A DNA stretch of 59,364 nucleotides, the filler included. It is 4 parts of 4 records of this genome, joined end to end, with 100 filler letters (N's around TTAATTAATTAA, not from the genome) between each part and the next. Parts side by side here need not be neighbours in the genome. Positions count along the whole stretch, not along the records: positions 1 to 30,508 come from DRR723986_5536; 3 more parts are not named here. One strand, written 5' to 3'. The translations under genes and the position numbers were made by a program. The notes beneath the pieces were generated by a model. The model was not told the origin of the DNA. It made no database searches and saw only the letters and a program-made list of their open reading frames with translations. Within the stretch, counting starts at the first letter, position 1, and every line of letters begins with the position of its first letter. Positions 1-59,364 of this stretch are shown here, in pieces.

Positions 1-783
1 AACATCCAGAAGGACGGCACCTATTCGGTGGTCCCGCGCATGTGGGGCGGGATGACCTCGTCCAAGGAACTGCGGGCGATTGCCGATGTGGTCGACAAGT
101 TCAACATTCCGGCGGTGAAATGCACCGGTGGCCAGCGCATCGACATGCTTGGCATCAGGAAGGAAGACCTGCCGGCAGTCTGGGCGGACCTCGGCAAGGC
201 CGGGTTCGTTTCCGGGCAGGCCTACGCCAAGGGTCTCAGGACCGTGAAGACCTGCGTCGGCACGGACTGGTGCCGGTTCGGCACGCAGGATTCCACCGGT
301 CTCGGCATCAAGCTGGAAAAGTTCATGTGGGGCTCATGGACCCCGGCGAAGTTGAAGATGGCGGTGTCCGGCTGCCCGCGAAACTGCGCGGAAGCAACTT
401 GCAAGGATATCGGCATCATCTGCGTCGACAGCGGTTACGAGATCCATTTCGCCGGAGCTGCCGGTCTCGACATCAAGGGCACGGAAGTTCTGGGCCTGGT
501 GAAGACCGAGGACGAGGCGATCGAGCATGTTGCTGCGCTCACCCAGATGTACCGCGAGCAGGGCCACTACCTGGAGCGGATCTACAAGTGGGCAAAACGC
601 ATAGGTCTGGAGGAGATCCGTCGCCAGATCATGGACGATGAGGCGATGCGCGTGGCGTATTTTGACCGTTTCGTCTTCTCCCAGAAATTCGCCCAGGTCG
701 ACCCATGGTCGGAGCGTGTCTCCGGCAAGGACAAGCATGAATTCAAGCCGATGGCTGTTCTGACGAAGGAGGCTGCCGAATGA
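1..783 (+). CDS. nirB: NAD(P)H-dependent assimilatory nitrite reductase large subunit, C-terminal part (5' truncated by window)
   Basis: Frame is open from base 1 (NIQKDGTYSVVPR). Siroheme/[4Fe-4S] ligand motifs KTCVGTDWCRFG and SGCPRNC are present. ATGA overlap with nirD. Confidence 0.95.
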   Translation, partial: NIQKDGTYSVVPRMWGGMTSSKELRAIADVVDKFNIPAVKCTGGQRIDMLGIRKEDLPAVWADLGKAGFVSGQAYAKGLRTVKTCVGTDWCRFGTQDSTGLGIKLEKFMWGSWTPAKLKMAVSGCPRNCAEATCKDIGIICVDSGYEIHFAGAAGLDIKGTEVLGLVKTEDEAIEHVAALTQMYREQGHYLERIYKWAKRIGLEEIRRQIMDDEAMRVAYFDRFVFSQKFAQVDPWSERVSGKDKHEFKPMAVLTKEAAE

Positions 784-1121
784 CTGCCGACATCCGTAAC
801 TGGGTCCATATCGGCACCCTTGAAGACATTCCCAGGGAGGGAGCGCGGTGCGTGAAGAATGGCGAAATGACCATCGCCATCTTCCGCACCGCCAAGGACG
901 ACGTCTTTGCGCTGGAAGACAAGTGCCCGCACAAGAACGGGCCTCTCAGTCAGGGCATTGTGCATGACGGATGTGTGACCTGCCCGTTGCACAACTGGGT
1001 GATCTCCCTGGAAACGGGAGCCGCGCAAGGAGCTGACGAAGGCCGCACGGCAGCTTTTCCCGTCCGGCTGGAGGACGGCCGGATTCTTATCGACCTTTCC
1101 TATTCCCACGAAGCCGTCTGA
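780..1121 (+). CDS. nirD: Nitrite reductase small subunit (Rieske-type ferredoxin)
   Basis: Rieske motifs CPHKNG and CPLHNW; directly follows nirB. Confidence 0.93.
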   Translation: MTADIRNWVHIGTLEDIPREGARCVKNGEMTIAIFRTAKDDVFALEDKCPHKNGPLSQGIVHDGCVTCPLHNWVISLETGAAQGADEGRTAAFPVRLEDGRILIDLSYSHEAV

Positions 1122-1152
1122 CCGGCCGAGCACTCTCGCGAAAGGAATTCAG

Positions 1153-1998
1153 ATGTCATATGTAACGCCACAGGAATTTGCCACCAAGATGATCGACGCC
1201 GGTGAAGCGAAGATCTTCATGTCCACAAAGGACACGCTCATCCGGGCCTATATGGCAGGCGCCATCCTTGCCCTTGCAGCCGCCTTCGCCGTGACCATCG
1301 CCGTCAATACCGGCAATTTCCTGGTCGCCTCGATCCTGTTCCCGGTCGGCTTCTGCATGCTCTATCTGCTGGGCTTCGACCTTCTGACGGGCGTGTTCAC
1401 GCTGGCGCCGCTGGCGGTGATCGCTAAACGTCCGGGCTGCACCTGGGGCGGTGTGTTCCGGAACTGGGGCCTGGTCTTTACCGGCAACTTTGCAGGTGCC
1501 CTGACCACGGCGGTCTTCATGGCGATCATCTTCACCATGGGTTTCAGCCAGGAACCGAACGCCGTCGGTCAGAAGATTGGCCAGATCGGTGAAACCCGGA
1601 CGCTCGGCTATGCCGCCGCCGGCTGGGCGGGGCTGCTGACGGTCTTCATTCGCGCAGTGATGTGCAACTGGATGGTTTCGACCGGTGTCGTGGCCGCGAT
1701 GATGTCGAACTCTGTTTCCGGCAAGATCATGGCGATGTGGATGCCGATCCTGGTGTTCTTCTATCTCGGCTTCGAGCACTCCATCGTGAACATGTTCCTG
1801 TTCCCGTCCGGCATCATGCTCGGCGGCAACTTCACCTGGTTCGACTACTTTGCCTACAACGAAATTCCGGTTGTTGTCGGCAATCTGGTCGGCGGGCTGA
1901 CCTTCGTCGGCGGCATGATCTACGCCACCCACTACAAGACGTCGCCATCCCGAAAGGCAGGCTACGAAAAGGCGCCGATCGCAGCGCCAGCCGAATAA
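1153..1998 (+). CDS. Formate/nitrite transporter (FNT) family channel, probably for nitrite and/or cyanate
   Basis: Hydrophobic 281-aa protein with FNT signatures (LFPVGF, DLLTG, CNWMV, GFEHSIVNM, GNLVGG). RBS AAGGA upstream. Confidence 0.92.
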   Translation: MSYVTPQEFATKMIDAGEAKIFMSTKDTLIRAYMAGAILALAAAFAVTIAVNTGNFLVASILFPVGFCMLYLLGFDLLTGVFTLAPLAVIAKRPGCTWGGVFRNWGLVFTGNFAGALTTAVFMAIIFTMGFSQEPNAVGQKIGQIGETRTLGYAAAGWAGLLTVFIRAVMCNWMVSTGVVAAMMSNSVSGKIMAMWMPILVFFYLGFEHSIVNMFLFPSGIMLGGNFTWFDYFAYNEIPVVVGNLVGGLTFVGGMIYATHYKTSPSRKAGYEKAPIAAPAE

Positions 1999-2005
1999 GT
2001 GTGAA

Positions 2006-2037
2006 GCTCCGCCGTCACTGGCGGCGGAGCGTCTTTT
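2006..2037 (+). terminator. Stem-loop with short T tract inside the nas cluster
   Basis: GCTCCGCCGTC-act-GGCGGCGGAGC followed by gtctttt. Confidence 0.5.
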
Positions 2038-2055
2038 CCGGAGGATCCTTTTCCC

Positions 2056-3795
2056 GTGCTGATGCAAGTCCGCCATACCACCTTGAGCGTCGAAACCGGC
2101 CAGTATTCGTCTGCCGGACGGAAAGCCCTGAACCAGGACTTTCATGGCGCCATGGTGCCGGACGGCCCGGCCCTGGTGCACAAGGGCATCGCACTTGCTG
2201 TCGCGGACGGCATTTCCTCCAGTCCGGTTGCGCATGTCGCAGCCGAAACGGCCGTCAAATCCTTTCTCTCCGATTACTATTGCACCTCTGAAGCCTGGAC
2301 AGTGAAGACCTCTGCCGTCCGGGTGATCTCTGCCGCCAATTCCTGGCTTTTCAGCCAGACGAAACAGGTCGACGATCTCGACAGGGGCCATGTCTGCACC
2401 TTTTCTGCCCTGGTGCTGAAGGGGCGCAAGGCACATCTCTTCCACGTCGGTGACAGCCGCATCTGGCGTCTTTCCGGCCAGAGCCTGGAACAGCTGACGG
2501 AAGACCACACTGTCCGGATTTCCGATCAGGAGAGTTATCTCGGCAGGGCTCTGGGGGTCGGGCAATCTGTCGATATCGATTATGCCGTGTTCGATCTTCG
2601 TCCGGGCGATCTGTTTGTCCTGACGACGGATGGCGTCCATGGCTTCTTGCGGGCGAAGGACATGGCCGACGCCGTGCTGGCTGGCGAAGTTCTCGACCAG
2701 ACAGCCAGGACACTTGTCGAAAAGGCGCTGGCTGCAGGCAGCGACGATAATCTGACCGTTCAGATCGTGCGGGTGATCGACATCGCGGAACCCGGTGCAG
2801 ATGATCTCCTGAACGGGGAAGGCACCTTGCCACCGGCGCCGCTGCCGAAGGTGCCTGGCACCCATGAGGGGTTCCGTTTGATGCGCGGCCTGCACGCCAC
2901 CAGCCGCAGCCACATCTATCTGGCGGAAAATGAAGAAACCGGCGAACCGGTGGCGCTCAAGTTTCCGTCGCTCGATTTGCGCGGAGAGGAAGACTATCTG
3001 CGCCGGTTCGCGCTGGAGGAGTGGGTTGCACGCCGGATTTCATCGCCGCATGTGTTGAAGGCTTCCACCTATCCGCAGGGCCGTCAGACGCTTTTTCTGG
3101 CATCGGAGTTTGTCGAAGGCCAGACGCTTCGCCAGTGGATGATCGACAATCCTCACCCCAGCCTTGAGACCGTGCGCGGGGTTCTGGAGCAGGTGGCCAG
3201 GGGATTGATGGCCTTCCACCGCAAGGAAATGGTCCATCAGGACCTGCGGCCGGAAAACATCATGATCGACACGTCCGGCACGGTGAAAATCATCGATTTC
3301 GGGTCGGTGCGGATCGCCGGCGTGATGGAAGCCGCTCCTTCGCTCGACAAGGGTGAGATCCTGGGCACCCACCAATATACCGCGCCAGAGGTGTTTCTCG
3401 GCTACCTCGGGACTGAGTACAGCGACCAGTTTTCGCTTGGTGTGATTGCCTACGAAATGCTGACCGGGCGTTTGCCCTATGGTGCGGCCGTTGCCAGGGC
3501 AACGAGTGAGCGGGCACAGGCTGCACTGCGCTATCGCAGTGCGACAGCTGTCACGGAACGGGTTCCGGACTGGGTCGATGGTGCGCTTTGCCGCGCGGTT
3601 CATCCAGTGCCGGGCAAGCGCTACGAAGCGCTGAGCGCCTTCCTGGAAGATCTTCGCCGCCCGAACCCGGCCTTCAGTTCAGATCGTTTTGTTCCTCTGG
3701 CGGAACGGGATCCGGTCCGTTTCTGGCAGATCGTCTCTGCTGTTCTCGCGGTGCTCTGCGCCATCCTCTTGTTTCAACTCTTCGGTAATTCATAG
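2056..3795 (+). CDS. Bifunctional PP2C-type phosphatase / Hanks-type Ser/Thr kinase with C-terminal membrane anchor
   Basis: PP2C motifs VADG, HVGDSR, LTEDH, LTTDG, GSDDNLT. Kinase motifs VALK, HQDLRPEN, DFG, YTAPE, SDQFSLG. Terminal hydrophobic helix FWQIVSAVLAVLCAILLFQLF. Confidence 0.93.
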   Translation: MLMQVRHTTLSVETGQYSSAGRKALNQDFHGAMVPDGPALVHKGIALAVADGISSSPVAHVAAETAVKSFLSDYYCTSEAWTVKTSAVRVISAANSWLFSQTKQVDDLDRGHVCTFSALVLKGRKAHLFHVGDSRIWRLSGQSLEQLTEDHTVRISDQESYLGRALGVGQSVDIDYAVFDLRPGDLFVLTTDGVHGFLRAKDMADAVLAGEVLDQTARTLVEKALAAGSDDNLTVQIVRVIDIAEPGADDLLNGEGTLPPAPLPKVPGTHEGFRLMRGLHATSRSHIYLAENEETGEPVALKFPSLDLRGEEDYLRRFALEEWVARRISSPHVLKASTYPQGRQTLFLASEFVEGQTLRQWMIDNPHPSLETVRGVLEQVARGLMAFHRKEMVHQDLRPENIMIDTSGTVKIIDFGSVRIAGVMEAAPSLDKGEILGTHQYTAPEVFLGYLGTEYSDQFSLGVIAYEMLTGRLPYGAAVARATSERAQAALRYRSATAVTERVPDWVDGALCRAVHPVPGKRYEALSAFLEDLRRPNPAFSSDRFVPLAERDPVRFWQIVSAVLAVLCAILLFQLFGNS

Positions 3796-3804
3796 GAGAT
3801 TTTC

Positions 3805-4254
3805 ATGTCCGCTCTTACCCGCGAAGACGTTACCAGCATGATCCTGTCGGCGAAGCGCCAGGCGGGGCTCACATGGGAAGGCATTGCCGAAGCGATCGGC
3901 ATGTCGCCTGTCTGGACCCATTCGGCGGCCATGGGCATGAACGCCATGCCGGAAGACAAGGCAAAGGCAATCACGGAGACACTCGGTCTGCCGCAGGAAG
4001 CGGCTCTGGTACTGCAGGAGAGCCCCACAAAGATCTGGTCGCAGACCGTGCCGACGGATCCGTGCATCTACCGTCTTTATGAAATCGTCGGCGTCTACGG
4101 ACCGACAATCAAGGCTTTGATCCATGAGAAATTCGGCGACGGCATCATGTCCGCCATCGATTTCGACATGTCGGTAACCCGTGTTGAGAACCCCAAGGGA
4201 GACCGGGTGAAAATCGAGATGTCGGGCAAATACCTTGGCTACAACGCCTGGTAA
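3805..4254 (+). CDS. cynS: Cyanate hydratase (cyanase)
   Basis: PTDPCIYRLYE and GDGIMSAIDF cyanase motifs, N-terminal HTH-like region, RBS AGGAG. Confidence 0.96.
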   Translation: MSALTREDVTSMILSAKRQAGLTWEGIAEAIGMSPVWTHSAAMGMNAMPEDKAKAITETLGLPQEAALVLQESPTKIWSQTVPTDPCIYRLYEIVGVYGPTIKALIHEKFGDGIMSAIDFDMSVTRVENPKGDRVKIEMSGKYLGYNAW

Positions 4255-4276
4255 ATCAAGAACCGGGATTGATGGC

Positions 4277-6958
4277 ATGACCGAACAAGAAAAAACAATC
4301 CGGACCACCTGTCCCTATTGCGGTGTCGGCTGCGGCGTCCTCGCGACCCGGCATCCGGACGGGACGGTGACTGTTGCAGGTGACCCCAACCACCCATCCA
4401 ATTTCGGCCGGCTGTGTTCCAAGGGGTCGGCCCTTGGAGAAACGCTTTCGCTGGATGACAGACTGCTCTATCCGGAAATCGACGGCGAACGCGCCAACTG
4501 GAATGACGCGCTCGATCTTGTCGCGCGCAACTTTCAGGATGCCATTCGGGAACATGGACCAGATAGCGTTGCGTTTTATGTGTCCGGCCAAATCCTGACC
4601 GAAGACTATTACGTCGCCAACAAACTGATGAAAGGGTTCATCGGTTCGGCGAATATCGACACCAATTCCCGTCTTTGCATGGCATCTTCCGTTGCCGGGC
4701 ACCGCAGGGCATTCGGCTCGGACACGGTTCCGGGAACCTATGAAGATCTTGAACTGGCAGACCTTGTTGTGCTGGTCGGCTCCAATCTCGCCTGGTGTCA
4801 TCCGGTCCTGTTCCAGCGTCTCGAAGCGGCCAAGGCTGCCAACCCGGCGTTGCGGGTGGTCGTAGTGGACCCGCGCAAGACAGCGACCTGCGCCATCGCC
4901 GATCTGCACCTGCAATTGAAACCTGATACGGACGTTGCCCTCTTTAACGGGCTGCTCGCCTTTCTGGCGGAAGCGTTTGTCGTGAATGACAGCTATGTCA
5001 ATCGCTTTACTCAAGGACTTGAGAAGGCAGTTGAGGTTGCAGGGCCCTGCGAGATCGGCCAGATCGCCGAAAAGACCGGCCTGTCACGTCAGGATATCGC
5101 ACTCTTCTACAAGATGTTTGCCCGGACGGAAAAGACGGTCACCGTCTATAGCCAGGGTGTCAACCAGTCGGTCGTCGGGACTGACAAGGTCAATTCCATC
5201 GTTAACACACATCTGGCAACTGGACGGATCGGAAAGCCCGGCATGGGCCCTTTTTCCGTCACGGGTCAGCCGAACGCCATGGGCGGCCGGGAAGTCGGCG
5301 GACTGGCCAATATGCTCGCCGGTCACATGGCTTTGGAAAATGCCGAGCACCGCGGGATCGTGCAGGACTTCTGGCAAAGCCCGGTCGTGGCTGATCGGTC
5401 CGGCTTGAAAGCTGTTGAGCTTTTCAAGGCCGTGCGGGAAGGCCGGATCAAGGCGCTCTGGATCATGGCGACAAGCCCGGTGGACAGCCTGCCGGATGCA
5501 GATGGCGTGGCAGAAGCCCTGGAAGCATGTCCCTTTGTTGTCGTTTCGGAAGTAACGCGGGCAGCCGACACGGTTCCCTATGCGAACGTGTTGCTGCCTG
5601 CAGCCGCATGGGGTGAAAAAGACGGGACGGTTACCAACTCCGAGCGCCGGATCTCAAGACAGCGCGCCTTCCTGGAGCTTCCCGGTGAGGTTCGCCCCGA
5701 CTGGTGGCACCTGAGCGAAGTCGCAAGGCGCATGGGCTTTGCCGGGGCCTTTTCCTATGAAGGGGCTGCGGCGATTTTCCGTGAGCATGCGGAGCTTTCC
5801 GGTTATCGGAACGAAGGCAGCCGGGATTTCAATATTGGTGCTTACCGGGACGTGTCCGATGCCGATTTCGATGCCATGGAACCCTTTCAGTGGCCGCAGC
5901 CGGCGGGGGCACTACCAGCTGATACGAGGTTCTTTGCCGGAGGAGGGTTTTTTACCGAAAGCGGCAAGGGGCAGTTCGTGCCGGTCGTTTTCAAGGCACC
6001 GCGGCAAACAGAGCGCCGCTATCCGTTCTCCCTGAATACGGGCCGAATCCGCGATCAGTGGCACACCATGACGCGCACCGGCAAGACGCCGCGCCTTACC
6101 GCGCATATTGCCGAACCTTTTGCCGAACTCAACCCGATCGATGCTGAAAAGCTCGGGATCGACCCGGCAGATCTGGTGACGGTGAAAAGCCCATTTGGGG
6201 CCGTAATTGTGCGGGCGTTACTGACAGACCGGGTCGCCCCGGGAGAAGTCTTCGTGCCCATGCATTGGACCGACCAGCTTGCATCGAAAGCTCGCATCGA
6301 TGCGGTCATGGCGCCCGAGACAGACCCCCATTCCGGACAACCAGGATCCAAGTTCACGCCTGTGGCTGTGGCAAAAGCGAAAATGGCCTGGTTCGGTTTT
6401 GCCGTCTTGCGCCAGCGACCGGAGAAGATCGCTGCCGACTACTGGGCCCTTGCTCCTGTTCCTGGCGGTTACCGGCTTGAGTTCGCGGCGAAATCAGATG
6501 CCGATTTCGCGGAAACCGCAGCTACGTTGACCTCGTCCAGCAACGAGACGACCGATATATCGGACGGTGCCGCTGGCTGGAGACGTTTGGCTGAGTGGCG
6601 GGACGATGTGCTGCAGGCAGCGTTCTTCTTTTCCGCATCCCCGGTGGAAGTTTCGCGCCAATGGGCTTGTGGGCTGCTGGGTGAGGGGCCCGTTTCGCCG
6701 CAGGAGCGGGCACGGGTTCTTGCCGGACGGGTGCCGGCAGACAGGCCTGATCCGGGAGCACTGGTCTGCTCCTGCTTCCAGATCGGCTGCAACCAGATTG
6801 CCGAAGCCGCACGCTGCGGTGCGACAAGTGTAGGTGCAATCGGTGAAACACTGAAAGCCGGCACGAATTGCGGCTCCTGCCGCTCGGAAATCCAGACGCT
6901 TCTCGATGAAATTGCAAAGGAAAGCCTCGATGATGCCGACATTGCGCAAGCCAGCTGA
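4277..6958 (+). CDS. nasA: Assimilatory nitrate reductase catalytic subunit (Mo-bisPGD)
   Basis: N-terminal CPYCGVGC...LC [4Fe-4S] motif, NSRLCM, GQPNAMGGRE, LNTGRIRDQWHTM, and a C-terminal BFD-like CSC...CGSC. Start moved to the ATG at 4277. Confidence 0.95.
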   Translation: MTEQEKTIRTTCPYCGVGCGVLATRHPDGTVTVAGDPNHPSNFGRLCSKGSALGETLSLDDRLLYPEIDGERANWNDALDLVARNFQDAIREHGPDSVAFYVSGQILTEDYYVANKLMKGFIGSANIDTNSRLCMASSVAGHRRAFGSDTVPGTYEDLELADLVVLVGSNLAWCHPVLFQRLEAAKAANPALRVVVVDPRKTATCAIADLHLQLKPDTDVALFNGLLAFLAEAFVVNDSYVNRFTQGLEKAVEVAGPCEIGQIAEKTGLSRQDIALFYKMFARTEKTVTVYSQGVNQSVVGTDKVNSIVNTHLATGRIGKPGMGPFSVTGQPNAMGGREVGGLANMLAGHMALENAEHRGIVQDFWQSPVVADRSGLKAVELFKAVREGRIKALWIMATSPVDSLPDADGVAEALEACPFVVVSEVTRAADTVPYANVLLPAAAWGEKDGTVTNSERRISRQRAFLELPGEVRPDWWHLSEVARRMGFAGAFSYEGAAAIFREHAELSGYRNEGSRDFNIGAYRDVSDADFDAMEPFQWPQPAGALPADTRFFAGGGFFTESGKGQFVPVVFKAPRQTERRYPFSLNTGRIRDQWHTMTRTGKTPRLTAHIAEPFAELNPIDAEKLGIDPADLVTVKSPFGAVIVRALLTDRVAPGEVFVPMHWTDQLASKARIDAVMAPETDPHSGQPGSKFTPVAVAKAKMAWFGFAVLRQRPEKIAADYWALAPVPGGYRLEFAAKSDADFAETAATLTSSSNETTDISDGAAGWRRLAEWRDDVLQAAFFFSASPVEVSRQWACGLLGEGPVSPQERARVLAGRVPADRPDPGALVCSCFQIGCNQIAEAARCGATSVGAIGETLKAGTNCGSCRSEIQTLLDEIAKESLDDADIAQAS

Positions 6959-8477
6959 GGTAAAGCGCCGGAGCCGTCCGGCACGCGTGGGGGCTCTTGC
7001 AAGCCTGCCGCTGTTCTTTCCGCTTGAAGGAAGAAAAGTCCTGCTGGCAGGCGGCACGGAAGCTGCCGCCTGGAAGGCGGAGCTGCTGGCTGCTGCCGGG
7101 GCAGACGTGCATGTTCATGCACAGGAGCTGGAGCCGGCTTTCGAGGCACTTCTTGCGGCCGGCAGCATCAAGGGGCGTTTCATACATCACCGGTCCTGCT
7201 GGTCGCAGCAAGGCTTCGAGGGCGCAGCCCTTGCGATTGCCGATGCAGAGAGTGACGAAGAAGCAGAAGCGTTTGTTTTGGCCGCGCGGCGCACGGGAGT
7301 TCCGGTCAATGTGATCGATAACCCCGCCTATTGCGACTTCCAGTTCGGGTCCATCGTCAACCGGTCACCGGTCGTGATCGGAATCTCGACCAATGGGGTC
7401 GCGCCGATCCTTGGCCAGGCGATCCGACGGCGGATCGAGACGCTGATGCCTGAAAGTCTGCAAGGATGGGCGCAGCTGGCAAGCCGTTTGCGGGAAAAGA
7501 CGCTTTCCCTGCTGGACGCAGGGGCACAGCGGCGCCGGTTCTGGGAGCGGATCTCCGAACTTGCCTTCTCGGGCAGTTCGGCGCCTGAAGAGGAAGAACA
7601 TCTCGCCGAAGTACTTCTGGAGGACGCGAGGACGTCTGCTGCAGGCAAAGTCACCCTTGTGGGTGCAGGGCCGGGCGATGCCGAATATCTGACACTGAAA
7701 GCCGTGCGTGCGCTGCAATCGGCTGATGTCATCCTCTTCGATGATCTGGTCGATGACGCGGTTCTCGAACTTGCGCGTCGAGAAGCCAGGCGGATGCTGG
7801 TCGGAAAAAGAGGCGGTCGGGAAAGTTGCCGCCAGGAAGACATCAACGACATGATGGTTTCGCTGGCACGTCAGGGCAGACACGTGGTGCGGCTCAAATG
7901 CGGAGATCCGATGATCTTCGGTCGTGGTGGTGAGGAGCTCGACCGTCTTGCTGCCGAAGGCATCCCGGCAACCGTTGTTCCCGGCATCACTGCGGCTTCT
8001 GCCATGGCGGCACGCCTGGGCGTTTCCCTGACGCACCGTGACCATGCTCAGTCGGTCAGGTTCGTCACTGGCCACTCGCGCAAGGGAGATTTGCCGGAAA
8101 CCGTAGATTGGGCTGCGCTCACCGACCCAGCCACCACGACCGTTTTCTACATGGGGGCGCGCATGGCCGGCCGTATCAGAGACCGGCTTGTTGCCGAGGG
8201 TTTGTCCGCAACGACCCCCGTCGTTGCCGTTTCGGGAATATCCCGCACCGACGAAAAGAGTTGGTCGGGAACACTGGACGAACTTGAACGCGGTGTCGAT
8301 TTGCTCGGACTGGAAGGTCCGGTCCTCATCGGAGTGGGGCAGGTCTTCCGGGCAGCAGGCCGTCAGGCCGGGCAAGGTGAAGGATTTGAATTCCATCAGG
8401 TCTTCTCTGTGCGAGGGGAAATAGCCGGAGCTGAAAATCGAGGCATTCGGACACTTGGCAAATCTGCAGCTATTTGA
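6930..8477 (+). CDS. cysG: Siroheme synthase (dehydrogenase/ferrochelatase + uroporphyrinogen-III methyltransferase)
   Basis: N-terminal LPLF...VNVIDNP...DF domain plus methyltransferase motifs VGAGPGD, LKCGDPMIFGRGGEE, VPGITAA. Start uncertain (6906/6930/6933). Confidence 0.93.
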   Translation: MMPTLRKPAEVKRRSRPARVGALASLPLFFPLEGRKVLLAGGTEAAAWKAELLAAAGADVHVHAQELEPAFEALLAAGSIKGRFIHHRSCWSQQGFEGAALAIADAESDEEAEAFVLAARRTGVPVNVIDNPAYCDFQFGSIVNRSPVVIGISTNGVAPILGQAIRRRIETLMPESLQGWAQLASRLREKTLSLLDAGAQRRRFWERISELAFSGSSAPEEEEHLAEVLLEDARTSAAGKVTLVGAGPGDAEYLTLKAVRALQSADVILFDDLVDDAVLELARREARRMLVGKRGGRESCRQEDINDMMVSLARQGRHVVRLKCGDPMIFGRGGEELDRLAAEGIPATVVPGITAASAMAARLGVSLTHRDHAQSVRFVTGHSRKGDLPETVDWAALTDPATTTVFYMGARMAGRIRDRLVAEGLSATTPVVAVSGISRTDEKSWSGTLDELERGVDLLGLEGPVLIGVGQVFRAAGRQAGQGEGFEFHQVFSVRGEIAGAENRGIRTLGKSAAI

Positions 8478-8517
8478 TTTGTTTGAGCGGCAAATCAGCT
8501 GGTGATCCGAAGCACTG

Positions 8518-9207
8518 ATGAATCGTTCCGAACAAATTTGCGCAGCCCTGCGCAGTGCCATCCTTGAGCGTGCCCTGTTACCGGGCATGAAACTGCCGGA
8601 AGATTCGCTGGGTGAGCGTTTCGGGTCGAGCCGGACGATCGTGCGCCAGGCACTGGAACGGCTCGCAGCGGAAGGCCTTGTCGAACTGCGGCGGAACAGG
8701 GGAGCCGTTGTCGCAACCCCCAGCCTGGAAGAGGCGCGGGATCTGTTTGATCTGCGATGCCAGATCGAAGACCTCGTGGTGTCCCGGCTGAGCGCTGAAT
8801 TCTCCCAGAAGCACCTTGATGCGCTGAATGCGCATCTCGACAAGGAAATTGCCGCTGAAAAGGGACCTGAGCCTGTCTCCATCCGGCTTGCCACGGAATT
8901 CCACATTCTCATGGCGCAGCTCACGGAAAGTCCGGTTCTGATCCGCTACGTGGAAGACGTCGGCTATAGATGCGGGTTGACGCTGGCGCTTTACTCGCGG
9001 CCGCATTCCACTGATTGCGGGATCCAGGAGCACCGGGAAATTATTGATGCTCTTTCCAAGGGCGATGAGGATCGGGCCAGGGATCTCATGCGACACCACC
9101 TGGGGGCCGTGGCTGACCGGGCGCTGATCAAGCCCGAAAACAAGGGGCAGGGCATCTATCTCGATGCCCTGGAACCTTATGTTCGCGCCGTTCGAGGAGA
9201 CGACTAG
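8518..9207 (+). CDS. GntR family (FCD domain) transcriptional regulator
   Basis: wHTH LPEDSLGERFGSSRTIVRQAL and FCD motifs EFH, EHREII, MRHHL. Confidence 0.92.
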   Translation: MNRSEQICAALRSAILERALLPGMKLPEDSLGERFGSSRTIVRQALERLAAEGLVELRRNRGAVVATPSLEEARDLFDLRCQIEDLVVSRLSAEFSQKHLDALNAHLDKEIAAEKGPEPVSIRLATEFHILMAQLTESPVLIRYVEDVGYRCGLTLALYSRPHSTDCGIQEHREIIDALSKGDEDRARDLMRHHLGAVADRALIKPENKGQGIYLDALEPYVRAVRGDD

Positions 9208-9617
9208 GCTTCAATGCCCATGCGGGTGAGAATTCGCTCCGCGCTGTCGTTCCAGACATCCATCTTTGTGATCTTGCCGTCATGCACTTCGAACCGATCG
9301 ACATACCGGTTGCCTTCGAAGGCGGTTCCGTCCGGCCATTCACCGTAAAGCGTCCCGACAGAGTAGACGACAACCCCTTCCGCCCCGCGGGCAACGTCGA
9401 AACGGTCCATCTTTTTCTTCACCCAGTTGTACCGCTTCGCGTTAAAGCCGGTCGGACCTGAGGGATGGTTGAATACCCGTCCGCCCGTAAACGTGATCGT
9501 CACATCGTCGGCAACGTATGTCGCAGCGAGATCCGGATCGGGTTTCATGGAAGCGTCGAGATATTCCCTGACGATCTGCGCTTCCTCGGGAAGAGTGTCT
9601 TTGTTTTCGTCCTGCAT
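9204..9617 (-). CDS. SnoaL-like / NTF2-fold protein
   Basis: 137 aa; GTLYGEWPDGTAFEGNRYVDRFEVHDGKITKMDVWND is a typical NTF2-like C-terminus. RBS AAGGA. Confidence 0.85.
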   Translation of the reverse strand: MQDENKDTLPEEAQIVREYLDASMKPDPDLAATYVADDVTITFTGGRVFNHPSGPTGFNAKRYNWVKKKMDRFDVARGAEGVVVYSVGTLYGEWPDGTAFEGNRYVDRFEVHDGKITKMDVWNDSAERILTRMGIEA

Positions 9618-9668
9618 GGGGCGTCCTTTTCAAAATGGCCTTCTGGAGCATAAATCCTGTCCGGTTTT

Positions 9669-9704
9669 TTGCATGCAAGTTTTGTATGCAAAGATTGCAT
9701 GCAA
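9669..9704. promoter_or_regulatory. Three tandem palindromic boxes (TTGCATGCAA, TTGTATGCAA, TTGCATGCAA), candidate GntR operators
   Basis: Boxes start at 9669, 9682 and 9695 (exact 13-bp period) in the divergent SnoaL/ABC intergenic region. Confidence 0.7.
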
Positions 9705-9851
9705 TTTAAGCGAAATTCTGATGTCATCGAAGGTCTGTAAAGGCCGAAATTGGGTAAGTAATTGAAATGTATAGCGATCAGTGAACTGGCATCTGACTTG
9801 CTCTTGAAATGGCGTTCGGACGTGTCGTCCGGAAAACCAGAGGAGCCGTTC

Positions 9852-11039
9852 ATGAAATCCGCTTGCAAATTTCCGAAGGTGACACGCCGCGTCCTGATGT
9901 CAGGTGCTGTCGGCCTCGCCCTGGCCACCAGCCTGCCGGCCTTCGCCGCCGATACAATCAAGATCGGCCTTGTTGCCGCGCTAAGCGGTCAGTCCGCCAA
10001 GTCCGGACAGGCAATTACACGTGGCCTGACCATCGCTATTGATGAGATCAACGAGAAGGGCGGTGTCCTTGGCAAACCGCTTGAACTTGTAAGCCGCGAT
10101 GACGAAAGCAACCCGGGAAAGGGGCTTGTCGCCGCACGTGAGCTTGTCCAGCGCGAAGGCGTTGCGGCTCTGATCGGCGGTCTGGACACGCCGGTCTCCT
10201 TTGCAATCGTTCCCTTTGCAAACCAGTCAAAAGTGCCTTTTGTCGGGCCCTGGGCTGCAGGCACCGGCATCACCAAGAACGGTGCTGAAGAGAACTACAT
10301 CTTCCGCGTCTCCGCCGTTGATGAATATGTCGACGAAGCGATCACCGAGTATCTGGTCACCAAATACGGCTCCAAGAAACCGGGGATGATCCTCATCAAC
10401 AACCCATGGGGCGAGTCCAACGAGAAGGGGCTTTTGAAAGCTCTCGAGAAGCGCGGCATGGAGCATGCTGGTATCGAGAAGTTCGAGTCCAATGACGTCG
10501 ATGTCGTACCGCAGCTCACGCGCCTCAAGGAAAACGGCGCGGATGGCCTGTTTGTGGTGGCTAACGTTGCCCCGACCGCACAGGTGGTGAAATCACTCGA
10601 CCGGATGGGCTGGGATGTTGCCATGGCATCGCACTGGGGCCCGGCAGGCGGACGGTTCACGGAACTGGCCGGCAAGAGCGGCGAGAAGCTCCACTTCATC
10701 CAGACCTACCTGTTCCGGGAGGGCGATGCGAAGGGCGAGGCCATGTTCTCGAAGCTTCAGGAAAGCTTTCCCGAAATCAAGACCATGGCCGATGTGACAC
10801 CCGCAACCGGTATCGCCAATGCCTATGACGCCATGCTTCTGCTGGCTGCTGCCATCGAGAAGGCCGGTTCCACCGATGGTCCGGCTATCCGACAGGCGAT
10901 GTACGACATCGAGAACATCGAAGGCCTGATCAAGACCTACACCGATCCGTTCTCGCCGGAAGACCAGGATGCGATCGCGCCTGAAGACTATGTCTTCGCG
11001 CAATTCGTCGAAGGCGAAATCATCCCGATTGAAGATTGA
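9852..11039 (+). CDS. Liv-type (branched-chain amino acid family) ABC substrate-binding protein
   Basis: Signal peptide with RR (VTRRVLM...AFA), IKIGLVAALSG, DEINEKGGVLG. RBS AGGAG before the ATG at 9852. Confidence 0.92.
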   Translation: MKSACKFPKVTRRVLMSGAVGLALATSLPAFAADTIKIGLVAALSGQSAKSGQAITRGLTIAIDEINEKGGVLGKPLELVSRDDESNPGKGLVAARELVQREGVAALIGGLDTPVSFAIVPFANQSKVPFVGPWAAGTGITKNGAEENYIFRVSAVDEYVDEAITEYLVTKYGSKKPGMILINNPWGESNEKGLLKALEKRGMEHAGIEKFESNDVDVVPQLTRLKENGADGLFVVANVAPTAQVVKSLDRMGWDVAMASHWGPAGGRFTELAGKSGEKLHFIQTYLFREGDAKGEAMFSKLQESFPEIKTMADVTPATGIANAYDAMLLLAAAIEKAGSTDGPAIRQAMYDIENIEGLIKTYTDPFSPEDQDAIAPEDYVFAQFVEGEIIPIED

Positions 11040-11046
11040 TGATGTC

Positions 11047-11084
11047 ACCTCCCGCGGCAGGCCCGCGGGAGGTTTCTTTCCTTT
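11047..11084 (+). terminator. Stem-loop after SBP gene (attenuator / mRNA stabiliser)
   Basis: ACCTCCCGCGG-caggc-CCGCGGGAGGT followed by ttctttccttt. Confidence 0.65.
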
Positions 11085-11124
11085 GAATTAGCCCTGATCC
11101 CGTCTCACCCGCCAGGACCCACCC

Positions 11125-12000
11125 ATGACCCTCTTGATCGCCGCCCTTGTCACCGGCATTGGCCTTGGAAGCATGTACGGGCTGATCGCGCTCGGCTTTC
11201 AGATCACCTATTCCGTTTCTTCCACCGTCAATTTCGCGCAAGGCAGCGTTGTCATGCTGGGCGCGGTTCTGGGCTTTGTCTTTACCGAACGGCTCGGCTT
11301 GAACTGGCTGATCGCCTATCCGCTTGCGATCGCCTGCTGCGGCCTTTTTGGCGTGCTTGTTGAAATACTTCTGGTTCGTCCCTTCGTGGAACGCAATTCG
11401 GAAGCCTGGCTGATGGCGACCGTCGCGGGCGGCATCTTTCTCGACAACGCCGTCCTCTTCAGCTTCGGCAACGAACCGCGGACATTGTTTTCGCCTTTGG
11501 CGCAGACCACCTGGCAGTTCGCCGGCACGGGCATCTATCCGCAGCAACTGCTTATTCCGATTGCCGCCATCGGTGTTGCTCTGGCGCTGCACTTCCTGTT
11601 CCGCAAGACCTTGCAGGGCAGGGCGCTGCTTGCCGTCGTCCAGAACAATCAGGCAGCACGGCTCATGGGGATCAACACAACCATGATGGTGTCCGGTTCC
11701 TTTGCGATTTCGGCCATGCTTGCCGGATGTGCCGGTCTTTTGATCGCGCCGCTGTTTTCCGTGCATTCGGACATGGGAACGCTCTTTGGGCTCAAGGCCT
11801 TCGCGGTGGCAATCCTGGGCGGCATGACATCGGCAGCCGGCGTCATGCTGGCAGGCTTTCTCTATGGGGTGACGGAAGCCCTGGTAACGGCCTACCTGGG
11901 CTCATCTTCCACCTACATCGTTGTCTTTGCGCTGATCATCCTTGCACTGACATTGAAGCCGGACGGTCTCTTCGGTCGTCCCGCTGTAAAGAAAGTCTGA
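11125..12000 (+). CDS. Liv-type ABC permease (LivH-like)
   Basis: GSMYGLIALG, VNFAQG, AARLMGIN, KAFAVAILGG, KPDGLFG. Confidence 0.93.
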   Translation: MTLLIAALVTGIGLGSMYGLIALGFQITYSVSSTVNFAQGSVVMLGAVLGFVFTERLGLNWLIAYPLAIACCGLFGVLVEILLVRPFVERNSEAWLMATVAGGIFLDNAVLFSFGNEPRTLFSPLAQTTWQFAGTGIYPQQLLIPIAAIGVALALHFLFRKTLQGRALLAVVQNNQAARLMGINTTMMVSGSFAISAMLAGCAGLLIAPLFSVHSDMGTLFGLKAFAVAILGGMTSAAGVMLAGFLYGVTEALVTAYLGSSSTYIVVFALIILALTLKPDGLFGRPAVKKV

Positions 12001-12009
12001 GGAAGAGCC

Positions 12010-14529
12010 GTGCCCTTTCTGAACCAGCGAATTCTTCTCGACAGCGTGTTGTTCGTTATGACCGTTGCAGCCTGTGCGATGGCCGTGACAAGCGGTGGCT
12101 ACACGCAGTTCGTCATCGGCCTTGTTGCAATCACGACCATCCTGGGGACCGGTCTCAACGTTCTTTATGGTTTGACTGGTCTGGTCTCACTTGGCCAGGT
12201 GGGTTTCTTTGCCATCGGCGCTTATGGTGTGGCGGTGATGACCCTGTCTGGCCTGAGCTTCTGGCTGGCACTGCCCTTGTCCGCACTCGTGGCGGGGATC
12301 GCGGGCGTTCTGCTGGCGGTGCCTGCCGTCCGTATGGCGGGGCCGTTCCTGGCAATGGTCACGATTGCCTTCGCGTTCATTGTCGAACACGGCGCGGTGG
12401 AATGGCGTTCCCTGACTGGCGGTCAGAATGGCCTCATGGGCTTTCCGATGCCGGAGATCCTGGGCTTCTTGTTCACCGAGCAGGAACTGGTGGTGCTGGC
12501 CATCCTGCTTGCCGGATTGTCTCTTTACCTGTTTCGCCGATTGGCCGAAAGCGGCTGGGGCATGGCAATGACGGGCGTACGCGATGCTGAAACCGCAGCT
12601 GCCTCGCTTGGATATCGGCCCTTCGCGGTCAAGGCGGCCGCGTTTGCCATTGCGGCGGCGATGGCCGGGCTTGCGGGCGGTCTGTTTGCACCGTTGATGA
12701 TGTTCATCGCGCCGAGCAATTTCCCGTTCTCGCAGTCGATCCTGTTTCTCTTCGCAATCCTGATCGGCGGCGCCGGCACCGTGCTGGGGCCACTCGCCGG
12801 TGCGCTGGTAACCGTCCTGCTGCCGGAGTTCCTTTCAGATCTTGCAGAATACCGGCTGCTGTTCTTTGGCGGTTTGCTGGTGGGCGTGTTGCTGATTGCG
12901 CCTCGCGGGCTGGTCGGCACGGTGGCGTCTTACATTCCGAGATCGAGCCGAAGCGTGACGCCGGTTTCTTCCGCAGACATCGAGCAGTTCCTCAAGGGCG
13001 GGCTTTCCTCAAGTGCACTGGAGATTGAAGACCTCGGCATTTCGTTCGGCGGTGTTCGGGCAGTCGATGGCGTCAGCTTCCGGATCGAGCCCGGCGAGGT
13101 AACATCCATCATCGGTCCGAACGGTGCGGGAAAGACCACCGTCCTCAACATGATAGGCGGGTTCTACCGTCCAACGCAGGGCAGGATCCTGCTTGGAAGC
13201 CGGGACCTTGCCGGGCTACCGGCCCATGCGGTTGCCCGATCGGGGATTGCCCGGACCTACCAGACGACCAAACTTTTCGAGAACCTGACGGTGCTTGCAA
13301 ATGTCGTCTCCGGGTTGGGGCGTGGTGCCTTCGGCGACCCGTGGTCCGACATTCAGTCGCCAGATCGTTTGTCGCTGGCGGCTGGACTGTTGCGATACTG
13401 TGGCTATGAAGGTGACTTCGACAAGCGTGCCGGTGATCTGCCGCATGTCGACCGCAGGCTGGTGGAGATCGCACGTGCGCTTGCCCTGAAACCTGACATC
13501 CTTCTTCTGGATGAACCGGCAGCCGGACTGATGCGTGCCGATAAGGACAAGTTAGCCATGCTGCTGCGGGATATTGCCGACCTGGGGCCTGCAGTTGTGC
13601 TCGTCGAACATGACATGGAACTGGTCATGGGGATTTCGGACCGGATCCAGGCGGTTGACGCCGGCAAGCCTATTGCCTTTGGCACCCCGGCAGAGATTCA
13701 GGCAAACGAAACAGTGATTGCAGCCTACCTCGGCACCGGTGGCGCCACGGCCTTCCCGCGCATAAAACCGTTGCATACGGAAGAAACGCCTGTTCTTTCG
13801 ACACAGAAGCTGACTGCAGGATATGGCGCGGCTCCGGTGTTGAAAGAGGTATCACTGAAGGTGCGGCCAGGCGAAATGGTGGCTCTGCTCGGGGCGAATG
13901 GTGCAGGAAAATCGACGTTTCTTTCTGCCGTTTCGGGTCTGCACAGGCCGGTCACCGGAAGCATAATCCTGAATGACGAGCAGACACAGGCCATGCAGCC
14001 GCATGAACTCGTCGGGCGTGGTCTTGTGCTGGTTCCCGAAGGCCGCCAGGTGTTTCCGGAACTGACAGTGCGCGAGAACATCGAACTGGGTGCCTACAAA
14101 AGACATTCGGCAGTCAACAGCTCGGAACTGGAAGCTCATCTGAAGCGGTTTCCGCGCCTGCGTGACAGGTTGCACAGCCGCGCAGGGCTCCTTTCGGGCG
14201 GTGAGCAGCAGATGATGGCAATTGCCCGCGGTCTCATGACGAAACCCAAGATCCTGCTCCTGGACGAACCTTCGCTTGGATTGGCTCCGGCGATGGTTGA
14301 GGAGCTTTATGCGATCCTTGGTGAGTTGCGGGACGAAGGCATCACCATTCTGCTTGTCGACCAGATGGCGACGCTTGCTCTCGCCGTTGCAGATTACGCC
14401 TACGTATTGGAGCAAGGCCGTATCGTGATTGAAGGCAAGGCTTCGGATCTGGCTTCGGACCCGCGGCTGACGGCGGCCTATCTCGGCGCCACCAATGAAC
14501 AGGAAACTCGCATGGAGGCGAGGGTATGA
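12010..14529 (+). CDS. Fused LivM-type permease + two ABC ATPase domains (LivG- and LivF-like)
   Basis: N-terminal TM region (GLVSLGQVGFFAIGAY); Walker A motifs GPNGAGKTT and GANGAGKST; Walker B motifs LLLDEPAAG and LLLDEPSLG; LSGGEQQ. Confidence 0.92.
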   Translation: MPFLNQRILLDSVLFVMTVAACAMAVTSGGYTQFVIGLVAITTILGTGLNVLYGLTGLVSLGQVGFFAIGAYGVAVMTLSGLSFWLALPLSALVAGIAGVLLAVPAVRMAGPFLAMVTIAFAFIVEHGAVEWRSLTGGQNGLMGFPMPEILGFLFTEQELVVLAILLAGLSLYLFRRLAESGWGMAMTGVRDAETAAASLGYRPFAVKAAAFAIAAAMAGLAGGLFAPLMMFIAPSNFPFSQSILFLFAILIGGAGTVLGPLAGALVTVLLPEFLSDLAEYRLLFFGGLLVGVLLIAPRGLVGTVASYIPRSSRSVTPVSSADIEQFLKGGLSSSALEIEDLGISFGGVRAVDGVSFRIEPGEVTSIIGPNGAGKTTVLNMIGGFYRPTQGRILLGSRDLAGLPAHAVARSGIARTYQTTKLFENLTVLANVVSGLGRGAFGDPWSDIQSPDRLSLAAGLLRYCGYEGDFDKRAGDLPHVDRRLVEIARALALKPDILLLDEPAAGLMRADKDKLAMLLRDIADLGPAVVLVEHDMELVMGISDRIQAVDAGKPIAFGTPAEIQANETVIAAYLGTGGATAFPRIKPLHTEETPVLSTQKLTAGYGAAPVLKEVSLKVRPGEMVALLGANGAGKSTFLSAVSGLHRPVTGSIILNDEQTQAMQPHELVGRGLVLVPEGRQVFPELTVRENIELGAYKRHSAVNSSELEAHLKRFPRLRDRLHSRAGLLSGGEQQMMAIARGLMTKPKILLLDEPSLGLAPAMVEELYAILGELRDEGITILLVDQMATLALAVADYAYVLEQGRIVIEGKASDLASDPRLTAAYLGATNEQETRMEARV

Positions 14530-15794
14530 GCGGGCTAGTAATCCGGAACGTCCTGCTGGAGGGCGCTGATGTGGCTGTCGATATTGCGGTTAAGGCCGGA
14601 AAGATTTCGGCGATAGGAGCCGACCTGCCCACGAGTGCGGAAGAATTGAATGGCAACGGCGTTCTCCTGGTGCCGGGATTTGTCGAGAGCCATCTTCACC
14701 TCGACAAGGCCTGCATTCTCGACCGCTGCCGGAACGAGACAGGCACGCTGGAAGGAGCGATCTCGTCAGTTGCAGAGGCAAAGAAAGGGTTTTCGGAAGA
14801 AGACGTCTACGACCGTGGTCGCAAGGTTCTCGAAAAGGCCATTACTCAGGGCACCAACGCCATCCGGACACATGTGGAGATCGATCCGGGCATCGGCCTG
14901 ACGGGGTTTCACGCCATTCAGCGGCTGAAGCAGGATTTCTCCTGGGCGCTGGACCTGCAGATATGTGTCTTTCCGCAAGAAGGGCTGATCAACAACCCGG
15001 GTACTGCCGAATTGCTGGAAGAGGCACTCACAGCCGGAGCGGACCTGCTGGGGGGGTGTCCCTATACGGACAGCGATCCGAATGGCCAGATTGCCTGCCT
15101 GTTCGAAATGGCCGAGCGCCACGATGTAGATCTCGATTTCCATCTGGATTTCGATCTCGATCCATCCTGGCGTCATCTTGACGAAATCGCCCGACAGACA
15201 GTCGCCTTCGGCTGGCAGGGAAGGGTCGCGATCGGCCATGTCACCAAGCTGTCAGCCCTTTCCCGAAAGGACCTTCTGGAGGCGGTGCGAATTCTGAAAA
15301 GCGCTGAAATCGCGCTTACCGTTCTGCCGTCGACGGATCTGTTTCTGATGGGACGTGGCAGCGAAAGCCTGGTGCCACGCGGGGTCGCGCCGGCGCATGT
15401 CTTTCATGAACACGGCGTTTGCTGCACGGTCGCAACAAACAACGTGCTCAATCCCTTCACGCCCTATGGCGACTGCTCCTTGCCACGCATGGCCAATCTT
15501 TATGCCAATGTTCACCAGCTCGGATCAGCGGAAGACCTGAAGGCCTGTTTTGACATGGTAACGGCTGCACCACGGAGGCTGATCAACAAGGCTCACAGGA
15601 TCGAAGTCGGCGAAGCGGCCACCTTCGTGGCGCTGCCGGCCATGAGCGGACATCAGATCGTTTCGGAAATCATCCGGCCGGTCTGGGGGATGAAGAATGG
15701 AAAATTCACGTTCGAGCAGGCTCCTGCCAGGTTGATGGGCCCATTGTCAGCGCAAGGCCGGACCGAGGAAAGGCGAGCGGCTCTTGTGCCCTAG
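14526..15794 (+). CDS. Amidohydrolase superfamily protein, cytosine-deaminase (CodA)-like fold, substrate unknown
   Basis: PGFVESHLHLDK, IRTHVE, FPQEG, DFHLDF, GHVTKL, ATNNVLNPF. Confidence 0.85.
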   Translation: MSGLVIRNVLLEGADVAVDIAVKAGKISAIGADLPTSAEELNGNGVLLVPGFVESHLHLDKACILDRCRNETGTLEGAISSVAEAKKGFSEEDVYDRGRKVLEKAITQGTNAIRTHVEIDPGIGLTGFHAIQRLKQDFSWALDLQICVFPQEGLINNPGTAELLEEALTAGADLLGGCPYTDSDPNGQIACLFEMAERHDVDLDFHLDFDLDPSWRHLDEIARQTVAFGWQGRVAIGHVTKLSALSRKDLLEAVRILKSAEIALTVLPSTDLFLMGRGSESLVPRGVAPAHVFHEHGVCCTVATNNVLNPFTPYGDCSLPRMANLYANVHQLGSAEDLKACFDMVTAAPRRLINKAHRIEVGEAATFVALPAMSGHQIVSEIIRPVWGMKNGKFTFEQAPARLMGPLSAQGRTEERRAALVP

Positions 15795-16585
15795 CTGCTC
15801 GTGGACGAGACCACTTGCGCTGTTGTGCTGCCGCGTGTGCGCATGGCGGCACGTTCCTTCATGTATTTTTCCGCCTCGATCATATGACCGCGCATGATCA
15901 TGCGGCAGAGTTCGGCATCACCCGATTTTATCGCCCGCAGCAACTGCACCTGATAGTGCAGTCCCGTTTCGCGCAGGGCAGGGTTCGGTTCCTTGTAGAT
16001 CGAGCGGCAGACCGTCATGTCGCGTAGCAGGCTGAGCAGGAAGGAACATGTGAAGGCCAGGATCGGGTTCTTGCAGTGTCGGGCCAGTTCTTCGTGAAAA
16101 TCAAGCTCGGCCAAGCGCTGCGAATATTCTTCTTCCGCCGTCTTCGGCTCGTCCTCGTAAAGCCGGATGCAGCCCTGCAAGGCCTGAAAACCTTCGTCTG
16201 TCAGTGTTCCGGCAACCGAGGCGGCAAGTTCCGGCTCAAGCTGTTTCCGGAGTGTGTATATGTCGGCAATCGTCGGCTGGTCGAACAGGAACAGATTGTC
16301 CAGCATGCGGATGGCTTCACCTGGCTCCACCGATGCGACGAAGACACCGCCGCCCGGACCGCTACGCGTTGAAATCAACCCCTGGAACTCCAGAACCTTC
16401 AAAGCCTCACGCAGTGAACCACGTGACACCCTGACCGTTTCTGGCTGAAGCCATTCGGCGGGGATCCTGTCACCGGGGCGCAGACCGGCTTCGACGATCT
16501 GTTCGCGGATCTGCTGGGCAACCATGTCGGGCCGCCGCAGGCGTTTCCGTGTCTTGGGATCTGTCGCTCCTTCGGGAATTCTCAT
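15791..16585 (-). CDS. FadR/GntR family transcriptional regulator
   Basis: LRPGDRIP...VSRGSLREALKVLEFQGLI...GPGGG and an FCD domain (LDFHEEL). Confidence 0.92.
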   Translation of the reverse strand: MRIPEGATDPKTRKRLRRPDMVAQQIREQIVEAGLRPGDRIPAEWLQPETVRVSRGSLREALKVLEFQGLISTRSGPGGGVFVASVEPGEAIRMLDNLFLFDQPTIADIYTLRKQLEPELAASVAGTLTDEGFQALQGCIRLYEDEPKTAEEEYSQRLAELDFHEELARHCKNPILAFTCSFLLSLLRDMTVCRSIYKEPNPALRETGLHYQVQLLRAIKSGDAELCRMIMRGHMIEAEKYMKERAAMRTRGSTTAQVVSSTSS

Positions 16586-16622
16586 GACCGGTTAAACTGC
16601 ATTGCCTTGTTTTTTGGGGAGC

Positions 16623-17630
16623 CTATGCCTTCCCGAGTGGGTGATAGCAAGCCGCAACGTGATTGTTGCCGCCTTTGGCCTCGTCCGGTGACGGTTTGCC
16701 GGCAACGCAGATATCCGTGCGGTGCGCACAGCGCGCGGCAAAGGCGCAGCCTTCAGGAGGATTGTAGGGATCCGGCAATTCGGCAGAGGCGTCTTCCGAC
16801 ATCAGGTCGTGCCGCCCGGGGGCGGGCGCGGAGCGCATTAGCAGATCCGTATAGGGATGTAGCGGCTTGCGGAAGATTTCTCTGGCTGGACCCAGTTCGG
16901 CCATCCGGCCGAAATACATCACCGCCACGCGGTCGCTGACACTTTCCACTACCGAAAGATCGTGGCTGATGAAGATGTAGGTGAGGCCGAAGTCGTCCTT
17001 CAGCTTGTCCAGCAGGTTCAACACCTGGGCTTGCACCGAGACATCAAGGGCAGACACGGGCTCATCAAGCACGATCAGCTCAGGCCCGGCCGCAAGGGCC
17101 CGCGCAATGCCGATCCGCTGCGTCTGGCCGCCGGAGAATTCATGGGGGTAGCGTTCCAGGAACTCCGGCGCCAGGTTGACCGCCTGCAGCAGCTCGGCAA
17201 GGCGCTTCTCGCGACCATCGGAATTCAGGTTTGTCAGGTGCTTGAGCGGAGCTTCCAGGATGGTCCTGATGGTCTTGCGCGGATTGAGCGAGGCAACCGG
17301 ATCCTGAAAGACATATTGAACCTTGCGGGCGAGAGCGTTGCGGTCCTTTTTTGCCAGTGCCGCAAGATCCTCACCGTTGAAGGTGATCGAGCCGGATGTC
17401 GGCAGATCGAGACCGACGACGAGGCGCGCGAGGGTGGACTTGCCGCAGCCCGACTCTCCGACGACACCGAGAGTCTCTCCTTTCTTTACATCGAGACTGA
17501 GACCCTGAACCGCGTGCACGGCGGGAAGATGACCGCCAAAGAGCTTCCGGCCGCCGCCGAAAATGCGCTCGACATCCTGAATGGTCAGAAGGGCTTCGCT
17601 GTCCATGTGGTTCTGGCTTATCTCGTTCAT
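16623..17630 (-). CDS. Oligopeptide/dipeptide ABC transporter ATP-binding protein
   Basis: [30 protein letters not shown] and C-terminal Cys motif. Confidence 0.94.
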
Positions 17631-19564
17631 GCGGTCGCTCCGGAATTCAGCGGAAAGAGGCAGCGCACACCGCGGGTTTCGGAAGACATCTCAAGCCTGA
17701 TCTCGCCGGTCCGGCAGGAGGTCTGTGCGTGCGGACACCGTTCGGCGAAGGCACAACCGTCCGGCAGGTTGTTGACCACGGGCGGGCGGCCCTCGATTGC
17801 ATCCAGACGACGGTCCGGCTCGCCCAGAACCGGCACGCATTCGATCAGCTTGGCGGTGTAGGGATGACGCGGGTTCGCCAGAACCTCCTCCGTCGTTCCC
17901 GTTTCAACGATCCGGCCCGCATACATCACCGCAACACGGTCACAAAGGGCGGAGACAACGCCGAAATCATGGGTGATGAACAGGATTGCAGCGTTCCGTT
18001 CGCGTCGCAGGCCGTTCATCAGCGTCAGGATTTGCGATTGCACGGTGACGTCGAGCGCGGTGGTCGGCTCGTCCGCAATCAGCACCTTGGCATCGTTGGC
18101 GAGCGCCATGGCAATGCAGACCCTTTGGCGCATGCCACCGGAAAGCTCGTGCGGGTAGGCGGACAATCGTTCCTTCGCATTCGGGATCCGCACAAGCGAA
18201 AGCAGTTCAACGGCTTTCTCCCGTGCTTTTGAGCCGGACATGGGCTGGTGGGTGGTGATCGCTTCCGTCAACTGATCGCCAACGGTGAAGAGCGGGTGCA
18301 GCGTCGACAGCGGATCCTGGAAGACATAGGCAACCGAACCGCCTCTGAGGTCCCGGATACGCCGGTCGCTTGCCGCAAAAAGATCTTCGCCGTCGAGATA
18401 GGCGGCACCGCCGGCAATCCGGCCGGGTGGTGTCGGCACAAGGCCCATGATGGACATGGCCGTTACCGACTTGCCGGATCCGGATTCTCCGACCACGCCC
18501 AGGCATTCGCCCTCTTTCAGGTTCAGATCAACACCGCCGACTGCCTTGTAAACGGAGCTGCCTATCTGGAATTCGGTGCGCATCTGACGGACGTCCAGCA
18601 CACCGCCCTTTTCCGAAGGCGCGGGGATCTCGTCGGGCTTGCGATGCACCGCTGTTCGAGAGACCGGCCGGGTGAGGGACCCGGCACGCAGGCGCGGGTC
18701 AAGGATATCGCGTACGCCGTCGCCGAAGAGGTTGATACTCATGACCAGCGCAAAGATCATCAGGCCCGGAATGATGGAGACATGCGGCGCGGTAAAGAGG
18801 ATCTTGCGGCCTTCACCCAGCATGGAGCCAAGGTCTGCCTGTGGCGGCTGGGCCCCCAGGCCGAGGAAGGACAGGCCGGCCGTTTCGAGGATCATCCAGC
18901 CGACGGTCGTCGACATGGTGATGACGATGACCGGCAAGACGTTGGGCAGAATTTCCAGAAACAGGATCTGCACCGGTGATTTGCCGGACAGCCTTGCCGC
19001 GTCAACAAACTCTCTTCGGGATAGCCCGAGCGTAATACCGCGAATGTTGCGGGCAAAGAACGGTATGTTGACGAGCGCGATGGCGTAAAGCGCGTTGAGC
19101 AGCCCAGGGCCGAGCACGGCGACGATGGCCAGTGCCAACAGAATGTAGGGAAACGCCATCACCATATCGATGCCGCGCATGATCAGAGTGTCCGTTCGCC
19201 CGCCGGCGTATCCGGCGACCAGTCCCAGAAGCGAGCCGAAGAAGGCAGCGATTATTGTTGCCGACAGACCGACGGCAAGCGAAATGCGTGTCCCCCAGAT
19301 CAGCCGCGAAAGGATGTCCCTGCCCAAGTGATCGGTGCCAAGCAGGTGTCCTTCGGTAAAGACCGGCAGAAGACGGTCTGCCGGGGCGGTAACGTCCGGG
19401 TTCGCCAGCGGCAGGATCGGCGCTGCCAGAGCGATAAGACAGATCAGCACCAGAACGACAAGGCCGCTGGTTGCCAGCGAATTGTTGAGCAGCAGCGCAA
19501 GTGTCCCCGGGCGCGAGGATTTTGCCTTCTCCTTGGAAGGGGCGCTCATGGTCGTGTCACTCAT
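17627..19564 (-). CDS. Fused dipeptide ABC permease (DppC-like) + ATP-binding domain (DppD-like)
   Basis: LGTDHLGRD, EFVDAARLSG permease loop, then GESGSGKS, LSGGMRQR, ADEPTTALD. Confidence 0.93.
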   Translation of the reverse strand: MSDTTMSAPSKEKAKSSRPGTLALLLNNSLATSGLVVLVLICLIALAAPILPLANPDVTAPADRLLPVFTEGHLLGTDHLGRDILSRLIWGTRISLAVGLSATIIAAFFGSLLGLVAGYAGGRTDTLIMRGIDMVMAFPYILLALAIVAVLGPGLLNALYAIALVNIPFFARNIRGITLGLSRREFVDAARLSGKSPVQILFLEILPNVLPVIVITMSTTVGWMILETAGLSFLGLGAQPPQADLGSMLGEGRKILFTAPHVSIIPGLMIFALVMSINLFGDGVRDILDPRLRAGSLTRPVSRTAVHRKPDEIPAPSEKGGVLDVRQMRTEFQIGSSVYKAVGGVDLNLKEGECLGVVGESGSGKSVTAMSIMGLVPTPPGRIAGGAAYLDGEDLFAASDRRIRDLRGGSVAYVFQDPLSTLHPLFTVGDQLTEAITTHQPMSGSKAREKAVELLSLVRIPNAKERLSAYPHELSGGMRQRVCIAMALANDAKVLIADEPTTALDVTVQSQILTLMNGLRRERNAAILFITHDFGVVSALCDRVAVMYAGRIVETGTTEEVLANPRHPYTAKLIECVPVLGEPDRRLDAIEGRPPVVNNLPDGCAFAERCPHAQTSCRTGEIRLEMSSETRGVRCLFPLNSGATA

Positions 19565-20508
19565 CAGCGCAACCTCGGATCAAGAATGGTCTGCACCACG
19601 TCTGCGAGCAGATTGAAGAGAACATAGGCGGCGGCGACCACCAGAACCCCGCCCTGGACCAGCAGCAGATCGCGGGTGGAAATGGCGGTCACGAGCATGG
19701 ATCCGATGCCCGGCCACTGGAACACCGTCTCGATATAGACAGCACCGCCGATGACAAAGCCGGCCTGGATGCCGATGACCGGCACCACGCCGACGAGGGC
19801 CGACTTGAATGCGTGCTTGTAGATGACCTTGCGTTCCGACAGGCCCTTGGCGCGGGCGGTGCGGATATAGTCCTGACGCAGCACTTCCAGCATGGCGGTG
19901 CGCGTCAACCGGGCAATGACGCCGGTCGCGACCACCGAAAGTGTCAGCGCGGGCAGGGTGAGGTGATGGATCAGGTCGGGCAAGTCGCCGCCACCATAGA
20001 TCGCGTACATGCCGGACGCCGGAAACAGGCGCAGATTGACGGCAAAGACCAGGATCAGCAGCAGGCCGAGCCAGAAAGACGGGGTCGAGATACCGATCAG
20101 AACGAGCAGCGTGATGATCTTGTCCGCCCAGCCGTACTGCCGGACGGCGGAAACAATACCGGCAAGAAGGCCGAAGATCGAGCACAGGATGAGCGAGGTT
20201 CCGGCCAGAATGAGGGTCGCTGAAAAGCGCTCCATCACTTCATCCAGCACCGGACGATTGAGCGTGTAGGAGCGGCCGAGATCACCCTGGAACAGGTTGC
20301 CGATCCAGATGACGTATTGCTCGAACAGGGTTTTGTCGAGGCCGAGATCGCGGTTGAGCTTGGCGACATTTTCCGGTGTCGCGTAGGAGCCGAGAATGGC
20401 GGTTGCCGGGTCTCCCGGGATCATCGCCATGATCAGGAAGACGATGATCGTCAGCCCGAACAGGACCGGAATGGCAGCCAGCAGACGCTTGGCGATATAG
20501 GAAGCCAA
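19564..20508 (-). CDS. Dipeptide ABC permease (DppB-like)
   Basis: PGDPA, GDLGRS, DYIRTARAKG, ETVFQWPGIG. Start placed at the TTG at 20508 behind RBS GAGGGAG. Confidence 0.92.
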   Translation of the reverse strand: MASYIAKRLLAAIPVLFGLTIIVFLIMAMIPGDPATAILGSYATPENVAKLNRDLGLDKTLFEQYVIWIGNLFQGDLGRSYTLNRPVLDEVMERFSATLILAGTSLILCSIFGLLAGIVSAVRQYGWADKIITLLVLIGISTPSFWLGLLLILVFAVNLRLFPASGMYAIYGGGDLPDLIHHLTLPALTLSVVATGVIARLTRTAMLEVLRQDYIRTARAKGLSERKVIYKHAFKSALVGVVPVIGIQAGFVIGGAVYIETVFQWPGIGSMLVTAISTRDLLLVQGGVLVVAAAYVLFNLLADVVQTILDPRLR

Positions 20509-20568
20509 TGGTCTCTCCCTCTTTCTGAGTGCGGCCGGCCATTTCCTGAAGCCTTGCCGCCTCCGCAA

Positions 20569-20675
20569 CCTCATCCTGAGGAGCGCATTTATGCGCGTCT
20601 CGAAGGATGGGCGGCACACTCCGGAGCAAGTGACCCATCCTTCGAGACAGCGCCTTGCGCTTCCTCAGGATGAGG
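20569..20675. repeat. 107-bp nested palindromic intergenic element (alphaproteobacterial REP/MITE-like)
   Basis: Outer arms CCTCATCCTGAGGA / TCCTCAGGATGAGG; perfect inner arms GTCTCGAAGGATGGG / CCCATCCTTCGAGAC; small side hairpins GCGCAtttaTGCGC and AGCGCcttGCGCT. Confidence 0.8.
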
Positions 20676-20743
20676 GTGTGTTGTGTCGCCGGGGTGCGCC
20701 TTTACGTTTCCTTCGGCACTTGCTGCGTGCAGGTCCGAATACG

Positions 20744-20777
20744 AAAATCCCGGCGAACCGTTCAAGGTCCGCCGGGA
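20744..20777 (-). terminator. Stem-loop + T tract after dipeptide SBP gene
   Basis: Minus strand TCCCGGCGGACC-ttgaac-GGTTCGCCGGGA-tttt. Confidence 0.6.
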
Positions 20778-20788
20778 GACGTGTCGTC

Positions 20789-22348
20789 TTACTGAGGCTT
20801 CTTGACGTCCTGAAGCATCAGGAAGAAGGACGGCTGCAGCTTGAAGTCTTCAACCGATGCCTTGGTGACGGCATTCTGTTTCCAGTTGGCAACGAAGACC
20901 CAGGGGGCGTCCTCCTGGACGATTTCCTGCATTTCCTTGTAGAGCCTTGCACGTTCTTCCTGGTTGGTTTCCTCGCGGGCATTTTCCAGAAGCTCGTCCA
21001 CCTTGGCGTTGGAATAATAGCCGGAGTTGAACCCGCCCTGTTCGGGCATCGCTTCGGTGCGCAGGGCCAGGAACGGAAGCGTGTCCGGGTCATTGGTCAT
21101 CCAGGCCATTTCCGCCATGGAAGCCTTGCCTTGCAGACCCGGGTTCACCTTGCCGAGGAAGGTGTTCCATTCATAGGTCTCGATCTTGACCTTCATGCCG
21201 ACGGCCTGGAGATCGGCCTGGATGGCCGTGCCCATGGCAACCGGGTCGAGCATGCCGGAGCCGCCTTCGGTGACATAGAAAGTAACTTCCTGTCCGGCGT
21301 ATTCAGCTTCCTTCAGGAGTTCCTTGGCCTTTTCCGGATCGTAGGGATAGGGCTCCAGGCTCTCGTTGTAGGCCCAGGCAAAGGCAGGAGGTGTCGGCCC
21401 TGCTGCGACGTCGGCCGTACCTTGCAGGATGTTTTCCACCAGCGCCTTCTTGTTGATGGCGTAGTTGGCGGCCTGGCGCGCGGCCTTGACGTCAAACGGT
21501 GCTTCGCGGGTGTTCAGGATCAGGAACCAGACGTGAGGTCCGGCCTGTTCCAGCACCTTGAACGTTGAATCGTCCTTGAACTGCTGCAGGCTGTCCGGCG
21601 GGACTTCAACCATCACGTCCAGTCCACCGGAGAGCATTTCGGCGATCCTTGTGTTGGCGTCGGTGATCGGACGGTAGATCAACGCTTCCAGGTCCGGAGC
21701 GCCATCCCAGTAGTCTTCGTTCTTGACGGCAACCACCTTGGCGTTGGCTTCCCATTCGGCAAACTTGTAGGCGCCGGTACCGGACGGATTGCGGCCGAAA
21801 TCCTTGCCGTATTGCTTGACGGCCTCGGGGGAGACAATCAGACCCGTCGGATAGGCAAGGTTCGACAGGAACGGCGCGTAAGGGGCACTCAGGTTGAAGG
21901 TGACGGTGGTTTCGTTGTCGACGACCACGTCCTCAACAGTGGAGAAGAAGAACGCGAGCGGGAAGGGACCCGTATCGTGATAGGGGTTTTCCTCGTTCAG
22001 CATACGGTCGAAGTTGAACTTCACCGCTTCCGCGTTGAAGGGGGAACCGTCGTGGAATTTGATGCCTTCACGCAGCTTGAACGTGTAGGTCTTGCCGTCC
22101 TCCGAAATGGTCCAGCTTTCGGCAAGGGACGGTTCGACTTCCAGGGTGCCGTCCTTGTAGCGCACAAGTCCGTCATACAAGTTCACCAGAATGCGGAAAT
22201 CGTTCACCGCGGTGACTGCGTGCGGGTCGAGTGACTTGGGTTCCGCGATCTGGCCGACAACCAGAACATTGGGCGGAGTTTGCGCCTGCACCTGGGGTGC
22301 AAAGGCGAGGAAGGCCGAGGCGAAAGCCGCGGCTAGGAATCTTTTCAT
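20789..22348 (-). CDS. Family 5 ABC substrate-binding protein (DppA/OppA-like)
   Basis: Signal peptide MKRFLAAAF...AQ; SLDP, LAESWTISEDGKTYTFKLREGIKFHDG, GTGAYKF. Start at the ATG at 22348 behind RBS GAGGGG. Confidence 0.94.
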   Translation of the reverse strand: MKRFLAAAFASAFLAFAPQVQAQTPPNVLVVGQIAEPKSLDPHAVTAVNDFRILVNLYDGLVRYKDGTLEVEPSLAESWTISEDGKTYTFKLREGIKFHDGSPFNAEAVKFNFDRMLNEENPYHDTGPFPLAFFFSTVEDVVVDNETTVTFNLSAPYAPFLSNLAYPTGLIVSPEAVKQYGKDFGRNPSGTGAYKFAEWEANAKVVAVKNEDYWDGAPDLEALIYRPITDANTRIAEMLSGGLDVMVEVPPDSLQQFKDDSTFKVLEQAGPHVWFLILNTREAPFDVKAARQAANYAINKKALVENILQGTADVAAGPTPPAFAWAYNESLEPYPYDPEKAKELLKEAEYAGQEVTFYVTEGGSGMLDPVAMGTAIQADLQAVGMKVKIETYEWNTFLGKVNPGLQGKASMAEMAWMTNDPDTLPFLALRTEAMPEQGGFNSGYYSNAKVDELLENAREETNQEERARLYKEMQEIVQEDAPWVFVANWKQNAVTKASVEDFKLQPSFFLMLQDVKKPQ

Positions 22349-22377
22349 GACCATTCCCCTCGTTGTTTCTGACGAAT

Positions 22378-22395
22378 AATTAATCATGATTAATT
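22378..22395. promoter_or_regulatory. Perfect 18-bp palindrome AATTAATCATGATTAATT, candidate FadR operator in a divergent promoter
   Basis: Self-complementary, in the AT-rich region between the divergent SBP and hydrolase genes. Confidence 0.65.
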
Positions 22396-22495
22396 GCAAT
22401 GCTGCAATAATTATTTCATATTTATTTTCGCTCGAGGGTTGTGCTCTCGATGCCAGATAAACGCTTAAGCGCTGATAAATAAGGGGGAAACAAGG

Positions 22496-23737
22496 ATGCC
22501 GCAGCACGCAATCCGTATCGACCCGGAGCGTCTCAAAACGCTTCTCAACGGAGTGAATCGCTTCGGCTTTGTTCCTGAAACCGGCGGCTACACGCGACCA
22601 GGCTTCACTCAGGTCGATCTGGAGTGCAGGGATTGGTTCGAGGCGCAGATGAGGGCCGACGATCTGCAGGTGTGGAGAGACGGCGCACTAAACCTGTTTG
22701 GCCGGTATGGACCTGAGGACGGGCCGTGCGTCATGGCCGGATCGCATCTCGACACCGTGGTCAATGGCGGTGCTTTTGACGGAGCGCTCGGCGCCTGTGT
22801 TGCGCTGGAATGCGTGCGAACGATGAAGGATGCCGGAATAACGCCCCGGACAGCGATCGAAGTTGCCGCGACTTCCGAAGAAGAGGGCCGTTTCGGGGGC
22901 ATGCTCGGCTCACAGGCCATATCCGGGGCGATCACTCCGGCATGGATCGAGCAGGCGATTGATGCCGACGGGATCCGGCTGCGCGATGCCATGAACAGTC
23001 TGGGTCTCGAGCCGATGGACATCCTGAAAGCAGCCCGGCCGGCCGGTTCGATAAATGCCTTTCTGGAACTCCATATCGAGCAGGGGCCGGTTCTTGAAGC
23101 CGAAGAATTTCCCATCGGCATCGCCGAGGAGGTTTCCGGTGTCTGTTATCTGGAGTTGGAACTGACTGGAATCGCCAATCATTCCGGGACAACACCCATG
23201 CATCTGCGGGCGGATGCATTTGCCGGACTTTCCGAGCTTGCCGGGACAATTCCGGATCTGATCCAGATGCACGGCACCGACCAGAGCCGGTTTACCATTG
23301 GTCATGTCGAACTTTCGCCGAACCATCCCCACACGATTCCAGGTCGCGCAGTCTTTTCGGTGATTCTGCGTGACACGTCGGAAGAGATAATGGTGGGGCT
23401 GAAATCGCGTTTTCTGGAAAGCGCCGACATTGTCGCAAACCGGCACCGACTGAAATTGAACAAGACCGAGAGGAGCTGGTTGTCACCGGTTTCGCTGGAA
23501 AGCGAGCTTGCCGACAAGCTCGCCGACCTTGCCGAACGCAACGAATTACCGGCGCGGCGTATGCCTTCCGGAGCCGGTCACGATGCCCAGACAATGCAGT
23601 CTTTCTGCCCTTCCGGGCTGATCTTCGTTCCCAGCCGGGCCGGCATAAGCCATGCTCCCGAAGAACACAGCGACTGGTCGGATATCGAGAAGGGGGCGAA
23701 CCTCATGCTGCAGGCATTGCTCGACTTGTCCGGCTAA
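22496..23737 (+). CDS. M20 Zn-dependent amidohydrolase (allantoate amidohydrolase / N-carbamoyl-amino acid hydrolase family)
   Basis: GSHLDTV, FDGALG, EEEGRF, ELHIEQG, NHSGTTPM, GAGHDAQ, SHAPEE. Confidence 0.92.
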   Translation: MPQHAIRIDPERLKTLLNGVNRFGFVPETGGYTRPGFTQVDLECRDWFEAQMRADDLQVWRDGALNLFGRYGPEDGPCVMAGSHLDTVVNGGAFDGALGACVALECVRTMKDAGITPRTAIEVAATSEEEGRFGGMLGSQAISGAITPAWIEQAIDADGIRLRDAMNSLGLEPMDILKAARPAGSINAFLELHIEQGPVLEAEEFPIGIAEEVSGVCYLELELTGIANHSGTTPMHLRADAFAGLSELAGTIPDLIQMHGTDQSRFTIGHVELSPNHPHTIPGRAVFSVILRDTSEEIMVGLKSRFLESADIVANRHRLKLNKTERSWLSPVSLESELADKLADLAERNELPARRMPSGAGHDAQTMQSFCPSGLIFVPSRAGISHAPEEHSDWSDIEKGANLMLQALLDLSG

Positions 23738-23896
23738 CCTGTTTGCTGGTGTCTGCCGGCTTCTGCAACTTTCGCTCTTTCAATGCCGCGCGGGCTCGGC
23801 TAGGCTTTTCAAAAGTAAAGCATATCGTTCCTGGCGGGCGCGCCGCCACAAGTGTTGCAAACAGACAGTCCCTATCCATTTTTCAACGGGGGTGCC

Positions 23897-24829
23897 ATGG
23901 TTGATCGGATTGCCGGACTAAGGGTCCGTATTGCCTTGAGGTCTGCCGCGACGGTCGGCCTCGTATGCCTTTTCCCGTTGTTACAAGGTTGTGCGCTTTC
24001 CGATGCGCCGGTGCTCTTCCCGAAAGGGCCTATCGCGTTGGCGGAACGGGATCTGCTGTTCACGGCATTCGGTATCATGATGATCGTTGCCATTCCTGCG
24101 ATCATACTAACGCTGCTGTTCGCCTGGCGATATCGCAAGCGTAATGGCAACACCGCGGATTATGCGCCCGAGTGGGATGGTTCCTGGGGCATTGAAGCCG
24201 TGGTCTGGCTGGTTCCAGCTGCGATCGTGATTGTCATCGGAACCATTGTCTGGGATGCGACCCACAGGCTCGACCCTTACAAGGCCCTGGCGTCCGATAA
24301 GCCGGCTTTCAAGGTGCAGGCCGTCGCACTCGACTGGAAATGGCTGTTCTTATACCCGGAACTCGGCACGGCCAGCGTGAATGAACTGGCTTTTCCCGCA
24401 GACAGGCCGCTGACCATCGAGATCACTTCCGACACGGTCATGAATTCACTGATGATCCCCGCACTCGGTGGCCAGATCTACGCCATGGCGGGCATGCGCT
24501 CTGAACTTAACCTGATCGCAGATGGTCCAGGCACCTTCAACGGCCGCAACACAATGTATTCCGGCGACGGCTTTTCCGACCAGCACTTCAAGGCTCATGC
24601 CATGAACGAAGCGGATTTCACCGCCTGGAAGGAAAAGGCAACAGGATCCGCTGACGTGCTGGACGCCAAGACCTATGTGGACTTGCACAAGCAGAGCGTT
24701 GCCGATCCAGTCCGGCATTATTCGTCTTACGAGACGGATCTCTTTTCGATCATCCTGCGCAAATACGCGCCGATTGTCGGCCCTTACGAAAGCAAGGCCG
24801 CCGAACTCATCTGCCGGGGGGCTGTTTGA
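23897..24829 (+). CDS. cyoA: Ubiquinol oxidase subunit II
   Basis: Lipobox [37 protein letters not shown]; no CuA motif. Confidence 0.93.
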
Positions 24830-26868
24830 TGCTGGGACGTCTTACGATTGAGGCCCTGCCGTTCTATTCCTGGGTGGCCATGGGTGGGGCGGCAGTAACC
24901 GTTGGCGGCGGCATTGCCGTGTTCCTGCTGATCACCTGGCTGCGCGCATGGAAAGTTCTCTGGACAGACTGGCTGACCAGTGTCGATCACAAGAAAATCG
25001 GCATCATGTATGTGGTGCTGGCTCTGGTGATGCTGGTGCGCGGGTTTGTCGATGCTCTCATGATGCGCGCGCAACAGGCGGTTTCCCTGAACAGCGAAGG
25101 TTACCTTCCGCCGGAGCATTTCGAGCAGATCTTTTCCTCTCACGGCACCATCATGATCTTTTTCGTGGCGATGCCGTTCCTGACCGGGCTCATCAACATC
25201 ATCGTGCCGCAACAGATCGGCGCGCGGGATGTCGCCTTTCCGTTCCTGAATTCCGTCAGCCTCTGGATGACGGCCGCCGGTGCGGCTCTGGTGCTGATAT
25301 CGCTTGTGGTCGGCAAGTTCTCTCAAGCCGGCTGGACCGGGTATCCGCCATATTCGGGGGCTGAATACAGTCCGGGTGTGGGGGTCGACTACTGGCTATG
25401 GGCGCTGATCATCAGCGGGGTGGGCAGTACGCTCTCAGGCATCAACTTCATCGTGACCATCGTCAAGAACCGCTGCCCGGGCATGACTTTCATGCGCATG
25501 CCGATGTTCACCTGGACGACACTGTGCATTTCCATCCTGATTGCCTTCGCCTTTCCGGCGCTGACGGTGGTCGCCGGTCAGTTGACACTCGATCGCACGC
25601 TTGGCTTCCATTTCTTCACCAACGGTGACGGCGGCAACATGATGATGTTTGCCAACCTGCTGTGGATCTGGGGTCATCCGGAGGTCTACATCCTGATCTT
25701 GCCGGCCTTCGGTATCTTTTCCGAAGTGGTGGCGACATTCTCGCGCAAGCGGCTGTTCGGTTACACTTCACTGGTCTATGCGACCGCCTGTATCGCGCTG
25801 CTGTCGTTCACAGTCTGGCTGCACCACTTCTTCACGATGGGCTCGTCTGCCAATGTGAATGCCATATTCGGCATCGCGACGATGATCATCGCGGTGCCGA
25901 CGGGGGTGAAGATCTTCGACTGGCTGTTCACCATGTACAAGGGCCGGATCGAGTTTCACACGTCCATGGTCTACACCATCGGCTTCATGGTGACCTTCGT
26001 CATCGGTGGCGTGACCGGGGTGCTGCTGGCCCTGCCGCCCGCCGACTACCTGATGCACAATTCCACCTTCCTGGTGGCGCACTTCCACAACATGCTGATC
26101 CCGGGTGCTCTTTTCGGTTATTTTGCCGGCATGAACTACTGGTTCCCCAAAGCCTTCGGTTTCAAGCTGGACGCCAAATGGGGCATGCGGTCCTTCTGGT
26201 GCTGGATCATCGGTTTCTATCTCGCCTTCATGCCGCTCTACGTCCTTGGCTTCAAGGGCATGAGCCGGCGGATGGAGCATTATGCCGACCCCACCTGGCA
26301 ACCCTATCTGATCGTCGCTGCGATCGGGGCTCTGTTCGTCCTGTGCGGCATCGCCTGCATTGCCATCCAGCTTTACGTTTCGGCCAGGAAATGGGGATCC
26401 GCCAGGGACATCACGGGGGACCCGTGGAACGGTCGTACCCTGGAATGGGCGACGTCCTCTCCGCCAGCTGCCTATAACTTCGCGGTTCTGCCCGAGGTGA
26501 CCGATATCGACGCGTTCCACGACATGAAGATCCGGGGGGAGGCCTATCAGCCGCCGCAGCATTACGAAGACATCGTCATGCCGAAAAACACCTGGATCGG
26601 CCCGGTGCTTGGTGCGCTGGCCTTTGTGCTCGGTTTTGCCTTCATCTGGTACATCTGGTGGCTCGTCGCCCTGAGCTTCGTGCTGTCTCTCGTATGTGTC
26701 GGTATCCGGGCGTCCGACGACAACAGCGAATTCGTGTTGTCTGCAGCAGAAGTCGCCCGGATCGAGCGTGAACGCCTCGCTCAGATCTCGCCGGCCGACC
26801 TGCACGACATGCGCGATTTTGTGCCGCGCGGTGCCGCCTCTGGCGCACCGTTGTCCGGAACGGTTTGA
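24829..26868 (+). CDS. cyoB: Ubiquinol oxidase subunit I (heme-copper)
   Basis: SVDHKKIG, quinol-site R..D and H..Q (VRGFVD, PPEHFEQ), [26 protein letters not shown]. Confidence 0.96.
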
Positions 26869-26879
26869 GGGAGGGGCCG

Positions 26880-27473
26880 ATGTCTGCTGCAACCATCCTT
26901 GAAGAGGAAGAGAAGCACTCCCTTCATTCCAGGGAATTCGGGTTCTGGATCTATCTGATGACCGACGCGGTCATCTTCGCGCTGTTGTTTGCGACCTACG
27001 CTGTCCTGTCGGAAAACTCCGCAGCCGGTCCGACGTCAAAAGAGCTCTTCGATCTCAGCAGGACTGCCGTTGAAACCGGCTTGCTGCTGGTCTCCAGCCT
27101 GACCTTCGGGATGGCGAGCATTGCGCTGATGAACGACCATAAGGGCCGCGTGGTCCAATGGCTCTTTGTGACCTTGCTGCTCGGCTTCGCGTTTCTGGCA
27201 ATGGAGCTGAGTGAATTTGCCGGCATGATCGAAAAAGGTGCGGGTCCGGAGGTAAGCGGCTTTCTGTCCGCCTTCTTCACGCTGGTAGGTACACACGGAC
27301 TGCACGTTGCGTTCGGGGCACTCGGGATCGTGGTTATGATTGGCCAGATCATGGTCAAGGGCCTGACGCCGCCGGTTCGTTCCCGGTTGATGCGGCTCGG
27401 GCTGTTCTGGCATTTTCTCGATATTGTCTGGATCGGGATCTTTTCGGCGGTCTATCTGCCGGGCGTTCTATAG
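26880..27473 (+). CDS. cyoC: Ubiquinol oxidase subunit III
   Basis: FGFWIYLMTD, SAFFTLVGTHGLHV, FWHFLDIVW. Confidence 0.95.
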   Translation: MSAATILEEEEKHSLHSREFGFWIYLMTDAVIFALLFATYAVLSENSAAGPTSKELFDLSRTAVETGLLLVSSLTFGMASIALMNDHKGRVVQWLFVTLLLGFAFLAMELSEFAGMIEKGAGPEVSGFLSAFFTLVGTHGLHVAFGALGIVVMIGQIMVKGLTPPVRSRLMRLGLFWHFLDIVWIGIFSAVYLPGVL

Positions 27474-27482
27474 GGGGCACAT

Positions 27483-27788
27483 ATGAACCATTCCGCTGAA
27501 CGCAGCCTGTCTACCTATCTCACCGGGTTTGTGCTTGCAGTTGTGCTGACGGCAATTCCCTTCGCCCTGGTCTGGGGCGGTCTGCTCACAGGCAGTGCCG
27601 TATATTTCGTCATCGCCGTTGCCGCGGTTCTGCAGGTGATCGTTCACCTGGTATTTTTTCTACACATCGACCTGAAATCCACCCCGGTCGAAAACCTGTT
27701 CTTTCTGGCCTTTGCCGCGGTGCTCATTTTCATCATGGTCGGCGGCAGTCTCTGGATCATGATGGATCTGCACCACCGCATGCAGTGA
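27483..27788 (+). CDS. cyoD: Ubiquinol oxidase subunit IV
   Basis: YLTGFVLAVVLTAIPF, QVIVHLVFFLH, GSLWIM. Confidence 0.94.
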   Translation: MNHSAERSLSTYLTGFVLAVVLTAIPFALVWGGLLTGSAVYFVIAVAAVLQVIVHLVFFLHIDLKSTPVENLFFLAFAAVLIFIMVGGSLWIMMDLHHRMQ

Positions 27789-27854
27789 ATGCCTGGTGGC
27801 CATTGAGGCGTCTCGCCGCAATCGACGACCAGCCTGTTCGAAAGGGAGAATGAC

Positions 27855-28124
27855 ATGAGATGCAATCGCAATCCGCTTGCCGGAGGTCTGCTGGCCGCAG
27901 GGCTGATGCTGGCCGCTACCAACGGTGCACTTGCCGACTGTCAGGCGGACATCGACAAGGTTGAAAATGCCGTTACCCACTCCGAGAGGGAGGGTATCGA
28001 CATCACTGTTGCAGAGAAGATGCGCGCACTGCTCCAGGAAGCGAACAAGGAACGGCACGCAGGCAACGAAGCAAAATGCCAGGAGCTGATCAACCAGGCA
28101 AAATACATCGGCGACGTGGAATGA
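27855..28124 (+). CDS. Small secreted hypothetical protein with two Cys
   Basis: RBS GGGAG; signal peptide ending ALA-DC; helical amphipathic mature part with a second Cys (AKCQE). Confidence 0.75.
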   Translation: MRCNRNPLAGGLLAAGLMLAATNGALADCQADIDKVENAVTHSEREGIDITVAEKMRALLQEANKERHAGNEAKCQELINQAKYIGDVE

Positions 28125-28226
28125 CGACCGATAATGTATCTGTTCCACTGGTCGGTTTGCTGCGCTTGAGGTAAGAGAACCCGTTCCGGAACAGGTGTGG
28201 GGAAACATGATTTCGGTCGTTCTTGG

Positions 28227-29462
28227 ATGAAATCGTGCCGGGACATGGCGATTGTGGGCGCCGGCATTGCCGGCTCGATCGCAGCTCTGGAACTTGCTGA
28301 TCGCGGTAACCGCGTCGTGCTTTACGATGCGGGGGCAGAACCGCTGACTGCGGCGTCGCTGGTCAACGAAGGCAAGATCCATCTCGGGTTCGTTTACGGC
28401 GGGGACAGTTCAGGTCTGACCGCACGGCGCATGATCGACGGCGCGCTTCAATTCCGGTCCATCGTGTGCCGGTGGATGGCGCAAGACCTTTTCGCTTCTT
28501 CCGTAACGCAGCCATTCGATTATGCCGTTCCCGAGGGGTCTCAGCTTTCCGCGGGTGCGGTAGAACAGCACTTTGTGCTGGTGCAAGATATCCTCCGCGA
28601 GCGGCTAGCGGCACCAAATGCAGACTACCTCGGCGAAGTGGATCTACCGGCCTTCCGGCGCCTGACCTCCCATCCTTATGGCTCTGACGCTGGCAAGATC
28701 GAGGCGGCCTTCGGAACGCCGGAACGATCCGTCGACACTCGAGCCATTGCTGATTCACTGCGCGCAGCGGTTCTTTCTCACCCGCGAATCGAGTTCCAGT
28801 CCAATCACAGGGTGACGCGTTTCGAGACAAGCCGGTCCGGATGGCAAGTGGTTGGTGAACATCGCGCTGACGGACCATTCGACCGGGTGCTCAACGCCGC
28901 CTGGGAGCAGCGCCGCTTTCTTGATCATGCCAGCGGCTTTGCTGATGATGCCTCGTGGTTCCTGCGCTACAAAATGGCGGTACTGCTGCCGGATGTTGTC
29001 GAAGATCTGGCGAATGTTACGCTCATGTTGGGGCGATACGGGGATGTCGTGCGGTATGAGACAGGCCGGGTGTATCTGTCCTGGTACCCGTCGATGATGC
29101 TCGCCAGCACACGCGACCTTTTGCTTCCGCACCCAGAGATCGCTTCTTCCCGAAAGGCCGAAATTGTGCGCAGTTCCGTTGCCGCACTTGCAGCCTACTA
29201 TCCGAAGTTAGCTGAGTTCCTGCGCTTTCCCGAGACGGACGAAGCACCGTTGATCGGCGGAGTTATCGACGCAAGGGGTGCAAGTGATATCGACGATCGC
29301 GTGAGCGATCTGCACAAGCGCAGCAGAATAGGCCCCAGCCTCCTGGCCGATGGTTATTGCAGCCTTGATCCGGGCAAATACACGACCGCACCGATGTTCG
29401 CGCTTGAAGCGGCGGACGCGCTGGCATCTTCAAGCCAGGTTCAAAAAGTCATCGCCTCATGA
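28227..29462 (+). CDS. FAD-dependent oxidoreductase (DAO-like)
   Basis: Rossmann motif IVGAGIAG, ASLVNEGKIHLG, VLNAAW, GKYTTAP. Start uncertain. Confidence 0.85.
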   Translation: MKSCRDMAIVGAGIAGSIAALELADRGNRVVLYDAGAEPLTAASLVNEGKIHLGFVYGGDSSGLTARRMIDGALQFRSIVCRWMAQDLFASSVTQPFDYAVPEGSQLSAGAVEQHFVLVQDILRERLAAPNADYLGEVDLPAFRRLTSHPYGSDAGKIEAAFGTPERSVDTRAIADSLRAAVLSHPRIEFQSNHRVTRFETSRSGWQVVGEHRADGPFDRVLNAAWEQRRFLDHASGFADDASWFLRYKMAVLLPDVVEDLANVTLMLGRYGDVVRYETGRVYLSWYPSMMLASTRDLLLPHPEIASSRKAEIVRSSVAALAAYYPKLAEFLRFPETDEAPLIGGVIDARGASDIDDRVSDLHKRSRIGPSLLADGYCSLDPGKYTTAPMFALEAADALASSSQVQKVIAS

Positions 29463-30451
29463 AGTTTCCTGCAATATGGCCATGGAAACGGCCTCGTCTG
29501 ACAATCTGTATTCCTGCCTACCGGCCGAACGGGTTTCTTGAACGGGTGCTTGCGTCGGTGCAGGAGCAGAGCTTTCGCGACTTTCGTGTTGTCATTTCCA
29601 ATGATGGCGGTTTCGAACGGGAAACCTTCGAACCGTTCCGGCGCGTGGCAAACGTGCGTATCTACCATCAGCGAGGACGACTCGGCTGGGTGGAAAACGC
29701 CAATTGGCTGATCAGAAGGGTAAGGACGCCGTATTTTGCCATCCTGCCGCAAGACGACACCATTGAGCCGGACTATTACGCCACGCTTGTGGATCTTCTG
29801 GAAAAGACACCTGCTGCCGGAAGCGCTTGCACCGCAATTCAGACCGTCGGCAGGCCGGATGAACACATCATCCGCAGCAAAAGCGTGAGCGGAGACCTGG
29901 AAGCACGGATCAGTCAGGTGTTCGGGATGAGTTATGCCGGCGTCAGTTTTCGGGCGGTCAACCGGACACCGCCAAACCTTCGTGATCTGACCGTTCCCGG
30001 AAACCGGTTCGACAACATGTTCGCCGACAGTACCTGGATCATGCGCCAGGCGATCCAGGGAGAAATGCTTTATCTCGACCGGCCGCTCTACAGGAAGCTC
30101 TACCACGACGGCAACACTCACACGAGCTGGCTGGAAACACCGGCGAAAACCCTTGCATCCGCCTGGATGCGTTATTGCCAGCAAATGGCATTCCATGCGG
30201 CACGGTCCGTGGCTGACGAGTACCAGCGCGAGGCCATATTCGATCTTGCCTGCGAGCGGGTCTTTTCCAGAAACAGCGAGTTGAGACCGCTAGCCGTCGG
30301 CTCGGCATTCGACGCGATCTGGAGCCAGAGTGAACTGGATCTGCGCCAGGAAGGTATGAAGAAGATGCTGCGGCGTTCATTGATGCAGCGCCAGGCTGGC
30401 TGCAACGCGTGGCGAGAACATATGGTCCGTGTCGCCCGAGGCACGCGATAG
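29459..30451 (+). CDS. Glycosyltransferase family 2 protein
   Basis: LTICIPAY, VLASVQEQSFRDF, ISNDGG, LGWVENAN, ILPQDD. ATGA overlap with the oxidoreductase. Confidence 0.85.
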   Translation: MKFPAIWPWKRPRLTICIPAYRPNGFLERVLASVQEQSFRDFRVVISNDGGFERETFEPFRRVANVRIYHQRGRLGWVENANWLIRRVRTPYFAILPQDDTIEPDYYATLVDLLEKTPAAGSACTAIQTVGRPDEHIIRSKSVSGDLEARISQVFGMSYAGVSFRAVNRTPPNLRDLTVPGNRFDNMFADSTWIMRQAIQGEMLYLDRPLYRKLYHDGNTHTSWLETPAKTLASAWMRYCQQMAFHAARSVADEYQREAIFDLACERVFSRNSELRPLAVGSAFDAIWSQSELDLRQEGMKKMLRRSLMQRQAGCNAWREHMVRVARGTR

Positions 30452-30508
30452 CAAAGTGCCAGCGGCGAGCGACACAATAGAGTTTCAAGCTGAATGGGGG
30501 GGGGGGGG

Positions 30509-30608
30509 NNNNNNNNNNNNNNNNNNNNNNNNNNNNNNNNNNNNNNNNNNNNTTAATTAATTAANNNNNNNNNNNNNNNNNNNNNNNNNNNNNNNNNNNN
30601 NNNNNNNN
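30509..30608. other. Artificial contig spacer
   Basis: 44 N + TTAATTAATTAA (stops in all six frames) + 44 N. Confidence 0.99.
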
Positions 30609-30854
30609 CGAGGCATTGGTGGCCCCCGGCCCGCGCGTGACCATGCAGATGCCGGGCTGGCCGGTCAGCTTGCCCCAGGCCGCCGCCATGAAGGCCGCCC
30701 CGCCCTCTTGCCGGCACAGCACGTAATCCAGCGCGCCCCGGGTGTCGTGCAGCGCATCCAGCACCGCGAGGTAGCTTTCCCCCGGCACGCCAAAGGCCCG
30801 GGTCGCCCCCAGCCCCACGAGGCTCTCTACCAGAAGCTGTCCACCGTTGCGCAT
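30609..30854 (-). CDS. Thiamine-diphosphate-binding protein (acetolactate synthase-like), N-terminal fragment
   Basis: MRNGGQLLV...FGVPGESYL...RQEGGAAFMA...VTRGPGATNAS; RBS GGAGGAGG; truncated by contig end. Confidence 0.9.
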
Positions 30855-31051
30855 TTCATCCTCCTCCGCTGTCGCTGCGCAACGGACCACCGCGCGCCGG
30901 GAAGGGCAACCCGAAACTTGCCGAGGGGCACGACGGATCGCCCGCGATGCCAAGAGGTGGCGGGCGAAGCGGCGGCAAGACGCCGGGATGAGGCGGATAT
31001 TGGCCCGGCGCGGCTGGGCGCCCCCGGCGGACCGGAGCGGGGCGCCCGGGA

Positions 31052-31915
31052 TCAGCCGTCGACGTCGACGGAGACCTCGAGGCCGAGGAAATCCGAAGCC
31101 GAGCCGTTGAAGCTGCCCGAGACGGGCGAGATCTGGTGGATGTTGCGCGCCACGGCGACGGGCACCAGATTGGCCGAGCCCACCGAGCGGTTGGTCGGAT
31201 CGAAGGAGATCCAGCCGGCGCCGGGGATGAAGACCTCTGTCCACGCGTGGGTGGCACCCGACCGCGTGGTTCCGGCAAGGGTGCCCGCCGGGTCGGAGAG
31301 GTAGCCAGAGACCAGCCGCGCCGCCATGCCGAGCGTCCGGACCGCCTCGGCGAAGAGGACCGCGAAGTCGCGGCAGGTGCCCCAGCCCCGGTCCAGCGTC
31401 TCCAGCGGGCCCTGCGTGCCCTCGGTCTCGCGGCCCTGATAGCGGATGTCGCGCGCGATCGTGTTGCTGATGTCCTTGAGCAGCGCCAGCGTGTCCGTCG
31501 GAGGCGTCGCCACGATGGACAGGGTCCAGTCGCGCAGGCGGTTCTTCTGGTCCCAGTATTGCGGCGCCAGAAGCGCCCCCAGATCGGTCACCTCGTCCGG
31601 GGTGTAGGGAAAGGGATAGGTCGCGGCCGAGGCCGAGATGGGAAAGACCGGCCAGACCGGCGCGCGCAGTTCGACCTGCATCCGGGCGGTGATCTCGAGC
31701 AGGGCGGCGGGTTCGGGAAACACGACGGAGGCGACGGCGTTGCCCGAGACGTCGTGCGACCAGTCGACGACCGCGGCGGGCCGGATGTCGAGGGCGAAGG
31801 ACTCGAGGCTGAGGTCGCGGGTTTCGCGCGGGCGCAGCATCAGCTTGTGCTGGCCCAGCGCGATCTCGCGCCGAAAGCGGTAGCGCGTGGCATGGGTGAT
31901 CGTCAGGCGGGTCAT
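31052..31915 (-). CDS. Transglutaminase-like protein with Bact_transglu_N-type N-terminus
   Basis: LTITHATRYRF...LMLRPRE N-terminus; full triad GTCRDFA (C), THAWTEV (H), FDPTN (D). Confidence 0.92.
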   Translation of the reverse strand: MTRLTITHATRYRFRREIALGQHKLMLRPRETRDLSLESFALDIRPAAVVDWSHDVSGNAVASVVFPEPAALLEITARMQVELRAPVWPVFPISASAATYPFPYTPDEVTDLGALLAPQYWDQKNRLRDWTLSIVATPPTDTLALLKDISNTIARDIRYQGRETEGTQGPLETLDRGWGTCRDFAVLFAEAVRTLGMAARLVSGYLSDPAGTLAGTTRSGATHAWTEVFIPGAGWISFDPTNRSVGSANLVPVAVARNIHQISPVSGSFNGSASDFLGLEVSVDVDG

Positions 31916-31921
31916 CGCGCG

Positions 31922-32134
31922 CTACGACCGGGTGCCAAGGCGGCGCCCGGTCGAGACCGTCTCGCGGACGCTGGCGCGCCATGTGGTCTTGCCCTTGCAG
32001 CGCGTGCAGATGCGCTCTCCGAAGCCGGCGCTGTGGAAGGTCCGGCGGCAGCACATGCATTGGCGGTCGGCGGCGACATCGGCATGGGCGCGCGTGGGCG
32101 ACCCGGCCTGCGGCCTGTCGGCGTCATCGGTCAT
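31922..32134 (-). CDS. Small putative zinc-ribbon protein (70 aa)
   Basis: CMCC-x13-CTRC pattern (RQCMCCRRTFHSAGFGERICTRCK); RBS AAGGA; ATGA-coupled to the upstream ORF. Confidence 0.75.
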   Translation of the reverse strand: MTDDADRPQAGSPTRAHADVAADRQCMCCRRTFHSAGFGERICTRCKGKTTWRASVRETVSTGRRLGTRS

Positions 32135-32436
32135 GATGTGTCCTTGGTGCGGATCAGCTGCGTCAGCGCGATCATGGGCAGCGTCGGCGGCAGTCCGGTG
32201 GAGGGGTCGGCGGTCGCCTGCGCCGGGGTGGCCTGCATCGGCAGGATCGCCTGCCGGTCCGCGCCCTCCGGCCCGTCCCGGGCGGGATCGTCGCGCATCT
32301 GGCGTTCGAGGTCGTGCAGGTGATCCCACCCGCCGTCCCGGGTCACCGCCGGTGTCGCGGCACGCCGGCGCGCCTGCGTGCTGGCCAGCGCCGGGGCCGA
32401 ACGCCGGGAGTCGAGCAGGATCGGGCCGCCGCTCAT
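32131..32436 (-). CDS. Hypothetical protein (101 aa, MSGGPILLDSRR...)
   Basis: ATGA overlaps at both ends. PILLDSRR and DLERQMRDDPA segments recall small helical proteins of alphaproteobacterial transglutaminase clusters (from memory, unverified). Confidence 0.6.
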   Translation of the reverse strand: MSGGPILLDSRRSAPALASTQARRRAATPAVTRDGGWDHLHDLERQMRDDPARDGPEGADRQAILPMQATPAQATADPSTGLPPTLPMIALTQLIRTKDTS

Positions 32437-32480
32437 CCCCGCATCCGGGCGGGGGCGGTGGCGTCGCGTGCCGCCGTCAT
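32433..32480 (-). CDS. Possible 15-aa coupling peptide MTAARDATAPARMRG
   Basis: Start overlaps the upstream stop (ATGA) and stop overlaps the downstream start (ATGA). Confidence 0.35.
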   Translation of the reverse strand: MTAARDATAPARMRG

Positions 32481-32821
32481 TCGCCGATGCCCGGGCGCGG
32501 GCTTCGCGGGTTCGGGCCGGATTCCGGCACCGGATCGCAGGGCGCGGCCCTGTAGCGGAACCCGGGAGCCGGGCCGGCGCCGGGGATGGGCGCGGTCCCG
32601 GCATAGAGGCGCCGGATCTCGGCCGCAGAGACTCCATCCGCCGCCATGACGAGCCGGACGAGCGGCTCTTCGAGCATCCGTTCGACGAAGCCGGGGCGCA
32701 GGCGGATCTGCCGGTCCGCGTGCCGCGGCGTGGCCATGTCGGTGCCGGCGGCGTGCCCGAAGCCGGGCGGAGGCGTGAAGCGGGGGCCGAGGTCGATGGC
32801 CGTGTCGAGGGGAAGGGTCAT
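32477..32821 (-). CDS. Hypothetical protein (114 aa)
   Basis: RBS GGAG; ordered core MLEEPLVRLVMAADGVSAAEIRRLY flanked by Pro-rich tails. Confidence 0.65.
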   Translation of the reverse strand: MTLPLDTAIDLGPRFTPPPGFGHAAGTDMATPRHADRQIRLRPGFVERMLEEPLVRLVMAADGVSAAEIRRLYAGTAPIPGAGPAPGFRYRAAPCDPVPESGPNPRSPRPGIGE

Positions 32822-32878
32822 GGGAAAACTCCGTATCGGACTGGGGTGACGCAGGGGGCCCGGCGGGCCCGGCGCGGG

Positions 32879-33763
32879 TCAGCTTTGGTGAGGGCTTTTC
32901 GGGGCCGCGTCGTCGACCTCATGCGTCCAGACCTCGAACGCCGACAGGGTGCCCGGCCCGAAGATCTGCGTCAGCGGCACATCCGCCGCGTCCCGCCCGC
33001 GCGCCACGAGGATGCGCCCGGTGCGCCGCGTGTTGTTGCGCGGGTCGAACACCCACCACTGGTTGTCGAGATAGACCTCCATCCAGGCGGCGAAATCGTC
33101 CGCCGGATGCGGCAGGGGCTGCCCGATCTCGCTCAGGTAGCCGGTGCAGTACCGCGCCGGGATGTTCATGCAGCGGCACAGCGCGATCCCCAGATGGGTG
33201 AAATCGCGGCAGACCCCATGCCCCCCCGCCAAGGCCTGCGCGGCGGTGCGGGTGGCATCGGCCTTCATGTAGTCGAAGGTTATGCTGTCATGGACGTAGT
33301 CGCAGATCGCCTGCACCCGCGTCCAGCCGGGCTCGGTCTGGCCGAACAGCGCCCATGCCTGCTCCGACAGAAGGTCGGTGTCGCAGTAGCGGCTGCCCAG
33401 CAGGTAGACGAGCGTCTCGAAGGGCAGGTCCTCGACCGCATGTTGCCGCGCCCCGGGGGCGCAGGGATCGGGCAGTCCGGTGTCGCGAAAGATCCCGTCG
33501 GTCTTCAGGGTGAAGGGGCCCGCCGGGGCGACCATCCGGGTGCACCAGTTGCCAAAGCCGTCGCGGTAGCTTTCGATCGGCACGCTGGGCTGCGTCACGA
33601 GGTAATCGGCGCGCTCGAGATCTCCGAACCGCGAGTAATGGACGTTGAGAAGCGCGATCAGCGGCGTCGGCTGCGTCAGGGTATGGGTGATGCGGCAGCC
33701 GATGTGCATGCGCAGACCCTCGGTCGCAGCGGCGGGGCGAAGCCCGCGCGGATCATCCTTCAT
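32879..33763 (-). CDS. Transglutaminase-like protein (triad His position occupied by Ala)
   Basis: YRDGFGNWCTR, YLLGSRYCDTD, GVCRDFTH, RYCTGYL, DFAAWMEV, FDPRNN, GRDAADV; RBS GGAGG. Confidence 0.92.
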   Translation of the reverse strand: MKDDPRGLRPAAATEGLRMHIGCRITHTLTQPTPLIALLNVHYSRFGDLERADYLVTQPSVPIESYRDGFGNWCTRMVAPAGPFTLKTDGIFRDTGLPDPCAPGARQHAVEDLPFETLVYLLGSRYCDTDLLSEQAWALFGQTEPGWTRVQAICDYVHDSITFDYMKADATRTAAQALAGGHGVCRDFTHLGIALCRCMNIPARYCTGYLSEIGQPLPHPADDFAAWMEVYLDNQWWVFDPRNNTRRTGRILVARGRDAADVPLTQIFGPGTLSAFEVWTHEVDDAAPKSPHQS

Positions 33764-34054
33764 GGCTGGTCCTCCCAGTTGTCTCGGGCCGCCACAGATG
33801 TCCGGATCGGACAGGCGACAGGGGTTCGGTCGATCGGCAGGCGGCGGGGCTGCGGGACCCGGCGACATAGCCGCCTGCGCGCATCCGCCCGGGGCCACGG
33901 CCCGCCACATGCACGGGCACGCGGGCGGGCACACAGGCAGGCACACGGGCAGGGTCGCGCCATGCGTCCTCTGCCCCGGGCGCGCGGTCCGGCGGCATCG
34001 CCAGCGTGGCGGCGCGGCGCATCTCTCGGGTCATCCAGCGCAGGGCGAGGCGGA

Positions 34055-34432
34055 TCATCCCTCGTCGGACCCGCGGGCGTCCGGGGCCTCGAGGTCGATG
34101 GCCGCAAGGCAGGCCTGCGCGATATCGCGGTCGGGCGCCTCGGTGCCCGGGACCGTGGCCCAGCCCGCCTTCATCAGCGCATCGCGCTGTTGGTAGCGCG
34201 AGGCATCGCGGATCGTGGCCAGCTTGGCCCCGCGCTGCGGATCGCTGCGCGCCATGTCGAGGCAGACCGGAACCATGGCGGCGGTCAGCCGGTCCTGCGA
34301 CAGCGTGCTGGCGCGATCCTGCGCGGCGCCGCCTGTCACCCAGCCCCCCCATGAGAAGCCGACGATGGCAAGGGCCGCCGCGCCGATCGCGGCACCGTAG
34401 AGGCCGGGCTTGAGCCATTCGGGAGCAGTCAT
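34055..34432 (-). CDS. Hypothetical membrane-anchored protein with two Cys
   Basis: RBS GGAGG; N-terminal TM helix, VGFSWGGWVTGG, VPVC...GWATVPG...AQAC. Confidence 0.85.
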   Translation of the reverse strand: MTAPEWLKPGLYGAAIGAAALAIVGFSWGGWVTGGAAQDRASTLSQDRLTAAMVPVCLDMARSDPQRGAKLATIRDASRYQQRDALMKAGWATVPGTEAPDRDIAQACLAAIDLEAPDARGSDEG

Positions 34433-34638
34433 GTGAAGTCCTCCAGCGGAGAAAGCGCCGCGTCGCTCGGGATTGCGTGGCAGAGTGTTCCCGGACGACA
34501 GTCGAGGCGCATCCGTTCCGGTCACCCGGATGTCATCCGGGATCCGAAACGCGAGGCGAGCCAAGGGCTTGCCTCATACGTACCGATGTCGTGAAAGAAA
34601 CGCCGCAGAGCGCGGCAAGGCGTATTGGGCCTGTGACA

Positions 34639-34667
34639 GATATAGTCCGTTCCGGCCGAAATTACAA
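34639..34667 (-). promoter_or_regulatory. Candidate sigma70-type promoter for the transglutaminase operon
   Basis: Minus strand TTGTAA-N17-TATATC, close to the alphaproteobacterial TTG...CTATAT consensus, in an otherwise very GC-rich region. Confidence 0.55.
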
Positions 34668-35263
34668 CGGTTGCCGGAAAAAGACCTTGCCGGTGGGGCG
34701 CCCGGATCGCCGCGCCCTCGCGCGGTGCGCGCCCGGGGCCGTTGCCGCCCGCTCGAGGCTGCCCGACCGTGACCGCCCGGCCGAAGCCGTCTCCCCCGGG
34801 GCGGCCCGGCCGACGCCGCCCGCCCGAGGCCGTCTTCTCTGTGTTCGCCAGACCGAACCCGCCCGCCCGCTCACGCCTGCCCGAAGCCGCCTGCCCGTGT
34901 ACGCCGGACCGATGCCGCCCGCCCGTGCCGCCTGCCCGTGCCGCCTGCGCACGCCCGCCCGACACGCTGCCCGCTCGATGGCACCACCCGGCTCTCGGGG
35001 CCCGGCGGGGCGATGCCCCGCGGCCCGCCCCTTCGGCGCGCACCCGGCGGCCTCGAGGCCACGCGGCGGCGCCCGGTCCGACCGGAGGGGTGCGCCATTT
35101 GCAGGTCGACCTATCCAAAAGCGAGGGTATACGATGCCTTAGTCCCCGTGACCCGTTTCCTCGCCCATGCCACACAGGCACTTTCCGCCGGAGACCATGC
35201 CATGTCGCGCAGCGCGCAGATCACGACCGCCCCCTGCCCCGCCCCGCCTTTCGCGCGGCACGC

Positions 35264-37798
35264 ATGACTGGCCTGTCCGATTCCCACAGGGCGACGCGCC
35301 TCATCGGCGGTGGCCTCGCGGCGCTGGCCCTCGCCATCCTGCTGGCCGTGGCCCTTCTCGTGCTCGAGGTGGTCCGGGACTTCCGGTCCCTGAGCACCGC
35401 CAGATCGGACAACACCCACTGGGCGCTGTCACAGGCCGAGGTCGAGCTTCTCGAGCTTCGGGCGGCCATGGTGGCGGCGGCGGCGCCGGACGCCGATGCG
35501 GCGGCGCTCGATGACATGGTGGTCGAATTCGACATCTTCTACAGCCGGATGGCGACGCTTGCGACCGGGCAGCTATATGCCGAACTGCGCGAGATCCCCG
35601 CCTTCGGCCTCTCCGTGGCCCGGATCCGCGCGCAGCTCGATGCGATGGTCCCGCTGATCGACGGCCCGCGGGACGAGCTGATTGCCGCCCTGCCGGACCT
35701 GCTGGCGCAGACCGACGCCCTGCGCGAGCGCTTGCGGGACGTCGCGACCACCGGCCTGCAGTTCTTCGCGCAATGGTCCGACGACAGCCGCGTCTCGGTG
35801 GCGAACACCCTGCTGCGGCTGGCGGCCCTGACGGTGGCGATGCTGCTGGTGCTGCTCTTCGCCATCGCGCGAAGTCGGCGAAGCAGCCTCCAGACGGAGC
35901 GGCGCGGCCGGCAGCTGGCCGACGCCTATGCGCGGCTGAACACCATCCTCGAAACCTCGCTCGATGCGGTCATCGTCTCGGACGTGGACGGGCGCATCCT
36001 CAACTTCAACCCCGCCGCCGAGCTCATGTTCGGCCACCGCTACGAGGATGTCTTCGGCAAGAGCCTTGGCGAGATCATCGTGCCCGACCATCTGCGCGCG
36101 GCCCATGAGGCCGGGATGGAGCGGATGCGGACCACCGGGCGGATGGCCGTCGTGGGACACGGGCGCGTGCGGCTCGAGGCCAAGCGCGCGACCGGAGAGG
36201 TCTTCCCCGTGGAGCTTGCCCTGCAAAAGGCGCGCGCGGCCGGGGATGACGTCTTCATCGGGTTCCTGCGCGACATCTCGCAGCGCGTGGCCGCCGAACA
36301 GGAGTTGATGGACGCCCGCGACAAGGCGCTGGCGGGCGAGCAGGCCAAGGCCGAATTCCTCGCCATGATGACCCACGAGATCCGGACGCCGCTGAACGGG
36401 CTTCTGGGCAACCTCGCGCTGCTGAAGAAGACGCCGCTGGACGCGACGCAGGCGCATCAGGTCCGCAACATGGACATCTCGGGCGACCTGCTGATGCATC
36501 ACGTCGACGCGGTTCTCGACGTGGCGCGCTTCGAGGCGGGCGCCTCGGACAGCCCGGAAGAGGTCGTCGAACTGGGCGGGCTGCTGCAGGACATCGTGGA
36601 TTCGCAGATCGGCGCGGCAGAGGCGCAGGGCAACCGCATGACGTGGCGCTGGACCTCGGAGCCGCTGGGCTGGGTGCGTCTGGACGTCGCCCGCCTGCGG
36701 CAGATCCTGCTGAACCTCGTCGGCAACGCGATCAAGTTCACCGAGAACGGGCGCATCGTCATCGAGGCCGAGGAGATCGACCCGCCAGAGGGAACCGACT
36801 CCGACGCCTGTGTGGAGTTTCGCGTGATCGACACCGGCATCGGCATTGCCGAAGCCGATCAGGCCCGGGTCTTCGACGATTTCCACCGGGGTCAGGACAG
36901 CACGCAGCGCGCCGGAGCGATCGCCGGCACCGGGCTGGGGCTGGGGATCGCGCGGCGCTTCGCCACGGCCCTCGGCGGCGAGATCGGCCTCGAAAGCACG
37001 CCCGGCGAAGGCAGCGTCTTCTGGCTGCGCCTCCCGGTGAGCCGGGCAGAGGCGCCGACCCACGGGCACGCGGCGCCCGGAGAGCCCTGCGAGGAGGCCG
37101 ACCACCCCCTTGTCGGCAAGGAGATCCTGCTGGTGGAGGACAACGAGATCAATCTCGATCTGGCGCGGCAGATGCTGGCCGCCCAGGGCCATGTCGTGAC
37201 CGAGGCCCGCAACGGTCAGGAGGCGGTCGACCTTGCCGGGACGCGGCGGTTCGACCTGATCCTGATGGACGTCCGGATGCCGGTGATGGACGGGCTGCAG
37301 GCGACCGGACTCATCCGCGCCAGCGACGGCCCCAATGCCGGATCGCCGATCATCGCGGTCTCTGCCAATGTGCTGCCGGAGGCGCGCGACCGCTTCCTTG
37401 CGGCGGGCATGACGGGGTTCCTGCCCAAACCGCTCAACCCGCGCAGCCTCCGGCAGGCGGTGGAGACCTTCGCAAGCGCTGCGACGGAGGCGCGGGACCC
37501 CGCGCCCGAGGCCGCCGCGCTGACCGACCCGCTGGCGGCGCTGAAGGCGCGCTACACCGCCGAGATGCGGGATTTCTTTGCGACCCACGAGCGCAGCCCC
37601 CTGTCCATGGAGGCCCTGGGCGACGCCGCGCACAAACTCGCGGGCAGCGCCGCAGCCTTCGGCCACAAGGCGCTGCGGAACGCGCTGCTCGTGGTGGAAA
37701 CCGCCGCCGACCGCAAGGACGCCGAGGCGGCGGAACAGGCCATGGCCGCCGCCCGTGCCACATGGCAGGCGGAATCGCCGCCCGACCCCGACGCCTGA
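35264..37798 (+). CDS. Hybrid sensor histidine kinase (2 TM, PAS, HisKA, HATPase, REC, Hpt)
   Basis: PAS FNPAAELMFG; H-box THEIRTPLNG; N-box QILLNLVGNAIKFT; DTGIGI; GTGLGL; REC LLVEDN/LILMDVRMP/KP; Hpt AHKLAGSA. Confidence 0.94.
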   Translation: MTGLSDSHRATRLIGGGLAALALAILLAVALLVLEVVRDFRSLSTARSDNTHWALSQAEVELLELRAAMVAAAAPDADAAALDDMVVEFDIFYSRMATLATGQLYAELREIPAFGLSVARIRAQLDAMVPLIDGPRDELIAALPDLLAQTDALRERLRDVATTGLQFFAQWSDDSRVSVANTLLRLAALTVAMLLVLLFAIARSRRSSLQTERRGRQLADAYARLNTILETSLDAVIVSDVDGRILNFNPAAELMFGHRYEDVFGKSLGEIIVPDHLRAAHEAGMERMRTTGRMAVVGHGRVRLEAKRATGEVFPVELALQKARAAGDDVFIGFLRDISQRVAAEQELMDARDKALAGEQAKAEFLAMMTHEIRTPLNGLLGNLALLKKTPLDATQAHQVRNMDISGDLLMHHVDAVLDVARFEAGASDSPEEVVELGGLLQDIVDSQIGAAEAQGNRMTWRWTSEPLGWVRLDVARLRQILLNLVGNAIKFTENGRIVIEAEEIDPPEGTDSDACVEFRVIDTGIGIAEADQARVFDDFHRGQDSTQRAGAIAGTGLGLGIARRFATALGGEIGLESTPGEGSVFWLRLPVSRAEAPTHGHAAPGEPCEEADHPLVGKEILLVEDNEINLDLARQMLAAQGHVVTEARNGQEAVDLAGTRRFDLILMDVRMPVMDGLQATGLIRASDGPNAGSPIIAVSANVLPEARDRFLAAGMTGFLPKPLNPRSLRQAVETFASAATEARDPAPEAAALTDPLAALKARYTAEMRDFFATHERSPLSMEALGDAAHKLAGSAAAFGHKALRNALLVVETAADRKDAEAAEQAMAAARATWQAESPPDPDA

Positions 37799-37868
37799 GC
37801 CGGCCCCGCGCCCAGGCCCGGGGGCGCTGACCCGAAACCCGACGCTCCTCCGGGTTTCCCGAGAGTTT

Positions 37869-38078
37869 CATGCCCGCGCGCTGGCCCCCAATCAGGACAG
37901 CCATCGCGGTCAGCTCCGCCCCGTGGTCCGAACCCACCCTTGCGGGCTGGCCAAAGCGCAACATCACTGCGCCGCGGTCGCGCACGACACGCAGCGAGGC
38001 GTCCGCCACCCGGGCCGGGCATTCGCGGCTGCCGTCGTCGACCGCCACCGGAACCCGGAAGCGGCAGCCAGCGCGGAA
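37869..38078 (-). pseudogene. Degenerate IS3-family transposase (rve integrase core) fragment
   Basis: In-frame GCRFRVPVAVDDGSRECPARVADASLRVVRDRG...GQPARVGSDHGAELTAMAVL matches the IS3 OrfB pattern GRRFRxLxVVDDxSRECLALVADTSL...RGxPxxIxSDNGxELTSxAxL. Confidence 0.7.
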
Positions 38079-38084
38079 CGGGGG

Positions 38085-39014
38085 TCAGGAGGCCCGTCGG
38101 TGCTGATCCATGTCGCCGCCCGGGGCGCAGATCGTGCGGATGAGCGCGCACAGGTCCTCAAGCTTGCGGTCCATCGGGCCGGCGCGGGTCACCATGCTCA
38201 CCTCGGCCAGAATGCCGCCGAGGTCGATGGGCCGGTAGGAAATGCCCGGATAGGCGTTGACCGAGGCCGAGCTTGGCAGGAGCGCCAGACCCATCCCGCC
38301 CGCGACGAGGCAAAGCCCCGCCGCCGTGTCGGTGTATTCCGGTCCCTGCTCGGGGCGCACGCCCATGTCGGAGAGATACTTGTTGATGGTCGGCTCGAAG
38401 CCGGTGCCAATCTTGGCGATGAACCGCATCAGCGGCTGACCGGCCAGATCATGCGCCGTCAGCGACTCCCGCGTCGCCAGCGGGTGGTCCGAACTCATCG
38501 CGACGCACATCCCCTCGCGATAGATCACCTCGCCCCGAAGGTAGCTCGGCAGCCGCGCCGGTCGTATCAGGCCGACGTCGAGTTCGTTCTCGAGCAACAT
38601 CCGCACCTGCACGCCGGTCGTGCCCGAGAAGGGCGTCAGAAGAACGGCGGGGTGGATCTCTCGGAAGCGCCGCATCGCGATCGGCAGGATCATCGCGGTA
38701 CCGACGCTGATCAGCCCGACGCGAATCCGTCCCGCCTCGTCGCTGGAGCCGGCCCGGGCGAACCGCACGCCTTCGTCGAGATCCGAGAGCACCTGCTGCG
38801 CATAGGACAGGAACCGCCGCCCGGCCTCGGACATCTGGACCTTTCGCGTCGTGCGGTGAAAGAGCGGCGTGCCCACGCGCTCCTCCAGCTGCTTGATCTG
38901 CTGCGAGAACGGGGCTTGCGCCATGTGCAGACGCTCTGCCGCGCGGCCGAAGTGAAGCTCTTCGGCGAGAAGCACGAAGTAGCGCAGGTGCCGGATCTCG
39001 ATGCCATTTATCAT
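38085..39014 (-). CDS. LysR family transcriptional regulator
   Basis: IRHLRYFVLLAEELHFGRAAERLHMAQAPFSQQIKQLEERVG; LDVGLIR; VAGGMGLALLP. Confidence 0.95.
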   Translation of the reverse strand: MINGIEIRHLRYFVLLAEELHFGRAAERLHMAQAPFSQQIKQLEERVGTPLFHRTTRKVQMSEAGRRFLSYAQQVLSDLDEGVRFARAGSSDEAGRIRVGLISVGTAMILPIAMRRFREIHPAVLLTPFSGTTGVQVRMLLENELDVGLIRPARLPSYLRGEVIYREGMCVAMSSDHPLATRESLTAHDLAGQPLMRFIAKIGTGFEPTINKYLSDMGVRPEQGPEYTDTAAGLCLVAGGMGLALLPSSASVNAYPGISYRPIDLGGILAEVSMVTRAGPMDRKLEDLCALIRTICAPGGDMDQHRRAS

Positions 39015-39123
39015 GTTTCAGATATAAGATTTAGTTTCATTAACTCATTTATTGTCTTAATTATTGGTGCTTGTCTACCGGTATGGGCCGCCTCGAACGA
39101 GGCGAAGATACCGGAGTAGGCTT

Positions 39124-40047
39124 TTGTCCCCGACCTTCCTTCTGACCAAATTGCTGCGGATGGCGCTGACGCTTCTGGCGGTGGTGACCTTCACCTTCGT
39201 CGCCCTGCGCCTGTCCTACGACCCCGCCCAGGCCATGCTCGGCCCCGACGCCACGGTGCGCGAGATGGAGCAGTTCCGGGCCAAGTGGCAGCTCGACCGC
39301 TCGCTGCTGCAGCAATACGGCACCTACATCGGGAATCTGGCCCGGGGCGATTTCGGCATGTCCTTCCGCGACGGCCGCCCCGCGCTGGACGTGATCCTCG
39401 AGCGCATTCCGCCCACGCTGGAGCTGGGACTGGTGTCCTATGTGCTGGCGATCCTGATCGGGGTTCCGGCGGGCATCCTCGCCGCGCTCCGCCGCGGGTC
39501 GCTCTTCGACCGGCTGATCATGGTGTTCTCGGTCGTGGGCTTCGCGCTGCCGAACTTCTTCTTCGGCATCATGATGATCCTCGTCTTTTCGATGATGCTG
39601 CAATGGCTACCCAGCGCGGGCGCGTCGAGTTGGCAGCATTTCATCATGCCCGCCGCCGCGCTGTCGCTGACCCTTGCGGGGATCCTCGCGCGGTTCACCC
39701 GGTCCTCGATGCTCGAGACCCTGTCCAAGCAGTACATGCGCACCGCCGAGGCCAAGGGCGTGAGCAGGATGCGCCGCACCATGAAGCACGCCCTGCCCAA
39801 TGCCGCGATCCCGGTGGTCACCATCCTTGGTCTGATGTTGGGCCAGCTGGTGGCCGGCACCGTGGTGGTGGAGACCGTCTTTGCATGGCCGGGTGTCGGG
39901 CGTCTGCTCATCAGTGCCGTCTCCGGCAAGGATCTCGCGGTGGTTCAGGCGCTCGTGCTGTTCATCGCCTTCGCCATGGTCCTCGCCAACTTCATCGTCG
40001 ACCTGTCCTACCGACTGCTCGACCCCCGCAGCCGGAGCAAGTCATGA
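39124..40047 (+). CDS. Peptide/nickel ABC permease (DppB-like)
   Basis: GDFGMSF, YMRTAEAKG, ETVFAWPGVG; TTG start after RBS GGAG. Confidence 0.9.
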   Translation: MSPTFLLTKLLRMALTLLAVVTFTFVALRLSYDPAQAMLGPDATVREMEQFRAKWQLDRSLLQQYGTYIGNLARGDFGMSFRDGRPALDVILERIPPTLELGLVSYVLAILIGVPAGILAALRRGSLFDRLIMVFSVVGFALPNFFFGIMMILVFSMMLQWLPSAGASSWQHFIMPAAALSLTLAGILARFTRSSMLETLSKQYMRTAEAKGVSRMRRTMKHALPNAAIPVVTILGLMLGQLVAGTVVVETVFAWPGVGRLLISAVSGKDLAVVQALVLFIAFAMVLANFIVDLSYRLLDPRSRSKS

Positions 40048-40886
40048 AGCGGTATCTGAAGAACCCCGTCCTCGCGCTGGCCGGCCTCGTCCTCGTCATC
40101 ATCGCCTTCATGGTCGTCTTCGGTCCGCTGATCTCGCAGGATCCCTCGAAGCAGAACCTGATGGCGCGCCTGCAGGGTCCGGTCTGGACCGAGGGCGGCA
40201 GCTGGGACCACTGGCTGGGCACCGACCGGCTGGGCCGCGACATGGGCGCCCGGCTGATCGTGGCCATGCGCATGTCGATCGGCGTGGCCCTGATCGGCAC
40301 CTTCATCGGCGCGGTGGCCGGGTCGGTCATCGGCTTCATCGCCGGACATTTCGAAGGTCTGGTGGACGATGTCCTGATGTCGATCGTCGACATCCAGCTG
40401 TCGCTGCCCTTCATCCTGATCGCGCTCACGATGCTGGCCTTCTTCGGCAACTCGATGACGCTCTTCATCGTGCTCATGGGCCTTTATGGCTGGGAGACCT
40501 ATGCCCGCCTGTCCCGCGGGTTGGTCATGGCGACGAAGCGGCAGACCTATGCCCGGGCCGTGGTGGCGCTCGGCGCCTCGCCGGCGCGGCTCTACCTGCG
40601 CCACGTCCTGCCCAACATCGCCAGCGCGCTGATCGTGCAGGTCACGCTCACCGTGCCGGGGATCATCCTGCTGGAAAGCTCGCTCAGCTTCCTCGGCATG
40701 GGGATCCAGTCCCCCCGCACCAGCCTTGGCCAGATCCTCGGCGACGGGCGCGAATACCTGACGACCGCCTGGTGGATATCGGTCTTTCCGGGGCTGATCA
40801 TCTTCCTGATGACGCTGTCGATCTCGCTCATCGGCGACGGGCTGCGCGACCGGCTCGACCCGACCCTCCGCGCCCGCAACACCTGA
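40044..40886 (+). CDS. Peptide/nickel ABC permease (DppC-like)
   Basis: HWLGTDRLGRD, RHVLPN, ESSLSFLGMG, GDGLRDRLDP; ATGA overlap. Confidence 0.92.
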   Translation: MKRYLKNPVLALAGLVLVIIAFMVVFGPLISQDPSKQNLMARLQGPVWTEGGSWDHWLGTDRLGRDMGARLIVAMRMSIGVALIGTFIGAVAGSVIGFIAGHFEGLVDDVLMSIVDIQLSLPFILIALTMLAFFGNSMTLFIVLMGLYGWETYARLSRGLVMATKRQTYARAVVALGASPARLYLRHVLPNIASALIVQVTLTVPGIILLESSLSFLGMGIQSPRTSLGQILGDGREYLTTAWWISVFPGLIIFLMTLSISLIGDGLRDRLDPTLRARNT

Positions 40887-40929
40887 TCAACGACAAGAAA
40901 ACAAGCCCACCCAACAGGAGATTTCCCTC

Positions 40930-42504
40930 ATGGTAACACGCAGAGACGTCCACAAGATGATCCTCGGGGCCGGCACCCTGAGCTTCGCAGGCCTCGGCGC
41001 CGCCGTTCAGGCACAGGAGACCGACACGCTGCGCGTCGCGGTCGATGCGCTCTGGGCGAACATGGCGCCGATCAACGGCCTGTCGACCTCCGCCCGCCGG
41101 ATCTACAACAACTTCTACGAACCCTTCACCGAGGTCGACTACATCGCCGATCCCGCCGGGTCCGTGATCGTGCCCAAGCTGGCCGCCTCCTACGAGCGCG
41201 ACGGCAAGGTCTGGACCTTCAAGATGCGCGAAGGGGTGATGTTCCACAACGGCGTCGAAATGACGGCCGAGGACGCGGCCTTCACCCTGTCGGCCGAACG
41301 CTACCGCAACGAGGACGCCTTCGAGCCGCGCGGCGCGATCTATTCCGAGGGCTTCGTCCGGGTCGAGGCCGTGGACCGCTACACGCTCGAGATCGAGACG
41401 GCCAGCGAGGACCCCTACGTCCCGGCCAAGCTCAGCGGGTCGGTCGGCCTGATCGTTCCCAAGGACTACTACCTCGAGGTCGGCGTCGACGAATTCGGCC
41501 TCAACCCGATCGGGACCGGCCCCTACAAGGTCACCACCTTCCGCTCCAGCGAGATCCTGGTGATGGAGCGTTTCGACGATTACTGGGGCGAGCCCGCGCC
41601 GGTGCAGACGGTGGAATGGCGCATCGTGCCGGAATACGCGGGCCGCATGGCCGGCGTGGTGTCGGGCGAATACGACATGATGGTGGGCATCCCCCCCGAC
41701 CAGATCGAGCAGCTGTCGACCTACGACAACGTCGATGTCCAGAACGTGGCCGTCGCGGGCTACACCGCCTTCGGCTTCAACACCCGCCCCGACCCCGAGG
41801 ACAACCCGCTGGTGGACCCCCGCCTGCGCTACGCGATGATCCAGGCGGTCGACATGCACGCCATCGTCAAGGCGCTGTTCGGGGACCTGACCTTCCACCC
41901 CGACGTGCCGTTCAACTTCCCCGAATACGGCCCCTATTACGACCCCGACGCGGTGAACCCCCTGCCCTACGACCCCGAGGCCGCCCGCGCCCTCGTGGCC
42001 CAGACCGACTACGACGGCCAGCCGCTGCTGTGGCACATCACCAAGGGCTACTACCCGAACTACGAGCTTGCCGCCGAGATCATGGTCGAGATGTGGCGCG
42101 AGGTCGGGATCAACGTCGAGATGCAGGTGCTGGACAACTTCTCGCTCGTCTACCAGCGGCCCTATCACCTCATCAACTTCTCGAACGGCTCCAGCTTCAT
42201 CCCCGGCGATCCCTACCAGCCGCTGTGGCTGGACTGGAACCCCGGCTCGACCCGCGCCAGCGCCGACTGGAAGGTCTGGGACCCGACAGACGAATATGTC
42301 CGGCTGGGCGAGGCCTTCGTGAACACCGTCGATTTCGACGAACGCAACGAGGCCTACAAGGCGCTGTCGGCGGAATGGCAGCGCGTCACGCCGGGCTTCT
42401 ACCTGTGGAAGCTCTTCGCGACCTACGCGACCCGCTCCGACCTCGAATTCACCGCGGCCAGCGCCGAGATGCGGCTCTTTGCGCCCTACCTGAAACTGAA
42501 CTGA
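40930..42504 (+). CDS. Family 5 ABC substrate-binding protein, probable Tat signal
   Basis: VTRRDVHK...AQ; FKMREGVMFHNG; IGTGPYKV; RBS AGGAG. Confidence 0.92.
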   Translation: MVTRRDVHKMILGAGTLSFAGLGAAVQAQETDTLRVAVDALWANMAPINGLSTSARRIYNNFYEPFTEVDYIADPAGSVIVPKLAASYERDGKVWTFKMREGVMFHNGVEMTAEDAAFTLSAERYRNEDAFEPRGAIYSEGFVRVEAVDRYTLEIETASEDPYVPAKLSGSVGLIVPKDYYLEVGVDEFGLNPIGTGPYKVTTFRSSEILVMERFDDYWGEPAPVQTVEWRIVPEYAGRMAGVVSGEYDMMVGIPPDQIEQLSTYDNVDVQNVAVAGYTAFGFNTRPDPEDNPLVDPRLRYAMIQAVDMHAIVKALFGDLTFHPDVPFNFPEYGPYYDPDAVNPLPYDPEAARALVAQTDYDGQPLLWHITKGYYPNYELAAEIMVEMWREVGINVEMQVLDNFSLVYQRPYHLINFSNGSSFIPGDPYQPLWLDWNPGSTRASADWKVWDPTDEYVRLGEAFVNTVDFDERNEAYKALSAEWQRVTPGFYLWKLFATYATRSDLEFTAASAEMRLFAPYLKLN

Positions 42505-42517
42505 GAAAGAAGGCGCC

Positions 42518-42887
42518 ATGCCGGAGACCAAACACCTTCTGTCGCAGATGACGTTCGACGAATTCGCCCGGCGGGCGGCGGAGAACCCCGTGATCCTCCT
42601 GCCCTTCGGCAGCCACGAGGAGCAGGGGCCGCACGCGCCCATGGGCGACTACATGCTCGCCGATCGCATCGCCGGCATGGCCGCGCAAAGGTCGGGGGCG
42701 ATCGCCGCCCCCACCGTCCCCTTCGGATATGCCGATTTCTTCCGGTCCTTCGCCGGGGGCATCCAGCTCCGCTCCGCCACGTTCAAGGCGCTGGTCGAGG
42801 ACGTGGCGACCAATTTCCTCGACCACGGGCTGACCCGGCTGGTGGTCGTGAACGGCCATACCACCAATGCCTTCCTGATCGACGAGG
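42518..42887 (+). CDS. Creatininase family protein, N-terminal fragment
   Basis: LLPFGSHEEQGPHAPMGD and VVVNGH; truncated by contig end. Confidence 0.88.
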
Positions 42888-42987
42888 NNNNNNNNNNNNN
42901 NNNNNNNNNNNNNNNNNNNNNNNNNNNNNNNTTAATTAATTAANNNNNNNNNNNNNNNNNNNNNNNNNNNNNNNNNNNNNNNNNNNN
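42888..42987. other. Artificial contig spacer
   Basis: 44 N + TTAATTAATTAA + 44 N. Confidence 0.99.
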
Positions 42988-42988
42988 C

Positions 42989-43363
42989 AAGGATCTGGGC
43001 TTTACCGAGGCCGACCGCGTGGAAAACATCCGCCGCGTGGGCGAGGTGGCCAAGCTGATGACAGATGCCGGGCTGATCGTGATTACCGCCTTTATCTCGC
43101 CCTTCCGCAGCGAACGCGACATGGTGCGCGCGATGATGCAGCCGGGCGAGTTTTTAGAGGTATTCGTTGATACGCCGCTGGAACATGCCGAGGCCCGCGA
43201 CGTAAAGGGCCTTTATGCCAAGGCGCGGGCCGGTGTGTTGAAAAACTTTACCGGCATCGACAGCCCTTACGAGGCGCCCGAACAGCCCGAAATTCGCATC
43301 GATACCACCCAAACCACCCCAGACAAGGCGGCAGATATGATCATCGCGCGGCTTATTCCCTAA
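42989..43363 (+). CDS. cysC: Adenylyl-sulfate kinase domain, C-terminal fragment (CysC or CysNC/NodQ fusion)
   Basis: [46 protein letters not shown]. Confidence 0.9.
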
Positions 43364-43387
43364 GCCGCGCAATGCGCCATCCAGGCC

Positions 43388-44350
43388 CTAAACCAGCCGA
43401 TCTTTGGGGGGGTGGCCCGCAAAAAATGCGTCGATATTATCCAGCGCACGAAAGCCCATGGCGTCGCGCGTGGCCCGCGTGGCCGAACCGATATGGGGCA
43501 GCATGAACACGTTATCATGGGCTGCAAAAGCGGGGTTGCCGCCCGGTTCGGTTGTGAAACAATCCAGCCCTGCCGCCGCCACATGGCCCTGGGCCAAGGC
43601 CTGCAGCAACGCCGCCTCGTCCACCAATGCCCCGCGGGCGGTGTTCACCACCACCGCGCCCATTGGCAGCATGGCCAGCGTTTTTGCGTTCAGCAGATCC
43701 ACGGTTTCGGGCGTGGCCGGGCAATGCAGCGACAAAAAATCAGCCTGCGGCAACAGCGTGTCCAGGCTTTCGTGAAACACCGCGCCCTGTTCCAGATCGG
43801 CCGGCAGGCGGGTGCGGTTGTGATAGTGGATTTCCATGCCAAAGCCGCGCGCCTTGGTGGCAAAGGCGCGCCCCACGCGGCCCATGCCCACAATGCCAAT
43901 GCGCGCCCCTGTCACCTGCTTGCCCACCATGAAAGAGGGCGACCAGCTGTTCCAAGCGCCGGTGCGCACCAGCCTGTCGCCTTCTACCGCGCGCCGCGCC
44001 GCACCCAGCATCAGCAGCATGGCAATTTCTGCCGTGGCATCAGACAGCACATCAGGCGTGTTTGTCACCACGATACCACGCGCGCCCAGGGCCTGCAGAT
44101 CGCAATGATCATACCCCACCGAATGGTTGGCGATGATTTTCAACCGCGGGTCCAGCTGCGCCACCACATCGGCGGTGAACAGTTCCGAATGGCACGGCAA
44201 CATGGCATCGGCCTGCGCGCTCATCGCGATGATCTCGGCCGCGGTTCCGGGGGTGTCGGTGTCTTTGGTTATCACCTCGTAATCGCGCGTGGCGCGCGCC
44301 AGGGTGGCATCAGATACGCGGCGCGGTATCCACAAAACGGGGCGCGACAT
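43388..44350 (-). CDS. D-isomer-specific 2-hydroxyacid dehydrogenase (glyoxylate/hydroxypyruvate reductase-like)
   Basis: VGYDH, TNTPDVL, GMGRVG, VNTARG, AGLD, EP, PHIGSAT. Confidence 0.93.
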   Translation of the reverse strand: MSRPVLWIPRRVSDATLARATRDYEVITKDTDTPGTAAEIIAMSAQADAMLPCHSELFTADVVAQLDPRLKIIANHSVGYDHCDLQALGARGIVVTNTPDVLSDATAEIAMLLMLGAARRAVEGDRLVRTGAWNSWSPSFMVGKQVTGARIGIVGMGRVGRAFATKARGFGMEIHYHNRTRLPADLEQGAVFHESLDTLLPQADFLSLHCPATPETVDLLNAKTLAMLPMGAVVVNTARGALVDEAALLQALAQGHVAAAGLDCFTTEPGGNPAFAAHDNVFMLPHIGSATRATRDAMGFRALDNIDAFFAGHPPKDRLV

Positions 44351-44354
44351 GGGG

Positions 44355-44513
44355 CTAGTCCTTTTTTCGGGTGGCGCTGAAAAAATCAAAGCCTGCCAAA
44401 CCAAGGGTCAGCAGCACCACAACCCACAGATCAAATGTGGCAACCTTAACCGCCAGGATCAGCAAGAAAACCGCCAGCACAGCAAGTGCAAGAAAGGGCA
44501 GAAATTTGGTCAT
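44355..44513 (-). CDS. Small 52-aa two-TM membrane protein
   Basis: RBS AAGGA; two hydrophobic helices and a basic tail; tightly packed between operon genes. Confidence 0.75.
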   Translation of the reverse strand: MTKFLPFLALAVLAVFLLILAVKVATFDLWVVVLLTLGLAGFDFFSATRKKD

Positions 44514-44517
44514 GTGT

Positions 44518-45876
44518 TTAGTCCTTTCCTTCGTCGGTGGCTGTGTCGAGCCAACGATAAATCCAGTTGGCATTGCGCAGCAAGCGCCCGTCTTGGCCAC
44601 GCGGGCCCACCAGTTGCAGCCCCATGGGCAAACCGTTTTCTGCCGTAAAGGCGGGCACGGTCACGGCAGGGGTGCCCAGCAATGTCCACAGCCCGTTGAA
44701 AATGGCATCGCCCGTATACTCTAGCCCATGCGGGGCGGGGCCGGTTGCCGCGGGGCACAAAATGGCGTCGCAGCGCGAAAATATTTCGTCAAGCCCGGCG
44801 TATAACACCGCGCGCCAGTCTAATGCGGCCAGATAATCACGCGCCAGAATGGCCTCGCCCTTTTCCAGCGCCTGGGTGGTGCGCGCGCCCAGCACATCGG
44901 CGCCATCGCGGCGATAGCGATAGTAATAGCGCGCCATTTCGGCGAAATTTATCCGCTCGCGAATGTCGGCAGCCTGATCAAAGATGCTGGGCAAAGAGAC
45001 GCTAAAACACTGCTCGCCCAGCGCATCGGCCAATTCGGCAAAGGCCGCGTGCAGCTGCGGGTCTGCCTGCGCCCAGCCGGGGGGCTGGACCATGGCAAAC
45101 ACCGGCTTGACCGGCGGCTCGGCCGTGGCGGTTGCGTAAAGCTGCGGCTGCGGGGCATGGGCGGTGGCGGCATCGGCGCTGTCATAGCCAAAAAGCACCT
45201 CGGCCAGCATCGCCGCATCAATGGGGCTGCGGGCAAACACGCCCATTGTATCCAGGCTGTGCGATTGCATCAAAACGCCCCGGCGCGGGATGGCGCCAAA
45301 GCTGGGCTTATACCCCGTGACCCCACAAAACGAGGCAGGCCGGATCACCGAGCCACCCGTTTGCGTGCCCACCGCCAGCGGCACATGCAAATCAGCCACC
45401 GCCGCGGCCGAGCCCGAAGACGAGCCGCCCGGCGTATGCGCCAGATTATGCGGGTTGCGCGTGCCACGGGCCTGCATAAAGGCCAGTTCCGTGGTTACGG
45501 TTTTGCCCATCAAAACAGCGCCCTCGGCCTTTAGCCGCTCGACCACAAAGGCATCTTGGCTGGGCACGCGGCCTGCATCCAGCGGGCAGCCGTTTTCTGT
45601 GGGGATCTTGGCTGTGTCGATCACATCTTTCAGCCCCACCGGCAGGCCATGCAGCCGCCCCAGGGGGCGGCCTGCCTTGCGCTGTGCATCCAGATGCTGC
45701 GCCTGTGCGCGTGCAAATTCCGGATCGATCCAGGCCCAAGCGCCCACATCGGCCTCGCGCGCGGCGATCTGGCCCAGATAGGCCTCGGTCACCTCGAGCA
45801 CTGATAGCGCGCCCTGCGCCAGACGCGCCCGTAAATCGGACGTGTCCAGCGCCAAGATATCTGCCTTATTTGCCAT
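44518..45876 (-). CDS. Amidase signature family enzyme
   Basis: LHGLPVGLKD, GKTVTTE, PGGSSSGS, GTQTGGSVIRPASFCG, GLPMGLQL. Confidence 0.93.
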   Translation of the reverse strand: MANKADILALDTSDLRARLAQGALSVLEVTEAYLGQIAAREADVGAWAWIDPEFARAQAQHLDAQRKAGRPLGRLHGLPVGLKDVIDTAKIPTENGCPLDAGRVPSQDAFVVERLKAEGAVLMGKTVTTELAFMQARGTRNPHNLAHTPGGSSSGSAAAVADLHVPLAVGTQTGGSVIRPASFCGVTGYKPSFGAIPRRGVLMQSHSLDTMGVFARSPIDAAMLAEVLFGYDSADAATAHAPQPQLYATATAEPPVKPVFAMVQPPGWAQADPQLHAAFAELADALGEQCFSVSLPSIFDQAADIRERINFAEMARYYYRYRRDGADVLGARTTQALEKGEAILARDYLAALDWRAVLYAGLDEIFSRCDAILCPAATGPAPHGLEYTGDAIFNGLWTLLGTPAVTVPAFTAENGLPMGLQLVGPRGQDGRLLRNANWIYRWLDTATDEGKD

Positions 45877-47284
45877 ACATGGCCTCGGGCAAATAGAACA
45901 CGATCTGCGGGAAGGCATACATAAGCGCCATCGAGATGATCACGCAGACAAGGAAGGGCATGACGCCTGCAAAGATCTGCGTGAGCTTGATTTCCGGCGG
46001 CGCGATGCCCTTTAGATAATAGGCCGACATGGCCATGGGCGGGGTTAGGAAACTGGTTTGCAGGTTCAACGCCACCAAAATGCCGAAAAACAGCGGGTCG
46101 ATGTTGAAAAAGGCCAAAAGCGGCAGGAAAATCGGCACGAAGATGATGATGATCTCAGACCATTCCAGCGGCCAGCCCAGCAAAAAGATGATCAGCTGCG
46201 CCAGGATCAAAAACTGCCACGGCTCTAGGCTAAGCCCTTGTACAAAATCCGAGATCAGATGCTCGCCCCCAAGGTAAGAGAACACCGCCGAAAATGTGTA
46301 TGATCCCACAAACAGCCAGCAGACCATGGCGGTGGTGCGCACGGTCAGGTAGACAGATTCGCGCATGCGCTGCCAGGTCATGGCGCGGTAGATGAAGGCC
46401 AGCAAGATACCGCCCAATGCGCCAATCGATGCCGCCTCGGTGGGTGTTGCAAGACCCAAAAGGATCGAGCCCAGCACCGCCAGGATCAGAAACGCCAAGG
46501 GCAGGAATGATGTCAAGATCATGCCCAGCAATTTGGCAAAGGGAACATCGGGGATGTCTTCTTTGCTGGGGCGCGGGGCAACCGAGGGCTGCAAAATGGC
46601 GCGCCCGATCACATAGACCAGATACAGGCCAACCAGCGTCAGCCCCGGCAATAGCGCCGCCGCATAAAGCCGCACGATCGATACGTTCGATGCAGCCGCA
46701 TAAACGATCAGCATGATCGAGGGCGGAATAAGAATGCCCAAAGTGCCGCCCGCGCAGATAATGCCCGATGCAAAAGACGGGCTGTAACGCGCCTTTAGCA
46801 TCGCAGGCAGGGCCAACAGGCCCATCAGCGTAACAACCGCGCCCACAATGCCGGTGGCCGTGGCAAAGAGCGCACAGGTGATCAGCGCCGCCACACCCAT
46901 AGACCCCGGCATGTTGCGCGAGGCCACATTCAGCGTGGAAAACAGCCGATCAACGATATTGGCGCGTTCGACGATATAGCCCATGAACAGGAACAAAGGC
47001 ACCGCCGTCAGCACCTCGTTCGACATCACTGTGAAGGTTTGGTTCACAAATAAGTCGAATATTCGGTTATTGAAAAACCCTTCTATCCATAGGCTGGTTT
47101 GGTCCCACCAGCTGGCATCATCGCCCAGCCTATCATACCCGCGCCACATGCGGCGGGCATCGAAATAGGCGTAATAGCCAAAGCCAATGCCCATGGCCAT
47201 AAGGGTAAAGGCAATAGGAAAGCCCAAAAACACAAAGATAATGAACAGCCCCAGCATCATCAGGGCGATTTGGGGGTCGGTCAT
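45866..47284 (-). CDS. dctM: TRAP transporter large permease
   Basis: AVPLFLFMG, ATGIVGA, GTLGILIPPS, ATPTEAA, NLQTSFLTPP. Confidence 0.94.
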   Translation of the reverse strand: MTDPQIALMMLGLFIIFVFLGFPIAFTLMAMGIGFGYYAYFDARRMWRGYDRLGDDASWWDQTSLWIEGFFNNRIFDLFVNQTFTVMSNEVLTAVPLFLFMGYIVERANIVDRLFSTLNVASRNMPGSMGVAALITCALFATATGIVGAVVTLMGLLALPAMLKARYSPSFASGIICAGGTLGILIPPSIMLIVYAAASNVSIVRLYAAALLPGLTLVGLYLVYVIGRAILQPSVAPRPSKEDIPDVPFAKLLGMILTSFLPLAFLILAVLGSILLGLATPTEAASIGALGGILLAFIYRAMTWQRMRESVYLTVRTTAMVCWLFVGSYTFSAVFSYLGGEHLISDFVQGLSLEPWQFLILAQLIIFLLGWPLEWSEIIIIFVPIFLPLLAFFNIDPLFFGILVALNLQTSFLTPPMAMSAYYLKGIAPPEIKLTQIFAGVMPFLVCVIISMALMYAFPQIVFYLPEAMYGK

Positions 47285-47865
47285 GGGTGGGCGTCCTTTT
47301 CAGCCTGCGCAGCTTTTTGCAGCAAGATGTCTTCGGTTTCCAAAACGTCTTCGTCAGCGGCCAGCCATTCATTGGTGCGCATCGCCAAAATGCAGCGGCA
47401 CACCTGGGCAATACCCTGAATGAACAGCAAAATACCTGCCGCCACGATCACAGCTTTGAATTGGTAAATTGGCACGCCGGCGGGGCTGTTTACCGACACC
47501 TCGCCATATTGCCATGACCGGGCCGCATATTTCCAACCCGTCAAGACCAGCGCCAAGACACCGGGAAAAAAGAAGATGATATAAAGCACCAGATCAACTT
47601 TGGCCTGGGTTTTGGGCTGCCACAGGCGATACAGGAAATCGCCCCGAACATGGCCGCCACGCGACAAGGTATAGGCGCCCCCCATCATGAACAAAGTGCC
47701 ATACATGATGAACGACACATCCAGTGCCCAAGCGGTTGGGCTATTGAGGACGTAGCGCACAAAAACCTCATAGCCTGTGCCCGCAGCCATCAAAACGATC
47801 AGCCAGGCGAAAGCCTTGCCAAACCATGCCGACAGAGCATCGGCAAAACGGATGAACCTGATCAA
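47281..47865 (-). CDS. dctQ: TRAP transporter small permease
   Basis: YEVFVRYVLNSPTAWA, GHVRGD, four TM helices; ATGA overlap with dctM. Confidence 0.93.
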   Translation of the reverse strand: MIRFIRFADALSAWFGKAFAWLIVLMAAGTGYEVFVRYVLNSPTAWALDVSFIMYGTLFMMGGAYTLSRGGHVRGDFLYRLWQPKTQAKVDLVLYIIFFFPGVLALVLTGWKYAARSWQYGEVSVNSPAGVPIYQFKAVIVAAGILLFIQGIAQVCRCILAMRTNEWLAADEDVLETEDILLQKAAQAEKDAHP

Positions 47866-47890
47866 GGTGCTCCCCTTTCGTTGCCAGAAA

Positions 47891-47915
47891 GCCCCGGCGG
47901 GAAAACCGCCGGGGC
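47891..47915 (-). terminator. Stem-loop between dctP and dctQ
   Basis: GCCCCGGCGG-gaaaa-CCGCCGGGGC, followed by ttt on the minus strand. Confidence 0.6.
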
Positions 47916-47941
47916 CAATGCTGATTTAGTGCAAAATCCGA

Positions 47942-49069
47942 TTACAGGCTCAGACGACCGGGGAAATAGTGGTCATAGGCCAGGGCATAATCGGGTGCGT
48001 TCATGATTTCGTAATAGGTCACTTGCTCGACCCATGCGCGCTGGCTGTCCAGGCATTTCTTCATGAACGGGTCTTCTTCCAGCGTCGGGATCAGCTTGTC
48101 CCATGCCTGGATCTGGGCCTCTAGGATTTCCTTCGAGGTGCGGCGCACGGTCACGCCGGCCTCTTCCTGCAGCCATTTCAGATCGGCCGAATAGCGGCGC
48201 ATTGCCTTGGCGGTGTTGGCGGTCGATACCGCCTCGACGCCGTATTTCAGGATGGCGCGCAGATCTTCGGGCAGGTCTTCCATGGTCAGGCGGTTGAACA
48301 GGAACTCAAAGCTTTCCGAGGCCTGGTGGTAAGACGACAGATAGTAGTTCTTGGCCACGTCATGGGCGCCGAAATCTTTGTCGGACGACGGGTTGTTAAA
48401 CTCGAACGCGTCGATCACGCCGCGCTCCATGGCGGGCACGATCTCGCCGCCGGGCAGCTGCGCCACGGCCATGCCCATGCTTTGCAGCAGGTCTGCGGCC
48501 AGGCCCACGGTGCGGTATTTGAAACCCTGCAGGTCGGCCACGGTGTTGACCTCTTGCTTGAACCAGCCAAAGGGCTGGGCAAACATCGGGAAGCCCATGT
48601 AGCCATCCACATCAAGGCCCATGATATCGCGGGTCAGCTCGTCATACAGCGCCTTACCGCCGCCCTCGTAGAACCACGACAGCATCGTTGTGGCCGAGCC
48701 GCCAAACACTGGGCCGGTGCCAAACAGCGATGCGGCTTTGTTTTTGCCATACCAGTAAACCGGCACCGAATGCGCCGCATCCAAAACGCCGTCGTTCACT
48801 GCGTCGAGCACCTGGAACGCGGCCACAACCGCGCCCGCGGGCAGCACGTCGATTTTCAGGCGGCCACCCGACATTTGCTCGACACGGTCGGCGTAATCTT
48901 GGGCCATTTCCTGCCAAATATTGCCCGCGCCCCACGACGTTTGCATTTTCAGCACGATCGGCGCCTGCGCCAATACGGCGGGGGCCGCCAGCGTGCCAGC
49001 AACCGCGCCACCACCCAATGCGGTGCGCTTCAGAAATGAACGGCGGTTCATCTTAGGTTTGTCAGTCAT
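47942..49069 (-). CDS. dctP: TRAP substrate-binding protein (TakP-like), Tat signal
   Basis: NRRSFLK...APAVLAQ; LKMQTSW; YWYGK; KYRTVG; ERGVIDAFEF. Confidence 0.93.
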   Translation of the reverse strand: MTDKPKMNRRSFLKRTALGGGAVAGTLAAPAVLAQAPIVLKMQTSWGAGNIWQEMAQDYADRVEQMSGGRLKIDVLPAGAVVAAFQVLDAVNDGVLDAAHSVPVYWYGKNKAASLFGTGPVFGGSATTMLSWFYEGGGKALYDELTRDIMGLDVDGYMGFPMFAQPFGWFKQEVNTVADLQGFKYRTVGLAADLLQSMGMAVAQLPGGEIVPAMERGVIDAFEFNNPSSDKDFGAHDVAKNYYLSSYHQASESFEFLFNRLTMEDLPEDLRAILKYGVEAVSTANTAKAMRRYSADLKWLQEEAGVTVRRTSKEILEAQIQAWDKLIPTLEEDPFMKKCLDSQRAWVEQVTYYEIMNAPDYALAYDHYFPGRLSL

Positions 49070-49148
49070 CAATAATCCTCCCAAAACGCGCCAAGGCTGT
49101 ATCGCGGGGCCAAACTGCCAAAGCAGCACACCAGCCGCGGGCGGCGCT

Positions 49149-49310
49149 TTGGTGAAATTAGCTTACCAATTCAGACATTCAAGTAAAATCAGCTTGCGGG
49201 GCCATGCCCAACATCACTTTATTTTTCTAGACATAAAAATCACAATCGCAGGCTCCCAGCACAGGGGCCATCGGCCAGGCGACCGTGATTTGGTCTATAT
49301 TTTTGGCCAA
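49149..49310. promoter_or_regulatory. Two dyad boxes TTGGT-N11-ACCAA (49149-49169) and TTGGT-N11-GCCAA (49290-49310), candidate FadR-subfamily operators
   Basis: Same arms and the same AT-rich 11-nt spacer, upstream of the TRAP operon. Confidence 0.55.
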
Positions 49311-49491
49311 ATTTCCAAGCCACGCCGCGCGCCCCGCCCCCAGGTGATGCAGTAGCCTAGAACAACCATAAAGACGTATAGCGCAGCCTTGCCCCGAAAA
49401 TTTGGGCCGCGGCCACCGGTGCCGCTGATCGGCCATTTAGGCCAGCACCGGCAGCTTTCCAGCTATTTCTGGCGCGCAGGCCCCGGCGGGA

Positions 49492-50400
49492 TCAGCGGGG
49501 CGCGCGATGACGGGCGCGCATTTGGCGCGCCATCGTAAAGGAATACAAAATCAGCGCCGCCCAAATCATCGGAAAGGCGATCATCCGCGCCTGGCCAAAG
49601 GGCTCGTCAAAGACAAACACCGCGCATAGGAAAATCATGGTCGGCGCGATATATTGCAAAATCGCAATCGTGGTCAGGCGCAGCCGCTTGGCCCCGTTGG
49701 CATAAAGCATCAGCGGAATGGCTGTAACCGCGCCACAGCCAAACAGCAGCCAGCTGTCACGGGCCACCCCCACCAGAAAATGCCCCTGCCCTTGCGCCGC
49801 CAACCAGCCAATATAGGCCAGGGCCGGGCCAAGCAGGATCAGCACCTCTAGCAAAAAGCCCTGGTTTGGGCCCACCGGCAGCTGCTTTTTGCACAGCGCA
49901 TAAAAGCCCCAGCTGACAAACAGGCCAATCGCCACCCAAGGCAGGCTGCCGGCCGCCACCGTTAAAACCACCACCGCCGATACCGCCAGCGCGATGGCCA
50001 CCATTTGCAGCGGGCTTGGCCGCTCGCCCAGCAGCAACGCCCCCAGCGCCACGCTGAAAAGCGGGTTGATGTAATAGCCCAGCGCCGCATCCAGCGCATG
50101 GCCCGCCCCGATGGACCACACATAAATGCCCCAATTGATCGAAATCAGCCCCGCCGTCAGCACCCCCATCGCCAAGGTGCGCGGGCTGGTCAACGCGGCG
50201 CGCAGATCAGAGGTGCGCCCAAGCGCCACCAAGACCGCCCCCGCAATGGGCACAGACCACAGCACGCGGTGGGCCACCACCTCGGCTGCGGGGATGTGAT
50301 GCAGCAGCTTCATATACAGGGGTAGAAAGCCCCACAGCACATAGGCTGAAACGGCATAGGCCAGGCCGGCGGGGGTATCGCGGTTTTCGGGGTTTTCCAT
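49492..50400 (-). CDS. rarD: EamA/DMT family transporter RarD
   Basis: LWGFLPLY, AHRVLWS, NWGIYVW, LGYYINPL, LQYIAPT. Confidence 0.92.
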   Translation of the reverse strand: MENPENRDTPAGLAYAVSAYVLWGFLPLYMKLLHHIPAAEVVAHRVLWSVPIAGAVLVALGRTSDLRAALTSPRTLAMGVLTAGLISINWGIYVWSIGAGHALDAALGYYINPLFSVALGALLLGERPSPLQMVAIALAVSAVVVLTVAAGSLPWVAIGLFVSWGFYALCKKQLPVGPNQGFLLEVLILLGPALAYIGWLAAQGQGHFLVGVARDSWLLFGCGAVTAIPLMLYANGAKRLRLTTIAILQYIAPTMIFLCAVFVFDEPFGQARMIAFPMIWAALILYSFTMARQMRARHRAPR

Positions 50401-50430
50401 AGGCCCCAGCTACCCGATTGGCGCGCGCGG

Positions 50431-50907
50431 TCAAGCCCCCTTGGCGCCCAGGTCCAGCTCGGGCTGGTCTTTTAGGGTTTTCAGCACGAAATCGCTTTGC
50501 ACATGGCCCACCTGCGGGCGGATCATCAGCTGCTCGTGCAGGAAATCGGCAAAGGCATCCAGATCTTGGGCACGCACATCGAGCACGTAATCGGCACTGC
50601 CCGATACCGAAAACGCCGCCTGCACCTGCGGCTGCGCATCCAGCCAGCGCGAAAAATTCTGGTGATCTTCGCGTGTGTGCGTGCGCAACGTAACCCGCAC
50701 CAGCACCCGCAACCCCAGGCCCAGGGCCTGCGCATTCAGCCGCGCGTGATAGCCCCGGATCAGCCCCGCCGCCTCGAGCGCCAAGCGCCTGCGCGAGCAT
50801 TGCGAGGGCGACAGGCGCACAATTTCAGACAGCGCGCCATTGGTCAGCGCGCCGTTCTTTTGCAAAGCCGCCAGAATGCGGCGATCGTATTGGTCAAGCT
50901 GGGCCAT
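50431..50907 (-). CDS. Lrp/AsnC family transcriptional regulator
   Basis: LDQYDRRILAALQ...LSPSQCSRRRLALEAAGLIRGY; SGSADYVL. Confidence 0.94.
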   Translation of the reverse strand: MAQLDQYDRRILAALQKNGALTNGALSEIVRLSPSQCSRRRLALEAAGLIRGYHARLNAQALGLGLRVLVRVTLRTHTREDHQNFSRWLDAQPQVQAAFSVSGSADYVLDVRAQDLDAFADFLHEQLMIRPQVGHVQSDFVLKTLKDQPELDLGAKGA

Positions 50908-51050
50908 GGATCTTTATGCACAATTTGTGTGTATTTTTTACCTTTGCGCACAACATATGCATTTTTTAGCCAATTCACCACCTAATTTGCACGCATTTCA
51001 CGGCACTGGCGCGATAGTCTGGCCCCACAGCACCCAAACCCGAGGCCACC

Positions 51051-52676
51051 ATGACGCAACCGCAGATTCCGATGTTTCACTCGTTGGCGCAGGCCATTGC
51101 TGATCATGGCACCGATACGCTGTTTGGGCTGATGGGCGATGCCAACCTGTTTATGGTAGATCACTATGTGCGCGGGTGCGGGGGGCGGTTTGTGCCCGCC
51201 GCCCACGAGGGCAGCTGCGTGTTGATGGCCCTAGCCTATGCCTATGTCAGCGATCGCGTGGGGGTGGCCACCATCACCCATGGCCCGGCCCTGACCAATT
51301 GCATGACCGCCCTGACCGAGGGCGCGCGTGGCAACCAGCCCATGGTGCTTTTGGCCGGTGATACGCCCGTGTCAAACCCCCGCCACCTGCAAAGCATCGA
51401 TCAGCGCGCGGTGGTCCGGGCCACTGGCGCCGGGTTCGAGCAGCTGCGCAGCCCCGAAACCGCCAGCGCCGATCTGGCCCGCGCCTTTTACCGCGCGCGG
51501 GTAGAGCGCCGGCCGATCGTCTTGAATGTGCCGGCCGATTTCATGTGGCAAAACGTGGTGCATCACACCCGCGTTCTAAACGTTTTCGACAGCCCCGGCG
51601 CGCCGGCGCATAGCGATGTGATGGATCAGGCGGTGGGCATGCTGGCCTCGGCGCGCAGGCCGCTTATTTTGGCGGGGGGCGGCGCCATCGGCGCGCGCGC
51701 GCAGATCTTGCGCCTGGCCGAGCGGCTGCAGGCGCCCGTGGCCACCACGCTAAAGGCCAAGGGGCTGTTTACCGGGCACCCCCAGAACATGGATATTTTC
51801 GGCACGCTCAGCACCCCCGCCGCCTATGAGGTGATTGCAAAGGCCGATTGCGTGCTGTGCTTTGGCACGGGCCTGCATGATTTCACCACCGACAAGGGCA
51901 AATTGATGCAGAAAAAGCGCATCATTCAGGTCGATATCACCCCCACCGCCATTGGGGGCGGCGTGCACCCCGATGCAGCGCTTGTGGCCGATGCGGGGCT
52001 GGCGGCGGAAACCATTCTTTACTGGCTGGATCAGGCCGAGATACCCGGCAGTGGCTTTAGCCTTGAGCTGCAACCCGATACGCTGACGCGCCACCCCGTA
52101 GAGGGGGGCAAAACCGCACCGGGCTGCGTGAATTTCGTGGCGGCGCTGGAACGGTTGAACGAGGCGCTGCCGCAAAACCGGCTGCTGGTTACAGACGGTG
52201 GCCGCTTTATGACCGAGGTTTGGTGCCGCGTGGCAGTGCCTGACCCGAAAAGTTTTCTGGCCCCTGTCTATTTCGGCTCGATCGGCCTGGGGCTGCAACA
52301 GGCCATTGGCGCAGGGCTGGCGCGGCCCGATCGCACGGTGGTGCTGTTTACCGGCGATGGCGGTTTCATGATGGGTGGTATCAACGAGTTTAACACCGCC
52401 GTCCGGCTGGGCCTGCGCATGATCGTTGTGGTGGCCAATGACAGCGCCTACGGGGCCGAACATATCCAGTTCCGCGACCGCCAGATGGACCCCAGCCTGA
52501 CCGAATTCAACTGGCCCTCTTTTGCCGAAATGGCGGTGGCCATGGGCGGCGATGGGGTGATCGTGCGCAGCGCCGAAGACCTGGAAAGCGCGATTGCCAA
52601 AATCGATGGCGCCACCCGCCCGCTGCTGATCGAGCTGTGCCTCGACCCCGAAAATGTGCCGCGCATGCGCGCATAA
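51051..52676 (+). CDS. Thiamine-diphosphate-dependent enzyme (ALS/decarboxylase family), substrate unknown
   Basis: FGLMGDAN, AHEG, THGPALTN, ThDP motif GDGGFMM...VVANDSAYG. Confidence 0.92.
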   Translation: MTQPQIPMFHSLAQAIADHGTDTLFGLMGDANLFMVDHYVRGCGGRFVPAAHEGSCVLMALAYAYVSDRVGVATITHGPALTNCMTALTEGARGNQPMVLLAGDTPVSNPRHLQSIDQRAVVRATGAGFEQLRSPETASADLARAFYRARVERRPIVLNVPADFMWQNVVHHTRVLNVFDSPGAPAHSDVMDQAVGMLASARRPLILAGGGAIGARAQILRLAERLQAPVATTLKAKGLFTGHPQNMDIFGTLSTPAAYEVIAKADCVLCFGTGLHDFTTDKGKLMQKKRIIQVDITPTAIGGGVHPDAALVADAGLAAETILYWLDQAEIPGSGFSLELQPDTLTRHPVEGGKTAPGCVNFVAALERLNEALPQNRLLVTDGGRFMTEVWCRVAVPDPKSFLAPVYFGSIGLGLQQAIGAGLARPDRTVVLFTGDGGFMMGGINEFNTAVRLGLRMIVVVANDSAYGAEHIQFRDRQMDPSLTEFNWPSFAEMAVAMGGDGVIVRSAEDLESAIAKIDGATRPLLIELCLDPENVPRMRA

Positions 52677-52706
52677 AAAACGGCAGGGCCAAAACCCTGC
52701 CGCTTT
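52675..52706. terminator. Intrinsic terminator between convergent genes (T-tract best on the minus strand, for cycA)
   Basis: AAAAAA-CGGCAGGG-ccaaaa-CCCTGCCG-cttt. Confidence 0.75.
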
Positions 52707-52731
52707 GACATAAGCGCCGATTAAGCGCCGA

Positions 52732-53160
52732 TTACTGCGTGATCGAGGCCAGATAGGCCGCGATATTGGCGGCATCGTCTTCTTTGCGCAGCTTGAACGC
52801 CATTTTGCTTTTTGCGCGCTTGTCGTCCAGCTTGGTTTTCAGAAAATCACGCGGGTCTTGCACGTAAACGGCCAGCTCTTCGGCAGTCCAGACAAAGCCG
52901 CTTTCGCCCAGCTTCACCAGATCATCGCCATATTTCTTGCCGAAATCGGCATCGGTGCCGGCCTGACGGCCAATCACGCCATACAGGTTGGGGCCGGTTT
53001 TGGTGTTTTCGCGCCCGGCAATCACATTGCCCGCATCGTCTTGAATGCGGTGGCAATTCTTGCACTGCTTTTCAAACACCTCTTGGCCAGCCCCCACATC
53101 GCCCGCAAAAACCGGGGCTGCAGCGGTGACAAACCCAAGGATGAGTAATTTCTTCAGCAT
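52732..53160 (-). CDS. cycA: Cytochrome c2 (class I cytochrome c)
   Basis: Signal peptide, AGDV, CKNCH, KTGPNLYGV, KSKMAFKL (axial Met); RBS AGGAGG. Confidence 0.9.
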   Translation of the reverse strand: MLKKLLILGFVTAAAPVFAGDVGAGQEVFEKQCKNCHRIQDDAGNVIAGRENTKTGPNLYGVIGRQAGTDADFGKKYGDDLVKLGESGFVWTAEELAVYVQDPRDFLKTKLDDKRAKSKMAFKLRKEDDAANIAAYLASITQ

Positions 53161-53213
53161 GTTTCTTCCTCCTTTGACCTTTTCATTACGTATGGTCATC
53201 TATCTTGGATCAC

Positions 53214-53882
53214 TCAGGCCACAGCTTTTGCCAAAGCGCATTGCGCCCAAAGCGATGTCAGCGCGTTCACCAGCCGGTCGATATCGGCATCTGAATGCAA
53301 GGGGCCGGGGGTGATGCGCAGCCGCTCGGTGCCCTTGGGCACGGTGGGGTAGTTGATGGGTTGCACGTAAATGCCCCAATCGCGCAGCAAAATATCCGAA
53401 ACCATCCGGCATTTGACCGGATCGCCGATATGCACAGGGATGATGTGACTGTCGTTTAGCATATGGGGAATGCCTGCCTCGTCCAGCCGCGCGCGCAGCC
53501 GGGCCACGCGGTCGCGTTGGGCCAGGCGTTCGGTTTGCGAGGTTTTCAAATGGCTGATCGAGGTTATCGCCGAGGCCGCAACCGCGGGCGGCAGGGCGGT
53601 GGTGAAAATAAACCCCGACGCATAAGAGCGGATGAAATCGCACAGCGCATGACTGCCGGTGATATAGCCCCCCATCACGCCATAGGCCTTGCCCAATGTG
53701 CCCTCGATCAGGCTGATCCGGTCGGCCAGCCCCCGCTCTTCCGACACGCCACCGCCGCGCGGGCCATACATTCCCACGGCATGCACCTCGTCCAGGTAGG
53801 TCAGCGCGCCATGCGCCTCGGCCACCTCGACAATTTCGCGCATCGGGCAGATATCGCCATCCATCGAATAGACCGATTCAAA
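53214..53882 (-). CDS. hemA: 5-aminolevulinate synthase, C-terminal part
   Basis: [25 protein letters not shown] (PLP Lys), [27 protein letters not shown]. Confidence 0.95.
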
Positions 53883-53982
53883 NNNNNNNNNNNNNNNNNN
53901 NNNNNNNNNNNNNNNNNNNNNNNNNNTTAATTAATTAANNNNNNNNNNNNNNNNNNNNNNNNNNNNNNNNNNNNNNNNNNNN
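53883..53982. other. Artificial contig spacer
   Basis: 44 N + TTAATTAATTAA + 44 N. Confidence 0.99.
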
Positions 53983-56197
53983 AAAGGTTGACCTGATAGA
54001 CCAGCGAGATCGGGTTCTCGGGATCGAGGGCGAGCAGGTCGATCAGCGTGTTGCGGTTGATCTCGACCGAGTAGCGGCGGCGGTGGGTCATGACGCTGTC
54101 GCCGATCTCTATGCACAGGTCGTAGCTGCCCGGCGGCGCCTTGGGGCCGGCGAAGCGATGCAGCAGCGACGCCATCTGGATGCCGCGCTCGACGGCGCGC
54201 CCCATGGTCATGAAGCGCCACCCCGAGAAGCGGAACATGTTGTCGTTCGAGATGCCGGCGAAGGCGGCGAGGATGCGCAGCAGGCGGCCCATGTCGCGGG
54301 CGGCCTTCTCGCCGGGGCGGGTCTGCGTGGCGATGCGGCGGACCTCTTGCGACAACTCGTCGAGCGCGTGCAGCCCATCGTCCGAGAAGCGGTCCCGCAC
54401 CTTGCCCGCGCAGAAGCCCGTCGCATCCATCAGCCGAAGCAGCGACTCGGGGACGGGCCGGGTGTCGGGATCGGGCGCCTTGCCGAATGTGGTCAGGTGC
54501 TTGCCCAGCTCGCGCATCATCGGCATCGGCGTGGGCCCCGCCGTCTCGAGCCGCAGGTGATAGGCGCGCAGGGTCCGGATCTGCGCATTGGCCCGCTCGA
54601 CGTAGCGGCCCAGCCAGTAGAGGTTGTCGGCGGCCCGTGCGGGCAGCCGCCCCGGCATCCGGCGCACGAAGGGCCCCGGGCGGCCGGAGGTGAGGCTGTC
54701 GAACTCGGCCGGCGTTTCGCCCGTCACCCAGACGTCCGAGACCGATCCGCCCGCCTGCATGGCCAGCGCGGTGGGGTCTTCGGTCTTGCCGATGCGGGCG
54801 TAGCCGCCGGGCATCACGGTCCAGCCCTGCGGCGTGCGCACCGCGAAGACGCGCACCACCATGGGCCGCGGCACCAGCTGGCCGTCGATCATGGCGGGCG
54901 TCGTGGAGAGCGTCACCGCCTCCTGCGCCACGAGGTCCTGACCCTCGGCATCCAGCCACTCCCGCACCGGCGGATGCGCGCTGGAGCGGAACTTGCCGCC
55001 GAGTGCGGTGGCGCTGTCGATGTCGAAGGGCAGTTGCGTGGACATGGCCCGCCCGATCATCATCTTCTCGAAATTCTCGCGGACGTAGGACAATTCCTTG
55101 TCCTGCCCGCACCACCACGTCGCGATGTTGGGAAGCTCCAGCGGCTTGCCGGTGAGGGCCTGCGCGATGCGCGGCAGGAAGGCCATCAGCGCCCGCGCCT
55201 CCAGCACGCCGGACCCCAGCGCGTTGAGCATCGAGACGGAGCCGCTGCGCAGCGCGCCGACAAGGCCGGGCGTGCCCAGCGTGGAGCGCTCGTCCAGTTC
55301 CAGCGGGTCGGCAGAGCGGGAATCCAGCCGGCGCCACAGCACGCTGACCGGCTCCAGCCCGTTGATCGTGCGCACCATCAGGCGGCCGTCGACCACCCGC
55401 AGATCCTCGCATTCCAGCAGCAGGAAGCCGAGGTAGCGGGCGATGTAGGCGTGTTCGAAATAGGTGTCCGTATGCTGGCCCGGGGTCAGGATCGCGACGC
55501 GCCCCTCGCCGTCCTGACGCAGCGCGTTCATGGCGTCGCGGAATTCGCGGAAAAAGCCCGCGAGGCGGCGCACGTTGGCGTCCGGCATGAAGTCGTGAAA
55601 GATCCGCGCCGTGGCCATGCGGTTTTCCAGCGCGAAGCCCGCGCCCGAGGGCGCCTGCGTCCGGTCGCCCAGCACCAGCCAGCCGCCGTCGGGCGAGCGG
55701 CCGACCTCGAAGGCCAGAACATGCAGGTAATGCCCGTCGCGCGGCTCTACCCCCACGAGGGGCCGCAGCCATTCGCGGTTCTGCGCCACCAGAGACGCCG
55801 GCAGAAGGCCGCTGCGGACCAGATCTCCGGGGCCGTAGAGGTCGGCCATGACCTTTTCGAGCACCTCGGCGCGCTGCACCAGACCGGCGGCGAGCCGGTC
55901 CCATTCCTGTTCGGCGATGATGACCGGCAGGTGGCTCAGCGGCCAGTCGCGCACCGTCGACCCCTCGGCGGTGTAGTGGCGAAAGTAGACGCCCGCGTCG
56001 CGCAGGTACTGGTCGCCCCGCTCGAAGTCCTGCGCGATGTCCTCGGGCGCATGACGGGCGAGGTGGGAGATCAGCGGCTCCCAGCCCGGGCGGATGCTGC
56101 CATCCGCCCGCAGAAGCTCATCCGCCACGCCCTCTGGCGGGTGGTAGCTGTCGAGCAAGGCGTCCAACCCCTTTTCAAGGGCTGCGGGTCTGTCCAT
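53983..56197 (-). CDS. Circularly permuted type 2 ATP-grasp ligase fused to an alpha-E (DUF403) domain, 3' truncated
   Basis: QRAEVLE..MADLYG, DRTQAPSGAGFALENR, YFEHAYIARYLG, DPLEL, NALGSG, MPGGYAR; alpha-E motifs ADNLYWLGRYVERA and GWRFMTMGRAVERG. Confidence 0.92.
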
Positions 56198-56198
56198 G

Positions 56199-59100
56199 TC
56201 AGATCCCCGGCGCTCGGCGCAGGTCCAGTGTCATCGGGAATTCCGGGTGCGTCCGTTCCGTCGCGGGCCAGAAGCTGCCCGGCGTGTGGCCGAACTTCTC
56301 GAAGCGCGCCAGCCGACGGGCGTCGGCCTCGTTGGTGTTGACCGGGAAGGTGTCGTAGCTGCGCCCGCCCGGATGCGCCGCGTGATAGGTGCAGCCACCG
56401 ATGGACCGGCCCGAGTAGGTGTCGAAGATGTCGAACACCAGCGGCGCGTTGATCGGCAGCACCGGGTGCAGGGCGTCGGCGGGTTGCCACGCCTTGAAGC
56501 GCACGCCGCCCACCTTGACCCCGCTTTCGCCGGTGTCGGCCAGAGGCACCGCGCGCCGGTTGCAGGTCACGATGTAGCGGTCGGGGTTCAGCGTGGTCAG
56601 CTGCACCTGCATCCGCTCGACCGAACTGTCGGTGTAGCGCACCGTCCCGCCGATGGCGCCGCGTTCGCCCAGCACATGCCACGGCTCCAGCGCCTGATTG
56701 ATCTGAAGGTGGACGCCCTCGTAGTCCACCTCTCCGGCGAAGGGGAAGCGGAACTCCTTCTGGGCCTCGTACCATTCCGGGCGGAAGTCGTAGCCGTGGT
56801 CCGACAGGTCGCGCAGCACGTCCATGAAGTCGGCCCAGACGAAATGCGGCAGCATGAAGCGGTCGTGCAGCTGCGTGCCCCAGCGCACCGGCTTGCCCTT
56901 GATCGGGGCCTTCCAGAAGCGGGCGATCAGCGCCCGGATCAGCAGTTGCTGAGCCAGCGACATGCGCGCGTCGGGCGGCATCTCGAAGCCGCGGAACTCG
57001 ACCAGTCCCAGCCTGCCGGTGGGGCCGTCGGGCGAGAAGAGCTTGTCGATGCAGATCTCGGCGCGGTGGGTGTTGCCGGTGACGTCGATCAGGATGTTGC
57101 GCAGCAGGCGGTCCACCAGCCACGGCTGCGGCTGGGGCGCGTCGTCGCCCGGGTCGGGGATCTGCGACAGCGCGATCTCCAGCTCATAGAGCGAGTCGTG
57201 GCGGGCCTCGTCGATGCGCGGCGCCTGAGAGGTCGGCCCGATGAACATGCCGCTGAAGAGGTAGGACAGCGAGGGATGCCGCTGCCAGTAGAGGATCAGC
57301 GAGCGCATCAGGTCGGGCCTGCGCAGGAAGGGCGAGTCGTTCGGCGTCTCGCCGCCCACGACGACGTGGTTGCCGCCGCCTGTGCCGGTGTGGCGCCCGT
57401 CGATCATGAACTTGTCTGCGCCAAGGCGGCTTTGCCGGGCCTCCTCGTAGACGCCGTTGGTGATCGAGACACACTCTTCCCAATTGGCGGCGGGGTGGAC
57501 GTTGACCTCGATCACGCCCGGATCGGGGGCCACGCGGATCACGTTCAGGCGCGGGTCCTGCGGGGGCGAATAGCCCTCTATGTGGATCGGCAGGCCAAGC
57601 TCTTCGGCGGTGGTCTCGGCGGCGGCGATCAGGTCGAGGTAATCCTCGAGCGTCTCGACCGGCGGCATGAACAGACACAGCCGCCCGTCGCGCGGTTCGA
57701 TGGCGATGGCGGTGCGGACGGGGCCTTCGAAGGGATCGAAGACCTGACGCTGCACCTCCTGCCGGTCCCCGACCTCGCGCGCGGCGCTGACGGGCTGCTT
57801 GCGGCCCGGGGTTTGCTCGGGCTCCACGACATCGGCCTTGTCCTTGTCCTTGCCGCCCTTGCCCTTCTTGCCGTCCTTCTTCGCCTTCCGGTCCGCCTTG
57901 GCGGCGTTCTCTTCGGCGGCGATGCGTTCGAGCTCTTCCAGCAGGGCGCGGCGGCGTTCGGCGATCTCGGCGTGGAAATCGGGCAGATCCTCGCGCGGGA
58001 CGGTGGGATCGGCGGGGTAGGTATAGGGATAGGACGAGGGCGGCACATAGGGCAGGGTGCCCAGCGGCAGGCGGAAGCCCACCGGGCTGTCACCGGGGAT
58101 CAGGTAGAGATGCCCGCGCCGGGTCTGCCATTTCTCGGACCGCCAGCGGCGGCCATGGGCCTTGGACTGCCAGCGTTGGATCGGCAGCACGAAGCCCGAG
58201 GGCGTGGTCAGCCCGCGGTTGAAGACCCGCGCGATGCGCGCCCGTGCCTCGGGGTCCTTGAGGCGCGAATCCTCGGGGGTGACGTTCAGCGGCAGGTCGG
58301 CCTCTTTCAGGATCCATTCCGCCGGGTCCTCGTAGGCGGGCAGGGTATAGTCCGCCTCCAGCCCGAGGTTGCCCGCAAAGCTTTCCATGAAGCGCCCGGC
58401 CTGTTCGGCGGTGGCGTCCTTGGCGGTCTCGCGCGCGATCAGGTCGGGGTTCTTCCAGACCGGCTGACCGTCCCGGCGCCAGAACAGCGAGAAGGTCCAG
58501 CGCGGCAGGGTCTCTCCGGGATACCACTTGCCCTGACCGTAGTGCAGGAAACCGCCCGGCGCGAAGCGGTCGCGCAGCCGCCGGATCAGGTCGTCGGCCA
58601 GCCCGCGCTTCATCGGGCCGACGGCGGCGGTGTTCCACTCGCTGCTTTCGAAGTCGTCGATGGACACGAAGGTCGGCTCGCCGCCCATGGTCAGGCGCAT
58701 GTCGGCCTCGGCCATCTCGGCGTCGACCTTTTGCCCCAACGCATCCAGCGCCTGCCAGCTTTCGTCGGAGAAGGGCTTGGTGATGCGCGGATGCTCGGCG
58801 ACGCGGTGGACTTCCATGGCGAAGTCGAAGTCGGTCTTGGTGTCCTTGTGCCCGGCAAAGCCGCCGACGATGGGGGCGGCGTTGGAGTAATGCGGCGTTG
58901 CGGCCAGCGGGATGTGGCTTTCGCCGGTCAGCAGGCCCGAGGTCGGGTCGAGCCCGATCCAGCCCGCGCCGGGCAGGTAGACCTCGCACCATGCGTGCAG
59001 GTCGGTGAAGTCGTGATCGGTGCCGGCGGGGCCGTCCAGCGCCTCGAGGTCCGGCTTCAGCTGGATCAGGTAGCCCGAGACGAAGCGCGTGGCGAAGCCC

Positions 59101-59364
59101 AGATGCCGCAGCAGGTGGATCAGCAGCCAGGATGTGTCGCGGCAGGAGCCGGAGCCCTTCTCCAGCGTCTCTTCCGGCGTCTGCACGCCCGGCTCCATGC
59201 GGATGGTGTAGTCGATCGCCTGTTCCAGACGCGCGTTCACGTCGACGAGGAAGTCGACGGTGTTCATGGACTTGCGCGGAATGCCCTTGAGGTACTTCTG
59301 GAACTTCGGCCCGAAGGGTTCGGTCTTGCGATAGACGGCCAGATCGTCCGCGATATCGGCGGGG
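56199..59364 (-). CDS. Transglutaminase domain fused to DUF2126 putative (COOH-NH2) amidoligase, 5' truncated by window
   Basis: Frame is open to the window edge; triad GSCRD, DLHAW, LDPTSG; then [53 protein letters not shown]. Confidence 0.92.

Follow-up and report, generated by a model that had tools for sequence, protein, structure and literature searches.

The window analysed is a stretch of 59,364 nucleotides, filler included, of which positions 1 to 30,508 come from DRR723986_5536. The gene under study lies within that part and encodes a PP2C-kinase fusion of 579 amino acids plus stop codon (2056..3795, + strand), as called from the open reading frame, Pfam and the homologues. Using Pfam and NCBIfam profiles, the gene order nirB-nirD-FNT-fusion-cynS-nasA-cysG was obtained with all genes on the + strand, which agrees with the sequence-only reading that had placed the fusion, co-oriented, between the FNT channel and cynS in a nirBD...nasA-cysG cluster. 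The nirB gene for the large subunit of the assimilatory nitrite reductase is represented by its C-terminal part (28..783; Pfam NIR_SIR and NIR_SIR_ferr; NCBIfam TIGR02374, profile positions 562-790) and continues past the 5' end of the window. It is followed by nirD for the small Rieske-type subunit (780..1121; Pfam Rieske_2; TIGR02378 with 103 bits, cutoff 74.65) and, directly upstream of the fusion, by the gene of an FNT-family anion channel of 281 amino acids (1153..1998; Pfam Form_Nir_trans, E 2.8e-60, 204 bits, cutoff 34.6). Downstream of the fusion lie cynS for a cyanase (3805..4254; Pfam Cyanate_lyase and CYNS_N; NF002773 with 200.6 bits, cutoff 150), a gene for the catalytic subunit of an assimilatory nitrate reductase of the nasA/nasC type (4235..6958; Pfam Molybdopterin, Molydop_binding, Molybdop_Fe4S4 and Fer2_BFD) and cysG for siroheme synthase (6906..8477; NF007922 with 553 bits, cutoff 400). 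For the nitrate reductase, the NasC and NasA models were among the best NCBIfam matches, with scores below their cutoffs.

The genes upstream of nirB were taken from a 99%-identical relative, the nearest genome used for this region, in which nasT-nasS-nrtABC(D) is located directly 5' of nirB. NasST, which had been named before as a usual control of nitrate assimilation, is thus present in this relative, and the fusion would be an added layer of control, not a replacement.

A G+C-rich stem-loop with a stem of 11 bp, followed by a weak T tract, is found between the FNT stop codon and the fusion start codon (2006..2030, + strand). It is the strongest terminator-like site within positions 1-9800 (fold centroid -22.7 kcal/mol). 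In Roseibium relatives both arms of the stem carry changes and the stem persists, while the T tract does not. A promoter scan gave 2 sigma-70-like sites, no more than the 2.3 expected and thus uninformative, and an Rfam search of the whole window at gathering thresholds gave no match. In close relatives, the locus is covered by contigs from RNA libraries of four studies, with one contig per study spanning the FNT-kinase junction. These bridging contigs are only compatible with co-transcription of both genes; contigs cannot prove a single transcript, and DNA can occur in such libraries.

Architecture and catalytic residues of the fusion

Translation of the fusion starts at a GTG codon at 2056, with GGAGG about 10 nt upstream, and the GTG-CTG-ATG start is conserved among Roseibium relatives. 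The PP2C (PPM) domain comprises residues ~20-243 (2113..2784, + strand). Pfam PP2C_2 matched residues 20-202 (E 1.6e-14, 54.4 bits, cutoff 24) and NCBIfam Stp1_PP2C was aligned over residues 24-238; in Foldseek, PstP, S. agalactiae STP, PppA and tPphA were found at TM ~0.8. The Ser/Thr kinase domain comprises residues ~271-535 (2866..3660, + strand) and was matched by Pfam Pkinase over residues 285-525 (E 8.9e-35, 120.8 bits, cutoff 31.7), by the kinase domain of S. aureus PknB/Stk1 over residues 271-534 in phmmer (E 2.5e-29) and by PknB in Foldseek.

The last part of the protein, residues ~548-577 (3697..3786, + strand), contains the juxtamembrane motif E-R-x-P-x-x-F-W and the C-terminal anchor. 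Residues 559-577 form the sole strongly hydrophobic 19-residue window (Kyte-Doolittle 2.6), with about three residues beyond it, and the AlphaFold2 model (mean pLDDT 89.8, pTM 0.83) has a helix at 553-577. The same layout is found across the family: the most hydrophobic window lies within the last 45 residues in 112 of 116 members, and the median tail after the anchor window is 1-3 residues in the main family groups. P553 and W557 are invariant in the alignment of the fusion with its relatives; the helix itself is poorly conserved, hence it is probably a plain anchor, and a specific intramembrane docking helix was rejected for the same reason. According to hydropathy and model, the fusion is predicted to be a tail-anchored bifunctional enzyme with its whole catalytic mass on the cytoplasmic side. 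The earlier description of PP2C, kinase and a single C-terminal transmembrane helix in one chain with almost nothing periplasmic was borne out by Pfam, hydropathy and the AlphaFold2 model.

The metal-binding Asp motifs of the PP2C domain (D28, D51-G52, D133, D192-G193, D231) are invariant in all 75 FNT-linked relatives. The residues for which mutants had been suggested, namely the VALK Lys, the DFG Asp and the ADG/DG Asp, all exist as claimed. In place of the glycine-rich GxGxxG loop, which is normally needed to hold ATP, the stretch reads G-L-H-A-T-S-R-S-H and includes a conserved R284-S285-H286; the glycine motif was present as consensus in none of the 116 family members examined. The catalytic loop, HQDLRPEN, is of the non-RD type, with Arg at the usual Lys position. 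HQD was found in 66/75 FNT-linked members and HRD in 32/40 MFS-linked members. The former assignment as a Hanks kinase domain therefore holds for K302, E321, D396, N401, D414 and APE, but neither the glycine-rich loop nor an RD motif is found.

These departures speak for an alternative in which the kinase is weak or dead without its glycine-rich loop, and the fusion is mainly a tethered PP2C whose kinase fold serves as a substrate- or nucleotide-binding module. Members of the FNT clade have the conserved R-S-H instead of the loop and members of the MFS clades a degenerate form of it, the glycine-rich stretch of S. aureus PknB aligns with H-A-T-S-R-S of the fusion, and the FNT clade has Gln for the Arg of RD besides Arg for the catalytic-loop Lys. 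Pseudokinases, however, usually lose some of their catalytic residues, whereas K302, E321, H394, D396, N401, D414 and A443-P444-E445 are invariant in 75/75 FNT-linked relatives and nearly so in MFS-linked members. Moreover, four paralogues without a transporter gene nearby (see below) have lost PP2C motif residues, i.e., decay becomes visible once the constraint is lifted. A dead or weak kinase is thus considered quite unlikely, and both kinase and phosphatase activity are predicted for the fusion from its residues.

Family membership and gene neighbourhood

The fusion is a member of the family named ‘bifunctional protein-serine/threonine kinase/phosphatase’ by NCBI. The best 120 homologues listed share 56-98% identity with the fusion across 94% or more of its length, have a length of 547-606 amino acids, and all contain PP2C_2 and Pkinase; many of them bear the NCBI name, among them one from a Roseibium sp. 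that matches 100% of the fusion with 87% identity. A full-length family match was found in 112 of 401 sampled Pseudomonadota genomes. Genomes with a Pseudomonas-like gene order encode full-length members with ~30-32% identity to the fusion. Thus, the family is already named and widespread, and the fusion described here adds a member of its FNT-paired clade.

In openly available full-text literature on the fusion, fast nitrate-uptake control, ammonium inhibition and cyanate/FNT, no experimental study of the family was found. The same literature gave no established substrate for PP2C-kinase fusions, as the sequence-only reading had stated. A 2012 Microbiology paper on antitermination of nirBD-PA1779-cobA in P. 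aeruginosa and a 2011 review of bacterial nitrate assimilation in Biochem Soc Trans may mention the gene. P. aeruginosa PA1782 is presumably a member of the same bifunctional family. In the relevant passages of two papers, PA1782 is given only as a predicted Ser/Thr kinase (PMC11197903, PMC8560001), and in the corresponding section of the Pseudomonas sp. UW4 genome paper the gene is named ppkB and located within nasST-nasA-ppkB-nasDEC-cobA (PMC3596284). The order nasS-nasT-MFS-kinase-nirB-nirD-nasA-cobA of three loci in our survey (L088, L090 and L091) matches the cluster order given in that section. PpkB and PA1782-like proteins share with the fusion the layout of PP2C, kinase and C-terminal anchor and the position beside a nitrate/nitrite transporter gene. 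In contrast to ppkB, the fusion belongs to the FNT-paired instead of the NarK/NasA-paired clade, is of the HQD non-RD type and has Arg for the catalytic-loop Lys.

Gene neighbourhoods were surveyed in three samples with 135 loci in all, of which 131 were informative. Neighbours were called from all ORFs of at least 100 amino acids, which were clustered and analysed with Pfam using one representative per cluster; ORF clusters present in fewer than three loci were left unannotated, so that rare neighbours are missed. Among the 79 loci of the closest relatives, 76 contain an FNT gene, which in every case lies 5' of the kinase gene and is co-oriented with it, one locus (L057) has NarK and two are cut. 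In 73 of those 76 the FNT gene ends between -30 and +150 nt from the projected kinase start. The 40 loci of relatives with 29-40% identity comprise 34 with a NarK-type MFS gene, one with FNT, four without a transporter and one cut locus, and the transporter is at most 550 nt away in 33 of the 35 loci having one. For relatives with 40-49% identity (16 loci), 12 NarK genes were found, three loci had none and one was cut. Over all samples, an FNT or NarK-type gene adjoins the kinase gene in 124 of the 131 informative loci. The present locus follows this pattern, with the FNT stop at 1998 and the fusion start at 2056. Conversely, 37 of 39 full-length FNT matches (at least 60% identity) in the same 401 genomes adjoin a kinase match.

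The claim that such fusions are recurrent neighbours of nitrogen-oxyanion genes is confirmed by these counts. The expected enrichment with nirBD, nasA, FNT and NarK was recovered for the two transporter families, which are near-constant, but not to the same degree for nirB, which no more than 55 of the 79 loci of the closest relatives contain. Many loci contain the FNT-kinase pair and no nirB within 8 kb, which argues against the reductases as partner; nirBD and nasA were therefore rejected as the constant partner.

When 116 kinases were placed in a tree, those linked to FNT fell into a single clade (support 98) and the 424-aa proteins linked to MFS genes into another (support 100), and only four changes of neighbour type are required. 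Adjacent genes share their history, hence the agreement between clade and neighbour is no proof of co-evolution.

Seven informative loci are without an adjacent transporter (L113, L114, L119, L121, L125, L132 and L136). In one transporter-less locus the kinase follows nasA-cysG and the FNT gene is 158 kb away; in four, the kinase gene lies between the genes of a pyrophosphatase and a phosphofructokinase. Such loci would be expected if the fusion were a general signalling kinase/phosphatase which merely hitch-hikes in the operon and has targets unrelated to nitrogen-oxyanion transport. The four pyrophosphatase-linked paralogues, however, have degenerate PP2C motifs and form one divergent clade on the tree. 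Against hitch-hiking, the transporter is kept in the 124 loci from Alpha-, Beta- and Gammaproteobacteria and from Campylobacterota while the other surroundings change completely, and the neighbour comes from one of two unrelated transporter families, FNT and NarK, with the same substrates. Hitch-hiking is accordingly considered very improbable. As the family is nearly always found beside a nitrate/nitrite transporter gene, the fusion probably acts on the adjoining transporter and switches it.

The FNT channel and its Thr28

The loop Thr (T79) and the central His (H209) of the FNT channel are invariant in 77/77 kinase-linked FNTs, and the AlphaFold2 model has an N-terminal cytoplasmic helix (residues 6-21) ahead of the first long helix (residues 25-53). 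Thr79, His209 and the helix 6-21 are features shared with other FNT channels, among them FocA, for which regulation proceeds through the cytoplasmic N-terminus. We know of no report of FNT phosphorylation.

Position 28 of the channel (codon 1234..1236, + strand) is located at the cytoplasmic start of helix 25-53 within the limits of the AlphaFold2 model. Of the 77 kinase-linked FNTs, 75 have Thr here, whereas Leu or Met occupies the position in all 15 FNT relatives not adjoining a kinase gene, a comparison set which comprises few lineages and includes some channels from clusters with a NarK-linked kinase. Two further FNT copies that do not adjoin a kinase gene keep Thr28, and their genomes carry a kinase of the FNT clade. 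The contrast between linked and unlinked channels makes Thr28 a candidate phosphosite. In all, 28 positions including Thr28 are specific to the kinase-linked FNT clade, and since the kinase-linked FNTs are close kin, the contrast could be due to ancestry alone. Judged from alignment and model, Thr28 is the best candidate for a phosphorylation site on the channel.

Proposed function and related systems

Neither Pfam nor the AlphaFold2 model revealed a recognisable sensor domain in the 579 amino acids of the fusion. Consequently, the input, whether a metabolite, a partner protein or the channel's own state, must reach a catalytic domain directly. On balance, we favour the interpretation that the fusion is a built-in writer and eraser which determines how far the co-encoded channel is phosphorylated. 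The anchor would hold the enzyme at the membrane beside the co-translated channel, the kinase would phosphorylate a cytoplasmic site and the fused phosphatase would take the mark off again, such that the balance of both activities may set the passage of nitrite and perhaps also of cyanate. The candidate site would be Thr28 in the hinge that joins the amphipathic helix at the N-terminus to the first long helix. Acting on top of transcriptional control by NtrBC and NasST, such a phospho-switch could allow quick adjustment of uptake to the nitrogen or redox state. A membrane-localised writer/eraser switch acting on a nas component, for example for rapid shut-off by ammonium, had been suggested in the sequence-only reading; post-translational action on such a component, ammonium as the signal and a substrate common to both domains are likewise hypothetical here.

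A different role for the transporter would be that of a sensor instead of a target, i.e., the enzyme reads flux through or conformation of the channel and phosphorylates another protein, such as NasT/NasR, PII, NtrC or a reductase subunit. Use of transporters as co-sensors is known from sensor kinases, the missing sensor domain requires a partner as the source of the input, the close adjacency suits a co-sensor as well as a substrate, and genes for NasT/NasS or NasR are present in many kinase clusters. A constant second partner was, however, not found, as the FNT/NarK-kinase pair is accompanied by NasST in some loci and by NasR in others, and elsewhere has neither of them within 8 kb, and a clade-specific cytoplasmic Thr28 in the linked FNTs is easier to explain by modification of the channel. 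Neither point is decisive; we regard the co-sensor arrangement as rather unlikely.

The writer/eraser interpretation can be extended. The transcriptional control of nitrate and nitrite assimilation in Proteobacteria (NtrBC, NasST/NasR) is understood, and to our knowledge the fast adjustment of uptake is not understood. Short-term inhibition of nitrate uptake by ammonium outside cyanobacteria is an old physiological observation. Tentatively, and with more doubt than for the writer/eraser itself, the fusion may provide heterotrophic Proteobacteria with the fast switch of nitrate/nitrite uptake that has been missing: the non-RD kinase, being constitutively active, and the PP2C eraser, both tethered beside the channel, would act on FNT Thr28, and on an equivalent site in NarK, and gate anion flow within seconds depending on nitrogen status. 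If so, this would explain the ammonium inhibition mentioned, and the channel would be, as far as we know, the first in bacteria for which Hanks-type phosphorylation and a fused eraser control gating. The writer/eraser interpretation itself, if it holds, would add a post-translational layer to a central nitrogen-cycle step in soil and marine bacteria and give a very common, unstudied bacterial kinase/phosphatase its first substrate. If it fails, the strict neighbourhood of the family still needs explaining.

The same two folds and the same chemistry, with writer and eraser encoded together, are found in PknB/PstP of Mycobacterium tuberculosis, PrkC/PrpC of Bacillus and Stk1/Stp1 of Gram-positive cocci. 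PknB (TM 0.87) and PstP and S. agalactiae STP (TM ~0.83) are the best structural matches of the fusion domains in Foldseek. Models of the PknB/PstP and Stk1/Stp1 type are the best NCBIfam matches, far below their cutoffs (154 vs. 450 and 106 vs. 230 bits). The 154 bits were obtained for the PASTA-kinase model NF033483, which matched the kinase domain only, and the fusion has no sequence past the membrane helix that could hold PASTA repeats. While the PknB/PrkC/Stk1 systems consist of two separate proteins with extracellular PASTA sensors and a normal glycine-rich loop, the fusion is a single chain with no extracellular part.

In its section on ppkB, the UW4 paper draws an analogy to the phosphorylated nitrate transporters of Arabidopsis and Hansenula (PMC3596284), and phosphorylation of Arabidopsis NRT2.1 is a subject of a preprint (bioRxiv 10.1101/583542). 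For Arabidopsis NRT1.1/NRT2.1 and Hansenula Ynt1, a kinase sets transporter activity according to nitrogen supply, and by analogy the fusion may work alike; the eukaryotic kinases are, however, unrelated, soluble and without a fused phosphatase. A functional analogue is cyanobacterial PII, for which ammonium inhibition of nitrate uptake is a topic of two papers (PMC6603209, PMC8042125). It also provides fast post-translational shut-off of nitrate/nitrite uptake, though by binding of a protein to an ABC transporter, as opposed to a Hanks kinase acting on FNT or MFS proteins as proposed here.

With respect to FNT proteins, the cutoffs of the FocA and NirC equivalog models were not reached by the neighbouring channel. 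Compared to FocA and NirC, it is much nearer by sequence to algal LCIA/NAR1-type FNTs, its nearest solved relative being Chlamydomonas LCIA (9v2a, E 2.4e-30; FocA, 1e-14; NirC, 1.7e-7).

Architecture of the fusion protein and its family

The fusion gene runs on the plus strand from a GTG at 2056 to a stop codon at 3795 and encodes 579 residues; the Pfam domains are PP2C_2 (residues 20-202) and Pkinase (285-525). The NCBIfam profiles of the phosphatase Stp1 and the kinase Stk1 align to residues 24-238 and 285-535, respectively; since both scores are far below the cutoffs, the protein is the equivalog of neither. The sole strongly hydrophobic stretch is the extreme C-terminus (top 19-residue window 559-577, Kyte-Doolittle 2.6), and according to hydropathy three residues remain past this helix. 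AlphaFold2, supplied with 76 sequences, gave a confident model (pLDDT 89.8, pTM 0.83) with the terminal helix at 553-577. Using Foldseek, the kinase half was found to resemble PknB (TM 0.87). At a TM of about 0.8, the phosphatase half matches PstP, the S. agalactiae phosphatase, PppA and tPphA; no solved chain among the matches spans both halves. No sensor domain was found in the protein. ORF, Pfam domains, C-terminal hydrophobic helix and model agree with the coordinates and the description of the sequence-only reading, i.e. a PP2C-kinase fusion with a single C-terminal membrane helix.

The best 120 homologues (547-606 aa, 56-98% identical) all contain both domains, and many carry the NCBI name "bifunctional protein-serine/threonine kinase/phosphatase"; the closest ones belong, by name, to Roseibium (formerly Labrenzia), to which the window is assigned accordingly. 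Full-length matches were accepted at an E of 1e-40 or better, a threshold which is specific for the fusion because, in the genome of the closest relative, the remaining Hanks kinases reach only about 1e-15. Such matches were present in 112 of 401 genomes sampled across the phylum (identity 29-99%), several of which have two copies. Full-text literature searches revealed no experimental work on the family. PA1782 of P. aeruginosa, which we take to be a member, is given only as a predicted kinase in two papers on this species (PMC11197903, PMC8560001). In Pseudomonas sp. UW4, the gene is called ppkB and lies in the order nasST-nasA-ppkB-nasDEC-cobA according to the genome paper, in which an analogy is drawn to nitrate transporter phosphorylation in Arabidopsis and Hansenula (PMC3596284). 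The fusion gene is a further member of this known, named and uncharacterised family.

Linkage of the fusion gene to nitrate/nitrite transporter genes

The gene order in the window, all on the plus strand, is nirB (cut by the window start), nirD, the FNT channel gene (1153-1998), the fusion gene, cynS (3805-4254), an assimilatory nitrate reductase gene and cysG. In the genome of a close relative with a 99%-identical fusion copy, nasT (receiver and ANTAR domains), nasS, nrtA, nrtB and a fused nrtCD are located 5' of nirB. The presence of nasT and nasS there indicates that the cluster has the usual NasST control, to which the fusion is an addition.

Further features of the region were recorded. 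An 11-bp, G+C-rich stem-loop (2006-2030, plus strand) separates the FNT stop codon from the start of the fusion gene. Roseibium relatives retain the stem, altered in both arms, and the T tract following it is not conserved. A possible role is to reduce or stabilise the expression of the genes 3' of it, and not to terminate transcription fully. The region 3' of cysG (8518-15794) encodes a regulator (GntR/FCD), a Liv/Urt-like ABC uptake system in which a permease is fused to a double ATPase (839 aa), and a cytosine-deaminase-type amidohydrolase, and is possibly a further nitrogen-scavenging unit. In a near-identical relative (locus L083, 13217-15028), the two ATPase subunits of the nitrate ABC transporter form a single fused protein of 603 aa with two ABC_tran domains.

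Three samples of related loci were surveyed. In each, the surroundings of the kinase gene were scanned for all ORFs of at least 100 aa, these were clustered, and one representative of every cluster occurring in 3 or more loci was analyzed with Pfam. Sample 1 comprised 79 loci (44-91% identity) from Alpha-, Beta- and Gammaproteobacteria and Campylobacterota. An FNT gene was found upstream on the same strand in 76 of these, and in 73 of the 76 the distance from its end to the projected start of the kinase gene was between -30 and +150 nt; wider gaps occur in L069 (204 nt), L042 (593 nt, cynS between) and L024 (1683 nt). The remaining three loci are L057, with a NarK-type gene upstream, and two that are cut by a contig end. 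Other neighbours were NirB (55/79), NirD (up to 43/79, from clusters of 26 and 17 loci with possible overlap), CynS (13/79), NrtA/NasS type (12/79), CysG (11/79), nitrate reductase (9/79) and NasR type (9/79). Unrelated housekeeping genes lie 3' of the kinase gene in many loci.

Sample 2 consisted of 40 loci from the genome search (29-40% identity). A 424-aa MFS gene adjoins the kinase gene in 24, its best NCBIfam match being NarK with 220 bits, below the cutoff of 311.7; a 490-aa MFS gene passing this cutoff (328 bits) adjoins it in 9. Both MFS types are present beside one kinase gene and FNT beside another, four loci have no transporter, and one is cut. Where a transporter gene exists (35 loci), it is within 550 nt in 33, located upstream on the same strand (25), upstream on the opposite strand (5) or downstream and convergent (5). 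In sample 3 (16 loci, 40-49% identity), NarK is upstream on the same strand in 12, three loci have no adjacent transporter gene and one is cut.

Taken together, a nitrate/nitrite transporter gene is located beside the fusion gene in 124 of the 131 informative loci, across four bacterial classes. The interpretation of the sequence-only reading is partly supported: the linkage to nitrogen genes is upheld, and the proposed partner, previously any nas component, is narrowed to the transporter, as NirB is a neighbour in only 55 of the 79 loci of sample 1. The family is common and its partner is now sharply defined. In the reverse direction, the same 401 genomes contain 39 full-length FNT matches at least 60% identical to the window channel, of which 37 adjoin a kinase match (35 upstream on the same strand, 2 convergent) and two do not. 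An accidental transporter neighbourhood is very unlikely.

A tree of the window protein and 115 full-length relatives was computed using FastTree (the partial L015, L034, L050 and L059 were excluded). The FNT-linked kinases form a single clade (75 rows, support 98) and the 424-aa MFS-linked kinases a separate one (24 rows, support 100), with the 490-aa NarK-linked kinases as a grade between them; the position of NarK-linked L057 is immediately outside the FNT clade. Neighbour type has to change only four times on the tree, compared to a mean of 35 after shuffling. Hence, the two types, kinase and transporter, have remained associated, which, as kin share labels, is no proof of co-evolution.

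A divergent clade (L113, L114, L119, L121) is located between pyrophosphatase and phosphofructokinase genes with no transporter nearby. In four sequences of sample 2, several metal-binding residues of the PP2C domain are lost (D28 and D192 absent) and the C-terminal anchor is kept; judged by the matching count, they are probably these same four. They give the impression of paralogues no longer tied to the original role.

Catalytic residues and membrane anchor

The PP2C residues D28, D51-G52, D133, D192-G193 and D231 are invariant in 75 FNT-linked relatives; in the 40 relatives of sample 2, D28 and D192 are kept in 36, D51 and D133 in all 40 and D231 in 39. The glycine-rich loop of the kinase is absent in the FNT-linked relatives, with R284-S285-H286 conserved in its place, and degenerate in sample 2; the glycines are likewise missing in the alignment to S. 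aureus PknB. The kinase fold might accordingly be inactive and the fusion a tethered phosphatase, which we consider improbable: K302, E321, H394, D396, N401, D414 and A443-P444-E445 are invariant in the 75 and nearly invariant in the 40. The fusion is best described as a tail-anchored, cytoplasm-facing kinase with an opposing phosphatase, both with intact catalytic residues and predicted to be active.

The catalytic loop reads HQD in 66/75 FNT-linked relatives, with Arg398 in 73/75; in sample 2, HRD (32/40) and Lys (35/40) prevail. Since the P+1 loop Thr438 is the sole conserved Ser/Thr between DFG and APE, the protein fits a kinase without need of activation-loop phosphorylation, as generally known for non-RD kinases. 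All clades retain a juxtamembrane motif: the FNT clade has invariant P553 and W557, and sample 2 has Pro in 36/40 and Trp in 34/40. The sequence of the membrane helix is not conserved, hence it is read as a plain anchor.

The FNT channel and Thr28

Mean column identity is 79% in 77 kinase-linked FNTs compared to 62% in the kinases. The window channel is far nearer in sequence to LCIA of the Chlamydomonas chloroplast, its closest solved relative (E 2.4e-30), than to FocA (1e-14) or NirC (1.7e-7), which places the kinase-linked bacterial FNTs with the algal NAR1/LCIA type. The channel model has an N-terminal helix (6-21), a short break and a long helix (25-53).

The 77 linked FNTs were compared with 15 FNT relatives (39-51% identical) not adjoining a kinase gene, some of which are in clusters holding a NarK-linked kinase. 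Fixed in the linked and different in the unlinked proteins are 28 positions, including four Ser/Thr; three of these belong to the pore or to membrane helices, and the fourth, Thr28, is located where the first long helix begins on the cytoplasmic side (Thr in 75/77 linked, 0/15 unlinked). Two more FNT copies (61-62% identical), non-adjacent but from genomes with an FNT-clade kinase, also have Thr28. Thr28 is therefore a candidate phosphosite, whereby the contrast could be due to ancestry alone.

As the most likely mode of action, we propose the adjacent transporter as the substrate of the fusion. By its anchor, the enzyme would be concentrated at the membrane; the balance between kinase and phosphatase activity would set the phosphorylation state of the channel and thereby its conductance. 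That the transporter instead acts as a co-sensor, with a regulator as the target, seems unlikely, if less so than an inactive kinase.

Directly 3' of the FNT-kinase pair, cynS occurs in 13 of the 79 loci of sample 1 (L005, L025, L026, L058, L061 and L070 among them), several of which have no nirB nearby. FNT proteins adjoining cynS are proposed to be low-affinity cyanate channels (PMC10753782); since cynS adjoins the pair, the window channel may carry cyanate besides nitrite. In one genome (loci L136 and L156), an FNT-clade kinase gene follows nasA-cysG with no transporter beside it; the sole close FNT gene of this genome is 158 kb away and has kept Thr28, i.e. the pair is naturally split.
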